52,903 bases of DNA, taken from positions 1 to 52,903 of IMG/VR virus record IMGVR_UViG_3300002026_002461; one strand, written 5' to 3'. Origin of the DNA: a virus. Taxonomy: Duplodnaviria > Caudoviricetes. The notes beneath the pieces are model-generated. The model was not told the DNA's origin and searched no databases. It saw only the letters and a program-made list of their open reading frames with translations. The number at the start of each line of letters is the position of its first letter. Positions within the stretch are counted from its first letter, which is position 1. Shown here piece after piece: positions 1-52,903 of the stretch. The position numbers were made by a program, and so were the translations under genes.

Positions 1-285
1 ATCATGAACGTTAAATCCTATTTCTTTAAAATACAACGCTTGTTTAAACGAAGTTAACGTTTCGCATCCATCAACAGTAGCATCTCCAACAACCCATACA
101 ACAATCCCTCCATCTTTGGTTATTCGATAAAGTTCTTTAGCTATATTTTCAAAATCAAAAGAATAGCCATTATATTCGCGTAAATCGTCATAAGGAGGGC
201 TTGTCAATACTAAATCGATGTAATTGTCTTCCATACGGCTCATCGTATCAAGACAATTTTCGTTATAAATCTTATTTATTTCCAT
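1..285 (-). CDS. DNA methyltransferase, N4-C/N6-A beta class (5' part; runs off window)
   Basis: Manual translation from ATG at 285: MEINKIYNENCLDTMSRMEDNYIDLVLTSPPYDDLREY...GGIVVWVVGD. SPPY catalytic motif near the N-terminus. Not in the ORF track. Confidence 0.9.
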   Translation of the reverse strand, partial: MEINKIYNENCLDTMSRMEDNYIDLVLTSPPYDDLREYNGYSFDFENIAKELYRITKDGGIVVWVVGDATVDGCETLTSFKQALYFKEIGFNVHD

Positions 286-334
286 GCATATATTATACAT
301 ATTTCAATGATAGAATTTTTAAAACCATTTTGGC

Positions 335-372
335 AAAAAAAAAGAGAGGTAATTGCTTACCTCTCTCTTTTT
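335..372. terminator. Intrinsic terminator downstream of major capsid gene
   Basis: Stem AGAGAGGTAA / TTACCTCTCT with a 4-nt loop, flanked by A and T tracts. Confidence 0.85.
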
Positions 373-388
373 AATCTTTTAACTCAGA

Positions 389-1255
389 TTAGCTACCAGC
401 AGTAACCGTCACCTTAGCACATGCATAGGAGTTAATTACTACGATACCAATTTCCTCGTATATGACCCAGCCTAAGCGTAATTTCTTAGGATCGTCCGCT
501 GGCAACACGGTGATGTCCTGACGGATCGGGAACGCACCAACGTATTCAGCAGGGGCAAGTAAGAACACTGTATCGGTAGGGCACTTAGAAGACACATGAA
601 TGTCCGCTGTGAACAAGTGACCAAACAAACCAGTCGTCAATACTTCTTTCTGAGTAGCTTCATCGTAAACGGTCTTACCGAAGTTACGAATATCAGCATA
701 ACGAAGAGCGTGGCAAACAATCTTACCAACAGTCAAATCGTGCTGTTCGATTGTAGCAAACGCTTGATTCAACGCATGAAGAGTCAGCGTACCACCAGTA
801 GAAACTACTGTATGAGCTGCATCAACAGACGCAATAATCGCATTGAAGATGTTCAGGTCTTCTTCCTTCTGAATCGCTTCTTTCGCCTTGATCTGAGCAC
901 GATCTACGATGTAGAAACGGCGAGCTTTCACTTCTGAAAGTCTGATCGTTGGGTTAGTTGCAATTTCGAAGGTAGGAACAAGAATCTCTTCGCCTTCTGT
1001 AATCATATCTGGAACGGCACCTCTACGTGAAATCACGTGTGCTGTCGCTCTGACATCCTTCTCGTAACGTGCATAAGCGCCCTGAGGAAGCTCATCCACC
1101 ATCAGCAATTTACGTCCTACCGCCTGATACTCCAACGCTCTGCGAATAGGCTCAACCATCGCCTGTGCCAACGCAACACGACCCTGTGGGGTATCAAGTG
1201 CTTGGGCAATCAAACTCTCTCTCTCAGCATTTACCGCTCTCTTGTCAATAGCCAT
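389..1255 (-). CDS. Major capsid protein (HK97 fold)
   Basis: 288 aa; follows protease/scaffold and decoration genes; strong SD (AAGGAG); terminator downstream; HK97-like pattern (KAKEAIQKEEDLNIF, GLFGHLF, C-terminal EEIGIVVIN). Confidence 0.85.
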   Translation of the reverse strand: MAIDKRAVNAERESLIAQALDTPQGRVALAQAMVEPIRRALEYQAVGRKLLMVDELPQGAYARYEKDVRATAHVISRRGAVPDMITEGEEILVPTFEIATNPTIRLSEVKARRFYIVDRAQIKAKEAIQKEEDLNIFNAIIASVDAAHTVVSTGGTLTLHALNQAFATIEQHDLTVGKIVCHALRYADIRNFGKTVYDEATQKEVLTTGLFGHLFTADIHVSSKCPTDTVFLLAPAEYVGAFPIRQDITVLPADDPKKLRLGWVIYEEIGIVVINSYACAKVTVTAGS

Positions 1256-1328
1256 TTTATTTTCTCCTTTAGTTGTTTTGCAGGGGATTCCTACAAAAAG
1301 AACCTTTAATTTTTAATTAATTTGTCAA

Positions 1329-1847
1329 TTAGATGACAAGCTTAATCTCCACATAATAGTTGTTTGCAGCCGCACCAGTAAGAGCAGCATCACCAGTAAT
1401 ATCAACACCAGGCGTACCACTTGGATACAAACCAGCAGGCTGAGTTACGCGAGCAACGATACCAGACAAATCAGTGTCTGTCGTATTAAGAACACCATCA
1501 ACCGCATACAACGCAACACCAGGTGCCGCTGTAGCAACGCTAGAGTGGAACATGTCAGTTGCAAATTCACCACCGGAATGGTAAACTGTCATTTTGCCTG
1601 ATGCCTTAGTCTCGTCAAAATAATCTGACGCCCTGTTCTGCCAACCCGCAACAATGCCGGGCATGGATGATGCGCTAGTATTCTTCGTGTCACCAGCGAT
1701 ACCGTAAGGAATTGCATGGGCACCCGATGATTGAATGACCACTTCGCCAGCGGTATTCAAAGAAACGATCTGTCCTTCCTTAATAGTCTGACCAGTAGCA
1801 ACGGGTCTTTCAGCCGCTACAACATGATATTTTTCTATAAGAGCCAT
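1329..1847 (-). CDS. Capsid decoration/cement protein (putative)
   Basis: 172 aa, Gly/Ala-rich beta protein (IKEGQIVSLNTAG, YGIAGD, GKMTVY) immediately upstream of the capsid gene. Confidence 0.6.
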   Translation of the reverse strand: MALIEKYHVVAAERPVATGQTIKEGQIVSLNTAGEVVIQSSGAHAIPYGIAGDTKNTSASSMPGIVAGWQNRASDYFDETKASGKMTVYHSGGEFATDMFHSSVATAAPGVALYAVDGVLNTTDTDLSGIVARVTQPAGLYPSGTPGVDITGDAALTGAAANNYYVEIKLVI

Positions 1848-2012
1848 TTTTGAATCTCCTTTTTTGTTTTGTTAATTTTTACACTTTAAATTGGCAATAT
1901 TTCTTTAATCAATTTTATTAAACTCAACTTATTACCATCGATTGCTTTCTTGTCTTCTTCTGTTTATTACTTTTCATTTTTACTTCTATAACTTTTCCAA
2001 CTTTCATAAACT

Positions 2013-2044
2013 CTATTCTAGAAAAGTATGTGAAACTCCTTTTT
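2013..2044 (-). promoter_or_regulatory. AAAAGG-N19-GAATAG promoter for decoration/capsid operon
   Basis: One of 13 copies of AAGG-N18/19-GAA upstream of genes; sits just after a terminator. Confidence 0.65.
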
Positions 2045-2065
2045 TTATTTTATAAAAATGCAAAA

Positions 2066-2098
2066 AAAATCCCGTTCTAAAAATAGAACGGGATTTTT
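2066..2098. terminator. Intrinsic terminator after protease/scaffold gene
   Basis: AAAAATCCCGTTCTA-loop-TAGAACGGGATTTTT inverted repeat. Confidence 0.85.
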
Positions 2099-2119
2099 AA
2101 TTTCAATATTTATCGAATA

Positions 2120-5100
2120 TTATTTATCACCATACATCGTCAACGCTTTGTCAAACTTGCTGTTGCCGATTGTGAATGAACTTGCCAATCTAGTTTGCAA
2201 ATCATCGCCGCCATTAACAGGGGCTGATTGCTGAACTATAGCAGGAATTGAATAACCTTCGGAAGTCTCTGTTTTTACAGATGCTTTTCTAACTGTTTTT
2301 TCAGGGAACATGCTGCTTGCTACAACTGAAATATTATCAGCTTCAAAAGCCATCAACGCTGTCACTACATTGTCGAACGTAACTTTGTCGCTATCAATTC
2401 TGTTGTTTGCGACTAACCAAGCCGCAGCCTGAACTGCTTCGTTCTTACGAGCCTGAGAAATCTTATCAAGCTGGTTCTGACGCTTCTGTTGAACCGTCTT
2501 TAACATCTCGCTATTAATTCCTGGCATATCTTTCTGCATCTCTTTCTCATTACCCATATAGGAATCGTCTACAGGGATGTCAAGAGTTTTAGTCGCTGGA
2601 TTGATATTGTCGGCTCCCTCGTTGCCCATTTCCGCATTTCCTCTTGGAACGCTAGGCTTAGCCATAGGAACGTCAATATTATCTGCACCTTCATTGCCGA
2701 TAGTCGCCTTAGAACGTGGAACTTCAACATTACCGTCAACACTGTCCACTTCTTTCAATTGCTTTGCTTCCTTGCGAAGAACAGCCAATATTGTTTCTTT
2801 TGACACGCCAGAAGCTTTTGCAATCTTACCAGCAATATCATCTGCTATATTTGCAATAACAGTTCCTTTAATCTGATTGTTGATTGCAGGCATACCGCTC
2901 TGCATTTCCTGTTCGTGACCCATGTAAGCATTTCCTACAGGGATATCAACAGCCTTAGCTGCTGGATTGATATTGTCGGCTCCTTCGTGACCCATCTCAG
3001 CATTTCCTCTTGGAACGCTAGGTTTAGCCATAGGAACATCGATATTATCTGCACCTTCGTTACGAATAGTTGCCTTAGAGCGTGGGACTCCAGCTTCAAC
3101 ATTACCCTCTATGCTTTCAACCTTTTTCGGTGTACTAGCCATTTTGAAAACCTCCTCGTTTGTATGTCTAACTCTTCGCCCATTCATGGCTAAAGCTATC
3201 TGTTTTTCTTGTGCTTCGTCAATAGAAGCTTCTTTATCTAAACACTCTTCGTCGTCTTTGTCGCAATCTTTGGCCTTTTTCTTGCAATCTTTATCGTCTT
3301 TATCGCAATCATCTTCATCAACCTCTATTTCGACGCAATCTTCTTTAGATTCCGCCTCAACGATAACGAAATCATCTTTAGCCTTAGCTACGACAACCTC
3401 TTCCTCTATTTCAACTTCAACATCTGCAAATTTAGCAGGAGGGACTAGTGATGAAGAACCAATGTCAGCCTCTTCAGCTGCTGCCTTTTTCATCTGCTTC
3501 ATTTTCACCTTAGCTAGCTTCTCTGCCTTCAAAGCGTCGTCCAAACTAATCAAATCGGCGACTGTCAAATCTTTCTCCAATCCCTTTTCGATATCGTCCT
3601 TGAACGCCTGAACATAAACGTTTTCAGTAAGTTCAGATGCGAAACGTTTCTTAATGCAATTGCAAAGAGCTTCAGCTTCTTTCAAATCGTGACCTTCTTT
3701 CTTAGTCTGCTCTTCGATGCATTCATCCCAAGGGTCTTTCTCTAATGAAACTGCCGCAATACGATTCATTTGACGAATCTTTCTAAAACCAAGTTTCTTC
3801 AACTGTCCGCATACGCATTCAGCCATAACCTTGCCTTTGCATTCGCCAAAAGTAGCAACTGTATCGCCACCATATGTTCTAGCTAATCTTTCCATACATG
3901 CACTCATTGGGAATGCATCGGCTTTTGCAGCTGCTGTTTTCAGCATTTTTGCAATTTTAACATCTGATGCAAATTTCGCTACAGATTCTTTGCATCCTTC
4001 GCAATTTTCGACATCAGGAAAAATATCCCATTTAACTCTTAGAACTCCAACTTCAGGATTGCTTGCGCTAACCATGAAATCTTTCTCTACTGGTGTTCCG
4101 CAATTATCACAAACGAATTCAGCATGACCGTTTTCCTCTACAGAAGCCTTACGATGTGAAGCTCCGCATGCTGGGCAAACATGTCCATGTGTTTTCTTGT
4201 TATTTGCGATACGAACTATTGCATCTTTACCTAAGTTAGTTTGTGCTGCAACAGGCAATGCTGGAACTTCAGGAGCTTCAGGAGCTTCAGGAGACTCAAC
4301 ACCTTCTTCGCCAACACTCTTAGTAGGCTTAATGATTTTGAATTCAACCGTTTTCTTTATTAAAGCCTCATATTCGGCAGTACAATTGTTGCACTTACCA
4401 GCAATATTACCAGCTTCATTCGTCACGTCAACGTCTGTACTTCCGCATTCTGGGCATACAGTCCAAGGCATTTGTCTTTCGCCATCGGTAGGAATTGTTG
4501 TATCTTCATCCATTCCTGCATCAACTGGCTCTTCAGTATCAGTTGTTAACGCCTGAATTGGATCGCCACCCATAGGTGCTCCGCCTGGTAACCCTTGCTC
4601 TGGTGCAGCAGCTCCCGCAGGGGCTCCACCAACTCCGCCACCCATTGGTGCTTGAGCTACTTTCTTCATCTTGCTACCTTTTTTTGAAGACGCCCATGAT
4701 TGCTGTCCGCCACCCAATGTTGACTCCATACCTTCTCCAGACATATCGCCTTCTGGAACATCGCCCTCTGGCATAGGTGCTTCTCCGCCAATAGGAATCT
4801 CAGTTGTTCCGCTTCCAGTATCGATATTAACTTCATTCTCTTCAGTACCAGTCTGAACAGCGATTTGAATAGTGTCGCCGCTAATAGTTACATTAGTAAT
4901 AGAAGCAAGGCGAAGATTCTGAGAAGCTAGAGCGCCTTTTGTAAAAGCAACTATTTCTTTCTTAAAACCGGCATCAGTTTGTTTCGCACCTAATTCTTGG
5001 AAAGAAGTTTCAATTACGGTATCAGCCGATCCAATCGATTTCGGATTCAATATTTCTTCTTTTTCATCCTTAATTGACGCCATCAACTTTTTTCTTTCAA

Positions 5101-7714
5101 CATCTCTGCTTTTCTTGGCAGCTTCAACGGTATTTTTTTTTGATTGCAATGCCGCTCTCAACTCATCCTTGCGACTAGCCTTAACGACAGTAGTCTCTCT
5201 AGAACTAGCCAACTGCACTTCAATTTCAGAAGAAACGCTATCAATCCCATCTTGCCCTTCGGAAACCACATCAACCGCATCAATCAACACATCAGGGTTA
5301 TAAGTTTCATCAGAGGCGAAAGAACGCAAGCCGTCAACAATTACTTCTGCTATCTCTTTTGTTCCAGTGCTAGCGACTTTAAGATTCTTATTCTGCCAGT
5401 AAGCAACTCTCTTGGCATAATTAATGTCTTCCTTAGCCTTTGTTCCTTCAACAAGAGAAACACCTAAGTTATAACGATTTTCCAATGAATCGACTAATGA
5501 CGCAGCAACTGTGCAAGCCTCATCTGGTGTGCAACCCGTTTTAATAGCCGATGAAGCTAAAACGCTCAATACTGATTTCATATGGTCAGACGCACTCTTG
5601 AACTGAGAAGCATCGCGTTTCGCAGCTCTAGCCCAAGGAGCAGAAGTGGAATTCAATTGATTCTCGGTAATTGTATTAGGTTCGTTATTTACGCGGAATG
5701 CATCTAACTGTTTTTGAGTAGTAGAATGAAGGTCTTCGTTTTCGCGGAAATTCGCTAATTGATTTTCCTGAACACGATCTTCAGTCTCATTCGTTCTAGG
5801 ATGCTGTTTAATCCCTTCGTTCAACTGATTTTCAGTAAGAACTTCTGGTTCATTGCCAGTACGCTTACTCTCTAATTGTTTTTGTATTGTGGAATGCGTA
5901 TCAGTATTCGTTCTAGGATGATAAATATCAGAACGATCTAATTGTGCTTCCTGAACTCTGTCTGGAGTTCCTTGTACTGCTGTAGCTCCCGCTTTCTTGC
6001 TAATATCACTCATCTTTTTTACTCCTTCTTTTTGTTTATGTAAATTGTTCGCAAAGTTTTCCAATAGTTTAATCGCCGCATCTTGTGGCGATTCCATTAT
6101 CTCGTTTCGTTCATCATCCGTCAAGTCCTCATAAGTCCAAACCTTAGTTGCATCAGAGCTTTTATCTTCAGCAACAATAATAAAAGAGTCGTCTCTTTTA
6201 TTAACCGATAAACGATGTTCATTGTTTTGTATTGATGGTACTTGTTTTATATACTCGAAAAAGGACTGTTTTTCCTTCCACGAATTTGATAAAATTTTAA
6301 TTGCCTGTTCTTTTTGCTGTTGTTTCTCTGCAACTGTACGTCTTGAGCCCATTTCTATGTCTCCTATTTTGTTTAATTTTTCACAAATATCAAAAGCATT
6401 TCTTATAATTTTTTGTCCATTTGCAATTCTTTTATTTACAATGTTTTTACTATCGCCAAAATTCTTCTCGACTATAATATCTGAAATACGCTGAATAGAA
6501 CGACTATCAGAAACATTAGAAGTTCTTGGTTTAACTGGAGCCGTTATAGGAAGACGAGGAGCTGAAGTTGATGGTTTTGTCGGAGAACCAGATACACTAC
6601 CTACGCCAGCACTAGTTTCTGAAGATGCAGGCATAGGAGCTGGAGCACCTTGAGGCATTCCTTGAGGAGCACCTTGAGGCATAGGTGGTTCTGCCGCTGG
6701 AACATCCCCTCCTTCTTCCATATTGCCAACAGTTCCCGGAACTTGACTATTACCTTCAATATTACCATAACCAGCACCGATTAATTCTTCGAGCCATGTC
6801 TGTAAATCTGACATAATCTGAACTAAATCGCTTGAAAATTCCATTTCAACTTGTTTGCGATTTTGAATAAGACTAACTGCTATTTGCTCTAAAGTTGTCA
6901 AGCATTGTTCGATTTGGTCAACTTCTTCCTGACTAGCTTTTTTCTCAATAGCTGCTGTTCTAACCATACGGAATTCATTTTCCATTTTTGCAACTTTAGA
7001 CATATAATTCTCATTAGGAATTATACCCTGAATATGACAGCTAGGACAAGCAGGGTCTACAACGGCACTAAGTTCAATGAATTTAAGACCGTGATTAAAT
7101 TCAAATACAGTTTCATCTCTAAAATCTTTTTCTTCCCCAGTGACTACATTACGTGCCCTTCCTGTAAACTTTCTACCCTTTCTGTTACGAATATGTGTGC
7201 AGTAATCTTCGGTTCTTTCAGCTCGATTGCCGCAAATATTACAGCAACTATATTCAACACTGCAACCCATGGAGACGCCTGTGACGTACTCTTCTTCAAT
7301 TGAACGACAAATATGTGGATAAGCATCTCTATCTATAAAACATATTGTATAAACAGCTTCTTCTTCTGGAATCCATTCGGCGAAAATAACTTTACCTCTT
7401 GCGTTTTCAACATTCTGGTTGTCGTGGTTTGTAAAGAATGGAACACCTTCGAAACTTTTATATGACGATTTTAGTTCTTCTGTTGAAAAATAATCGCCAT
7501 TTGAATTAGGACAATTGGCTTCAATAGCTTTAGCTCTGAAGAATAGGGCGTTAGGATGTTTCTTAATTGCGGCTTCAACAATTTTCTCTTTGTCGCTACC
7601 GGGCTCAATCATGACGCTACCAGAAGCGGTACGCATCATCCTATTTCCATCCTGTTTTTCTTTTATTAGTGGATTTATATCCGTAAATTTAAAAGATGCT
7701 TTTTTAGCTATCAT
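2120..7714 (-). CDS. Prohead protease fused to a very long scaffold/core region with Zn ribbons and repeats
   Basis: N-terminal ~240 aa have prohead-protease motifs (NSNGDYF, FTNHD, GVSMGC, FIELSAVVDPA) with a CxxC..C-H insertion; the rest is low-complexity or coiled with CxxC pairs; located between portal and capsid genes. Confidence 0.75.
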   Translation of the reverse strand: MIAKKASFKFTDINPLIKEKQDGNRMMRTASGSVMIEPGSDKEKIVEAAIKKHPNALFFRAKAIEANCPNSNGDYFSTEELKSSYKSFEGVPFFTNHDNQNVENARGKVIFAEWIPEEEAVYTICFIDRDAYPHICRSIEEEYVTGVSMGCSVEYSCCNICGNRAERTEDYCTHIRNRKGRKFTGRARNVVTGEEKDFRDETVFEFNHGLKFIELSAVVDPACPSCHIQGIIPNENYMSKVAKMENEFRMVRTAAIEKKASQEEVDQIEQCLTTLEQIAVSLIQNRKQVEMEFSSDLVQIMSDLQTWLEELIGAGYGNIEGNSQVPGTVGNMEEGGDVPAAEPPMPQGAPQGMPQGAPAPMPASSETSAGVGSVSGSPTKPSTSAPRLPITAPVKPRTSNVSDSRSIQRISDIIVEKNFGDSKNIVNKRIANGQKIIRNAFDICEKLNKIGDIEMGSRRTVAEKQQQKEQAIKILSNSWKEKQSFFEYIKQVPSIQNNEHRLSVNKRDDSFIIVAEDKSSDATKVWTYEDLTDDERNEIMESPQDAAIKLLENFANNLHKQKEGVKKMSDISKKAGATAVQGTPDRVQEAQLDRSDIYHPRTNTDTHSTIQKQLESKRTGNEPEVLTENQLNEGIKQHPRTNETEDRVQENQLANFRENEDLHSTTQKQLDAFRVNNEPNTITENQLNSTSAPWARAAKRDASQFKSASDHMKSVLSVLASSAIKTGCTPDEACTVAASLVDSLENRYNLGVSLVEGTKAKEDINYAKRVAYWQNKNLKVASTGTKEIAEVIVDGLRSFASDETYNPDVLIDAVDVVSEGQDGIDSVSSEIEVQLASSRETTVVKASRKDELRAALQSKKNTVEAAKKSRDVERKKLMASIKDEKEEILNPKSIGSADTVIETSFQELGAKQTDAGFKKEIVAFTKGALASQNLRLASITNVTISGDTIQIAVQTGTEENEVNIDTGSGTTEIPIGGEAPMPEGDVPEGDMSGEGMESTLGGGQQSWASSKKGSKMKKVAQAPMGGGVGGAPAGAAAPEQGLPGGAPMGGDPIQALTTDTEEPVDAGMDEDTTIPTDGERQMPWTVCPECGSTDVDVTNEAGNIAGKCNNCTAEYEALIKKTVEFKIIKPTKSVGEEGVESPEAPEAPEVPALPVAAQTNLGKDAIVRIANNKKTHGHVCPACGASHRKASVEENGHAEFVCDNCGTPVEKDFMVSASNPEVGVLRVKWDIFPDVENCEGCKESVAKFASDVKIAKMLKTAAAKADAFPMSACMERLARTYGGDTVATFGECKGKVMAECVCGQLKKLGFRKIRQMNRIAAVSLEKDPWDECIEEQTKKEGHDLKEAEALCNCIKKRFASELTENVYVQAFKDDIEKGLEKDLTVADLISLDDALKAEKLAKVKMKQMKKAAAEEADIGSSSLVPPAKFADVEVEIEEEVVVAKAKDDFVIVEAESKEDCVEIEVDEDDCDKDDKDCKKKAKDCDKDDEECLDKEASIDEAQEKQIALAMNGRRVRHTNEEVFKMASTPKKVESIEGNVEAGVPRSKATIRNEGADNIDVPMAKPSVPRGNAEMGHEGADNINPAAKAVDIPVGNAYMGHEQEMQSGMPAINNQIKGTVIANIADDIAGKIAKASGVSKETILAVLRKEAKQLKEVDSVDGNVEVPRSKATIGNEGADNIDVPMAKPSVPRGNAEMGNEGADNINPATKTLDIPVDDSYMGNEKEMQKDMPGINSEMLKTVQQKRQNQLDKISQARKNEAVQAAAWLVANNRIDSDKVTFDNVVTALMAFEADNISVVASSMFPEKTVRKASVKTETSEGYSIPAIVQQSAPVNGGDDLQTRLASSFTIGNSKFDKALTMYGDK
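2504..3121 (-). repeat. Two ~82-aa internal repeats in scaffold C-terminus
   Basis: VPRSKATIxNEGADNIDVPMAKPSVPRGNAEMGxEGADNINPA occurs twice (about 2871-3121 and 2504-2749). Confidence 0.9.
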
Positions 7715-7717
7715 AAT

Positions 7718-9571
7718 TTAAAACCTTTTATATTTGTTAATTATTTGATTGATATTCGATGAAACCTTATCAAAACCCTTTTTATTAAGCTCTTGTGATA
7801 AGATTTGTAATTTATTTATAATTTTAGCCATTACTTCAGCTTCTTGATTTTCTGGAGTCAATGGAACAGGTTTTTTCCTTGGCACTCTAAGTTTAGGAGT
7901 TTTTGGCGTTGGAGCAGGCGTTGGAGCAGGAGCGTCAACAACTGGCTCAGGAATAGGCGTAGATATTGGTTCAGGAATAGATCTTACTGGTTCCTTTGTT
8001 ATATCTATATCTTCCATAGATGGTTCATCAGGTTCATCAATAAAAGTGGCGTCCTCCTCTGAGTCAGGATCTAGATTCTCTAAATCATCATCAGGCGAAA
8101 TATCTTCATCGCTTACTGAATCTTTCTTATCCCATTCAATCTCTTCACCATTCCGAAGTTTTGTTAAATCTTTACTAGTTATGTTTTGGTTATAAGCTTT
8201 TTCAAACACAGGTGGTATTGAATTTATTTTTGCACCAGTAATTGGATCGATTTCATCACTTTTGGATTCTGCTGCGCGTAAACAAGCAAATTTTAAGGCA
8301 GTTTCAATATCGTCAAAACCAGAAGAAGGATTATGTTTGACATTTAACGCCTCGTTACTATCTATAAAAAACTGCGAAGCCTCAGCATAACTCATTGTTC
8401 CGACAACATTCCCGTCTTCATCTTTTATTCCCCTAAACGGTTGAATACTCTCAATCCAATACTTTATAGATTCGGCATTAAATGTACCTTGTGCACGTTT
8501 TTTAGAGCCGACTCTATTTGAGTTTAAAGCTTGAGCCACTAAATATGGGTCTTCACTACTAATTTTATCAATTGTTGAACAAATTTCAGCCATAAGTTTT
8601 ATTTGTGATGTTTGTTCTGGATCTGTACCAAGCGATTGAGGTTGTTGGCTACCAGCTGTTCTAGGATTTCCAACTTCCAATGGCATTATTGGATTAATTA
8701 GACTAAATTCATTCATAATCCTTTTAGCATAACCCATATTTGAATACGCCTCACTTCTTCTATCCTCTGGAGATATTTGCATTTGATCGCCTATTGTATT
8801 GATTACATTCTTCAATTCATCAATTTGTCCGTCTCTCTTAGCTAAAGCCTCTAATACCTTCATAATGCCAGACGGTTTCATCTGCAACCAACTTGCCAAT
8901 CCCAAAACCGGCCTAATTACTGGTTCTCTTGATTCTTCAATAGCTTTTTGATAATCGTTTTCTTCCAAAAATTCCTTATTTACATCAACAAAATCATACA
9001 CCTCCCCTTGTTTTCCCTTTATATCGCTCTTTTTATGCCATATACTTAAAGTAAAATCTTCTGGATCAACAACTGACAGCAAATTGTTCAATCCCAAATG
9101 GTCAATTAAAGGCTTAATCTCTTTATGGCTTTTACTTGAATAGTTTTTTATTAGATTTATTACACTCTTGCTATCAGTACTTGGGAATCTTTGAGTAAAA
9201 TAACCAAATTTATTTTCCTCGTCAGCTTGTTTAGCACCAACATACGGACCAACACCAACAGTATATGCCCCATAAGCAGGATGATACCCTACATACATAG
9301 TATAAAATTGTTTAATCATATTTTTGTCAACATTGTATCGCTCCTCAAACTTTTGAATATAACCAAAGTAAGCAATTTTAGCAGCATATATAAATCTTTT
9401 TAATGATGGGTTTTTTAACTCCAATTCCTTCCACCTTTGATTCGATCCGCTTAACACGCTATCAATATTGAACCATTCGTATTGAGGACGGTATCTTTGC
9501 CAATCAGTCCCAACAGCGGCTTGACGAGATAAGTTAAAAACTAATTTATTCGGTTTTTTCTGATTCTTCAT
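7718..9571 (-). CDS. Hypothetical protein, probable head-associated
   Basis: Start reassigned to ATG 9571 (GGAG SD); N-terminal FNLSRQAA leader-like motif; acidic/Pro-rich tail. Confidence 0.6.
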   Translation of the reverse strand: MKNQKKPNKLVFNLSRQAAVGTDWQRYRPQYEWFNIDSVLSGSNQRWKELELKNPSLKRFIYAAKIAYFGYIQKFEERYNVDKNMIKQFYTMYVGYHPAYGAYTVGVGPYVGAKQADEENKFGYFTQRFPSTDSKSVINLIKNYSSKSHKEIKPLIDHLGLNNLLSVVDPEDFTLSIWHKKSDIKGKQGEVYDFVDVNKEFLEENDYQKAIEESREPVIRPVLGLASWLQMKPSGIMKVLEALAKRDGQIDELKNVINTIGDQMQISPEDRRSEAYSNMGYAKRIMNEFSLINPIMPLEVGNPRTAGSQQPQSLGTDPEQTSQIKLMAEICSTIDKISSEDPYLVAQALNSNRVGSKKRAQGTFNAESIKYWIESIQPFRGIKDEDGNVVGTMSYAEASQFFIDSNEALNVKHNPSSGFDDIETALKFACLRAAESKSDEIDPITGAKINSIPPVFEKAYNQNITSKDLTKLRNGEEIEWDKKDSVSDEDISPDDDLENLDPDSEEDATFIDEPDEPSMEDIDITKEPVRSIPEPISTPIPEPVVDAPAPTPAPTPKTPKLRVPRKKPVPLTPENQEAEVMAKIINKLQILSQELNKKGFDKVSSNINQIINKYKRF

Positions 9572-9962
9572 TCTTTTTTCTCCAATCTTCAACTTTTTTA
9601 CTAATCCCAAATAATTGAGATGAGGTATATGGCTTTAAAGCTTTTGGCGTTTCTACACCCCACGTTTCTAATGCATAACGTGCCGCTGCATCCATACTGT
9701 CAAAATACTTACCACCAGCCGAAAATGTTGCCGGAAGCCTACGAACTCCTGCAAAAAACTTAGCTCTAGGTTGATGAACTTTAGCGGGCCCAATAATGCA
9801 ATAATAACTTATATTTTCGTCAGACGTTCCCTCGAATCTAAAATAACTTCCCTTCCCAATAATATCTTCAAACATCTCTTTAAGAAAACCAGTTTTTTGC
9901 GTATAGACCTCTTGCCAGTCAATATGCTTCTCAACTAATTTTTCTCTTGATGTTTTTTCCAT
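9546..9962 (-). CDS. Hypothetical protein
   Basis: 138-aa ORF with GGAG SD and an AAAAGG-N19-GAA motif upstream. Confidence 0.7.
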   Translation of the reverse strand: MEKTSREKLVEKHIDWQEVYTQKTGFLKEMFEDIIGKGSYFRFEGTSDENISYYCIIGPAKVHQPRAKFFAGVRRLPATFSAGGKYFDSMDAAARYALETWGVETPKALKPYTSSQLFGISKKVEDWRKKNEESEKTE

Positions 9963-10015
9963 AATGAAGTTAACTCCATAATTATTTTCACAATAATCAA
10001 TGAAGTTCCCTTTTT

Positions 10016-13000
10016 TTATTGTTGAGTAACCTGAACGGGTTGCGTTGCTTCAACCTCTTGTTTATTCTTCTCCATCCACATACGCTTCCGCATGATTTCC
10101 TGAAGAACAGTCCTTACTATTTGCTGACCTTTATGCTCAATCTCAGTATCCGTAAATCGGATAATCGTCCACCCTTGCTGTTTCAATTTTGCATCCCTAG
10201 AAGTATCTCTCTCTACTTGCTTAGGAGAACTATGGAAAACTTCACCATCAGCTTCTATACCAATCTTTAATTCAGGTATACCAAAGTCTAAAGAATACTC
10301 CTGACCAGCAGCTTTAACCCTATATTGCGGATAAATAGATTCCTTAATCAATCCATCATGTTGAGCTTGCAGCAATTTAGGGATTAAATCACGCTCCGCC
10401 TTAGTAAACATGATTCTTCCTTTCTCATCTCGCATTTGACCATTTGCATCTTTCCCGCCGCTTAACACACCATGAGTCTCTTGACGCTTAAATATCTTCT
10501 GTTGTTCTGCATTAATTCTATCACGATTCTTCTTCTTTAAAACTTTACCACCAAATTGATTAGGATCGGCAATTTCAGCAGTTATACTAGATGATTTAGG
10601 CATCGGTCCGCCAACTCCACCACCTACGGGAGACGGTGCCCCACCACCCATCTCACCTGGTGCTCCAATCGGCGGCTCTCCACCCATATCGCCTCCACCA
10701 CCGCCACCGCCCAAAGCAGGCATCATTGAACCACCTCCGTCGCCAAATCCGCCTCCACCAGCTCCTCCCGCCCCACCTTGACCGAACCCTTGACCAACTG
10801 CCATTAATTGAAGAGCATCATAACGTTTTCTTTCAATTTCCTGATCTGGATCAAGGTCGAATGCTTCTAGTACGGTTTGAGCACTCAATAAACCCTTATC
10901 ATATAATTGAATAATAAATGTACGATATTGCTGCTGATCTCGAAGATGCATTGAATCCCATTTTATAGTAGGATATATATAATCTTCCTCTCCAGTTTCA
11001 GGATTTATTTCTACAAAACCTTGACGCTTTGCTTCGGGAAGATATAAATTCTTCTCTATCCATTTAGATATTCCACCCCTAAATGTTTCCAGACGCTGAA
11101 TCATAGCTTCAATACCAACCGCAGCGCTGGAGTTACCATGAATACCAAACAAACCATTTCTTTCTGTAACAATAAAATGATTTGGAACCTCAACGCACCA
11201 AACTTTACCAACATAATCTTCGTCAAATATAACTTGTTGGCTCTTTGTGTCGCATGATTGTTTGTCATTATCCCACTTTCTAGAATCCAATACAGGGAAT
11301 CGACCTAGTTCAGTTTCTCCCCAACTTATTGTGTATTGGGTTTGCAAAACATCACTGTCAAATTCTATCGTGTTAAATCGCGGAGAATATCCTAATTTAA
11401 ACAATATTTCTATAACATCGTCTCTTAATTGTTTTGACACAGTAGTATAGCTATAATATTTCTTATTCGTCGGTTTTTTCTTTGTTGCGGGTCTTTCGCT
11501 TCCGTCACCGTCAACTAACGCTTCCAATAATATCGCCAAATTCTCACGAGACATATTTTTTATATCTTTCGGTATACATTTTGTATTGGCATATCCCCCA
11601 CAATTGGAGGATATATACTGAACTAATTCTTTATTGTGTTTATTATATATCAAAAATACATCTTGATAACTGCTAGGTGGTTTTACTTTTGTTAAATTAT
11701 TAGACAATAAAACGTCTTTCATTTTTGCAAAAGTTTTAACATTGGCTGTCGGACTTTGAGAAATGGCAATTCCACCGACTCTGGATTTGTCTTTTCCCAA
11801 AAACAATTTATGCCCTTCTGAAATATACCATCCCAACAACAACAAAAAGTCTCGTTTGTCAATCCCAAACATTTTTTCATTAATCGAATACGTCCCATTC
11901 CAATTGTCAAAACAAGTCCTGAACCTTCCTCTCCGCTTGACTTCTGCCGCATTAATAGATTCCCACTCTCCAAATCCTTCAGTTTGTCCATCTATTTTTT
12001 GCCCATTCAGTCCTGTTGTCAATTTTCGTCTAGCGTATAGCATTTTGTGATTGGGAGTTACCAACATGTCAATTCTATTTGTTAAAAAGCGTTTCATTGG
12101 AGCGTCGTCGCCATCTATTGAGTTGTAATCATATTCCCATTTTTTAGTTGCCTTTTGATATTCCAACGCTCCAGTTATTTTATTGAATGTTGCAATTAAA
12201 TCTTTTTCAATATCCAATTCGCATCTGTATTTAAGTCCGCTGTCACAAAGTACTCTGGTGCAGTCACTTAGACAAAAATTTGGGCCCTCGCCGTTGAGTA
12301 ATGCGTTGTTAATCATCATGCCATCAAGCACTTCCTGATTGATATATTCAAGCTCATTAGATAAAGTCAACACCTTTCCTGCCGCTCCCTCAAATTGCAA
12401 TTCAAAAGCGTGATGCGTAACAATTGTAAGATTAGGATCGTTAGCGGTATTAGCCAATTGAGCCTGTACATCTGCAATATCCGCTGGACCCGCTGGACGT
12501 TCATCACTGCCAACCTTTACAATTTTGATTGGAACAATTAATCTTTCGGCAACAATCCATTGAGCTACCATTAGTTTTGTTTTATATGAAAGCACTGGAA
12601 ACAATCGACGAACCATACCAACGCCAAATTTCTGATATCCGCACTCGCCATATTTAAGATGAGAAACATTTCTGTTATCCAATCTAATTGGTTGACCCGT
12701 TGAAATAAGGTTGATAACTTCAGGAGATAAACGTTCATATCCTGGTATTTTCCTTTGAACCATATTTATCAATTCCTCATCTGGTCTAAGGGCAATCATA
12801 GGTTCTGGAGTCATTGATGTTGTATGGACTTCTACAAAGTCAGGATTTAAAATAACAACTCTACGAATTGTGCCACCTTCATGTTCGCAAATCTCTTCGC
12901 CAACTCTGCCTGAACCATGACATATCTGGCAATCTATTTCAACAAAAGGAAAACAATCACCAAGAAGATGAATTTCATGACTTATTAAACGACACCACTT

Positions 13001-13447
13001 TGGTAATTCCAATTTGTCTTTCAGTTTGTCGAAATGTCGTTTAACGTCTCTATTCCTACACTCATGTTCGAAATTACCCATAGGAAAGTCTGAATAAAAA
13101 TCTATTGCAGATGCGACCTTTGGTTCATTCTCATAGAAAAATCTACTCCATTGGTAAATTTCTAATCTCTTTGAAGGTATCTGCCAATTTATAGGAGTAT
13201 GAACTGGAGAAAAGAAAGTAGGCTGTCCATACATCGTGCTATTACCAGAAGCATATCGACTCATTCCTCCGCCCCATTCTCCTGTATTTACTGACGCAAC
13301 GGGGGCGTAATTGTGCTTTGGTATTCTTTTATAATCTGGATGGGGTGCGATTGTCTGTTTGCTTATTTTTGAAGGATCTCTGTTTCTCAAAGCCCTAAAT
13401 GTTTGCTCTAAATCTGAACTGACAATAATGTTATCGGAATCTGACAT
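10016..13447 (-). CDS. Portal protein with intein and C-terminal DUF559/Vsr-like endonuclease domain
   Basis: Portal-like features (PKVASAIDFYSDFP, VILNPDFV, VSHLK, PIKIVKVGS, GLLSAQTVLE). Intein C...HGN|S. Gly-rich linker, then LDFGIPELKIGIEADGEVFH..RD..L...GWTIIRF. Start moved to ATG 13447 (AGGAG SD). Confidence 0.8.
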   Translation of the reverse strand: MSDSDNIIVSSDLEQTFRALRNRDPSKISKQTIAPHPDYKRIPKHNYAPVASVNTGEWGGGMSRYASGNSTMYGQPTFFSPVHTPINWQIPSKRLEIYQWSRFFYENEPKVASAIDFYSDFPMGNFEHECRNRDVKRHFDKLKDKLELPKWCRLISHEIHLLGDCFPFVEIDCQICHGSGRVGEEICEHEGGTIRRVVILNPDFVEVHTTSMTPEPMIALRPDEELINMVQRKIPGYERLSPEVINLISTGQPIRLDNRNVSHLKYGECGYQKFGVGMVRRLFPVLSYKTKLMVAQWIVAERLIVPIKIVKVGSDERPAGPADIADVQAQLANTANDPNLTIVTHHAFELQFEGAAGKVLTLSNELEYINQEVLDGMMINNALLNGEGPNFCLSDCTRVLCDSGLKYRCELDIEKDLIATFNKITGALEYQKATKKWEYDYNSIDGDDAPMKRFLTNRIDMLVTPNHKMLYARRKLTTGLNGQKIDGQTEGFGEWESINAAEVKRRGRFRTCFDNWNGTYSINEKMFGIDKRDFLLLLGWYISEGHKLFLGKDKSRVGGIAISQSPTANVKTFAKMKDVLLSNNLTKVKPPSSYQDVFLIYNKHNKELVQYISSNCGGYANTKCIPKDIKNMSRENLAILLEALVDGDGSERPATKKKPTNKKYYSYTTVSKQLRDDVIEILFKLGYSPRFNTIEFDSDVLQTQYTISWGETELGRFPVLDSRKWDNDKQSCDTKSQQVIFDEDYVGKVWCVEVPNHFIVTERNGLFGIHGNSSAAVGIEAMIQRLETFRGGISKWIEKNLYLPEAKRQGFVEINPETGEEDYIYPTIKWDSMHLRDQQQYRTFIIQLYDKGLLSAQTVLEAFDLDPDQEIERKRYDALQLMAVGQGFGQGGAGGAGGGGFGDGGGSMMPALGGGGGGGDMGGEPPIGAPGEMGGGAPSPVGGGVGGPMPKSSSITAEIADPNQFGGKVLKKKNRDRINAEQQKIFKRQETHGVLSGGKDANGQMRDEKGRIMFTKAERDLIPKLLQAQHDGLIKESIYPQYRVKAAGQEYSLDFGIPELKIGIEADGEVFHSSPKQVERDTSRDAKLKQQGWTIIRFTDTEIEHKGQQIVRTVLQEIMRKRMWMEKNKQEVEATQPVQVTQQ
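11132..12274 (-). mobile_element. Intein (381 aa) with LAGLIDADG homing endonuclease in portal gene
   Basis: F|CLSDCTRV start; VTPNHKM block B; LGWYISEG and LEALVDGDG motifs; VWCVEVPNH...GIHGN|S end. Confidence 0.92.
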
Positions 13448-13528
13448 AATTTCTCCTGCTTTATACAACACAACAAAACATAACTATTATACAAAATAGT
13501 CATGCTTTATATGTGAAAATTAACGACA

Positions 13529-14857
13529 TTACATCTGCGTTACAGGAAAGTCAGTTGATTGGTCTGCTCCTTCTTGCATTGGTGCTTCGATAGCCTGTGA
13601 TGGTTCTTCAACTTCTTGAACAATTTCTTCATTTAACCCAAGTTCGTCCGCAGCTTCTTGGACATAAGGTTGAGCACTAACTTCAAAATTCATATCTTGA
13701 AAACTCACTCTAGTGCCAACAGCATTTGGATCTGAAGGATGGTCTGTAATCTCATAAACATTTTTCATATTCGGAACATTTACAAACGAACTTCCTGTAT
13801 CAAGACGTATTTGATTATTACCGCCTACAGATTGGGCAATCGCTCCGCGTGGATCTGTCAATCTAAGCGTATTATTGCCACCATATTGCAACGCTTCCGC
13901 TAAAGTTGTCGCCGTTTTTATTGAAGGATCATAACCAATACCTGAATGCTTAGAGATTAATTTTTGAGCGATCTTGTCTATTTGAGAAACGCCTAATACC
14001 GAAGCATTGTAATGGTCTGATATAGAATCAATCATTGTACCATAATCAATCCCAGCCTCTCTCATTTCGATAGTGTCCTTAATCATATTGTAAATACGAT
14101 CCTTCTTTATCTCTTGATCTAATTTTGATGAACATTTTACAATCTTTTCAAATTTACTAGAAGCTATTACAATGCTATCCTGTTGATTACCTCTTGCCTC
14201 TTCAAGCCTACGTTCTGTTGAATATTGATGAGGTCTTGGCTTCCTAGTACGTTCTCCATCCGCTAACGCCATTTGATTGCCACCGTCTCTTGGAGCGTCT
14301 GGATTTGCAGGAGTACCGGCAGTCGGAAATACATGGAATCTATCATTTATATATCCACCTACAACCTTCCCGTCTTTATCCTGATAATCTCTATAAAACT
14401 TATCCATAACGTATGTACGCCATATCGCCTCTCCACTATAGATATGATTAGGATCTTCATCGAACTTTATCTCATCGGTATAGTAATGTGTGAAATCATA
14501 GTACTGATCGCGTCCTACTCTCCATGGCGTTCCTTCGTTAAATCCATCTACAACGCGATTCCATTTGTTTCTCTGTCTTGAGCATTGAGCTTCTTTTGTC
14601 ATTGCCTGTGCCTTTTTATTAAGACGGGTTATGTTATGTTTAGCTAAAACGCCAAATAAAACCTCAGAAGCGTCATCTCCATCGTTCTCGTAAATAGACT
14701 GACAGGTTTCAACAATATCCTGTTCATCATTATGAATTCCTGACATATCTTCATTTGTAGTTATCATTTCCATTAGTCCCTTAGCGGCATCATTGTAAGA
14801 TCCTCTAGAACGAACCCACTCTCTTAAATCATCTGGATTGTTGAAATAATCTGACAT
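13529..14857 (-). CDS. Hypothetical protein, probable head-associated
   Basis: 442 aa with AGGAG SD; contains KKAQ, KEAQ and KTAT motifs. Confidence 0.65.
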   Translation of the reverse strand: MSDYFNNPDDLREWVRSRGSYNDAAKGLMEMITTNEDMSGIHNDEQDIVETCQSIYENDGDDASEVLFGVLAKHNITRLNKKAQAMTKEAQCSRQRNKWNRVVDGFNEGTPWRVGRDQYYDFTHYYTDEIKFDEDPNHIYSGEAIWRTYVMDKFYRDYQDKDGKVVGGYINDRFHVFPTAGTPANPDAPRDGGNQMALADGERTRKPRPHQYSTERRLEEARGNQQDSIVIASSKFEKIVKCSSKLDQEIKKDRIYNMIKDTIEMREAGIDYGTMIDSISDHYNASVLGVSQIDKIAQKLISKHSGIGYDPSIKTATTLAEALQYGGNNTLRLTDPRGAIAQSVGGNNQIRLDTGSSFVNVPNMKNVYEITDHPSDPNAVGTRVSFQDMNFEVSAQPYVQEAADELGLNEEIVQEVEEPSQAIEAPMQEGADQSTDFPVTQM

Positions 14858-14867
14858 ATCAAACTCC

Positions 14868-15872
14868 TTATTTTTTCAATTGTTCTAGTTTTGACGCTAA
14901 AGCAGTAACGAAATCATCCGATATGCTTCTTGCACTTTCTCTTGATGGCCTCTCCCAATCATTTGCAACTTTAGGTCTTTGAATTGACTCTTTATGTTTA
15001 GCGTTGATTGAAGCAAGACTTTCTCCCTTAGTTTTCTCAGGAATACTTGACGGATCAAACTTTGCATAAACACCCATTTGTGAAGATGGTTTATTAAGTC
15101 CAGTTGAAGCGTTTAAGCTTTCAGTTGGGAATACCGTACCCTTAGGAACGATATCTATTTTATCCATCGCGGCAATCTTTTCTTTTTGCCAATCAGAATG
15201 GTTCTTAAGTTTCTGAGCTTCCTTAGCAGCCAATTCCTTCTTAAGTCTAACTCCAGTGTCATCTTCTGTACTATTGGCAAGTTGTTCAATAGCTAAAGGA
15301 TTCGTGATACTGTTTTGATTAATTGCTGGATTCACATCAGAATTCGCAAAATAATTATCATCCCCTCTCAAAGGAACAACATTACCGCTAGTTGCTGAAA
15401 TTTTATCTATAACGCTTTGCTTTGTAACTGTTTCCCAATTAGCACGATCAATATGAGATGTGTCCGATCTTTCTTCAATACGGAACGGATCTTTCCATAT
15501 ATCTTTCAAAGAAATTTCATTTTCGCAAACAAGTTGGGCAGTCTTAACAAATGGTTCTTTAGTTGAAGCTATGGCAGTTATATTTTCTGGATTAAACCCG
15601 CGAACATCTGATGCTTTCATACCGCTAGCCAACGCATATTCCTTCAAATGACTTACAGTTGCATCGTCCCACTTTGAATTATAATGATATTTTGATCCAT
15701 TACTAGAGCAAACATCAATCCTATCACACTCTTGTGCAAGAACTACATCATTTACTTCTTTAGCAACATTTATTCTTTCAACTTCTTCTACATTACAGCT
15801 TTCTACTTCTGGAGCTACCGCTGCGAACCATGATGGAGCCATTTTTTCATCTGCCACTCTAGATATATTCAT
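14868..15872 (-). CDS. Hypothetical protein, probable head-associated
   Basis: 334 aa; MNISRVAD start, internal KTAQ; AAAAGG-N18-GAA motif upstream (15929-15959). Confidence 0.65.
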   Translation of the reverse strand: MNISRVADEKMAPSWFAAVAPEVESCNVEEVERINVAKEVNDVVLAQECDRIDVCSSNGSKYHYNSKWDDATVSHLKEYALASGMKASDVRGFNPENITAIASTKEPFVKTAQLVCENEISLKDIWKDPFRIEERSDTSHIDRANWETVTKQSVIDKISATSGNVVPLRGDDNYFANSDVNPAINQNSITNPLAIEQLANSTEDDTGVRLKKELAAKEAQKLKNHSDWQKEKIAAMDKIDIVPKGTVFPTESLNASTGLNKPSSQMGVYAKFDPSSIPEKTKGESLASINAKHKESIQRPKVANDWERPSRESARSISDDFVTALASKLEQLKK

Positions 15873-15966
15873 ATAATAAATCCCTTTTGTTAATACAAAA
15901 TAAATGTTATCTTAGTCATTTATAATAACTATTTCATATTTATATTAGATATTCCTTTTTTTCCCG

Positions 15967-18900
15967 CTATAATTCTACAAAACCAATATTGCGTTTTGTC
16001 TCATCGGACGAATTGGAATCAAAATCTAACTCTGGATGAGAAGTATAATGATTCTTATTTTTATTGGTAAGAACCTCTCTATCTCCTAGAACTAATTCCC
16101 CTGTAGTTCCATCCTCTTTCATTGAACCTTGGCTGTTTTCAAGTACAGCAACGAAATTATCTGTAGTCCACTCTAGACTTTCTGGATCGCCATGATGAAA
16201 ATAATAATTATATGCTGCCATTTCCATTACCAATGTCTCGATATCCCTTACCGTGAACCCTTTCATAGTGCATAATTCAGATATTTGGTCAAGGTCTAAA
16301 CTGTCAATAGCTGTTTGCAATTCTTGAGGAGTCATAAATCCCAAAGCCTTAACCCCTCTATTATTCATTCTTCGTCCAGTTGTTTTAAACGTTTCTTTCA
16401 TGCTTTTTGAATCAAAATTATCAATATTTATAACCAAATCTACACGACCTGAACGGAGCATTGGTCCAGTTATATTCTCTTTATGGTTTGTCGTCATAAC
16501 AACAAATATATTTCTCTTCATAAATTCATTTTCTTCTTGTCCATTCTGCAACCAAGACATAAATTCCGACTCTACCTGCTTATGGGCTTCATGCATACCA
16601 TCAGCGGAATTGTTTGTTGCCCCCATAGCCCTATCGTATTCATCTATTCTTACAATGACATGAGATGAATTCATAATGCTTTTTATAGAGTTTCTAGCTT
16701 GTTCTGATCCTTGTCCGACAAATTTTGAATGAACTGAATTTACATTGAAATCCCATATATCAAACCCTAACAAACCAGCCAAATGAACTGGAAACGCGGA
16801 GTTGTGAGTCACCGTATAATCACCTAATAAAAACTGCCGGTCACCATCAATCGTAAATCCATAATACTCGCCAAATCCGCACTTATCTATATTTATGCCG
16901 CATTTGACACCTATCTTTTGCGTATTGTCGTGTCCTTGTTTCCTAGGTAATTTTATCGGTATTTCTGACAAATTTCCTCCAAATGTAACAATATAACAAC
17001 GAACGCTATAATTCTTCGATTTTAATGTTTTTATTGAAGATGTCTCAAATACCTTAAAACCCAAACTTCTACCTAAATCCGCAACATTTTCGGCCAATCT
17101 TTTATTAATGTTATAAAATTGCAAAGATCCACCTCTTCCCATATAACCGTCTGAATCGATTAATCCAGCCAAAAGAGACAATCTTTTTTCTCTAGAATTA
17201 ATTAAATACAACTCTGGTATATGTTTGTTGTCAAAAACATCCATATACCGCAAACTATTCTTTATTGGATTTATAGAATATCCACTACCCTTCCTCTTGG
17301 AGAAATTAAGTACCAAAGCGTCTGTATCATTCTTTTTTTCATATCTAATAAAAAGTTTTTGTAACTTACTCCAATCTTCAAGCCACTCAAACGTCTCTAT
17401 ATCATTCGGGTGAACTGTTATTGCAGGCTTTTTAGCTGTACCGTCCCCAAGCCATAAACCGAACCAATACGGATCTATAGGTACATCCCGATTGTCAAAC
17501 TCGACTCCGGACTTCCACCCATAATGAGTTTTTTTCCACGTTTTACTCATTGAAAAATAATCATTTACGGAGACGTACACTGGAGAATCATTGTACTTGC
17601 CTTCTTTTTTTAACGACAAGATATGATTGCCATTGCAAATATAATTACATCCATTGTTTTGAACAACATTGTATAAGTTGTCCAACCCACTAGTCGTACT
17701 TAGAACATTTCTTGGTCTTGAATCTGGACCCATCAAAACATCACCAACAACTACATCTTCTACATTCTTTTTAGTCCCATTAAACATGACAATTTTCGTT
17801 CCCCGTCCAAGGCATTTACCAACGCCACCTTGACCATATAGAACCATAACATGCGGCATTCTCGTCTGTATCCGCTCTATCAAATCTTCATATTCGGATT
17901 CATCTTCTCCACGTTCTATCGCCTCAAGTGATTTATTTCTAAGACTTTTTACTTCATTGAAATCTCTTAGCAATTTCTTTACGTCCCAAGTGAAATTACT
18001 CGTTTCTGGACAAATATAATCTTCCCAAGGACGAGCGGTCAATTGAGTTAAACCGAATCCATCATCCATAAATTTTTGATTTATAGATTGTCTTATTTTT
18101 TTAATTGCGATAATTGAATTTATGTTTTTTGATCTAGGTGGATCTTCAGCGGCAAATAACGATGCAGCTAAAACATCTCCAGCCTCATTGTAGGTTAATC
18201 CGCATAATTTCCTAGCGATCTGTTCTTTTTGGTTTTTGCTAAAATCTATAATATATTTACTATTGGTATACAAATCCATAAAACTATCAATAAGATGATT
18301 AGCTTCATGATCGTCTACTGGACTTATTTCCAACGTTCTTATCTGAAAGGGAAGTTTAATTTTTACATTTGAAACCAAAAGAATTCTACAGCTATTTTTA
18401 GTGATTGGATCTCGAAAATTATCAAATAGGTTCAACGCTTTTGGTTCTATAATTCCTGCATTTTCTTTAGAACAAAAATCTAACGAAAAATCAACATTTT
18501 TTATTATCAACAATCTATCTTTGCAAGTCGCCCCTCTTATTAACTCACGTCTATTAATAAATCCATTAGATATCCTTTTTCTTTTTCCAGTTTGAGGATC
18601 TATTTTTGGAACAGGTATACCTAAGTCTTTATCTTCTTCTACTTCAATTGAACCATATATCAATTCATCTAAATAATTATAAGCGTTCCCATTGCCAGCT
18701 TGACCGTGTTGCAACTCAACAGCGTCTATATCATATGTATTATTATATAATTCTTCAATTTTGAATGAAGCCTTAAGAAGTTCATCAACTAAACATTGAC
18801 CCTCATGATTGACAACAAGATTCGTAATTCCAGTTAACGACAATTTAACTGCAATTTGCAATTCTCTTTTTAATTTCTGGAACGCTTCACTAGACGAAAC

Positions 18901-18996
18901 CAATGAAGAGAAAGTAAGATCCGAAGATTTCCTTGGGATAGTTCCACATCCATTCGCGTTATTATTTATTGGATTGCCATCGATTATTGTTGCCAT
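15967..18996 (-). CDS. AAA+ ATPase (Ycf46-like) with intein in Walker A
   Basis: GQGGVGK|intein|S, Walker B VRIDEYD, FMSWLQ, VVMTTN, arginine finger LRSGRVD; degenerate N-terminal AAA-like domain; start at ATG 18996 (AAGGA SD). Confidence 0.85.
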   Translation of the reverse strand: MATIIDGNPINNNANGCGTIPRKSSDLTFSSLVSSSEAFQKLKRELQIAVKLSLTGITNLVVNHEGQCLVDELLKASFKIEELYNNTYDIDAVELQHGQAGNGNAYNYLDELIYGSIEVEEDKDLGIPVPKIDPQTGKRKRISNGFINRRELIRGATCKDRLLIIKNVDFSLDFCSKENAGIIEPKALNLFDNFRDPITKNSCRILLVSNVKIKLPFQIRTLEISPVDDHEANHLIDSFMDLYTNSKYIIDFSKNQKEQIARKLCGLTYNEAGDVLAASLFAAEDPPRSKNINSIIAIKKIRQSINQKFMDDGFGLTQLTARPWEDYICPETSNFTWDVKKLLRDFNEVKSLRNKSLEAIERGEDESEYEDLIERIQTRMPHVMVLYGQGGVGKCLGRGTKIVMFNGTKKNVEDVVVGDVLMGPDSRPRNVLSTTSGLDNLYNVVQNNGCNYICNGNHILSLKKEGKYNDSPVYVSVNDYFSMSKTWKKTHYGWKSGVEFDNRDVPIDPYWFGLWLGDGTAKKPAITVHPNDIETFEWLEDWSKLQKLFIRYEKKNDTDALVLNFSKRKGSGYSINPIKNSLRYMDVFDNKHIPELYLINSREKRLSLLAGLIDSDGYMGRGGSLQFYNINKRLAENVADLGRSLGFKVFETSSIKTLKSKNYSVRCYIVTFGGNLSEIPIKLPRKQGHDNTQKIGVKCGINIDKCGFGEYYGFTIDGDRQFLLGDYTVTHNSAFPVHLAGLLGFDIWDFNVNSVHSKFVGQGSEQARNSIKSIMNSSHVIVRIDEYDRAMGATNNSADGMHEAHKQVESEFMSWLQNGQEENEFMKRNIFVVMTTNHKENITGPMLRSGRVDLVINIDNFDSKSMKETFKTTGRRMNNRGVKALGFMTPQELQTAIDSLDLDQISELCTMKGFTVRDIETLVMEMAAYNYYFHHGDPESLEWTTDNFVAVLENSQGSMKEDGTTGELVLGDREVLTNKNKNHYTSHPELDFDSNSSDETKRNIGFVEL
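16801..17814 (-). mobile_element. Intein (338 aa) with LAGLIDADG homing endonuclease
   Basis: K|CLGRGTK start; CNGNHIL block B; FGLWLGDG and LAGLIDSDG motifs; YYGFTID...VTHN|S end. Confidence 0.95.
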
Positions 18997-19047
18997 AGAG
19001 TTTCCTTTCAATAAAATATATCAAATATATTATACAAAATAAACGAA

Positions 19048-19081
19048 AAAGCAGATGTAGCTTTTAACTTGCATCTGCTTT
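19048..19081. terminator. Intrinsic terminator
   Basis: AAAGCAGATG.../...CATCTGCTTT hairpin downstream of the acidic protein gene. Confidence 0.75.
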
Positions 19082-19114
19082 CTCTCTTTAATTGTTATTT
19101 AATTGGTTCTTGGT

Positions 19115-19978
19115 TTACTTCTCGTAATCAGTAACCATTAATTTCGCATAATCAGCGGCATAACCCAAATCGTCTTTCCAGAACTTCAGAACTTTCTTAC
19201 GAGTCGTTGGGCTTATTTTGCTAGTTTTGACGAAATCATCAGCTCCAGCTTCTTTCTGCAAGGCTTTCTTGACAGAGGCACACGCAACTCCAGTCGATTC
19301 CTGAATTATATCTTCTCCGCCTTCTTCCTCTTTGCAGCAAGAATCAGGATCGGAACCGAAAGGCTTTTCGCCGCCGCAACTTGGGCATGCAGTTTCGTCA
19401 GAAATTTCGATTTCAAAAACCTCATCGTCTCCACCAACATCGCCACCAACATCGCCACCAATTTCATCAGTAACAACATCATCAGATACAACTTCCTCAG
19501 AACCAGCAGCGGCTCCAACGGCAGAACGAACTTCCTCTACAGCCTGATTAACCTTGTCAAGAGCAACCGTAACAGCGTCAACAACAGCATCGGCAGCTTC
19601 AGACTTGTCAACCAACTCGGCAACAGCTTCTTGAACGTCAACTATGGCAGATTCTTCGCCAGCATCAGCAGCGTCAGGAATCTCGACTTCAACTTCTGCG
19701 TCCTCGTCTTCAACTTCTGCATCAGTATCATCAACATCTACTTCAACGACATCCTCAACAACGGATTCGTCGGCAGATTCGTCCTTGTCGGCGTCTTTTT
19801 CTTCAGCTTCGCTCTCATCGAACTGAGCCTGAATAACTTTTTTAGCAGCTAAATAAAGAAGATCCTTATCTGTTACTGTTTTAGTTTTGCCATTTGCTGA
19901 AGCGGTTTTCACTACTTTCGTACTTTCTTCCGGACTCCAATCAAAATTCATTTTACCAACTGGTGTAATTATCGCCAT
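19115..19978 (-). CDS. Highly acidic protein, probable scaffold/core component
   Basis: Start reassigned to ATG 19978 (GGAG SD); D/E-rich; KVVKTASANGK resembles the array leader; CPSC motif. Confidence 0.65.
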   Translation of the reverse strand: MAIITPVGKMNFDWSPEESTKVVKTASANGKTKTVTDKDLLYLAAKKVIQAQFDESEAEEKDADKDESADESVVEDVVEVDVDDTDAEVEDEDAEVEVEIPDAADAGEESAIVDVQEAVAELVDKSEAADAVVDAVTVALDKVNQAVEEVRSAVGAAAGSEEVVSDDVVTDEIGGDVGGDVGGDDEVFEIEISDETACPSCGGEKPFGSDPDSCCKEEEGGEDIIQESTGVACASVKKALQKEAGADDFVKTSKISPTTRKKVLKFWKDDLGYAADYAKLMVTDYEK

Positions 19979-20049
19979 TTTTTCATCTCCTTTTTTGATT
20001 AAACATACGTTTATCTTTTTCTTTTCTGTATTACTACTGAAATTCCCTT

Positions 20050-20277
20050 TTATTTTTTTAATGTTTTTGAAGCATATTTTTGTGACCAATTACTTTTAGC
20101 TTGATCTTGATACTCTTCCATGCATGAATTTATCGCTTCTTGCGGCGAAATTCCAGCAGCAACCTTAGTCTTGTAACAATTCATCCAGCCTCTACTTTGA
20201 CCTTGCATCAACCCTTTTGCATCTTCGTAATACGCTTTCTTACGAAAAGAGTTAAGATTAAATGTTGTTGTTTTCAT
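20050..20277 (-). CDS. Small hypothetical protein with FNL..KKA leader
   Basis: MKTTTFNLNSFRKKAY; AAAAGG-N18-GAA motif immediately upstream. Confidence 0.6.
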   Translation of the reverse strand: MKTTTFNLNSFRKKAYYEDAKGLMQGQSRGWMNCYKTKVAAGISPQEAINSCMEEYQDQAKSNWSQKYASKTLKK

Positions 20278-20328
20278 ATTTATCATTTTCTTTAATTTTT
20301 TTCAATATCCTTTTTTATTATTCAAAAA

Positions 20329-21117
20329 TTAATCAACAAATTCTTCTAACACTTCCAAAGCAATTATATTTGAAAATAAAAACCGCTTAATTTGATTTCC
20401 TAAAATTTCCCAAGTGCTTCCTGCTATAGTCGGGGAAGAGTCAAAAGCTACAAAATAATCTCCACCGCTGCTAACTCTAATTGGATATCCCTCGCCAGGA
20501 GATGGTATTAATTTTCTAGGAGGCAAAACCTGTCCACTTTCTTTTGATTGATAAATAATCTGCATGGCTAAATTTCTCTGTTCTGCATATCTAACTTTAG
20601 CTCTATCATCTAAAACCATCATCGCTCTAGGATCTTGTTGTGTTTCGTTTCCGTCCTTATTTTCAGTTGGTGGATTTACAGCAGGCGGCGTAAGAGTAGG
20701 AGGAATTCCATCGGCTGTGGCTTCAGAATCAGGTGTAGGCATTGGAGTCATTTGAGCTTTTTTATTTAACCTATATTTTTTATCAGCTATTTCTAAACCA
20801 CCAATCTTATCGCCAATTCCAATATCATTCTTCTTAAACCATCCGCGATTAACTTCCAAAGCGTTTTTACAAGGTGAATTCGAACAAATCATTCGCGTAC
20901 TTAATGGAGACATCTCTGATATTTGCAGTATTACGCCATCATCATTTAAAAATGCGATATCTAATGGGATGTATGTTGACTTCATCCAGAATCTCAAATA
21001 ATCATCATGAGTAAATTTAAATAGCATTCCATTATTTTCGCCAAGAGACTTTCTATCCATAAGTCCTGTAGCTCTTTTAGAAGGTGTATCGGCTATTTCT
21101 ATTGATAATTTTTTCAT
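20329..21117 (-). CDS. DUF192 family protein fused to a WYL-like domain
   Basis: IEIADT..RATGLM.R...GMLF.F...FWMKSTYIPLDIAF...ALEVNRGWF is DUF192; C-terminal IIYQSK..RKLIP..FVAFD..IKRFLFSNI resembles WYL. Confidence 0.75.
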   Translation of the reverse strand: MKKLSIEIADTPSKRATGLMDRKSLGENNGMLFKFTHDDYLRFWMKSTYIPLDIAFLNDDGVILQISEMSPLSTRMICSNSPCKNALEVNRGWFKKNDIGIGDKIGGLEIADKKYRLNKKAQMTPMPTPDSEATADGIPPTLTPPAVNPPTENKDGNETQQDPRAMMVLDDRAKVRYAEQRNLAMQIIYQSKESGQVLPPRKLIPSPGEGYPIRVSSGGDYFVAFDSSPTIAGSTWEILGNQIKRFLFSNIIALEVLEEFVD

Positions 21118-21119
21118 TT

Positions 21120-21359
21120 TTATTGCCAAGCTATTCCGCTATCGTCTAATCCTTCTCTTAATTCTTCAGCGGCATCGTCATTCTCGCAATAAAAATGTAA
21201 TGCTCGTGAACCAATTTTATTTTTCATAGAGACTCCATATGGAACTTCTATTGTCGCGTCTCCGTTTTGGATTAAATTAAATTGTTTTTTGCTTAATTCG
21301 GCATAAATTTCGATTCCACTAGATTGTTTTTTATTTAATTCGACGTTTATTTCTTGCAT
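21120..21359 (-). CDS. Hypothetical protein
   Basis: 79-aa ORF tightly packed in the operon, AAGG SD. Confidence 0.6.
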   Translation of the reverse strand: MQEINVELNKKQSSGIEIYAELSKKQFNLIQNGDATIEVPYGVSMKNKIGSRALHFYCENDDAAEELREGLDDSGIAWQ

Positions 21360-21367
21360 ATTTAACC

Positions 21368-22150
21368 TTATGAGTTTTTCATTTGTTCCATCGCAGCTAT
21401 AGCATTATTTTTCATACTATCATAATTTTCAAATTCGCAAGGGATTCTAGTGTTTTTTGCATTTTGATTGTTTAAATACTCGCTCTCATAATATTTATCG
21501 ATATATAACTCCTGATTCCATTTGTCATAAGATATAGCAATCCAACACGTTCCCATAGCTTCGTCCATCATCTCAAACGAATGGTAATTGCTGGAAGTTT
21601 CAATCTTGCCATTTGGAAAATGCTCTTTCAAATCTTTCATTAATTTGGCTAACATAAGCATTTTATCAAGATCTGAAATATGTGCCGCCATAGTTAAAAG
21701 ATGAGAATATTCAGAATAAACGCCATCAGCAGCGATTCTATATCCTTTTTTACCTCTTTTATCCATACTTGCTAATATCTCAGTGTAGCTTTTTTCTTTT
21801 TTCTTGTTGAGGAAATTGTTACTTTCTCCCAATGACATTGTTTTTACTATTCCTTTTCCTCTTGAAGTAAATTTGACATTATCAGTTCCGCCACTTATAA
21901 GTCCTCTTGATTTAAGTCTTATAATAGTTTGATTATCTATATCCATTGATTTTATCTCAAATGTCTCATTATCTATCTTTTTAGCATTAAGCCATATATT
22001 CATTACATTGTCTGCGTCTGAATCAGTAACTCCGTATGACAATCCAGAAGCTTCTTTTGGCATATGATTGGCTAAAAAAGAAATATCAAGCAATCCATCG
22101 CTTTTTATTTTCTCTGTTGGTCCGTTAACTAATTGGATTGGTACAGGCAT
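21368..22150 (-). CDS. Hypothetical protein (possible winged-helix segment)
   Basis: Start reassigned to ATG 22150 (AAGGAG SD); RLKSRGLI...VKFTSRGK is wHTH-like; KEAS and RIAA motifs. Confidence 0.6.
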   Translation of the reverse strand: MPVPIQLVNGPTEKIKSDGLLDISFLANHMPKEASGLSYGVTDSDADNVMNIWLNAKKIDNETFEIKSMDIDNQTIIRLKSRGLISGGTDNVKFTSRGKGIVKTMSLGESNNFLNKKKEKSYTEILASMDKRGKKGYRIAADGVYSEYSHLLTMAAHISDLDKMLMLAKLMKDLKEHFPNGKIETSSNYHSFEMMDEAMGTCWIAISYDKWNQELYIDKYYESEYLNNQNAKNTRIPCEFENYDSMKNNAIAAMEQMKNS

Positions 22151-22151
22151 T

Positions 22152-22196
22152 TTATATCTCCTTAACTTTTCCATTTGCTGTTTTAACTAATTTCAT
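22152..22196 (-). pseudogene. 14-codon remnant of the array leader (MKLVKTANGKVKEI*)
   Basis: Own SD (AAGGAG) and ATG at 22196; matches the first 10 residues of the leader of the adjacent six genes. Confidence 0.7.
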
Positions 22197-22254
22197 TTAA
22201 TCTCCTTTAATGTTTTCTTAATCTTCCATAAACCAAAAGCATCAATTTTATAAG

Positions 22255-22608
22255 TTAGTTTAATTGTTGAATATAATTAGAAAGAGATGCTCCGTCTACA
22301 ATCCCACGAGACATTAAACCATTTGCAATTAAATCGTTCACCTCTTGTTCGGTAATATTCTTTTTGGTGATTGTGGCTTTTAACGATTTTAATATTTTAT
22401 TTTTTTGGTCAGGAGTCAATTGTGATACGCTTGTAAATAATTCTTGGGAAGCCTGTTGGACTTGTCCGGTATCTCCCATTTCAATTGTCCCCCTGCTTTG
22501 ATCAAATTGAGCCGATTTCATCCAACCCGCTTTTTTACCAATATTTGTCCATTCTTTCTTGGAAATCTTAATTGTTTGTTTACCACTTGCTGTTTTTACT
22601 AATTTCAT
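22255..22608 (-). CDS. Leader-array protein 6 (conserved leader + unique cargo)
   Basis: Start reassigned to ATG 22608 (AAGGAG SD): MKLVKTASGKQTIKISKKEWTNIGKKAGWMKSAQ. Confidence 0.85.
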   Translation of the reverse strand: MKLVKTASGKQTIKISKKEWTNIGKKAGWMKSAQFDQSRGTIEMGDTGQVQQASQELFTSVSQLTPDQKNKILKSLKATITKKNITEQEVNDLIANGLMSRGIVDGASLSNYIQQLN

Positions 22609-22621
22609 AACACTCCTTATT

Positions 22622-22921
22622 CTATTTAATGTTCCAAGAAACCCACTCTGCAAACTCGTCAATTCGCCGTTCTAGTTCTAATTTTACACTATGTTCCATA
22701 TTGCCTTGGAGAATTCCTTCAGCTAAAATTAAATATTGAATTTTCCCTTTAAGTTTGTTTTTTATAATATTTTGTTGTTGCTCTTCTTCAATACCCGCCC
22801 ACATTTCATCATCGGTTTGTTGTGCCTCTTTCATCCATCCAGCTTTCTTGCCGATATCTGTCCACTCTTTCTTGGATATCTTAATCGTTTGTTTTCCACT
22901 CGCTGTTTTTACTAATTTCAT
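22622..22921 (-). CDS. Leader-array protein 5
   Basis: MKLVKTASGKQTIKISKKEWTDIGKKAGWMKEAQ + unique ~65 aa; AAGGAG SD. Confidence 0.85.
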   Translation of the reverse strand: MKLVKTASGKQTIKISKKEWTDIGKKAGWMKEAQQTDDEMWAGIEEEQQQNIIKNKLKGKIQYLILAEGILQGNMEHSVKLELERRIDEFAEWVSWNIK

Positions 22922-22941
22922 TTCATTCTCCTTTTAACTTT

Positions 22942-23361
22942 TTAAAAATCTGTTGTTTCCGTCAAATCAGCCCTGTCTGTTGACAAATCATTACTAATAT
23001 TTTGTGGATTTGTAGCGTCATGAATTGTGTTTAGTGGGCTTATCCAAAACTGAAGTCTATCTTTTAAAGTCTTATAAATACGATATAGTTTTCTTGCATC
23101 TTCTTTGTTTATTTTTTTAGTTACAGACCCTATTCCAAGAGTATCGGAACCGACTTCTCTCGCAATAATTTCAAGCTTAATTCTACCCTCTTCAATTCCG
23201 TCATATAGCGACTGAGATATTGTTTGCACTTCAGATATCTCTTTTTGAACGTTTGCAAATTGAGCCTTTTTCATCCATCCCGCTTTTTTACCAATATCTG
23301 TCCACTCTTTCTTGGAAATCTTTATTGTTTGTTTACCACTTGCTGTTTTTATTAATTTCAT
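22942..23361 (-). CDS. Leader-array protein 4
   Basis: MKLIKTASGKQTIKISKKEWTDIGKKAGWMKKAQ + unique ~105 aa. Confidence 0.85.
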   Translation of the reverse strand: MKLIKTASGKQTIKISKKEWTDIGKKAGWMKKAQFANVQKEISEVQTISQSLYDGIEEGRIKLEIIAREVGSDTLGIGSVTKKINKEDARKLYRIYKTLKDRLQFWISPLNTIHDATNPQNISNDLSTDRADLTETTDF

Positions 23362-23371
23362 AATATTATCC

Positions 23372-23683
23372 TTATTCTCTTGGATTTAGAGCGTTTTTGA
23401 AATCGGGCTCAACTACTTGTTTTTTTGGGTTAGAACTTTCCTGTTTTATTCTCTCTATTATTTTATTAGTTATATTTGGTCCAATAAATGAAGAAATTAA
23501 ATCTATAAAATCTTGCCCATTTATATTTCTCAAGCCATCTTCAATCTGAGACAAATGAGAAGATAAGCTAATAGGTTCTGACATAGCCTCTTTCATCCAT
23601 CCAGCTTTTTTGCCGATATCTGTCCATTCTGATTTAGACATCTTAATTGTTTGTTTACCACTAGCTGTTTTTACTATCTTCAT
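23372..23683 (-). CDS. Leader-array protein 3
   Basis: MKIVKTASGKQTIKMSKSEWTDIGKKAGWMKEAM + unique ~70 aa; GGAGG SD. Confidence 0.85.
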   Translation of the reverse strand: MKIVKTASGKQTIKMSKSEWTDIGKKAGWMKEAMSEPISLSSHLSQIEDGLRNINGQDFIDLISSFIGPNITNKIIERIKQESSNPKKQVVEPDFKNALNPRE

Positions 23684-23733
23684 AATTCCCCTCCCGTTTT
23701 TAATATTGTTTCTCGCTCAGCATTCAATAAATA

Positions 23734-24090
23734 TTACATCAAATTAATAGTTACGCCATTATCGTTTACGTTCCAATCTTTAACACTATCCTCAGATACA
23801 TATATCATCCCCTGCTCTAGTTTAATGCCAAATGCACGATATTCTGACGGTTCACTATGAATCTTAAATTTAGTAAAAGTTCCATGTATACGAGGACTTG
23901 TTATAGTTATGGTATCTGTTGATCTTGCAGCAGCTTCTAATTTGCGAAAATTATCATCTCCCGTATATCCACCTCTATCTTCTATGGAGTCTCGAAGATC
24001 GTCCCAACCCGCTTTTTTACCAATAGAAGTCCATTCTTTCTTGGAAATCTTTATTGTTTGTTTTCCACTTGCAGTTTTAACTAATTTCAT
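23734..24090 (-). CDS. Leader-array protein 2
   Basis: MKLVKTASGKQTIKISKKEWTSIGKKAGW + unique ~89 aa; GAGG SD. Confidence 0.85.
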   Translation of the reverse strand: MKLVKTASGKQTIKISKKEWTSIGKKAGWDDLRDSIEDRGGYTGDDNFRKLEAAARSTDTITITSPRIHGTFTKFKIHSEPSEYRAFGIKLEQGMIYVSEDSVKDWNVNDNGVTINLM

Positions 24091-24126
24091 AAATATTACC
24101 TCGCCATTTAATTTGTTATTTTTTGA

Positions 24127-24396
24127 TTATTTCGATTTTACCATATGATCGGTCTTATATTTACATTTTGGACACCAATCCTCTCCCTGTTTCCCCACTG
24201 AAAATTTTCTTGGTTGCATTTCAACTTGAAACTTAGGTAGATTTTTTTTATTCCCGCACGTTTGACACACCCATTCTCTATCGGTCATCATTTCTACTTC
24301 TGCCATTTTCATCCAACCTGCTTTTTTACCGATTGATTGCCACTCTTTCTTTGACAAAACCAATTTCTGTTTCTTGTTTGCCGTCACAATTTTCAT
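24127..24396 (-). CDS. Leader-array protein 1 (Zn-ribbon cargo)
   Basis: MKIVTANKKQKLVLSKKEWQSIGKKAGWMKMAE + CQTC...CPKC; AAGGAG SD. Confidence 0.85.
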   Translation of the reverse strand: MKIVTANKKQKLVLSKKEWQSIGKKAGWMKMAEVEMMTDREWVCQTCGNKKNLPKFQVEMQPRKFSVGKQGEDWCPKCKYKTDHMVKSK

Positions 24397-24404
24397 AATT
24401 CTCC

Positions 24405-26846
24405 TTATTCTATTTTCTTAATCTTCCACAACCCGAACGCATCAAATAACTTGTCCGCCTCATATTTACCTTCATCCTTTATACTCTCTCTAGCAAACAA
24501 TAATTCAAAATCAGTATATTGACCTTTAAATAATCTTCCACCATATGATATCATTGTCCTTTCTAAATCTGCATCTATTTTCATTTTATACTTCAAAACC
24601 AACTTCAAAGCCCGAAGAATTAAAATTGGATTATTCTTGATAATAGCTTCTGATTTCAAAAGAGTCTCAACCGTCTTATTTCTCATGGCACCTTTGGCAA
24701 CCTTAAACGGGTCTAATATCTCTTTGCTGGAAACGTTATAAACAAACATATTTATAGTAAAATCTCTGTTTAATAAATCAATCATTATCTGATTGTTATT
24801 TTTAACTTTCAACAATGAAAGACGAGCTATCTCTTCCTTTTTATTGACCAAACTAAACTCAACCTTAACTCCTTTATAAGCAAAAGTTAATTTCGTGTTA
24901 ATTTCTGGAGTTATACCAAGAGTATCAGCCAATAATTGACCAACTTTTGCATTTTTAAAAGGAGACTCAGTGGAAAAATCAAGTTCCTCTACATCAGGTT
25001 TATCGTTTCCATACGCCCTTTCTCTAGCATATGTTCCTATAACACACAAATCGTCAATCCCATACTTTTTACTAATTAAAGCGGCTGCATTTACTATCTC
25101 TTCAACTACATTGACCCTATAACTGGAAAAACCAAGCAAATCTTCAACCAAATCAGCTAAAGCATCTGGAGCGGCTGACATTTGAAATTTTCCTTCTGCT
25201 TTTTTCAAAGTTCCAGAATCAACAGAAGGATCTACAATCCAAACTGCATAAATAGACTCATTTTGCTCTGTCTTGCCAAATTTAAAAGCCTTTATATTAA
25301 CGCCTTCGCACCCTACAGTCTTTCGTACAAATTGGTATATATCGCTCGTTATGATAAGTCTTGACGCTTTCATTTTGCCAGACAATATCCTATCCTTAAT
25401 GGTTTCCAAAATATTAAGCATTTTTGGCATATCCGATTCAGAATCAATTTGAGCAAACCTTTTGGCAGGATGAGTATTCGATAAATCTTGCGTCATATCA
25501 TCCCACAATTGCGGCTTAAATCGTGGTTCAATCCATCTATAATAAAACCCCTTCAAGTCATAAGATGGATTATAACGGGGCTGCTCCCTTATCTCTGATT
25601 CTTCCGCACTGAATGATTCATCTCTATCATCCCATTTCATTACCCTATCGCCCATCCCTTGAAGCGTAGATCCATCAGAAATATCAAGATTGTTATACCA
25701 TCCGAACAATGTTGCTTCTTTTTTGATTTTAGAAGCCGTCTTTTCTAATGGAACCATAATAGGCTGAGGTCTACGTTCTTCCATTAATTGTTCTAATGTC
25801 TTATAACCTTGCGTACTGTCTCTATCTTTCGCCAATAATTCTTCATAAATCAACGAAGCATCTGGAACGCAATCCCCCGCCGTCTGTCTTCTAAGCTGTT
25901 CTTCTATAGTTTGATGTTCTTGAACCAACCCTTTCGCTAACGGCCATACAAACCCTCTCCCTAATCTGTTTTCAATAGGTTCTTTTTGGTTTTGTTGCAT
26001 CATCATACCCCAATCTGCTAAATTACCGTCACCAGTTGGAATTTTCCCTCCTCTCCCTGACAAATCAGATCCTGTCGGTTTATTCCTAATATGGCTTGGG
26101 ATATAATTCATATATTGAGCAAAACGATACCAGCTTTTATTCTTGGCTAAAGTAGAATTACCTACTGGCATTTCTTCTCCAGACTCATCCTTATACTTCT
26201 GTTTAATTATTGGCATAGTTGAATTAACGAAATCGCGTTCTCTACCCTCAGAAGCCCCCTCGTCGCCGCCTCTCGAATGTTCCCACTCATGAATTATTGT
26301 TGCGCCTAATTCTAGCATAGTTAACATATCCCATAACAGTTGAGGGTTTGAAATAGGAACGCCTGCATTTTCGGCAGCTGCTATTAATTGTTTCATATTT
26401 TCTTCAGTTGAGCTTTTAACTTTGTTCATATTAACGCCAAGCACTTCACTCTTGCCTGCATTTATACGATCCCACAATTGTTTTATCTCGTCTTTGATTT
26501 TTTCATTGTCTTCTTCAGAACCGTCTTTCGGATAGGCAACCATCATCCCGTTCTCTTCTTTAACTTCGTAATTTCTTTGTTCCAACTGTTTTTTAAGTTC
26601 ATTTGTTTTAACTTCTTCAACTAATGCTGGAATATAAACTCCGTAAGCTCCTTGATTAGAAAAGTCAAAAATATAAGAAACTTCCCTAGATATATCTGGG
26701 GCGTACTGATAAACAAGATTCATTACATCTGATGTTCTTGAAAAAGAAGATGATAGTTGTGAAAAGTCAACGCCTCCACCGGGTCTATATGTTGGCATAG
26801 TTCCTTGATAATACTCTGAATAATTACTTTGAGATTTCTTTTGCAT
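24405..26846 (-). CDS. Multidomain protein: HExxH domain + C-terminal CCA-adding/poly(A) polymerase-like nucleotidyltransferase
   Basis: IIHEWEH; C-terminal VIGTYARE..EELDF, DLLNRDFTINM, NPILILRAL match diverged class II nucleotidyltransferase motifs. Confidence 0.7.
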   Translation of the reverse strand: MQKKSQSNYSEYYQGTMPTYRPGGGVDFSQLSSSFSRTSDVMNLVYQYAPDISREVSYIFDFSNQGAYGVYIPALVEEVKTNELKKQLEQRNYEVKEENGMMVAYPKDGSEEDNEKIKDEIKQLWDRINAGKSEVLGVNMNKVKSSTEENMKQLIAAAENAGVPISNPQLLWDMLTMLELGATIIHEWEHSRGGDEGASEGRERDFVNSTMPIIKQKYKDESGEEMPVGNSTLAKNKSWYRFAQYMNYIPSHIRNKPTGSDLSGRGGKIPTGDGNLADWGMMMQQNQKEPIENRLGRGFVWPLAKGLVQEHQTIEEQLRRQTAGDCVPDASLIYEELLAKDRDSTQGYKTLEQLMEERRPQPIMVPLEKTASKIKKEATLFGWYNNLDISDGSTLQGMGDRVMKWDDRDESFSAEESEIREQPRYNPSYDLKGFYYRWIEPRFKPQLWDDMTQDLSNTHPAKRFAQIDSESDMPKMLNILETIKDRILSGKMKASRLIITSDIYQFVRKTVGCEGVNIKAFKFGKTEQNESIYAVWIVDPSVDSGTLKKAEGKFQMSAAPDALADLVEDLLGFSSYRVNVVEEIVNAAALISKKYGIDDLCVIGTYARERAYGNDKPDVEELDFSTESPFKNAKVGQLLADTLGITPEINTKLTFAYKGVKVEFSLVNKKEEIARLSLLKVKNNNQIMIDLLNRDFTINMFVYNVSSKEILDPFKVAKGAMRNKTVETLLKSEAIIKNNPILILRALKLVLKYKMKIDADLERTMISYGGRLFKGQYTDFELLFARESIKDEGKYEADKLFDAFGLWKIKKIE

Positions 26847-26890
26847 AATATTTATTTTCTATTTTTCCTTTGAATTATCCTTTGAAACAA

Positions 26891-26924
26891 AAAAGCGACA
26901 AATTAATATTAATTTGTCGCTTTT
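26891..26924. terminator. Intrinsic terminator (perfect palindrome)
   Basis: AAAAGCGACAAATTAAT-ATTAATTTGTCGCTTTT. Confidence 0.8.
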
Positions 26925-26939
26925 GAAATATTTTTACTT

Positions 26940-27131
26940 TTACTGTTCGCTTATTCTAATTAAATCTTCGCCCAATTTTTTAATTTGCTCTTTTGTTAGT
27001 TCAATAATAATATTTGTCCAACCACTGTTAGATTTTTCACATTTTATATCCATTACCATACCAACACCAACAGTTTTTTCATACGATTTATCAACCAATC
27101 TAATCTGAAAACTATCTCCTACTACTTCCAT
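26940..27131 (-). CDS. Hypothetical protein
   Basis: 63 aa, GAGGAGG SD, abuts the upstream gene. Confidence 0.6.
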   Translation of the reverse strand: MEVVGDSFQIRLVDKSYEKTVGVGMVMDIKCEKSNSGWTNIIIELTKEQIKKLGEDLIRISEQ

Positions 27132-27482
27132 CTAATCCTCCTCGTTCGCTTCTAGTAATTTTGAATAATCGTTAATCAAACTCAAAAATATTTCTTTTGC
27201 ATATTTCTGGTCTTCAAAATTCCCAATCATAATTTCAACCAATGGATGTTGTTTTTCAATATCTTCTATGACTACTTTCATAGATTCAATAGCTGCGTAT
27301 ACAATTGATTTATCGTCATCTTCGTACTTATGCATTCCTTCTAATAACCAATATTTTAATGTTTCTTCTCTAAAATATGAGCGATTCTTTCCGCTGATTG
27401 GGATATTTAATAATTCGTGTATAAAATAACAGTCTAAATCTTTCAAACTATCTTTTAAATCATATATGTTGGATTTTTCCAT
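27132..27482 (-). CDS. Hypothetical protein
   Basis: 116 aa in a packed operon. Confidence 0.6.
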   Translation of the reverse strand: MEKSNIYDLKDSLKDLDCYFIHELLNIPISGKNRSYFREETLKYWLLEGMHKYEDDDKSIVYAAIESMKVVIEDIEKQHPLVEIMIGNFEDQKYAKEIFLSLINDYSKLLEANEED

Positions 27483-27485
27483 AAT

Positions 27486-27809
27486 TTACACCCCATAACC
27501 CAAATGCAATTCTTTTTGTTTTGCAGAACCTTCTTCCTCTTCTCCAAAACCACCGACAGGACGATAAGATTTGCCTTTTTTAGCTTGCTTCTCTTCAAAA
27601 TACTCAGATGTCTTGCCAGAATCACCAGCGACAGCTAACTCTCCAAAACCAGGAATTTCGGCATTTAAAAGATCTTGTACGATTTCATCATCAATTCCAT
27701 CACCACAAGAGCTGCCTCCCTGATGACTTAATATCTTGGCTGAATAGCTTCCATTTTTCTTATTTACCGTCAAACGGACTACAACATCGCTCATAATGCT
27801 CCTTGTCAA
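27486..27809 (-). CDS. Hypothetical protein, possibly DUF2997-like
   Basis: VRLTVNKKNG...GSSC...L...G......TSEYF pattern; likely start at the second Met (AGGAG SD). Confidence 0.45.
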   Translation of the reverse strand: MTRSIMSDVVVRLTVNKKNGSYSAKILSHQGGSSCGDGIDDEIVQDLLNAEIPGFGELAVAGDSGKTSEYFEEKQAKKGKSYRPVGGFGEEEEGSAKQKELHLGYGV

Positions 27810-27824
27810 TGAATTATTTCTATA

Positions 27825-28880
27825 TTATTCTGTAACTATATTATTTATTATACAGAAATTTCGTATATAAACCGATGGCAAACCTACGTTTAATCCATAT
27901 TCTCCGTTTTGAGCAACAATAGAAGTTAATACACCTACAACCTTGCCGCTACTAACATTCACTATAGGACCGCCACTATTACCGTGAAAAACAGGTGCAT
28001 CAATGAAAAAATACTTTGGAGCACCACGATGTCCATATATTTGTTTGCCAATTGACCCAATATTACCAAATGAAACATTGTTCTCGAAACCATGTGGACT
28101 GCCTATCGTTAATATATCGTCGCCAACCTGCATTGAATCAACATCTAGTTTGAATGGAGCTAAATCTATATCTGCTTGTAAAATAGCAAGATCCAAAGAG
28201 CCATTTATTGCAATTACATTGGCGGGAACTTTCATCCCATTTTGAATTATGCTTATCTGCAATCTTTCAGAATAATCAATGGAATCAAAATTGTTTTCAA
28301 CGTTTTTGTCATATTTTATAACAACATGAGCACAAGTAACAAATACATTAGGAGCTACACAAAACGCCGCTCCAGTTTCTTTAATGGAACTTTGAGTGTC
28401 TATCGATTCAACTTTAAATGTTTTTTTCAATGACAAAGATACCGTTTGGGAACGATCTTGAGTTTGAGCTACTTTCTCAACCCATTTTATAGGAATCCCT
28501 TTCTGTTTCATTTTTTCACGGAATTCCTGAACTAAAGCGAAAGATGGGAACGTTTTAGAACCACCAGGCACTCTGACCTCCCACTTTTCAGTTTGATCAA
28601 TTAACGGTCTAGTCATTTTTGTCAATATTTCAAAATCCCTTTCACGACGTTTATATAAATCGCCTTCTTCTACAAATGAATGAGAAATATCTTCGCCTTT
28701 GCCCCAATTGCCGTTTGCATCGGGAATTTTATATGTGCTACCGTCAAGAATATCTTGAATTGTTGTTACATTATTGGTAGGTATTACAGATTTGTTAGTA
28801 GCTGGAGAAAGACCTGTGCCTGGAGCGATTATCTCTGGCATAAATGTTCTAGCGGTTTTTTGAATTCTAATGGTCCTCAT
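27825..28880 (-). CDS. Trypsin-like serine protease
   Basis: VTCAHVV (His), DLAIL (Asp), HGNSGGP (Ser); N-terminal extension with QKTAR and EKVAQ motifs. Confidence 0.9.
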   Translation of the reverse strand: MRTIRIQKTARTFMPEIIAPGTGLSPATNKSVIPTNNVTTIQDILDGSTYKIPDANGNWGKGEDISHSFVEEGDLYKRRERDFEILTKMTRPLIDQTEKWEVRVPGGSKTFPSFALVQEFREKMKQKGIPIKWVEKVAQTQDRSQTVSLSLKKTFKVESIDTQSSIKETGAAFCVAPNVFVTCAHVVIKYDKNVENNFDSIDYSERLQISIIQNGMKVPANVIAINGSLDLAILQADIDLAPFKLDVDSMQVGDDILTIGSPHGFENNVSFGNIGSIGKQIYGHRGAPKYFFIDAPVFHGNSGGPIVNVSSGKVVGVLTSIVAQNGEYGLNVGLPSVYIRNFCIINNIVTE

Positions 28881-28916
28881 GATGAATATATTTCAATTTA
28901 TCAATAGAAAAACCTT

Positions 28917-29912
28917 TTAATATTCTAAAAAGGCCAATCCGTCATCATTGTCTTTGTCTTCATCAATCAATGCAGACTCTTCATGTTCCACTTCTGGTGC
29001 ATCAATGAAATTTATTCCCCTCGCTTTAATTTGATCTGCTTCTGGAATAACAGAATTCTTCATAGATACGGATTGAGCACTACCCTCCCCACACGAAACA
29101 ACTGCCTTAAGACCCATTCTCTCCGATAAATCAAGTTTGCTTTCATCAATTGGCTCAGAATCCCTACTTTCTCTCTCTTCCTTATCCAACGCTTCCATTG
29201 CATCAATAGAAGCCTTTGTTGTTTCATTATCATTCATATCGCCAATTGCATTTCTCTTCATCTGTCCAGTTCGAGGTCCTTCGGAAGTCATTACAACAAC
29301 ATCTGAACCATCCTTCAACCCAACTGTAGAACTTTTAGTTATTTTCTTAGGAGTAATTGGATTTTTGACTTCTTCTTTTTGCTTAACACCTTTAACATTC
29401 TTAGATCCCTTTGGTCTTCCACGCTTGCCAACAACTTTTGATTCTTCAACAGACTCCGTACTGGTACAATTAGTCGTTGGAATGGTATCTGTAATTAATT
29501 TATCGAATTCACAATCTGTAATATATTCATTTTCATAAGCTTTGCGTTCAAAATCAACATCGGTCTCAAAACATTCATCAATATCCGCGACTGCTTGACA
29601 ATCTTCAATGCCATCATCAGAATCTACAAAAACGGTATCTTCTTTAGAAACGACTACAGGAACAATATCAAAAGGATTATCGCAACACACTTCAATTATT
29701 GGCTTTTTCTGTTCAATCGGCTCTTCGCTCTCGACAGTAATAAATTTAGCATTGACCAAACAATTGATTTCATTCTGCTTGTCTACCGTATCAATGTCAA
29801 TATGATATGCACAACTGCCAGAATCATTCTTGTTTGAATTTCCACGAACAATAATTCCTAGAGTGTTAAATGCAATCGTTGAATCAGTAATCCCCTTAAT
29901 CGTAACCTTCAT
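28917..29912 (-). CDS. Hypothetical protein with AT-hook-like KRGRPK
   Basis: 331 aa, AGGAG SD, TGTATAAT upstream. Confidence 0.65.
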   Translation of the reverse strand: MKVTIKGITDSTIAFNTLGIIVRGNSNKNDSGSCAYHIDIDTVDKQNEINCLVNAKFITVESEEPIEQKKPIIEVCCDNPFDIVPVVVSKEDTVFVDSDDGIEDCQAVADIDECFETDVDFERKAYENEYITDCEFDKLITDTIPTTNCTSTESVEESKVVGKRGRPKGSKNVKGVKQKEEVKNPITPKKITKSSTVGLKDGSDVVVMTSEGPRTGQMKRNAIGDMNDNETTKASIDAMEALDKEERESRDSEPIDESKLDLSERMGLKAVVSCGEGSAQSVSMKNSVIPEADQIKARGINFIDAPEVEHEESALIDEDKDNDDGLAFLEY

Positions 29913-29977
29913 ATTAAATCTCCTATAATGTAATTGATTTTATCTTCCTCAATTAATATTATACAGATTTTTCAACA

Positions 29978-30178
29978 TTAAAGTTCAAGGAAATCTAAAG
30001 AAATATTCTTGCGACCAAGTTCTTTTTTAATCTTAGCCATTAGATGAACTCTATCTTGACCTTTTATCTCGCACACATCAATAGTTTCTTGAAGTTCCTT
30101 ATTTGACTTCTCGAAATTGAATTCATCAAAATTTTTCAAGAACGAATCAGCAATCTTATCAATTCTTTCTCTATCTAA
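29978..30178 (-). CDS. Start-less 66-aa -1 frame extension of 30175..31374
   Basis: Open frame LDRERIDKIADSFLKNF...LDFLEL* begins right after an A9 run and fills the intergenic gap. Confidence 0.55.
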   Translation of the reverse strand, partial: LDRERIDKIADSFLKNFDEFNFEKSNKELQETIDVCEIKGQDRVHLMAKIKKELGRKNISLDFLEL

Positions 30179-31374
30179 TTTTTTTTTGTGTTAGATAATA
30201 CGACAATATCAAAATCCGTAGACGCGATTGGCTTACCAACAACATTCTCCCAACTTTCGGGAGCTTTGCGTTTTGGACGCTTACGAGAAACTTCACCAAC
30301 GAAACTAATTTCGCCACTTAAAAGTTTTTCTAAATCAAGACCATCGCTTTCAACATTTATATTATCATGCTTGGCAAGAATGGCATCCATAACCTGGCTG
30401 CGTACATCATCGTCGTCCATAGATTGAACAAGTTCCATTGATTGAGGATCTACGTTAACTGTACCAAGAACAATTCCATCCACGTCAGTCTGTTGCAAAT
30501 CAGAAACAATAAACGGATTATCTTCCATCAAATCCGGTTCCGATTCTTCCGCCATATTACCTTTTGGATAAAACTCATCTCCAAATAAACGAGCAACCAC
30601 CTGATCTGCCTTTACTTTGAACGATTCTGGCGTAAATCCCGAAACGTTTGCAAGATATCCATAACCTTCATCGATAACCATATTGTAAGCAGCTTCTTGC
30701 AATTCTTCAGGACTAAGTTGAGCACCAGACTGCGTAATGTCAAGAACCGCATACAAACCTTTACCTATCGGACTGTCAACGGGTCTAACTTCTGCAATCG
30801 ACAAAGGCTTACCACCATTATCGTCAACAACATCCTCGTCGGGAGAATCCATGACATCTAAATCAAAATCCTGATCTTCCAGAACGCCATCTTCATCTGC
30901 CCCCGCCCAAGCTGAATCATTAGTTCTATTCCATCTATCTCCACCTTCAAAATCCAACTCATCTGAAGCTATTACAACCTTCTTAGTAGCACTAGCCTTA
31001 AGATTATCCCACCAACGCTTATTTGATGGCGTTGATGATGCAGCTTCATATTTTTCCTTTTCCTGAGTTTTCATGCTTAAACGCTTTTCTTCAACCTTAT
31101 TTAAATCGCCAGAATAAGCCCCAGCATTTCTGTGCTTATGCAATCCACCCTTGGCATCATTAAGCCCTTTCTCAATAATTTTATCTGACCCGCCCAAACG
31201 TTTAGAGTCCAATAAGGCTTCCATTGTTACGTTTTTCTCAGGAACTCTATTGTTCTCAAGTTGTTTTTGAGTTATAGATGTAGGAGCTTCAGAATGTTCG
31301 CTCTTCAATCTCTGTTCTGTATGTTTATTACCTTCATTACTTTTTTCTGCAAATTTTTTCAAATTAAACTTCAT
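30175..31374 (-). CDS. Hypothetical protein with MKFNLKKFAE leader and E/Q-x-x-L repeats
   Basis: Likely start ATG 31374 (AAGGAG SD); repeats resemble those in the scaffold. Confidence 0.7.
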   Translation of the reverse strand: MKFNLKKFAEKSNEGNKHTEQRLKSEHSEAPTSITQKQLENNRVPEKNVTMEALLDSKRLGGSDKIIEKGLNDAKGGLHKHRNAGAYSGDLNKVEEKRLSMKTQEKEKYEAASSTPSNKRWWDNLKASATKKVVIASDELDFEGGDRWNRTNDSAWAGADEDGVLEDQDFDLDVMDSPDEDVVDDNGGKPLSIAEVRPVDSPIGKGLYAVLDITQSGAQLSPEELQEAAYNMVIDEGYGYLANVSGFTPESFKVKADQVVARLFGDEFYPKGNMAEESEPDLMEDNPFIVSDLQQTDVDGIVLGTVNVDPQSMELVQSMDDDDVRSQVMDAILAKHDNINVESDGLDLEKLLSGEISFVGEVSRKRPKRKAPESWENVVGKPIASTDFDIVVLSNTKKN

Positions 31375-31447
31375 AATTAACATCTCCTTATTATTGATAT
31401 GGACATCCTCAAACTTTTTTCTATAAACTAAATCAAAAATCCTTTAT

Positions 31448-33244
31448 TTACCAGTGACTTCCTAATCTAACCGTAACTGGACCAGGTAAAGCCATTCTTA
31501 GACCCTCATTCGCCGCCGAACAAGCTCCAGCTAAACAATCACTTAAATCGTCACTTGCGATATCTCCATGTTTATCTGGCATAATCGAATATCCTCTTTT
31601 TGTTCTTTTTATCTTTAATTCTTTCAATTCAGCTATAAGCAAAGTTGTTTCAGGACTATTATCATATAGAAGTATTTCTGGTTCAGGTTGATATAACATC
31701 ATATTGTTTAAATTCTGATAAACCTTACATTTAACCCTATCATTAAACGAGATTTGAGTGCAATTAATCCCATGCCCCCTCAATCTTTGAACGCTATGTA
31801 CAGAATGATAATCGTCATAAGTAACAGACATAGGGTGGAATCTAGAACATATTTGGATTATATATGTATCAATCTCATCAAACAAAAGTCCAAGACCTGG
31901 AGTCGGCTTCCAAACCCAAACTCCCGCTAATGAACATCTATTTCTTTTTTGTCCTAGCGGCGTAAGATATCGTTCTTTAGCGACCATTATAGCAGCATAA
32001 TTATTGCTTTTCTTAGCTGGATCGACATGAATATAATAATTGCATCGCGGATGAGGACGTTGATGTGGTCCAAGCTCATATCTAATGCATCTGTCAACCG
32101 CTCCAGCGTCAAAATAATTTGTATAAGATCCACCTTCAGCCCATTGACCTCCAAATTCTATCTTGAACATCTCTGGATTGGCATTCCTAGTTTTAGCCAA
32201 TTCTGGTTCTTCATATGGAACGTCAAGATTTATGTCCCATGTCGGCAATTGGAAAGACAAACAAGAATCACTAATATCCTTGTCACTGTCCGTCGCCTCC
32301 ATAAAAGCATCATAAAACGCCCCATTCTTGACGTTTGGAGATGAAATCATAACCACTTTGCCTTCATTGAATTTGTAAAACTTAGACAACGAAGGTTTTA
32401 AACGGTTTACGAAATATTTACCAGTAACTTTCCCCGTTTCATCATAGAACGCGATTTCATCAAACAATAACAATATTGCACTATAACCAGCCAAAGAGTC
32501 TGGATTACTATGTCCGCACAACAGTAAAATAGAACCCTGTATACTTAAAATGGCTCCTTCGCTTTTCTTTTGCAAGTCTCTATCTGTATAAAGACGAATA
32601 GTATCAGAAGTTTCTTTTGCGATACGTCCTTTGAAAAATGGAGAGTTACGTAATCTTGATTGAACTTGACCGAACAATCTACCTGCCTGTTTCTGAGACA
32701 ACGCGACATTAATTATAGCTATTTCATCATCGTTAGGAAGATTGTAATATCTATGAGGGTCGCCGTTATTAATGAGAATCAACTTATATGCCTCATAAGC
32801 CGTTATAATTGATGCTAAAAAAGTTTTCGTCGCTCTACGTCCTAGTACTAACACCAACTGCGTAAACGGTTTATAAGTCTCGTCCTTTTCCTTCGCGTGG
32901 ATCTTTTGGATAACGTCTCTCAAATTACGCTCATATGTAACCCCGTCTATCTCAACATCATCTTGTCGAGCATATAACCACTCCCACTCTTCTTGATTTA
33001 AAGTTATATGTTCATTGCCAATTGTTCCTTTATAAAACGTCTTTAAAATAACAGATTGACCAGGAAACAATTTAATCTTATTGCCAGGAATATCCAGATA
33101 TTGCTTCCCGTTGCAAAATTCCATTATGTCTACGATCTTATAACGGTCATCTTGGTCTACAATTTCTGGATTCTCTAATTCGATCCTTCTTATCGCATCA
33201 AACAACGGATTGTGTTTATTTTCTTCAACTTTAACTTTAGGCAT
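31448..33244 (-). CDS. terL: Terminase large subunit
   Basis: Walker A variant LGRRATKT, A..QKQA, Walker B LLLFDE, MISSP, nuclease IHVDPA and DDLSDCLA. Confidence 0.9.
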   Translation of the reverse strand: MPKVKVEENKHNPLFDAIRRIELENPEIVDQDDRYKIVDIMEFCNGKQYLDIPGNKIKLFPGQSVILKTFYKGTIGNEHITLNQEEWEWLYARQDDVEIDGVTYERNLRDVIQKIHAKEKDETYKPFTQLVLVLGRRATKTFLASIITAYEAYKLILINNGDPHRYYNLPNDDEIAIINVALSQKQAGRLFGQVQSRLRNSPFFKGRIAKETSDTIRLYTDRDLQKKSEGAILSIQGSILLLCGHSNPDSLAGYSAILLLFDEIAFYDETGKVTGKYFVNRLKPSLSKFYKFNEGKVVMISSPNVKNGAFYDAFMEATDSDKDISDSCLSFQLPTWDINLDVPYEEPELAKTRNANPEMFKIEFGGQWAEGGSYTNYFDAGAVDRCIRYELGPHQRPHPRCNYYIHVDPAKKSNNYAAIMVAKERYLTPLGQKRNRCSLAGVWVWKPTPGLGLLFDEIDTYIIQICSRFHPMSVTYDDYHSVHSVQRLRGHGINCTQISFNDRVKCKVYQNLNNMMLYQPEPEILLYDNSPETTLLIAELKELKIKRTKRGYSIMPDKHGDIASDDLSDCLAGACSAANEGLRMALPGPVTVRLGSHW

Positions 33245-34109
33245 TTACTCCCTCCAATATATATAAACCATTACTGTCATCGTTGGTTATATTCAATATT
33301 TTATCCGACTCATATGCCGAACCCTTCCCAAGCTCTCCAGTTGAAAAAGAAAACATTTTAATTGAATTGCTACACAATATAGATAACGAATTCTTCTGAA
33401 TCAATAACTTAGATGGACTTTTTAAAATAGGTTCATTAGGCTTACCACACAAAACACTAATTTTTTTTCCATCGAATTTACGTATCAATCCACAACATGA
33501 ATCTGCAATATAAAATTCGCTTTCATTGCACACGACTCCAGATGGATTACCAATAGAAGTACAAAAAACATCACTCCCATTTGCGAAACGACATTTACCA
33601 TCGCCAAGAACATGTTTTAATTCGCAATTCGAAAAATAAAAACATTTGCGAATCAATGGATATGCCAATAATACATTTCTCCTTTTATCGACAGAAATAT
33701 AAACCTCTGTATTTTTACCAATCTTCCTTAATGTATTATCAATCATTACTCTACTGTTGCCTTTTACCAAAGAAGATGTATAATTATCCCTTACATCAAT
33801 GACACGTATATCTCTACCACCATCCTCGCCAACAAATATCTTTTTATTTTTAGAACAATAACTCAATCCAGACAAATAACCAAAATATGGATTGCTGCCG
33901 TCTTTTGGCGAGTCAGAATCAATATCCCCTTTCCACTTATCAAAATGTTCTCCATCAACAGAAATAAGCCCTAAAATATTATTTGAAGTATATACAATCC
34001 CTAAATCTTCAACCCATATAATATCACTTATTGGATTATCTGTCTTGAATTCACAGAACTTAATAATTTGTTTAGTTCCAAACGTTTTTCTAAAAATTGT
34101 ATATTGCAT
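33237..34109 (-). CDS. NHL-repeat-like beta-propeller protein
   Basis: IGNPSGVV...FYIADSCCGLIRK, IFVGEDGGRDIRVID. Confidence 0.6.
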   Translation of the reverse strand: MQYTIFRKTFGTKQIIKFCEFKTDNPISDIIWVEDLGIVYTSNNILGLISVDGEHFDKWKGDIDSDSPKDGSNPYFGYLSGLSYCSKNKKIFVGEDGGRDIRVIDVRDNYTSSLVKGNSRVMIDNTLRKIGKNTEVYISVDKRRNVLLAYPLIRKCFYFSNCELKHVLGDGKCRFANGSDVFCTSIGNPSGVVCNESEFYIADSCCGLIRKFDGKKISVLCGKPNEPILKSPSKLLIQKNSLSILCSNSIKMFSFSTGELGKGSAYESDKILNITNDDSNGLYILEGVNA

Positions 34110-35392
34110 TAAATCCCATCTATTATTTCTATTTGCTCTGGCGACAATCTAACTATCTTGCGGCCAAAATTAACATCAATATAAAAACCCTCAGCCATCG
34201 GAGCAATTTGAACAACTTCACCAACTTTTTTAAACAAATCCATGTTACTGTCAATGCACATTACTCTAGTCGGCTGATTGACCATAAAATCTTCTTCTGT
34301 ATATTTATTAGCTTTTACAAACTTATTTTTAGACGACAACACTTTCCATATTGGAGATTTATTATTAAATGACAAACTAATAGGCTTCTCTTTAGATTCA
34401 TATGGATTCCAACTCATAATGTCAAAAGAACCTTCATCGTTTGGCATGTCAGGCAAAGCTCCAAGCTCAGGAACAATGAGCGAATCAAACTCATCTAAAT
34501 AAAAATGCCCTATAGCCTCCACTACAGGTTTCCAATATCTCTGATAAAATTTTGGCGAATAGGAAGGATAACTCTCAGCAACAATCCCCAATGGAATGAT
34601 ATTGCTAACATTAAACTTATCATTTACATGAACAGAAAGCAACTTATCTCCACTATCTAACCCTACGATATCTATAATTCCGTCTTTTAAAGCTGTCTTA
34701 AAAATCGCATCTGGATGGTGTTTCGAAATGGCTTTGCATGTCATACTCCCATAATGCTCAAAAAGGTCTGACAAATCATCATCTGTTAAATTTATCTTTT
34801 TAGAAGCCATAGTCATATTCGGTTCTGCTGGTGCCTGCCCTCCCATTTCTGGCATATTAGGAGCAACTGGAGCCGCTGGAGCATCTTCTGCTTCATCTTT
34901 TTCTTTTTTATCTTTAGCCAAATATTCACTAAAATGTTTTTGAGCTATCTTTCGATATCCATCAATTAATTTATCAATTTCTGCATCCTGCCCTTCTTCT
35001 TCCAATGCCTCTTTAACTCTCAACAAATCATCCACTTGAGAAACCAAAACTAAATAAGTTAATTTACGTTCATCTTCACCATTATTGTCTATGCCCATTA
35101 CTTTCTGTGTCATATCTTTCAACATTGTCTTGTAATGACCAATTAACAAATCTTCAGCTTCAGGATCTTGTATCACTGGTTTTGACAAATCTTCAACAGC
35201 AAATCGTTGCATCTTTATAGATTCGATATGGTATGACTTTTTATAAGCCAACTTTTTAGCATCCGCCATAGCTTGATATGCGAATTTATAATCCTTTTGT
35301 ATATTCGGGACGCATTTATGATGAATTACAGAAGAAAATCCATCAACAGAAAATTCATATCTATCATTACTTTTATAAATTCTAAGCTTCAT
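34109..35392 (-). CDS. Hypothetical protein
   Basis: Start reassigned to ATG 35392 because the annotated start lies in a terminator; RFAV, TMAS and VKAN motifs; SH3/KOW-like C-terminus. Confidence 0.65.
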   Translation of the reverse strand: MKLRIYKSNDRYEFSVDGFSSVIHHKCVPNIQKDYKFAYQAMADAKKLAYKKSYHIESIKMQRFAVEDLSKPVIQDPEAEDLLIGHYKTMLKDMTQKVMGIDNNGEDERKLTYLVLVSQVDDLLRVKEALEEEGQDAEIDKLIDGYRKIAQKHFSEYLAKDKKEKDEAEDAPAAPVAPNMPEMGGQAPAEPNMTMASKKINLTDDDLSDLFEHYGSMTCKAISKHHPDAIFKTALKDGIIDIVGLDSGDKLLSVHVNDKFNVSNIIPLGIVAESYPSYSPKFYQRYWKPVVEAIGHFYLDEFDSLIVPELGALPDMPNDEGSFDIMSWNPYESKEKPISLSFNNKSPIWKVLSSKNKFVKANKYTEEDFMVNQPTRVMCIDSNMDLFKKVGEVVQIAPMAEGFYIDVNFGRKIVRLSPEQIEIIDGI

Positions 35393-35422
35393 ATTACCAC
35401 CATTATACAAATTTAAACACAA

Positions 35423-35460
35423 AAAAGGCACGTTAATTAATTCCTAACTAACGTGCCTTT
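35423..35460. terminator. Intrinsic terminator after RNR
   Basis: AAAGGCACGTTA...TAACGTGCCTTT. Confidence 0.8.
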
Positions 35461-35484
35461 ACCCTTTTCTAATAACAATTCTTA

Positions 35485-37932
35485 TTATTTTTTGTCTTGT
35501 TGCTTCTGTTCAATCATGATTCCTAAATCACCCAACTCGCATTTTCCACCCGAACACGCACTTCCAGCTTCAGTGTCCATTGCACCTTGTTCCGTTTCAA
35601 AACATTGCGACCAATCAACTTCAACATATTCTCTAGACAAATCACACCACACCTTCCAATTATAAATATCCTTTAGGCAATATGTCATTTCTCTCAAATC
35701 ATCATTGAAATAACGAGTCGCAAACTGTTTAGCCCTTCTTACCCAGTCTACTTTCTTATTGTAGTTCTTGACGTTATGCTTCAACCATGCATTTAAAAGT
35801 CTTTCAGGGCTTTCTGGACTAAGACCCTCATCCTTCCAATACTGTCCGTTTGTCTTAAATGCAATTTCGATTTTGACTCTCAAAGCTTTTACGTCCAATA
35901 CCTCTCCAACGCCCAACGCACAGTCGCAAGCCGCCCATAAGTCATTGTCAAAGGCGTGATGACCATCAACTATCAATCCACTACCAAACAAGCTTCCATC
36001 GCCGTATTTTCTAACGGTTTCAGTTGGAGTATATACCGCTGTAAATGGTGCCTGAGGATAATCCTTGTCTCCAGATGCAGGAAGCAAAGATATTCCAGCG
36101 AACCAAGCTTTATTGTCATATATGAAATTCTCGACTACTTCCCATTCTTCAGGCTTAACAGTACATGTATTGCTAACATTATGTCTCAGCCAAGGTCTAA
36201 TACATTCTTCAACCCTGGTGCCACACTCAACCCAATTCTGTTGCGTCAACTTTACATTCTCAAGTAATGTTATGGCGTTCACTTGATTCTTTGTTTTAAC
36301 GCCATCTGGAACTTCGCACAAAAATGTAACAACTACATCTGTATTATTTGCAGACCAAACAGAATTTTCTATTGCCAACGGATTATATTTTTGAAAATGC
36401 TGCAATGGTACTTCTAATTTATTAGCTTGAACTCTTCTCAAATATCGTTTCGCATGATGAGGATGAATGCCAGAAGCACTGCCCAAGACGCAACTCGTGG
36501 ACCCAGCCGGTTTCACACAAGTACCTCTAGCGCATACATTTGTTCCAATTATTTTAGATATTCTTTCGTTTGTATCCAAAACAACTTTCGCTCCTTTTCT
36601 CTGTATTTCGGGATTGAAGGCGATATCTGGAGAATCTGCCATTCCAGTCATTGAAACGCCAAGCAATGCCTCTCTTTTGACTATCATATCGGTAACACCA
36701 CCAAGATATGGGAAATGACTATATGATGCTTGAACGCTTCCGATAATAGATGCTGCTCTGCAAGACTCCATAAATTCTTCTTCCGTCTTACACTTCTTCA
36801 TGTTGATTTCGCAAAGATTACAAAATTCCCATCCAGAAAGCATTTTATCATTACTTTGCCTCTTCTTCTCAATCTCTACTGATTTTTTATATTCTTCATT
36901 CGAATTTATTAAAATCCTATTCTTCGGATCATCAAGATCGAAGTATGCAAATAATCCGACCTCAACACAAGGATTGTAGAGCATATCTCTACAATCCGTC
37001 CATATAAACCCTGGCTCCCCAAATTCCTTTACAGAATGCATCAACTTAGAAAATTGTTCTTTTGTAGTTTCGTTTCTTACTAATAGAACAGAATTATTAG
37101 ATCGCCCTCTCTGTGGATTCTCAATAAACCAAGAACCGGTTTTGGCTTTTATCATGTCTTCATCGTCTGGCGAAAATATACAAATCGAAGCAGATCTTCT
37201 TATTCCTCCGCTTAAAACCGCATCAGAAGCATGCATACAAACATCATAAGCATCAATTGGACGCAATTTGCCATTATGAATTGTTGTCTTATTCAAAAGA
37301 TAACGAATCTTTTCAATCGCTCTCATCAAACCATCGGGACCAGGTGCCTTTCCTCCAGAAGACAGTGTCGCTCCTTCTGGACGGATTAATGAATAATCAA
37401 ATTCAACTTGGAACCCTCTGTAATCTTGGAATTCCGTTAAATCGCTATCAAAATATGAACACATTAAAACGCCCAATGCATCAGACCACCCTTCGATTGA
37501 ATCTGGAATTTGATAAACTTTCTTTTCTAACAAGGGGAGTACTAGCTTAGGCAATTTATCTACATGATGTTTTTGAACAGAAAATCCACAACCGCAACCG
37601 CAAAGCAAAAGATATATACACTCTTGAAAGAATCTTGGTCTATCGCAATATGAAACCGTACAATTGAACATCCTTGGATTTTTCTTTAAAATAGGTGCTC
37701 CACCAAACTGTAAAGCCCTTTGAGAACCAAGAACTCTTTTCTTTTCAACCATTCTTTGAGCAAACTCCATATCCTCTTTTATCTGTCCGTATAGAGAATC
37801 GCCCAACTTTTCCCTGTGCATTTTAAAAACTCTTTCTACCTGTTCATCCCAAAACTCTCTTCTACCCGCTTCTGGATTATATTTCGCGTATTTTGAAAAA
37901 CGAGTGTACTCTTGCAATGCTTTAATTGACAT
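35485..37932 (-). CDS. nrdJ: Class II (adenosylcobalamin-dependent) ribonucleotide reductase
   Basis: RMFNC, GGIRRSA, GEPG, NPCVE, CNLCE, TCVKPAGSTS, C-terminal CSGGKC; no beta subunit nearby. Confidence 0.88.
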   Translation of the reverse strand: MSIKALQEYTRFSKYAKYNPEAGRREFWDEQVERVFKMHREKLGDSLYGQIKEDMEFAQRMVEKKRVLGSQRALQFGGAPILKKNPRMFNCTVSYCDRPRFFQECIYLLLCGCGCGFSVQKHHVDKLPKLVLPLLEKKVYQIPDSIEGWSDALGVLMCSYFDSDLTEFQDYRGFQVEFDYSLIRPEGATLSSGGKAPGPDGLMRAIEKIRYLLNKTTIHNGKLRPIDAYDVCMHASDAVLSGGIRRSASICIFSPDDEDMIKAKTGSWFIENPQRGRSNNSVLLVRNETTKEQFSKLMHSVKEFGEPGFIWTDCRDMLYNPCVEVGLFAYFDLDDPKNRILINSNEEYKKSVEIEKKRQSNDKMLSGWEFCNLCEINMKKCKTEEEFMESCRAASIIGSVQASYSHFPYLGGVTDMIVKREALLGVSMTGMADSPDIAFNPEIQRKGAKVVLDTNERISKIIGTNVCARGTCVKPAGSTSCVLGSASGIHPHHAKRYLRRVQANKLEVPLQHFQKYNPLAIENSVWSANNTDVVVTFLCEVPDGVKTKNQVNAITLLENVKLTQQNWVECGTRVEECIRPWLRHNVSNTCTVKPEEWEVVENFIYDNKAWFAGISLLPASGDKDYPQAPFTAVYTPTETVRKYGDGSLFGSGLIVDGHHAFDNDLWAACDCALGVGEVLDVKALRVKIEIAFKTNGQYWKDEGLSPESPERLLNAWLKHNVKNYNKKVDWVRRAKQFATRYFNDDLREMTYCLKDIYNWKVWCDLSREYVEVDWSQCFETEQGAMDTEAGSACSGGKCELGDLGIMIEQKQQDKK

Positions 37933-37972
37933 AAATTTCTCCCCACATTACCAATTTTAATTTTTTCTATTA

Positions 37973-39127
37973 TCAAGCCTCAATCGAATTACCATCGCGA
38001 GGTAACATACCTATTACGTATAAATCTGAAACTTCCTTTAAGAATTTCATAACGTGTTTTTGAAAATCGTGTAAGTCCCATATAGGCAACAGACAACAAA
38101 CTCTTATTTTTTTTCCAATATCATATAGATTTGTACTATTTTCGGCATTCAAACCATCAAGTTTATACAAAGCGTCATCAATTTCATCCATCAACCTCAG
38201 TCTCCATGGCTCCGAAGCAACAATCTTATCGGCATGCATAACTCTCAAATCATATATTTCATCAATTCTTCGTAAACTCTTGGTAATACGATAGCTATGT
38301 GTCGTTGAGAATATCTGGCTATTTGGATAACATCTCTGCATCGCCTCAATTAACGCTATATGACGGCTAAGTGCGACATGCATTGCGATATCATCAATTA
38401 GTATTACCCTAGGTGAAATCTCAAGATTTAACAGCGTTGAGAACGATTTAATTACCTTTTTCTCTCCATTGCTGCATTCTTTGTGGGATATTGTTTCAAA
38501 AGGCTTTTTAACTAAAAATCCAAGTATATATTTATCCATAAGTTTAGCTTGAACTGGATCTTCGCTATATGAAAAAAGATCTGTCATTTCTTCTATCTCA
38601 TATCCCGTAACTGATTCAAATAATGCCTTAAATATACTCCATTTATCTCTTGTTAATTGGAATTGATGCAAATCTCTGTCAAACTTGGTATAGTAACAAA
38701 GTCTATATAAAAGTTGCTTTATCTCATTTGGATGGTCTTCTATAAAACCGTTTTTATTTAGACTAACCTTATAATCTCCATTTTCGTATTTAATTTCTGC
38801 TTCGATTAAGAAATCATCCACGCATGCATTTGTTTTGGAGCTAGAAACATGTCTTACGCATGTTTGCATTTGATTAATAAGACGTTCGCTATCATATCCG
38901 TCATATCTCTGGAAAAGCATTTGTATAGCATTTAAAACCGTTGATTTACCAACTCCGTTTTCACCGATAAAGCATATGAAAGGTTTTACGTTTTTGTCAT
39001 TCTTTGTAAAGTCCATAGTGAAATCGTCATAGGCTTTGAAGTTTTGTATGCGAATATTTTTAATTTGTATATTCGGAACAGATTCCAAAGATAAGTAATT
39101 ATTTTCCGTCATTTGATTTTCTTCCAT
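37973..39127 (-). CDS. ABC/SMC-type ATPase
   Basis: IQNFK, GENGVGKST, signature CSNGEKK, Walker B ILIDD, TTHS. Confidence 0.85.
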   Translation of the reverse strand: MEENQMTENNYLSLESVPNIQIKNIRIQNFKAYDDFTMDFTKNDKNVKPFICFIGENGVGKSTVLNAIQMLFQRYDGYDSERLINQMQTCVRHVSSSKTNACVDDFLIEAEIKYENGDYKVSLNKNGFIEDHPNEIKQLLYRLCYYTKFDRDLHQFQLTRDKWSIFKALFESVTGYEIEEMTDLFSYSEDPVQAKLMDKYILGFLVKKPFETISHKECSNGEKKVIKSFSTLLNLEISPRVILIDDIAMHVALSRHIALIEAMQRCYPNSQIFSTTHSYRITKSLRRIDEIYDLRVMHADKIVASEPWRLRLMDEIDDALYKLDGLNAENSTNLYDIGKKIRVCCLLPIWDLHDFQKHVMKFLKEVSDLYVIGMLPRDGNSIEA

Positions 39128-39275
39128 ATTTTCCGCCCGATATTTTCTTAATTTCTTCTGTTACTGTTTTAGATCGTCGTTTTTCATAATCGACCTTTGG
39201 ATCGTCCATTCGTGTGTTTTCAACATTTATTTTAGCTCCCGCAGGAACATAAACAATGGTTTTACCAATGTCCAT
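39099..39275 (-). CDS. Small hypothetical protein (58 aa)
   Basis: MDIGKTIVYVPAGAKINVEN...; TAATG stop/start overlap with the upstream gene; below the ORF-track cutoff. Confidence 0.55.
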   Translation of the reverse strand: MDIGKTIVYVPAGAKINVENTRMDDPKVDYEKRRSKTVTEEIKKISGGKYGRKSNDGK

Positions 39276-39718
39276 TACAAAAGTTCCCTTAAGTCTTCAG
39301 TCAATATGTTTTTAATAAACGAAACATGAAACTTGAAAATCAATAGACCTTTTTGTGCTTTTATTCCAAATTGCTTGTGACTGCCATACGTTTCTATAAC
39401 AGACATGTATTGTTCTACGCCATAATCCTTCATACTGTTTACAAATTCATTTAAATTTTCTCTTACCATCAGTTCTCCAATAAAGTCTATGATGAATCTG
39501 GAGAAAAATTCATTTTCATAATTACGGTAATCTTTATAATCAAGTCCGAGTTCTTTCATGCAAATAGAAAATGTCATATCCCCTTTTTCATCTAAATCGC
39601 CAATTGATATTGATTTAGGAGGGTTAGACATCAAAATACCAATTATATCCCTATAACGAGAGCCATTTGATGCTTGACAATTAATTTTACTGTTTTCGAT
39701 TTGATTTTCTATTTCCAT
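39275..39718 (-). CDS. Hypothetical protein
   Basis: 147 aa, AAGGA SD, TGTATAAT upstream. Confidence 0.65.
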   Translation of the reverse strand: MEIENQIENSKINCQASNGSRYRDIIGILMSNPPKSISIGDLDEKGDMTFSICMKELGLDYKDYRNYENEFFSRFIIDFIGELMVRENLNEFVNSMKDYGVEQYMSVIETYGSHKQFGIKAQKGLLIFKFHVSFIKNILTEDLRELL

Positions 39719-39762
39719 AATACAATCCTTATTGGTTATTCTAGTTGCATGCTATTATACAT

Positions 39763-39948
39763 CTAAAATTTCCATTTAATCTTAACACCGACTATGGCGT
39801 TTTTCTTAATTTTATCGTCCCAATCAGCTTTATTGTCTTCCGTTTCCGATTCATGGCTATTATACAATTTATCGCTCTCATCTCTAAATCCGACATGAGG
39901 ACGTACATGCGTTTTAATCCATTCTAAAATATTTTGCTTCTTTTTCAA
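39763..39948 (-). CDS. Small hypothetical protein
   Basis: 61 aa, TTG start with AAAGGAGG SD. Confidence 0.5.
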   Translation of the reverse strand: MKKKQNILEWIKTHVRPHVGFRDESDKLYNSHESETEDNKADWDDKIKKNAIVGVKIKWKF

Positions 39949-40000
39949 GGTATAGAACCCTCCTTTATAGAATTATTCTATAAAACTAATGGAGATTCCT

Positions 40001-40732
40001 ATGTATGTTAACTGGTATAAATTAGCACAAATTGAAAAAGAAGCAGGATTGAAAGAATATATCCCTGCGGCGTTACTGTCTGCATTGATAGCAATAATGG
40101 GGAATAGTGCGTGGCGTGGGTATGCAGATCGACAAGATATTGATAAAGCCGCACAAGAATTTGGGGTAAGTCAATCAGATATAGAAAATGCTTTAAATAA
40201 CAAACAAGTAGTAGACGCAATCAATAAATACCAAAATTCAACTTTACCACAAGGAAAAGATAATATGAACAATACCACTCCTTTAACAAAAGGTCCTGAA
40301 CAAACAAAAAAGAATCAAGAACAGAGTCAGGAACAAAAAATTCAAATCAATATTATTGCTAGAACTCTATATGCAGAAGGCAAAAGCGAATCAGAGGAAG
40401 GGTTGAAAGCAATTGCCTCTGTAATTTATAATCGAAGTAATAAAACTCCATCAGGTATGGTAGCCGTCATCAAACAACCAAAACAGTTTAGTTGTTGGAA
40501 CCAAGCTTCAGAAAAAGATTGGACGAACATGAAACAAAACAGCGGACCAATGTGGGATAAATCAATGGAGATAGCTAAGTCTATGGTTAATGGAAGTTTT
40601 CAACCATCTGGAACATGGGAACATTATTTTAATCCTAACAAAGTGAAACCAAATTGGGCTTATAAGGATAAAGGTAAAACGCAACCTCATAAATATGTGG
40701 ATATTGGCAATCATAGATTCCTTGTTGGATAG
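40001..40732 (+). CDS. SleB-like cell wall hydrolase with MYVNWYKLAQ leader
   Basis: IARTLYAEGKSE..G..AIASVIYNR, KQFSCWN, HYFNP, IGNHRF; hydrophobic segment after KEAG; start 40001 with GGAG SD. Confidence 0.88.
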   Translation: MYVNWYKLAQIEKEAGLKEYIPAALLSALIAIMGNSAWRGYADRQDIDKAAQEFGVSQSDIENALNNKQVVDAINKYQNSTLPQGKDNMNNTTPLTKGPEQTKKNQEQSQEQKIQINIIARTLYAEGKSESEEGLKAIASVIYNRSNKTPSGMVAVIKQPKQFSCWNQASEKDWTNMKQNSGPMWDKSMEIAKSMVNGSFQPSGTWEHYFNPNKVKPNWAYKDKGKTQPHKYVDIGNHRFLVG

Positions 40733-40999
40733 AAAATTTTTTCAATTTTTTCTCCCGGACCACCTAATAATATATCCCTTTTTATAATTCCTTTTAGAAC
40801 TTATATTAATAGGGCCTGAAAATTTATAACAGCTTCTGTCTTATTATCAATCACTTACAACATGTTTACACAGCTTTTATCAAGTAAAAATTACTAAGAG
40901 AAATGGACTAAAGTGATGGTTTTTAGCAAACAACATCAATTCTAAAAGTAAAAATTACTTTTTGTTTAACGATAAAATATGTGTAAAATATAGTCGATT

Positions 41000-42316
41000 T
41001 TATAGTAATCCGCCACCGATAACATCAGAATCACATTCGATTGTTTTAAATCCCTCAATCGCTGAACGAGGAACCGGATTTACACTCCCTTTTTGACGAA
41101 TCCCATCTATTTTGATAGATCCTTTTTGTAACCATTGACCTCCATAAACAGTTCCCAAAGTATTTACGAAATTATTTGCTATAAATACTCCACCATTAAT
41201 AATAGAACCAGAATTTGTTATGGTATTATAAGAAAAAAGACCTCCATAAATAGCTCCCCCAACATTATCATTAGTTAAACTAGTGCCTATAAACGCCCCG
41301 CCATAGATATTGCCAAGGTTATCATTATAAAAAGTGTCCCCACTGAAAGTTCCTCCATTAATTGTTCCAGCATTATGTAAATTGTCCCCACTAAAAGTTC
41401 CTCCAAATATTGTTGCATAATTTAAAAAATTAATACCACTAAATGTACCACTATAAATGGTTATAACTTGTCCGTTATTTGATAAATCGTCAATGTCACA
41501 TGTTCCTGTTATTCCAACTTTATTTGGATCTATGTCAGCGTCAATAATTGGTTGATCCACCTCTCCATCGCACAACGATAAATCAGCAGTCCCATAGGTT
41601 ACGCCACCACTTAAATCGTCAATCCAAGGCACTATGTTCGCGTTTAAATTTCCTAACAAATCATAAAACCAGTTATCAGCACTACTCCATGTTGCACCGC
41701 TAACATTTTTCCAGTAAATAGGCGGATAATTAATTGAACCGCTTTGAATTGCTATAATATTTTTAAATGGATTAAAGTAGTTTGAACAGGTTGGGTCTAT
41801 TGTTATTGTTATGTCTTGTGCTTCCAGATCGGAAAGTTGAGTTGCAAAATCTGCCCCATAAGTAGTAAAATCTGCCCCGCTAAACGTTCCACCAAGTATT
41901 ACGCCAGTAAAAGCATTGGCAAAGTCAGCCCCGCTAAACTTACCACCGTAGATGGTGTCGCCATTAATAAATGCAGTACCGCTAAATGTACCACCATAGA
42001 TTGAATTATTGTTTATAAAATTATCTCCGCTAAACGATCCACCATAGATAATGCCATTGGCTGTACTAAGCCTAACGTTGTTGATATCACAAACGCCGCT
42101 TATAACCTCTCCGATTATACCAATTGTAATATCAATATTCGGCGAGACGGTTTCTCCTGTTGCCAAAGTAATTGAATCGGCAGCGTTATTAATTACTCCC
42201 AAGTTATCAATCCATGGAACAACAGACGCTTGTACAGTAGCTTCGGCATCTGTCCACCAGTTCCCAAGTGTGCTCCATAGTCCGTCCATTCCAGCTGTCC
42301 AATATAAAATAGCCAT
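41000..42316 (-). CDS. Beta-helix repeat protein, probable tail fibre/adhesin
   Basis: Many I[YF]GG[TS]FSG.NF.N repeats in two modules, each beginning YW...G.WS...NW. Confidence 0.6.
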   Translation of the reverse strand: MAILYWTAGMDGLWSTLGNWWTDAEATVQASVVPWIDNLGVINNAADSITLATGETVSPNIDITIGIIGEVISGVCDINNVRLSTANGIIYGGSFSGDNFINNNSIYGGTFSGTAFINGDTIYGGKFSGADFANAFTGVILGGTFSGADFTTYGADFATQLSDLEAQDITITIDPTCSNYFNPFKNIIAIQSGSINYPPIYWKNVSGATWSSADNWFYDLLGNLNANIVPWIDDLSGGVTYGTADLSLCDGEVDQPIIDADIDPNKVGITGTCDIDDLSNNGQVITIYSGTFSGINFLNYATIFGGTFSGDNLHNAGTINGGTFSGDTFYNDNLGNIYGGAFIGTSLTNDNVGGAIYGGLFSYNTITNSGSIINGGVFIANNFVNTLGTVYGGQWLQKGSIKIDGIRQKGSVNPVPRSAIEGFKTIECDSDVIGGGLL

Positions 42317-42318
42317 TT

Positions 42319-42738
42319 TTAAAATCCTCCTACCAAACTAGTTAAGCACCAAGAAGAACCAATATACCTTAATTGAAGAACATATGTCTTGCCAGAATCG
42401 AGAGACTTTGGCGACGTAAATGAACTATCGCTTGGAATTTTTATGTTTGCATGTAAAGATAAATTACGTGCCGCTCCAAATGCTGTAACATACCATTCCC
42501 ATACAGCTCCTGCGGTTGGGTCGGCAGGCTCATTTAACGTAACATCTCCCGTTAAATCAGTTGTCCGCAACAATCCGTCATCGATATCGGGAGTAAGAGA
42601 TGCATTATATACAAGTACGGTTGGAGTTGTTTTAATAACATCGACATAACTATCAATTAAATCAGTGAAATTAGATTGGGTAGGAATATCCCCTTTTTTG
42701 AAATAATTTTTTATTGTTGTTTTATCAGCAGCTGACAT
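42319..42738 (-). CDS. Putative tail-fibre-associated structural protein
   Basis: KNYFKKGDIPTQSNFTDLIDS N-terminal motif, beta-rich C-terminus; AAGGAGG SD. Confidence 0.5.
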   Translation of the reverse strand: MSAADKTTIKNYFKKGDIPTQSNFTDLIDSYVDVIKTTPTVLVYNASLTPDIDDGLLRTTDLTGDVTLNEPADPTAGAVWEWYVTAFGAARNLSLHANIKIPSDSSFTSPKSLDSGKTYVLQLRYIGSSWCLTSLVGGF

Positions 42739-42775
42739 ATTGTCCTCCTTTATTTATATATTATTTGTAAAAATA

Positions 42776-43195
42776 TTACGCAACCAATCTTTCTATATCT
42801 TCAACTTGGTCAACGTTTTTACTTTTGTAATCTATTGGTCTTATCTTACCAACTTCATATCCGCCATGCTCATACCCCTTTGCATTAGGGTCTTTTAACT
42901 CTTGATATAACCCCCATGTATGCCATGCTGAAAGAAATTCGTTTTTACTTGGCAATCGTCCTAATCTATCTGTTAATTCCCTTAAAATATCACTTAATTC
43001 AACAAAAGTGTCTAAATAATCAGGATTTTCTGGATCTAAACCTATAGCTTCGGAAAGTATTTTATGGATTCTAAACCACCGTCTAAGGTCTGCTTTCTTA
43101 AAATCCGAAGATACAGATTCTACTTTATAAGTAGAATCTGTCATTAATTGATAAAACTTATCACCTATTTTATATTTTATAAACCAATTTTCCAT
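42776..43195 (-). CDS. Hypothetical protein
   Basis: 139 aa, AAAAGG-N19-GAA motif immediately upstream. Confidence 0.6.
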   Translation of the reverse strand: MENWFIKYKIGDKFYQLMTDSTYKVESVSSDFKKADLRRWFRIHKILSEAIGLDPENPDYLDTFVELSDILRELTDRLGRLPSKNEFLSAWHTWGLYQELKDPNAKGYEHGGYEVGKIRPIDYKSKNVDQVEDIERLVA

Positions 43196-43200
43196 ATATT

Positions 43201-43244
43201 TATTTTCTTATGGAAGGACATTTATTCCTTTTAAAAGAAAAAAC
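43201..43244. promoter_or_regulatory. Overlapping divergent AAGG-N19-GAA promoters
   Basis: Motif present on both strands in the 54-bp gap between divergent genes. Confidence 0.6.
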
Positions 43245-43249
43245 ATATT

Positions 43250-43810
43250 ATGAAAAACATAATAATTGCGTGTTTGTTGATTTTTATTTGTGGATGCCAA
43301 ACAAGCAGCCCTGAATTTAAATTCCCATCCGATATAAAAACAGTATGTTATGATGCTAAAAACCAATCTAAATCAAGCCTTAATAGCGTAGGCGTAAAAC
43401 TGAAAGAAGTACAAGGGTGTAAAGTAGTTAAAATACAAGGAACCAAGAAATTTGGACCGATGTGGGCGTATTACTCCGAAGAATGGAAACAATATATAGG
43501 AGGAATATGCGGAGGCAGTTATATAGAAATAGCTTGCGACCCTAGCAATGGTGCTATTTATTTTCCAGTCTTAAAACACGAATTCGGTCACTATTGGTTA
43601 ATGACAAACTACAGGGATTGGAGCCATGACCCTAAATATAAAGATTTGTTTTATAACTGGTATGAACCTAGAAATATCATTTATAGAACTCCCAACGACA
43701 GCCGATCTATTTTTGACATAGAAGATCAAGAATGGTTTTTCGCTATTGATGTAACCACAAATAATTCAATTATCCATATAGATTTTGTTAACTCAATCAC
43801 TCAACCATGA
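43250..43810 (+). CDS. Lipoprotein with HExxH zincin motif
   Basis: MKNIIIACLLIFICGC lipobox; LKHEFGH. Confidence 0.7.
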   Translation: MKNIIIACLLIFICGCQTSSPEFKFPSDIKTVCYDAKNQSKSSLNSVGVKLKEVQGCKVVKIQGTKKFGPMWAYYSEEWKQYIGGICGGSYIEIACDPSNGAIYFPVLKHEFGHYWLMTNYRDWSHDPKYKDLFYNWYEPRNIIYRTPNDSRSIFDIEDQEWFFAIDVTTNNSIIHIDFVNSITQP

Positions 43811-44118
43811 AAACTCCAATAGAACAAGCATACGAATTATTGGGGCGTTCACAATCTATAGCGGATTACGTTAGCGTTCCAACTAGAATTACAAAAGATG
43901 CGATTGAACAAAAAACAGAAGTACATCCTAATTTTAAAAATTATGACCACTCTTTGGAAGTCAATCGTTTATCGGAACTAAGAGAAAAATATAACTATGT
44001 CGAACCTGAATCCATAATTGTCGATAAGGAAGATGTAATTATTGAAAACACACAAGATATAGAGCCGTCTGAAGTCCCAAATTTAAGTGGTCTTTTTGAC
44101 GATAATTTCAATATTTAA
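43807..44118 (+). CDS. Hypothetical protein
   Basis: 103 aa, ATGA overlap with the upstream gene. Confidence 0.6.
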   Translation: MKTPIEQAYELLGRSQSIADYVSVPTRITKDAIEQKTEVHPNFKNYDHSLEVNRLSELREKYNYVEPESIIVDKEDVIIENTQDIEPSEVPNLSGLFDDNFNI

Positions 44119-44170
44119 AAATTCTGTGTAATTTTTGACGATAATTTCAACATATTGAAAATTGTATAAT
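44093..44170 (+). repeat. Imperfect ~39-bp tandem duplication in tdk promoter region
   Basis: TTTTTGACGATAATTTCAA exact at 44093 and 44132; copies end in TGTGTAAT and TGTATAAT. Confidence 0.8.
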
Positions 44171-44176
44171 ATAAAA

Positions 44177-44763
44177 ATGAAATCAAAACTTTATTTTTAT
44201 TATGGAGCTATGGGAGCTGCAAAAACATCCCAACTGTTGATAACTAATTTTAACTATTTAGAAAGAGGCATGAACAGCATTTTAATTTAATAACGCCTGC
44301 AATAGACAATAGACATGAAAAAGGCATTATAAAATCCAGAATAGGTATTGAAGCTAAAGCAGATATTATCACATATAAACAAACAAATCTATTTAAAGAG
44401 ATAAAACAATCTTTCAAAACCAAAAAAGTTGATGTTGTAATAGTTGATGAAGTCCAGTTTTTGACAGTGAAACAGATAGATCAATTAAGCGATATAGTTG
44501 ATAAATTAAATATATCCGTTATATGTTTCGGATTAAAAGCAGATTTCAAAAACAAACTATTCCAAGGTTCAAAAAGGATAATTGAATTAGCAGATACAAT
44601 AACCGAGTTAAAAACGATGTGTCATTGCGGGAAAAAAGCGATATGTAATATGAGGATAAATAACGGCAAAGCAATCAAAAATGGTTCACAAATCCAAATC
44701 GGCGGAAATGAATCTTATATTGCCGTATGCAGAAAATGTTGGAAAGACGGAATAGTTATTTAA
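44177..44763 (+). pseudogene. tdk: Thymidine kinase, frameshifted
   Basis: MKSKLYFYYGAMGAAKTSQLL... stops at 44288-90 because of a TTAAT duplication (44282-44291); another frame continues TPAIDNR..IKSRIG..VIVDEVQFL..FGLKADF..CHCG..GGNESY..CRKC. Confidence 0.88.
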
Positions 44764-45448
44764 TTTCAACTATATCTTCAAATAAAGCGTGAAACTTACC
44801 CATGTCTTTATTAATATGCATATGTCCAAAATACCATTTCTTAAATGTGGCACAGTTTGCAATATGATCAAGATATTTAATTGTAGGATCTTCTTTCCCG
44901 TCTGGCTTCTTTGAAAAACCTAATATCGAGACTAAAGATCTAGGTAAAGTATGCGTTATTATATAATCAACTGCATATTGATATGTTTCTAGATTTTTAA
45001 GCCCACGATCTGTTTCGGCGTAGTTAGGAACCTCTTCTTCCCAATAAGAGACCCCAAGTCTTCTACGATCTATATCTGTGCTGTGTGCTCCTCCAAAGCA
45101 AAAAATAGATTTCCCACTAATGTCATATACATTTCCTCGCTTTAGGTGGTATACACTTTTGCTGGCTTTCCCAACGACACTACCGAACATTTCTATTTGC
45201 TCAAGATTATTTAACCTAAAATGGTTTTCATGATTCCCGTCAACAAACAAAGTTGTCCATTTTCTTTCGTCAAACCATTTTAAATTACTTTTCTCGTGAC
45301 TGTCTGATTCGTTCTTCCATAAAATTCCAAAATCGCCAGCAATAATAACGTAATCATCTTTCGTTAATTCTTTGCCTTGTAGGAATTTCTTAGAAGCGAA
45401 TCTAAAAGGGTCGCCATGAATATCGCCAGTTATAAAAATTCTACTCAT
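44756..45448 (-). CDS. Calcineurin-like metallophosphoesterase
   Basis: GDIHG, AGDFG, DGNHEN, ITHT, FGHMH. Confidence 0.92.
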   Translation of the reverse strand: MSRIFITGDIHGDPFRFASKKFLQGKELTKDDYVIIAGDFGILWKNESDSHEKSNLKWFDERKWTTLFVDGNHENHFRLNNLEQIEMFGSVVGKASKSVYHLKRGNVYDISGKSIFCFGGAHSTDIDRRRLGVSYWEEEVPNYAETDRGLKNLETYQYAVDYIITHTLPRSLVSILGFSKKPDGKEDPTIKYLDHIANCATFKKWYFGHMHINKDMGKFHALFEDIVEIK

Positions 45449-45486
45449 GGTTGTATTATATAATAAAATCCTTAAAAATCAAGACA

Positions 45487-46197
45487 TTAAATTTCAACTA
45501 CCATCGCTTGCATAATTTGCTTGACATATTGCTTCCAACTTAATACGGCAAAACCATAATGACCCCAATTTGTTCCCCAACTATTTTGGATATATACACC
45601 TTCCATGTCATATCCGCAAAGAAGAACTGCATGTCCTCCGCGAGGTTGTGCTTTATCTCCCAAGTCTCTTATAAGTCCTGTTTTCTTATCTACCCAATCC
45701 CATTCATCTGTAATTCTAAAACCAGCTAAAACAACGCCATACTGATGCAATGCGAATTTTATAGACACCATACGTTTCAATCCGACATCCATATCTGATG
45801 CATTTACGGATTGATAATCTACGTATTTAGCGGTCCCATTAATCAACTTTAAATTTATCGCAGCTTTAATTGCGGAACTTAATTGGGTTCCGGGTCTATT
45901 ATTTAAGTCAATTATTTTAGCTTCTGCATAAATTGCATCTCCATCCACTTGAGCAGGATAGTGGATCGTTTTCCAGTTATGATATTCTATATAGCCTGCC
46001 ATAGAGTATCCGGCGCAATGAGGAGTTTGAAGTTGATTGCTCGAACTTAAACACATATCTCTTGAATCTATCCTATGGGGAGATATAAATTGCTCAGGAA
46101 CAGGAAGCAAATCGACCTCTCCTCTTGGAATTATCTCATCCAAAAGGTCTCCGCTGGCAAAACTACTTTTTTTGTATTTGAAGAAATCTAGCATCAT
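45487..46197 (-). CDS. Papain-like (C1) cysteine peptidase
   Basis: NQLQTPHCAGY (Q..C), GGHAVLLCGY, QNSWGTNWG. Confidence 0.88.
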   Translation of the reverse strand: MMLDFFKYKKSSFASGDLLDEIIPRGEVDLLPVPEQFISPHRIDSRDMCLSSSNQLQTPHCAGYSMAGYIEYHNWKTIHYPAQVDGDAIYAEAKIIDLNNRPGTQLSSAIKAAINLKLINGTAKYVDYQSVNASDMDVGLKRMVSIKFALHQYGVVLAGFRITDEWDWVDKKTGLIRDLGDKAQPRGGHAVLLCGYDMEGVYIQNSWGTNWGHYGFAVLSWKQYVKQIMQAMVVEI

Positions 46198-46369
46198 AAT
46201 CCCCCTTATTAAACTCATTTGTTACTAATACAGGTATAAAATTTGTAAAATCAACTCTATTTATTAATGGTGGTCTTATATCTTCTTTTGTGTTTTTACA
46301 AGAAATTCCCGACAAACAAAGAGACATTAGCACAATTAACAATAATTTATTTATTTTCACAAAAAACAA
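46163..46369 (-). CDS. Small putative lipoprotein
   Basis: Hydrophobic stretch ending GISC; AAGG-N19-GAAT motif upstream; start uncertain. Confidence 0.4.
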   Translation of the reverse strand: MFFVKINKLLLIVLMSLCLSGISCKNTKEDIRPPLINRVDFTNFIPVLVTNEFNKGDYDARFLQIQKK

Positions 46370-46445
46370 TTCTATTTAAATAGTTGAAATACCTTGAATT
46401 CATTTTAAAAAAGGTAATTTTATTCATATTTGCGAATTGAACATT

Positions 46446-46898
46446 ATGACAAAAATAGATCCATCCATTATACTAAAAGCGATAAATTGTGCAGATAACA
46501 ATATCGTCATAACAGATATTGATGGTCAGATATTATGGTGCAACGATCATACGCTCAATTACACAGGATATTCGGAAGAAGAGGTTCTAGGGAAAAATGT
46601 AAATATTCTAAAACATGAATCGACTCCACAAAAAACATATAAAGTAATGTGGGATACTATAAAAAACAAAAAAACAAAATGGCAGGGAAAACTTAAAAAT
46701 ACGAAGAAAGATGGTACAACGTATATCGAAGAGCTTACAATAACCCCAATATTAGACGATAATGAAGATATACAATATTTTGTAGGCGTTCAAAATGATA
46801 TAACTGAGATAGAAAATTTGAAGGAAGGCATTAAACAAAAAATAAAACAAGTACGAGAAGTTGTTAAAAAACAGTTGACAAATCATGAAAATATATAA
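46446..46898 (+). CDS. Stand-alone PAS/PAC domain protein
   Basis: IVITDIDGQILWCN..TGYSEEEVLGKN..MWDTI..WQG..N.KKDG..TITPI..YFVGVQNDITE, then a short coil. Confidence 0.88.
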   Translation: MTKIDPSIILKAINCADNNIVITDIDGQILWCNDHTLNYTGYSEEEVLGKNVNILKHESTPQKTYKVMWDTIKNKKTKWQGKLKNTKKDGTTYIEELTITPILDDNEDIQYFVGVQNDITEIENLKEGIKQKIKQVREVVKKQLTNHENI

Positions 46899-47310
46899 AA
46901 TAGCACAAACTCAAGAAGAAAACCAACAGATACAACAAGAAATAACTAAAGCAAGTTATACCATTCAAACTGCTATCGCTAATATTAACAAATCTCTTCA
47001 AATATTAGAAAGCACAAACATACTCCCACTTTTAACAAGACAGCAGATTGTTACAGAGATACAGTCCGACAATATAACGAATCTAGATCCAAATACCGCG
47101 AACGAAGCACTTAAAGCAATACAAAGTATAGTTGTTTCTATACCCGCTATAAATAATGCAAAAAGAACTCTGGAAGGATATGAAATTGATTACACCGTCA
47201 TGAGGCAAGGTATGATAGAGGCAATTCAATCCAATAGTTGGGACTCTTTTTCGGCAGCAATAGCAAGTTTCCAACAAAACGCTCCTGCAATGGGAAATCT
47301 CCAAAACTAA
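46885..47310 (+). CDS. Helical protein with MKIYKIAQ leader
   Basis: 141 aa, Q/I/A-rich. Confidence 0.7.
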   Translation: MKIYKIAQTQEENQQIQQEITKASYTIQTAIANINKSLQILESTNILPLLTRQQIVTEIQSDNITNLDPNTANEALKAIQSIVVSIPAINNAKRTLEGYEIDYTVMRQGMIEAIQSNSWDSFSAAIASFQQNAPAMGNLQN

Positions 47311-47327
47311 CACAAAAATAGACACTT

Positions 47328-47954
47328 ATGTATGTTAATTGGTATAAAAAAGCTCAAGAAGAATATCGTGGCGACCATACTGCCCCATACAAAAATGGTT
47401 ACGACGCTCCATTGTATGATTTAACGAATATGTATCCAGACGACATATATTCTATGGATGCAGTAAGACTATATGGCGATGGTGTGTCATATGATAGTCA
47501 ATCTATAGCAATTATTCAATCATGCAGGAACAGACCTAACAAACAAGTCAAAATATATCGAGCAGTACCAAATGTAAATTCTGAAACTGATGCAAAATTA
47601 AAAAATTTGTATAGTTTGATGTATTATATAAATAAGTTTGGGTTTAAACCTATGTCTGATAACCCAAATTTAAAAAAATGGGACATTAGCTCTATTCCAC
47701 CTGAGATAGAAGACATATATGATAAAGATATGGCGTTGCAAAAATTAAATGAATTAGCTGAACAAGAAAGCCTAAATAAACAAAAAACAATAAAAATAAA
47801 TTCTGGCGATTGGGTGTCAATATCTTTAGCTTACGCAAACGAGCATGGACGGGCGAATCTTCTGAATAATTACAAAATAATCTCTAAAACAGTAAAGGCT
47901 TCAGAATTGTATACAGATGCCAATTCAATACACGAATGGGGATATAGCCCTTAA
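47328..47954 (+). CDS. ADP-ribosyltransferase-like protein (R-S-E type) with MYVNWYKKAQ leader
   Basis: VKIYRAVP, GDWVSISLAYA, SIHEWGY. Confidence 0.55.
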   Translation: MYVNWYKKAQEEYRGDHTAPYKNGYDAPLYDLTNMYPDDIYSMDAVRLYGDGVSYDSQSIAIIQSCRNRPNKQVKIYRAVPNVNSETDAKLKNLYSLMYYINKFGFKPMSDNPNLKKWDISSIPPEIEDIYDKDMALQKLNELAEQESLNKQKTIKINSGDWVSISLAYANEHGRANLLNNYKIISKTVKASELYTDANSIHEWGYSP

Positions 47955-48842
47955 CTAATTCGTTTTCTCGTACCAATTACTTAAATCGATATTTTCGGGA
48001 ACGTCATTCTTGCATATTTTGAATGCATCGTCAAAACTTACATAATCAAACGCTGTACATTTTGATTCAGGATTGCAATTGAATATCTTTATATCTTTTT
48101 CTTCCAAATAAGGCTTAATCTTCTTTAGCATATCATCTTCATGTAAATATCTATTGTTGGATGGAACCGCTTTTTGACCGAATGCATATTGCCGTTCCTT
48201 ATCCCTCCAGAAGTCCACACCAAGCATATAAATTCGTTGACAACCAAGATAACACATTAACCTTATCCCTAGAAGCATAGTACTTAAGCAGGTATATGGT
48301 CGCTCTGATTCTGGTTGTTTCCCGCCATACCCCCAATGAGCGTATTCAGTAGTTAAAAATTGTTCTGGATATAAAAATGTCTTTCTGTTGAATCCGAAAG
48401 TGTTAGGACAATCTTTTACTTTTTTGTTGAGTTCTCTAAAAGTTCCATCGGCTTGTTTAATGCGTATTCTTTTGTTTAATTTAGGTGTAGGGGCAAAAGT
48501 CATTATTGCAGGATCAAAAAATAAGGCATGATGAAATTTTGTATGAGGGTCGCTAAAACACCACGCAGAAACAGGAACGTGAGCGGCAATATTATTAACT
48601 CCCAACGAAACAACCCCTCGCTCTTTCAATTTGTGATAAGGAAGTTTGTTTATACTTGGTCCTCCACAAACAAGAAAACCAGCGGTAGGATTATCTCTAT
48701 GCCATAAACCAGAAAGATTTATTTGTTCAAATCCACTACGTTTGCAATGGTCGCATTCTTTCACTTGTGGTTTTTCGCCATTGCATTTTGGACATGTTTG
48801 CTTTGAATTGACAATTTCTAATGAATCGTTGTAATGCCTCAT
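47955..48842 (-). CDS. MAF/DUF115/CstII-like glycosyltransferase-fold protein
   Basis: LVCGGPSI, LGVNN, YLGCQRIYMLGVDF, IFNCNP; N-terminal CxxC..CxxC. Confidence 0.65.
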   Translation of the reverse strand: MRHYNDSLEIVNSKQTCPKCNGEKPQVKECDHCKRSGFEQINLSGLWHRDNPTAGFLVCGGPSINKLPYHKLKERGVVSLGVNNIAAHVPVSAWCFSDPHTKFHHALFFDPAIMTFAPTPKLNKRIRIKQADGTFRELNKKVKDCPNTFGFNRKTFLYPEQFLTTEYAHWGYGGKQPESERPYTCLSTMLLGIRLMCYLGCQRIYMLGVDFWRDKERQYAFGQKAVPSNNRYLHEDDMLKKIKPYLEEKDIKIFNCNPESKCTAFDYVSFDDAFKICKNDVPENIDLSNWYEKTN

Positions 48843-48867
48843 ATTATTCCCTATTGTATTTTATATA

Positions 48868-49566
48868 TTATACAAAAGGACGAACATATTTCAAAGGTAT
48901 TCTACTATTAATGACCAAAGTGTTTCCAGATATGTCATTTGGATACTCAAACATACATTCTGCTCCTAACTTTGAACATACCGATTCTCTCAAAACATGA
49001 TCTAAAACTTCAGGCTCCATAGATACATCAATCTTGCCATCAACATTCATCTCACTCATAAAACGCTCTAAATCAATCTCTAAACATAAATCGCCATATG
49101 TTCCAGTAGCATATTCTTCTGGATCTATTGTAGTAAACACACCATATGCAGAACGATTATTTATTCCAGTTCCTCTAGAGGGCGACAAATAACCAGAAGG
49201 CTGTATTTCATCCTCCCACAGCTCAGAGCGAGTAAAGTGATATACCTTGTCAGGATAATTTTCCATATAAGATCCCATATAAGGATTGTAAAGCTGATTC
49301 ATTGATAATCCAAGCAATGTCAAACACTCATCTGAATCCAGATTGATTATATAAGAGCAAATATCATTAATCGGTTCATATCCATCATCTAACTTAAACC
49401 AATATTTATTGTCTATAACAACTAAATTGCCATGTTTAATATAAGAGAGATTATCTTTGCGAACTATCTTTTCAATAGCTTCAGAATCAATTGTATAGCC
49501 GCCCCATTCAATCGCCTCATCTATATTCTCGTAATCTTCTGTCTGACATAATCTATATATTTTCAT
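48868..49566 (-). CDS. ADP-ribosyltransferase-fold protein (H-type) with MKIYRLCQ leader
   Basis: VYHFT...I..SGYLSP...GVFTT...YGDLCLEID...IPLKYV. Confidence 0.5.
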   Translation of the reverse strand: MKIYRLCQTEDYENIDEAIEWGGYTIDSEAIEKIVRKDNLSYIKHGNLVVIDNKYWFKLDDGYEPINDICSYIINLDSDECLTLLGLSMNQLYNPYMGSYMENYPDKVYHFTRSELWEDEIQPSGYLSPSRGTGINNRSAYGVFTTIDPEEYATGTYGDLCLEIDLERFMSEMNVDGKIDVSMEPEVLDHVLRESVCSKLGAECMFEYPNDISGNTLVINSRIPLKYVRPFV

Positions 49567-52500
49567 TATTTTTCGCCAATCTATATTTTTTCAAATTAAA
49601 TGTTGCCAACTTGACAGGTTTGTATTTATTTAAAATATCAATTATTTGGTTGCACAATTGTTGAACTTGTAATTGATTGTTTGGTTCAATTTGAGTATGA
49701 TGATTTTGCAAATAGGATATAACTCTATCTAATGTAATCCCTTTTTGTCCATTGAAATAATCTTCCATCCTTGTAAAATGCGATGGCGATAGAGAATCTA
49801 TAGAAGCAAATAAACCAACCATTGTATTTTTGTCGTTTTGATTCATCGTGGAATTCAGAATCATATTGAAATCATCAGAGGCAACATTGTTGTTATTTTT
49901 AACAATTGAATTAACTTTCGGTCTAGTTAACTTTCCACTAACGCCATATACTCCCTCTAACTTACCCGTAACACTTAATGAATCGCCAATTTCAAAATCA
50001 TTCGACTTAGACGGCATATTAAACTCAAATAAGAAACCATTCGCATCTTGAACTTTTGCCTTTTGAATGTAACTATCATTAAAGCTTACATATGCATCAA
50101 AGATATCAACAACCTTACAGTCAATCGTAACTCTGTCGCCAATCTTATAAACTTGATCTATTGATTTTACTGATTCTCCACCAAACGAAATAGCTGGAGA
50201 CATTATGTTTTTGAATCCATTATTCAATTTAATCGTGCCTGAAATATGAATTGTATCACCAACTTGGAATCTTGGAACTGTGTTTAAAAATAGACTTAAT
50301 TTTTGACCCGTTTCATCACTAATTTGAACGAAATAGGAATCATTTCTGGTTTGTTTATAACTGTCAACCTTATAGTCGGAATCAACAACCATGCCATCTT
50401 GATAAACAATAGGAGTCTTTATAGAGTTTTTCAATTCGTTTGCTTTCTTCTCTTGCTCTTCTATGACGGTTTGGTCAATCTGATCTAATATTGATTTTAC
50501 ATTTACTACCGTACAAGAGTCACCATCATATGATAAAAATCCTTCAATAACACTATTGATTTTTATAATTGAACCTTTATCCCATGTCGCAAAATCAGGA
50601 AAATCTGTTGAACTTCCAGAAAACAATATTTTTCTATCTGATGAATCTTTAGCTACAAAGAAATAATCGTTTGTAGAATATCCGTTTTTGCTTACTCTGA
50701 CAAAAACAGGCATCTTTTCTATAATCTCTCCCTCGAAAGATAAATTAGATCCCTTATCTCCAAGTCTTTTGTCATTGTTTACTGCAATCTCTGATTTTTG
50801 CAAACTGCGATAATATGAAGGTATCGCTGAAGCTAAAAGACCCATATTGTTACGAGTTGCAAAACCAGATACAGATGCATCATATAAGTTTTTCAAATAT
50901 TCATTAGAGGAAGTTGATAACGTTTGAATCCAATCAATAACGGCATTTACAAAAGGCAAATCGCTTATCGTCAATGATAAAGTGTCGTTAGATAAATCTT
51001 CAAAACATTTATTATAAGCTTTATCGGCTGTTGATTCCATCCCTTGTTCTCTGGCGTTTTTCCTAGAAATATAGTCACCCGTTTTTGCCATATCATAAAC
51101 TCTAGATAAAAAGAAAGGTATCGGTATCCCACTTTTCTTATAAGATGTCGCAATATCGGATGCACTTCTCTTTTGACCCTTTATCTGCTCTTTGAAGGAT
51201 TGAATATATTTTTCCATCTCGGCGGCATATTGAGCTATTTTTACCGCATCTGTGCCTAGTCCAGGTAATAAATCTGACAAACAGGAACTTCCAACGTTTT
51301 TATATTCATCTTTATCTTTGCTATATAATAAATAATATTCTGTTCTAAACCTTTCTTGGTTGCATTTTTCACAAGTCAATTTGTCGGGACTTACCATGTA
51401 TTTATCAGGTATAACTCTGCGACCTAGATTGAATGTGTCTGACTCTAATTTGCCCATGTCGTTTTTAAACACATTTATCTTAGCTACCAACTCCCAATTG
51501 CCGGGGATAACTGGTACAGACTTTATTATTCTAATCTTTTTAGTCCCCAAGGCTATGTTTTCGGATATAACTTCAATTTTACTTGGCGGCAATCCCAATT
51601 TGAAACCTTTATTGTTCAATTTATCTATACCGTTTTTAAGCCAACCGACAGCGACCAAAGGAATCTCAATCTCTTCAGATATAAATTCGCTGGTTATGTA
51701 TTCGGACTTTGAATGTTCATAATAACTTACATCATTTTTGCTTATCTTGTTTTCGGTTTTTAAAATTTCAACAAATTCAGAAGGGATGTTTTTTATATTG
51801 CGTTTGTTAGACAGAATAATAGCAGAAAAATAATCAGCTAATGGTTTTTTGTTAATCCTGCTCTTTATTTCATCTGACAAAGTATCCCAATCAAATGGGT
51901 TTTGTTCTGCATATGATTGGAATGCACTAGAAATAGACTCGCCAGACACGCCCTTAAAGAATGGATGGGCTTTCAAGGTTTCCCAATATTTAACCGGAGA
52001 AGCAAAAAATTGACGCTTAACCATTTCAAAGTTAATATAAGAGGGATTGGACATCTTGTCTCTTAAAGAACCTTCCAATCTATCCAATGTGCTCTTGTCG
52101 TTATTGTTTTTAATAAGCGTCATAGCAACAACATTGTCAACAAATTTGGTCGGCAGTAAATTTAACGTTTCGTAACTTAATTTTTCTTTTAAATTATCGT
52201 CACTCAAATTACGAAACAACTTATCTCTTTGAGCATCAACCGCCTTTGAATCATTGGCATTATAGGCGTCATACAATAGCTTGGACGACTCTATACTCCC
52301 CGCCGAACATTGAGTCCACTTAGGATTGTTAACGGTTCGCTGATCTAGAATGGTAAAGCCGATAGGATAAACAACAGAACTATCATATGCCAACGCAACA
52401 CTCTTATCAACATGTCCAGAAAATAAAACCCCTTTTAAAACCTTGGGGAAATCACTATTGTATATTCTCCTTAATAAATCAGAAGTGTTGTCCATCCCTG

Positions 52501-52903
52501 ATTTACTTTCCAACTCTTTAGATATACTTTCAATTAAAACCATTTTGTCTTTATACATTGACTTATCCAGACCTAATCGTTTTATTTGGTCAATGAGACG
52601 ATAACCGCCGCCATAAATTTGTTTTGATATTGAATAATCAAAAATCAAAAAATCACTTATATTCATCTTGCCTTTTACGGCGATTGCACCATATGTTCCC
52701 ATTGCTTGGTTTCTGGTAACTCCGCTCCACATGTAATTAGAGTATATTCCAACGCCCCATGCAGCACCACCGCCAGCCAAAAATCCAGTTTCACAAATTA
52801 AATTAGCGACAGTATTTGCGTCAGTCCTATGATAGACGCTTAACAAAGTTCCATCTAATTCAACTTGAGCTACTTGAGAATATTTTTTGAGATTGAATTT
52901 CAT
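49553..52903 (-). CDS. Large multidomain protein: N-terminal PARP/ART-like domain, Zn-binding middle, OB-fold-like repeats
   Basis: MKFNLKKYSQ leader; VYHRT...I.ETGF..GAAWGVGIY; CEKC...VGSSC; repeated [FY].[IV]GD.[IVL].[IV].G/C strands. Confidence 0.6.
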   Translation of the reverse strand: MKFNLKKYSQVAQVELDGTLLSVYHRTDANTVANLICETGFLAGGGAAWGVGIYSNYMWSGVTRNQAMGTYGAIAVKGKMNISDFLIFDYSISKQIYGGGYRLIDQIKRLGLDKSMYKDKMVLIESISKELESKSGMDNTSDLLRRIYNSDFPKVLKGVLFSGHVDKSVALAYDSSVVYPIGFTILDQRTVNNPKWTQCSAGSIESSKLLYDAYNANDSKAVDAQRDKLFRNLSDDNLKEKLSYETLNLLPTKFVDNVVAMTLIKNNNDKSTLDRLEGSLRDKMSNPSYINFEMVKRQFFASPVKYWETLKAHPFFKGVSGESISSAFQSYAEQNPFDWDTLSDEIKSRINKKPLADYFSAIILSNKRNIKNIPSEFVEILKTENKISKNDVSYYEHSKSEYITSEFISEEIEIPLVAVGWLKNGIDKLNNKGFKLGLPPSKIEVISENIALGTKKIRIIKSVPVIPGNWELVAKINVFKNDMGKLESDTFNLGRRVIPDKYMVSPDKLTCEKCNQERFRTEYYLLYSKDKDEYKNVGSSCLSDLLPGLGTDAVKIAQYAAEMEKYIQSFKEQIKGQKRSASDIATSYKKSGIPIPFFLSRVYDMAKTGDYISRKNAREQGMESTADKAYNKCFEDLSNDTLSLTISDLPFVNAVIDWIQTLSTSSNEYLKNLYDASVSGFATRNNMGLLASAIPSYYRSLQKSEIAVNNDKRLGDKGSNLSFEGEIIEKMPVFVRVSKNGYSTNDYFFVAKDSSDRKILFSGSSTDFPDFATWDKGSIIKINSVIEGFLSYDGDSCTVVNVKSILDQIDQTVIEEQEKKANELKNSIKTPIVYQDGMVVDSDYKVDSYKQTRNDSYFVQISDETGQKLSLFLNTVPRFQVGDTIHISGTIKLNNGFKNIMSPAISFGGESVKSIDQVYKIGDRVTIDCKVVDIFDAYVSFNDSYIQKAKVQDANGFLFEFNMPSKSNDFEIGDSLSVTGKLEGVYGVSGKLTRPKVNSIVKNNNNVASDDFNMILNSTMNQNDKNTMVGLFASIDSLSPSHFTRMEDYFNGQKGITLDRVISYLQNHHTQIEPNNQLQVQQLCNQIIDILNKYKPVKLATFNLKKYRLAKNNENI

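What the first reader, a model, noticed from the sequence alone, without database searches (positions are those of the whole stretch)
22152..24396. Tandem array of genes sharing a ~33-aa N-terminal leader fused to unrelated cargo: candidate capsid-targeting/injected-effector cassette
Seen: six adjacent genes, each with its own SD, begin MK[LI][VI]KTASGKQTIK[IM]SKxEWxxIGKKAGW(MKxAQ); the 24396 copy is more diverged. The sequences then diverge completely into 55-105 aa domains (Zn ribbon, beta-rich, helical). A seventh copy survives as a 14-codon stub. Homology stops sharply at K-x-A, the motif that recurs through the prohead protease/scaffold. Known: T4 internal proteins (IPI-III) share a short N-terminal capsid-targeting sequence removed by the gp21 protease, their locus is hypervariable, and IPI* inhibits a restriction enzyme. 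Inference: this is an analogous but sequence-unrelated address-tag system that loads small variable effectors (e.g. anti-defence proteins) into the head. The ~100-bp repeats could drive cargo swapping, gain and loss.
Basis: partly seen in the sequence, partly recalled or inferred. Interest (0 to 1): 0.92.

Follow-up and report, generated by a model that had tools for sequence, protein, structure and literature searches.

The report
Shared address tag on phage proteins
Six neighbouring genes of an uncultured large phage start with the same, strongly conserved 33-residue mini-domain joined to unrelated small proteins, and many other metagenomic phage proteins carry the same domain, so it looks like an undescribed tag that sends varied accessory proteins to one place, possibly the phage head.

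Summary
Six minus-strand genes (22255-24396), each with its own ribosome-binding site, begin with the same 33-34 residues. A 14-codon stub follows at 22152-22196. The six cargos show no detectable similarity to one another.

The leader is kept by selection on the peptide. dN/dS is 0.01-0.15 while synonymous sites are near saturation. AlphaFold models it as a beta-hairpin plus helix followed by a flexible linker.

An exhaustive profile search finds 1,822 representative proteins with the leader. None turned up in 185,579 species' genomes. No Pfam, PHROG, NCBIfam or PDB family matches it, and no paper holds its motif strings. Arrays of up to nine such genes sit in different slots of a conserved backbone in related phages.

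The capsid-targeting and injection reading stays plausible but untested. One cargo is an ART-PolyVal ADP-ribosyltransferase. Against a cleaved signal, K-x-A is not universal and not enriched in the neighbouring protease. That protease is HtrA-like. In 27 of 239 proteins the module is repeated, and it can be C-terminal or internal.

The parts
22152..22196 (-). 14-codon stub: leader codons 1-10 fused to the conserved ribosome-binding region of the downstream gene. It is a deletion remnant and probably not a functional protein.
22213..22245 (-). 33-nt copy (88%) of the last codons of the 813-aa gene, lying just upstream of the stub. It is a duplicated junction between the 813-aa gene and a leader gene.
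   Evidence: (family D4)
22255..22608 (-). Leader gene 1, 117 aa. Leader is residues 1-34; cargo is 84 aa, cargo pI 5.2. The ORF list extends it to a TTG at 22662, but the repeat and the ribosome-binding site place the start at 22608.
22622..22921 (-). Leader gene 2, 99 aa. AlphaFold model: hairpin 2-5/11-14, helix 17-27, a low-confidence linker, then helical cargo. Its cargo has leader-bearing homologues elsewhere.
22942..23361 (-). Leader gene 3, 139 aa, cargo 106 aa. Its leader DNA is 94% identical to that of gene 1.
23372..23683 (-). Leader gene 4, 103 aa.
23734..24090 (-). Leader gene 5, 118 aa. It lacks the M-K-x-A ending; acidic residues follow G-W directly.
24127..24396 (-). Leader gene 6, 89 aa, with the diverged leader subtype (one residue shorter). 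Cargo is a four-cysteine zinc-ribbon-like domain, cargo pI 9.2, with only weak family hits.
24405..26846 (-). Upstream conserved 813-aa gene with a C-terminal poly(A) polymerase / tRNA nucleotidyltransferase-like head domain. It is probably co-transcribed with the array.
21368..22150 (-). Downstream conserved gene (starts M-P-V-P-I). It bounds the variable slot. Relatives have a 155-aa version.
26891..26924 (-). Terminator-like hairpin (15-pair stem) upstream of the 813-aa gene. No such site lies inside the array.

Best explanation
The first 30-33 residues form a small, self-folding, strongly basic module: a beta-hairpin, then a helix, then G-W. It works as a portable address. It binds one common receptor, so that many unrelated and rapidly exchanged small accessory proteins reach the same place.

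The most likely place is the inside of the assembling phage head. Cargos would then be packaged and enter the next host cell with the DNA as early effectors (host takeover, anti-defence), as T4 internal proteins and Alt do.

The tag probably works by binding, and it need not be cut off.

Shown: the modular architecture, selection on the peptide, the predicted fold, the phage-restricted spread, and the turnover of the genes. Inferred: the receptor, the packaging and the injection.
For: Modular tag plus cargo:
- The six window cargos fall in six clusters, and 143 leader proteins fall in 101 cargo clusters, 80 of them singletons.
- Some cargos belong to Pfam families defined on leaderless proteins: ART-PolyVal, Sigma70_r4, the DnaJ zinc domain, TMEM65 and DUF5754.

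Selection on the peptide:
- dN/dS is 0.01-0.15 among copies 1-5, with pS 0.18-0.76.
- In 12 of 12 pairs with homologous cargo, the leader (67-94% identical) is better conserved than the cargo (23-78%).

Fold:
- Hairpin 2-5/11-14 plus helix 17-27 at pLDDT 79-87, in the whole protein and in the leader alone. A low-confidence acidic linker follows.

Scale:
- 1,822 representative proteins at E<=0.001 and 372 at E<=1e-10, out of 1.84 billion.
- 224 of 239 held proteins begin with the module at residue 1-2.

Restriction to phage-like DNA:
- No relative among 62 pattern matches in the genomes of 185,579 species.

Accessory, fast-turnover loci:
- 205 modules in 79 metagenomic loci; 58 loci hold two or more, and arrays reach nine genes.
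- In the window's lineage the genes occupy at least five different slots of one conserved gene order, with 0-6 copies per slot.
- Leader-only remnants occur in other arrays.

Hints towards injection:
- One member joins the leader to an ART-PolyVal domain (35.7 bits, cut-off 31.2). Passages of PMC5512222 tie ARTs of polyvalent proteins to proteins predicted to be delivered with the DNA, and name T4 Alt as the packaged prototype.
- One 570-aa member has a sub-threshold ArdC-N match (E 0.0096).
- The tag is basic (median +7) while cargos are acidic (median -6). Passages of PMC3012670 report lysines of T4 internal proteins contacting packaged DNA.
Against: - No virion data exist, and no cultured phage carries the tag: tblastn of one leader against 50,697 phage records gave no match.
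- K31 (82%) and A33 (77%) are not universal. Window gene 5 lacks them.
- K-x-A is not enriched in the neighbouring proteins.
- The neighbouring protease is HtrA/DegP-like, not a known prohead protease family. It was found in 3 of 5 related records and not in the 161-kb one.
- 27 of 239 proteins carry two or three modules. One 850-aa GHKL-ATPase-like protein has it at the very C-terminus, and others have it internally. T4-type signals do not do this.
- In the 161-kb relative the array lies among small accessory genes and transposase-like genes, not next to recognisable head genes.
- Only 1 of 216 scanned members has an injection-associated domain above threshold.
Confidence: 0.4

Rival explanations
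1. A tether that works inside the infected cell. The module is a small binding domain that docks unrelated effector domains onto one conserved target, such as DNA or RNA (it is strongly basic) or a host or phage hub protein. There is no packaging.
For: - Predicted folded beta-beta-alpha module.
- Repeated modules in 27 of 239 proteins, including two modules only 13 residues apart (P0150), which suggests avidity.
- C-terminal and internal copies.
- Median charge +7.
- The invariant residues (S16, E/D19, W20, G24, G28, W29) look structural, while the lysines form the surface.
- Array probably co-transcribed with a nucleotidyltransferase-like gene.
Against: - A general nucleic-acid-binding module would be expected in cellular genomes too, but none was found.
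- There is a strong preference for starting exactly at residue 1: 224 of 239 proteins, and 187 of 205 modules start at M.
- No similarity to any known DNA-binding fold.
- The distant short form in record G005 loses K25/K26.
Confidence: 0.3
2. The conserved module is itself the active part, for example an inhibitor of one host factor. The variable C-terminal regions are fast-evolving modifiers or decoys, so these are paralogues with a conserved head and disposable tails.
For: - The leader is the best-conserved peptide shared between the window and the 161-kb relative: 82-85% identical, against 24-69% for the other shared proteins.
- Leader-only ORFs of 28-32 aa exist in other arrays.
Against: - Many cargos are well-formed independent domains (an ADP-ribosyltransferase, zinc ribbons, sigma region 4), and cargos reach 577 aa.
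- Homologous cargos are themselves conserved at 45-78% in 9 of 12 pairs.
- Six or more copies of the same active head in one operon would be redundant.
Confidence: 0.12
3. A timing or turnover tag. The module is recognised by a phage or host protease (the HtrA-like enzyme nearby, or a Lon/Clp-type protease), so that a whole class of early proteins is removed or activated together.
For: - An HtrA-like protease is a conserved core gene 3.4 kb from the array.
- A Lon-like ATP-dependent protease is encoded in the 161-kb relative.
- The module is N-terminal and followed by a flexible linker.
Against: - The HtrA-like gene was not found in two of five tag-bearing records, though both may be incomplete.
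- Degrons are usually short and unstructured, not a 30-residue fold with invariant tryptophans.
- Nothing tested here addresses stability.
Confidence: 0.08
4. A DNA- or mRNA-level cassette. The repeat is kept because it serves recombination or translation initiation, not because of the peptide.
For: - Copies 1 and 3 share 94% of 108 nt.
- Stubs and duplicated junctions show recombination at the repeat.
- The 5' coding sequence is A-rich.
Against: - Synonymous sites are close to saturated (pS up to 0.76) while amino acids are nearly invariant.
- DNA upstream of the ATG is not conserved.
- The same peptide is kept in genomes of 34-46% G+C.
Confidence: 0.05

Closest known systems
Capsid targeting sequence (CTS) of phage T4 internal proteins IPI-III and Alt
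   Same: A short conserved N-terminal sequence sits on otherwise unrelated proteins. The set of proteins is diverse and variable. Cargos act early after injection, and an ADP-ribosyltransferase is among them. Sources: passages of PMC3012670 and PMC5694885; here.
   Different: - The T4 CTS is 10-20 residues and is cut off by the gp21 prohead protease (PMC5694885 passages).
- Here the module is about 30 residues, is predicted to fold, can be repeated, internal or C-terminal, and has no universal cleavage motif.
- No gp23 or gp21 family match was found in these records, but the control genomes were silent too.
- Packaging is untested.
Polyvalent proteins and MuF-fused effectors of phages and conjugative elements (Iyer et al. 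2017, PMC5512222)
   Same: These are effectors predicted to travel with the DNA into the new host. They share domain classes: ART-PolyVal in one member and a weak ArdC-N-like match in another.
   Different: Polyvalent proteins join 2-15 domains in one polypeptide (abstract and passages). Here each small cargo is a separate gene with the same tag. No MuF, portal or MPTase-PolyVal domain was detected.
Encapsulation peptides of bacterial microcompartments and cargo-loading peptides of encapsulins (from my own knowledge, no call)
   Same: A short terminal peptide plus a flexible linker directs diverse cargo into a protein shell.
   Different: Those peptides are amphipathic helices or short linear motifs in cellular operons. 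This module is a hairpin plus helix, is found only on phage-like DNA, and has no identified shell partner. Not tested here.
N-terminal delivery markers of polymorphic toxins and secretion-system effectors such as MIX-type markers (from my own knowledge, no call)
   Same: A conserved N-terminal marker sits on very diverse C-terminal domains, and the genes lie in arrays and variable loci.
   Different: Those are bacterial, larger, and tied to a secretion apparatus. No Pfam or NCBIfam marker domain matched.

Membership tests
T4-type CTS / internal-protein system | Conserved short N-terminal sequence on otherwise unrelated proteins | tested here: met
   The leader is 67-94% identical among the six copies and the cargos fall in six separate clusters.
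T4-type CTS / internal-protein system | Belongs to a T4-like phage (gp23 capsid protein, gp21/S77 prohead protease) | tested here: inconclusive
   No PF07068 or PF03420 match in 4 records, but the control genomes were silent and the records are fragments. The large terminase is only about 26% identical to its nearest cultured relatives, Ma-LMM01-type phages.
T4-type CTS / internal-protein system | Tag removed by the prohead protease at a fixed motif | tested here: inconclusive
   K31 is 82% and A33 77% conserved in 133 leaders, and gene 5 lacks both. K-x-A is not enriched in neighbouring proteins. The neighbouring protease is HtrA-like. Cleavage itself cannot be tested here.
T4-type CTS / internal-protein system | Tag strictly N-terminal and single | tested here: not met
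   27 of 239 proteins have two or three modules. C-terminal and internal copies exist. 224 of 239 do start with it.
T4-type CTS / internal-protein system | Proteins present in the virion and injected | not testable with these tools
   No cultured carrier and no proteome data.
T4-type CTS / internal-protein system | Hypervariable locus among related phages | tested here: met
   There are 0-6 leader genes per slot, in at least five slots of a conserved gene order.
Polyvalent proteins (PMC5512222) | Two to fifteen disparate domains in one polypeptide | tested here: not met
   Window proteins are 89-139 aa with one cargo each. Only scattered Pfam matches in 216 scanned members.
Polyvalent proteins (PMC5512222) | Carries characteristic domains (ART-PolyVal, ArdC-N, MPTase) | tested here: inconclusive
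   ART-PolyVal above cut-off in 1 of 95. ArdC-N below cut-off in one 570-aa member. None in the six window genes.
Known small DNA-binding or dimerisation folds (AbrB-like, ribbon-helix-helix, zinc-finger-like, HTH) | Sequence or fold match to a described family | tested here: not met
   - No consistent Pfam, PHROG or NCBIfam hit.
- PDB profile search: best E 0.47.
- Foldseek on the leader model: 0 hits at E<=0.001.
- Atlas structure rows all under the bar.
- A 34-residue query has little power.

The most novel reading that the evidence does not exclude
A large group of uncultured big phages uses one self-folding 30-residue beta-beta-alpha address domain to load a hypervariable arsenal of small effector proteins into the virion for co-injection. 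The arsenal spans more than 1,800 distinct protein clusters, nearly all of unknown function. This would be a second, independently evolved and far larger counterpart of the T4 internal-protein system. It would also be a ready-made catalogue of candidate anti-defence and host-takeover proteins marked by a single searchable tag.
Probability: 0.3. Interest if true: 0.92.

Novelty: new variant of a known kind. Interest (0 to 1): 0.8.

Why it matters
If the tag marks proteins that share one destination, a single 33-residue profile picks out about 1,800 clusters of phage accessory proteins with almost no annotation. In some searches, only 13 family rows appeared for 216 scanned members.

That would be a large, pre-sorted pool in which to look for anti-defence and host-takeover functions.

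A self-folding tag that loads foreign proteins into a capsid would also be a useful engineering handle, as the T4 CTS has been (PMC5694885 passages).

Whatever its destination, it is a phage-restricted mini-domain with a clear birth-and-death dynamic. I found no description of it: no paper in the library holds two of its motif strings, and two topic searches found no description of it.

Tried and rejected
- Homodimer test of the 34-residue leader (complex prediction, two copies, alignment A4): score 0.11 against a mark of 0.42. No verdict either way.
- blastn of 20000-27000 against the phage collection: no match.
- tblastn of one leader against the same collection: no match.
- Cargo-only search with gene 2 residues 35-99: only its own near-identical copy came back. 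This did not show whether leaderless homologues exist.
- phmmer of the 570-aa ArdC-N-like member against PDB: nothing, so the ArdC likeness stays a weak lead.
- Atlas search on the 442-aa neighbour: no model and no hit.
- I first argued that the tag spans unrelated phage lineages and therefore cannot have a phage-encoded partner. I dropped this. The two ends of the 161-kb record G001 match genes at the flanks of the window's conserved block: a methyltransferase (66-69%) and a radical-SAM-like protein (45%). G001 may therefore be the remainder of a related genome. Leader divergence roughly tracks phage divergence (G003 leaders 58-67%; the distant short form in G005).
- The window's large terminase and Terminase_6N found nothing in G001 or G005. 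This is uninformative for fragments.
It was repeated with A2.
Full report
**What is in the window**

The window is a whole IMG/VR virus record of 52,903 bp. CheckV rates it at about 14% complete, so it is probably a piece of a much larger phage genome.

Between 22152 and 24396, on the minus strand, lie six genes of 89-139 codons. Each is preceded by an AGGAG-like ribosome-binding site. All six begin with the same 33-34 residues. The consensus is MKLVKTASGKQTIKISKKEWTDIGKKAGWMKxAQ. Seventeen columns are invariant, and identity to the first copy is 94, 91, 82, 82 and 67%.

The repeat finder sees this as six copies of a 108-nt unit. Upstream of the ATG only the ribosome-binding site is alike. After residue 34 the six proteins do not align. 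With the leader masked they fall into six separate blastp clusters.

The seventh copy is a 14-codon stub (22196 down to 22152). It is leader codons 1-10 joined directly to the conserved ribosome-binding region of the next gene. Alignment with relatives puts that gene's real start at 22150. Just upstream of the stub is an 88% copy of the last 33 nt of the 813-aa gene that heads the array. The stub therefore looks like the remnant of a duplicated junction between the 813-aa gene and a leader gene, followed by a deletion.

**The leader is kept as a peptide**

Among copies 1-5, synonymous differences over codons 2-29 are near saturation (pS 0.18-0.76). Non-synonymous differences are few (pN 0.01-0.09). 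Wherever dS can be computed, dN/dS is 0.01-0.15. This excludes recent gene conversion or a purely nucleic-acid function as the reason for the repeat.

In 12 of 12 pairs of leader proteins whose cargos are homologous, the leader (67-94% identical) is better conserved than the cargo (23-78%).

**Predicted structure**

AlphaFold2 was run on gene 2, using an alignment of 33 rows. It gives strands 2-5 and 11-14 and a helix 17-27, with block pLDDT of 82-85. Confidence then dips (58 for residues 31-40) before a helical cargo. The 34-residue leader alone gives the same elements at mean pLDDT 82.

Across 29 diverse leaders the invariant or nearly invariant residues are S16, W20, G24, G28 and W29, with E or D at position 19. 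I read these as structural: a helix cap, a small hydrophobic core and turns. That reading is an inference.

The module is basic (median charge +7). The 15 residues after it are rich in Asp and Glu. Cargos are mostly acidic: median charge -6, and 133 of 208 have pI below 5.

**How widespread it is**

- A word-seeded search with the six full proteins found 549 proteins at E<=0.01 among 1,746 candidates of 48-244 aa. Nearly all matched only over the leader. The search among longer proteins found 23.
- An exhaustive HMMER search used a 29-sequence leader profile against 1.84 billion representative proteins. It found 1,822 at E<=0.001 and 372 at E<=1e-10.
- Of the 239 proteins I held, 224 begin with the module at residue 1-2, 13 at residue 3-30 (probably mis-called starts), and 2 further in.
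- 143 of them fall into 101 cargo clusters, 80 of which are singletons.

Pfam scans covered 121 of those 143 proteins. I left out the window's own proteins and their near-identical copies (7), 13 close cargo homologues of proteins I kept, and 2 short fragments. A second scan covered 95 of the 96 further proteins; the one left out was a 33-aa leader-only record. Together they gave only 13 family rows, none with more than two members.

The hits include ART-PolyVal (P0185, 35.7 bits against a cut-off of 31.2). They also include sigma-70 region 4, the DnaJ zinc domain, TMEM65 and DUF5754.

Nothing in Pfam, PHROGs or NCBIfam matches the leader itself. A PDB profile search gave a best E of 0.47. Foldseek with the leader model gave no hit at E<=0.001. 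A scan of one genome for each of 185,579 bacterial and archaeal species found 62 pattern matches and no relative. The 50,697 deposited phage records gave no tblastn match. No paper in the library contains two of the leader's motif strings, and two topic searches found no description of it.

**Arrays and turnover**

In IMG/VR, ten loci carry the tag. Five of these records, scanned whole, hold 5, 2, 4, 5 and 8 matches.

The metagenome scan gave 79 loci (514 kb; a few overlap on the same contig) with 205 modules. Twenty-one loci have one module, 25 have two, 16 three, 10 four, 3 five, and 4 have seven to nine. Of the 205 modules, 187 start at a methionine. Away from contig ends, there are leader-only ORFs of 23-32 aa in L092, L102, L061/L089 and L116, and a frame-shifted remnant in L071/L094. 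Stubs like the one in the window are therefore a regular by-product.

Most long loci belong to the window's own lineage. That lineage shares one gene order: 288-172-1864-630-138-1151-442-334-AAA-324-78-DUF192-79-MPVPI-813-107-protease-331-402-terminase (numbers are protein lengths). Leader genes sit in at least five different gaps of this backbone:

- Between the 813-aa and MPVPI genes: window, six genes; L048, two; L093, one. G002 and G004 each have one unrelated leaderless small gene there, and G003 has none.
- Before the DUF192 gene: G002, one; G004, two.
- Between the 442-aa and 334-aa genes: G003, L093, L054, L055.
- Between the 1864-aa and 172-aa genes: L111, four.
- Beyond the 288-aa gene: L086.

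This is the pattern of accessory, quickly exchanged genes.

**What bears on function**

- The architecture is the one described for T4. There, a conserved capsid targeting sequence on otherwise diverse internal proteins brings them to the scaffolding core, and the set is diverse because it counters host restriction (passages of PMC3012670; PMC5694885).
- One leader protein carries an ADP-ribosyltransferase of the kind found in polyvalent proteins. Those proteins are predicted to enter the host with the DNA, and T4 Alt is the packaged, injected prototype (passages of PMC5512222).
- A 570-aa member has a weak ArdC-N-like match (E 0.0096, below the cut-off).
- The tag appears restricted to phage-like DNA.

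Against a T4-style cleaved signal:

- The M-K-x-A ending is common but not universal. Window gene 5 lacks it.
- K-x-A is at chance level in the neighbouring proteins.
- The neighbouring protease has a DegP/HtrA-like trypsin fold without a PDZ domain. That is not a recognised prohead protease family. It was found in 3 of 5 related records.
- The module is predicted to fold.
- 27 of 239 proteins carry it two or three times in one reading frame. P0150 has two modules 13 residues apart, and P0144 has three.
- A GHKL-ATPase-like protein of 850 aa in G001 has it as its last 22 residues.
- Proteins in G005 have it internally, and G005 also has a short form that lacks the first strand.

These features fit a binding domain. 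They do not rule out head loading by binding, without cleavage.

**Context**

A strong terminator-like hairpin lies just upstream of the 813-aa gene, and there is none inside the array. The array is therefore probably co-transcribed with that poly(A)-polymerase-like gene (inference).

I could not identify capsid, portal or scaffold genes in the window. PHROGs names only the large terminase, the protease and ribonucleotide reductase.

**Verdict**

The leader is an undescribed, strongly selected mini-domain of about 30 residues, restricted to phage-like DNA. It marks a very large and diverse set of small accessory proteins arranged in hypervariable arrays.

I give about 0.4 to the reading that it is an address that loads cargo into the virion for co-injection. 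I give about 0.3 to a tether that acts only inside the infected cell. Smaller odds go to the module itself being the effector, to a turnover tag, and to a nucleic-acid-level cassette.

Particle proteomics and simple biochemistry on the 33-mer would decide between them.

Noticed in passing
window 15967-19011 (-): The 1,014-aa AAA ATPase carries an intein: a Hint domain at residues 400-475 and a LAGLIDADG-type homing endonuclease at 598-679, ahead of the AAA domain. In G002 and G003 the best blastp alignment of the orthologue covers only about 370 residues, so the intein may be present in some relatives and absent in others.
   Followed up: no
window 10016-13471 (-): The 1,151-aa protein ends in a DUF559 / MTES_1575 endonuclease-like domain. 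The G002 and G004 orthologues align over only 386 residues at 82-83%, which suggests a mobile insertion or fusion.
   Followed up: no
G002 28423-31623 (orthologue of window 31448-33244): The large-terminase ORF in G002 is about 1,066 codons, against 598 in the window. It may hold an intein or other insertion.
   Followed up: no
window 27825-28880 (-): A DegP/HtrA-like serine protease domain (residues ~170-340) without a PDZ domain and with a 160-residue unknown N-terminal part. It is a conserved core gene between the terminase block and the 813-aa gene. Its substrate is unknown.
   Followed up: partly
window 21368-22150 (-): The gene downstream of the array is 260 aa in the window (268 as listed from an upstream ATG) but about 155 aa in G002, G004 and G003. 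The window copy has an extra C-terminal part of about 110 residues.
   Followed up: no
window 2120-7714 (-): A 1,864-aa conserved protein whose only family hit is a TFIIB-type zinc ribbon at residues 1179-1212.
   Followed up: no
P0025; contig outside the window: Another leader protein (125 aa) is recorded on a contig of 63,266 bp, the same longest-contig length as the window's own six proteins. The parent contig may hold a further full copy in the roughly 10 kb not included in this record.
   Followed up: no
G001 2850-4070 and 156265-157458: Genes near both ends of the 161-kb record G001 match genes at the two flanks of the window lineage's conserved block: a DNA methyltransferase (66-69%) and a radical-SAM-like protein (45%). 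G001 may be the remainder of a related genome, so CheckV's 87% completeness may be too high.
   Followed up: partly
L013 11593-11772, L016 2442-2621, P0132, P0143: A recurrent small cargo with a conserved cysteine-tryptophan / lysine-rich motif ending in P-N-C-V-P follows the leader in several records. In P0132 and P0143 it is followed by a longer conserved domain. Pfam DUF5754 matched two members, but I did not record which ones.
   Followed up: no
G001 60210-61382 and 70201-71893: From the look of their N-termini, these are transposase-like ORFs (390 aa; 428 aa plus 137 aa) flanking the region next to the four-gene leader array in G001. The labels come from my own reading, not from a family search.
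   Followed up: no
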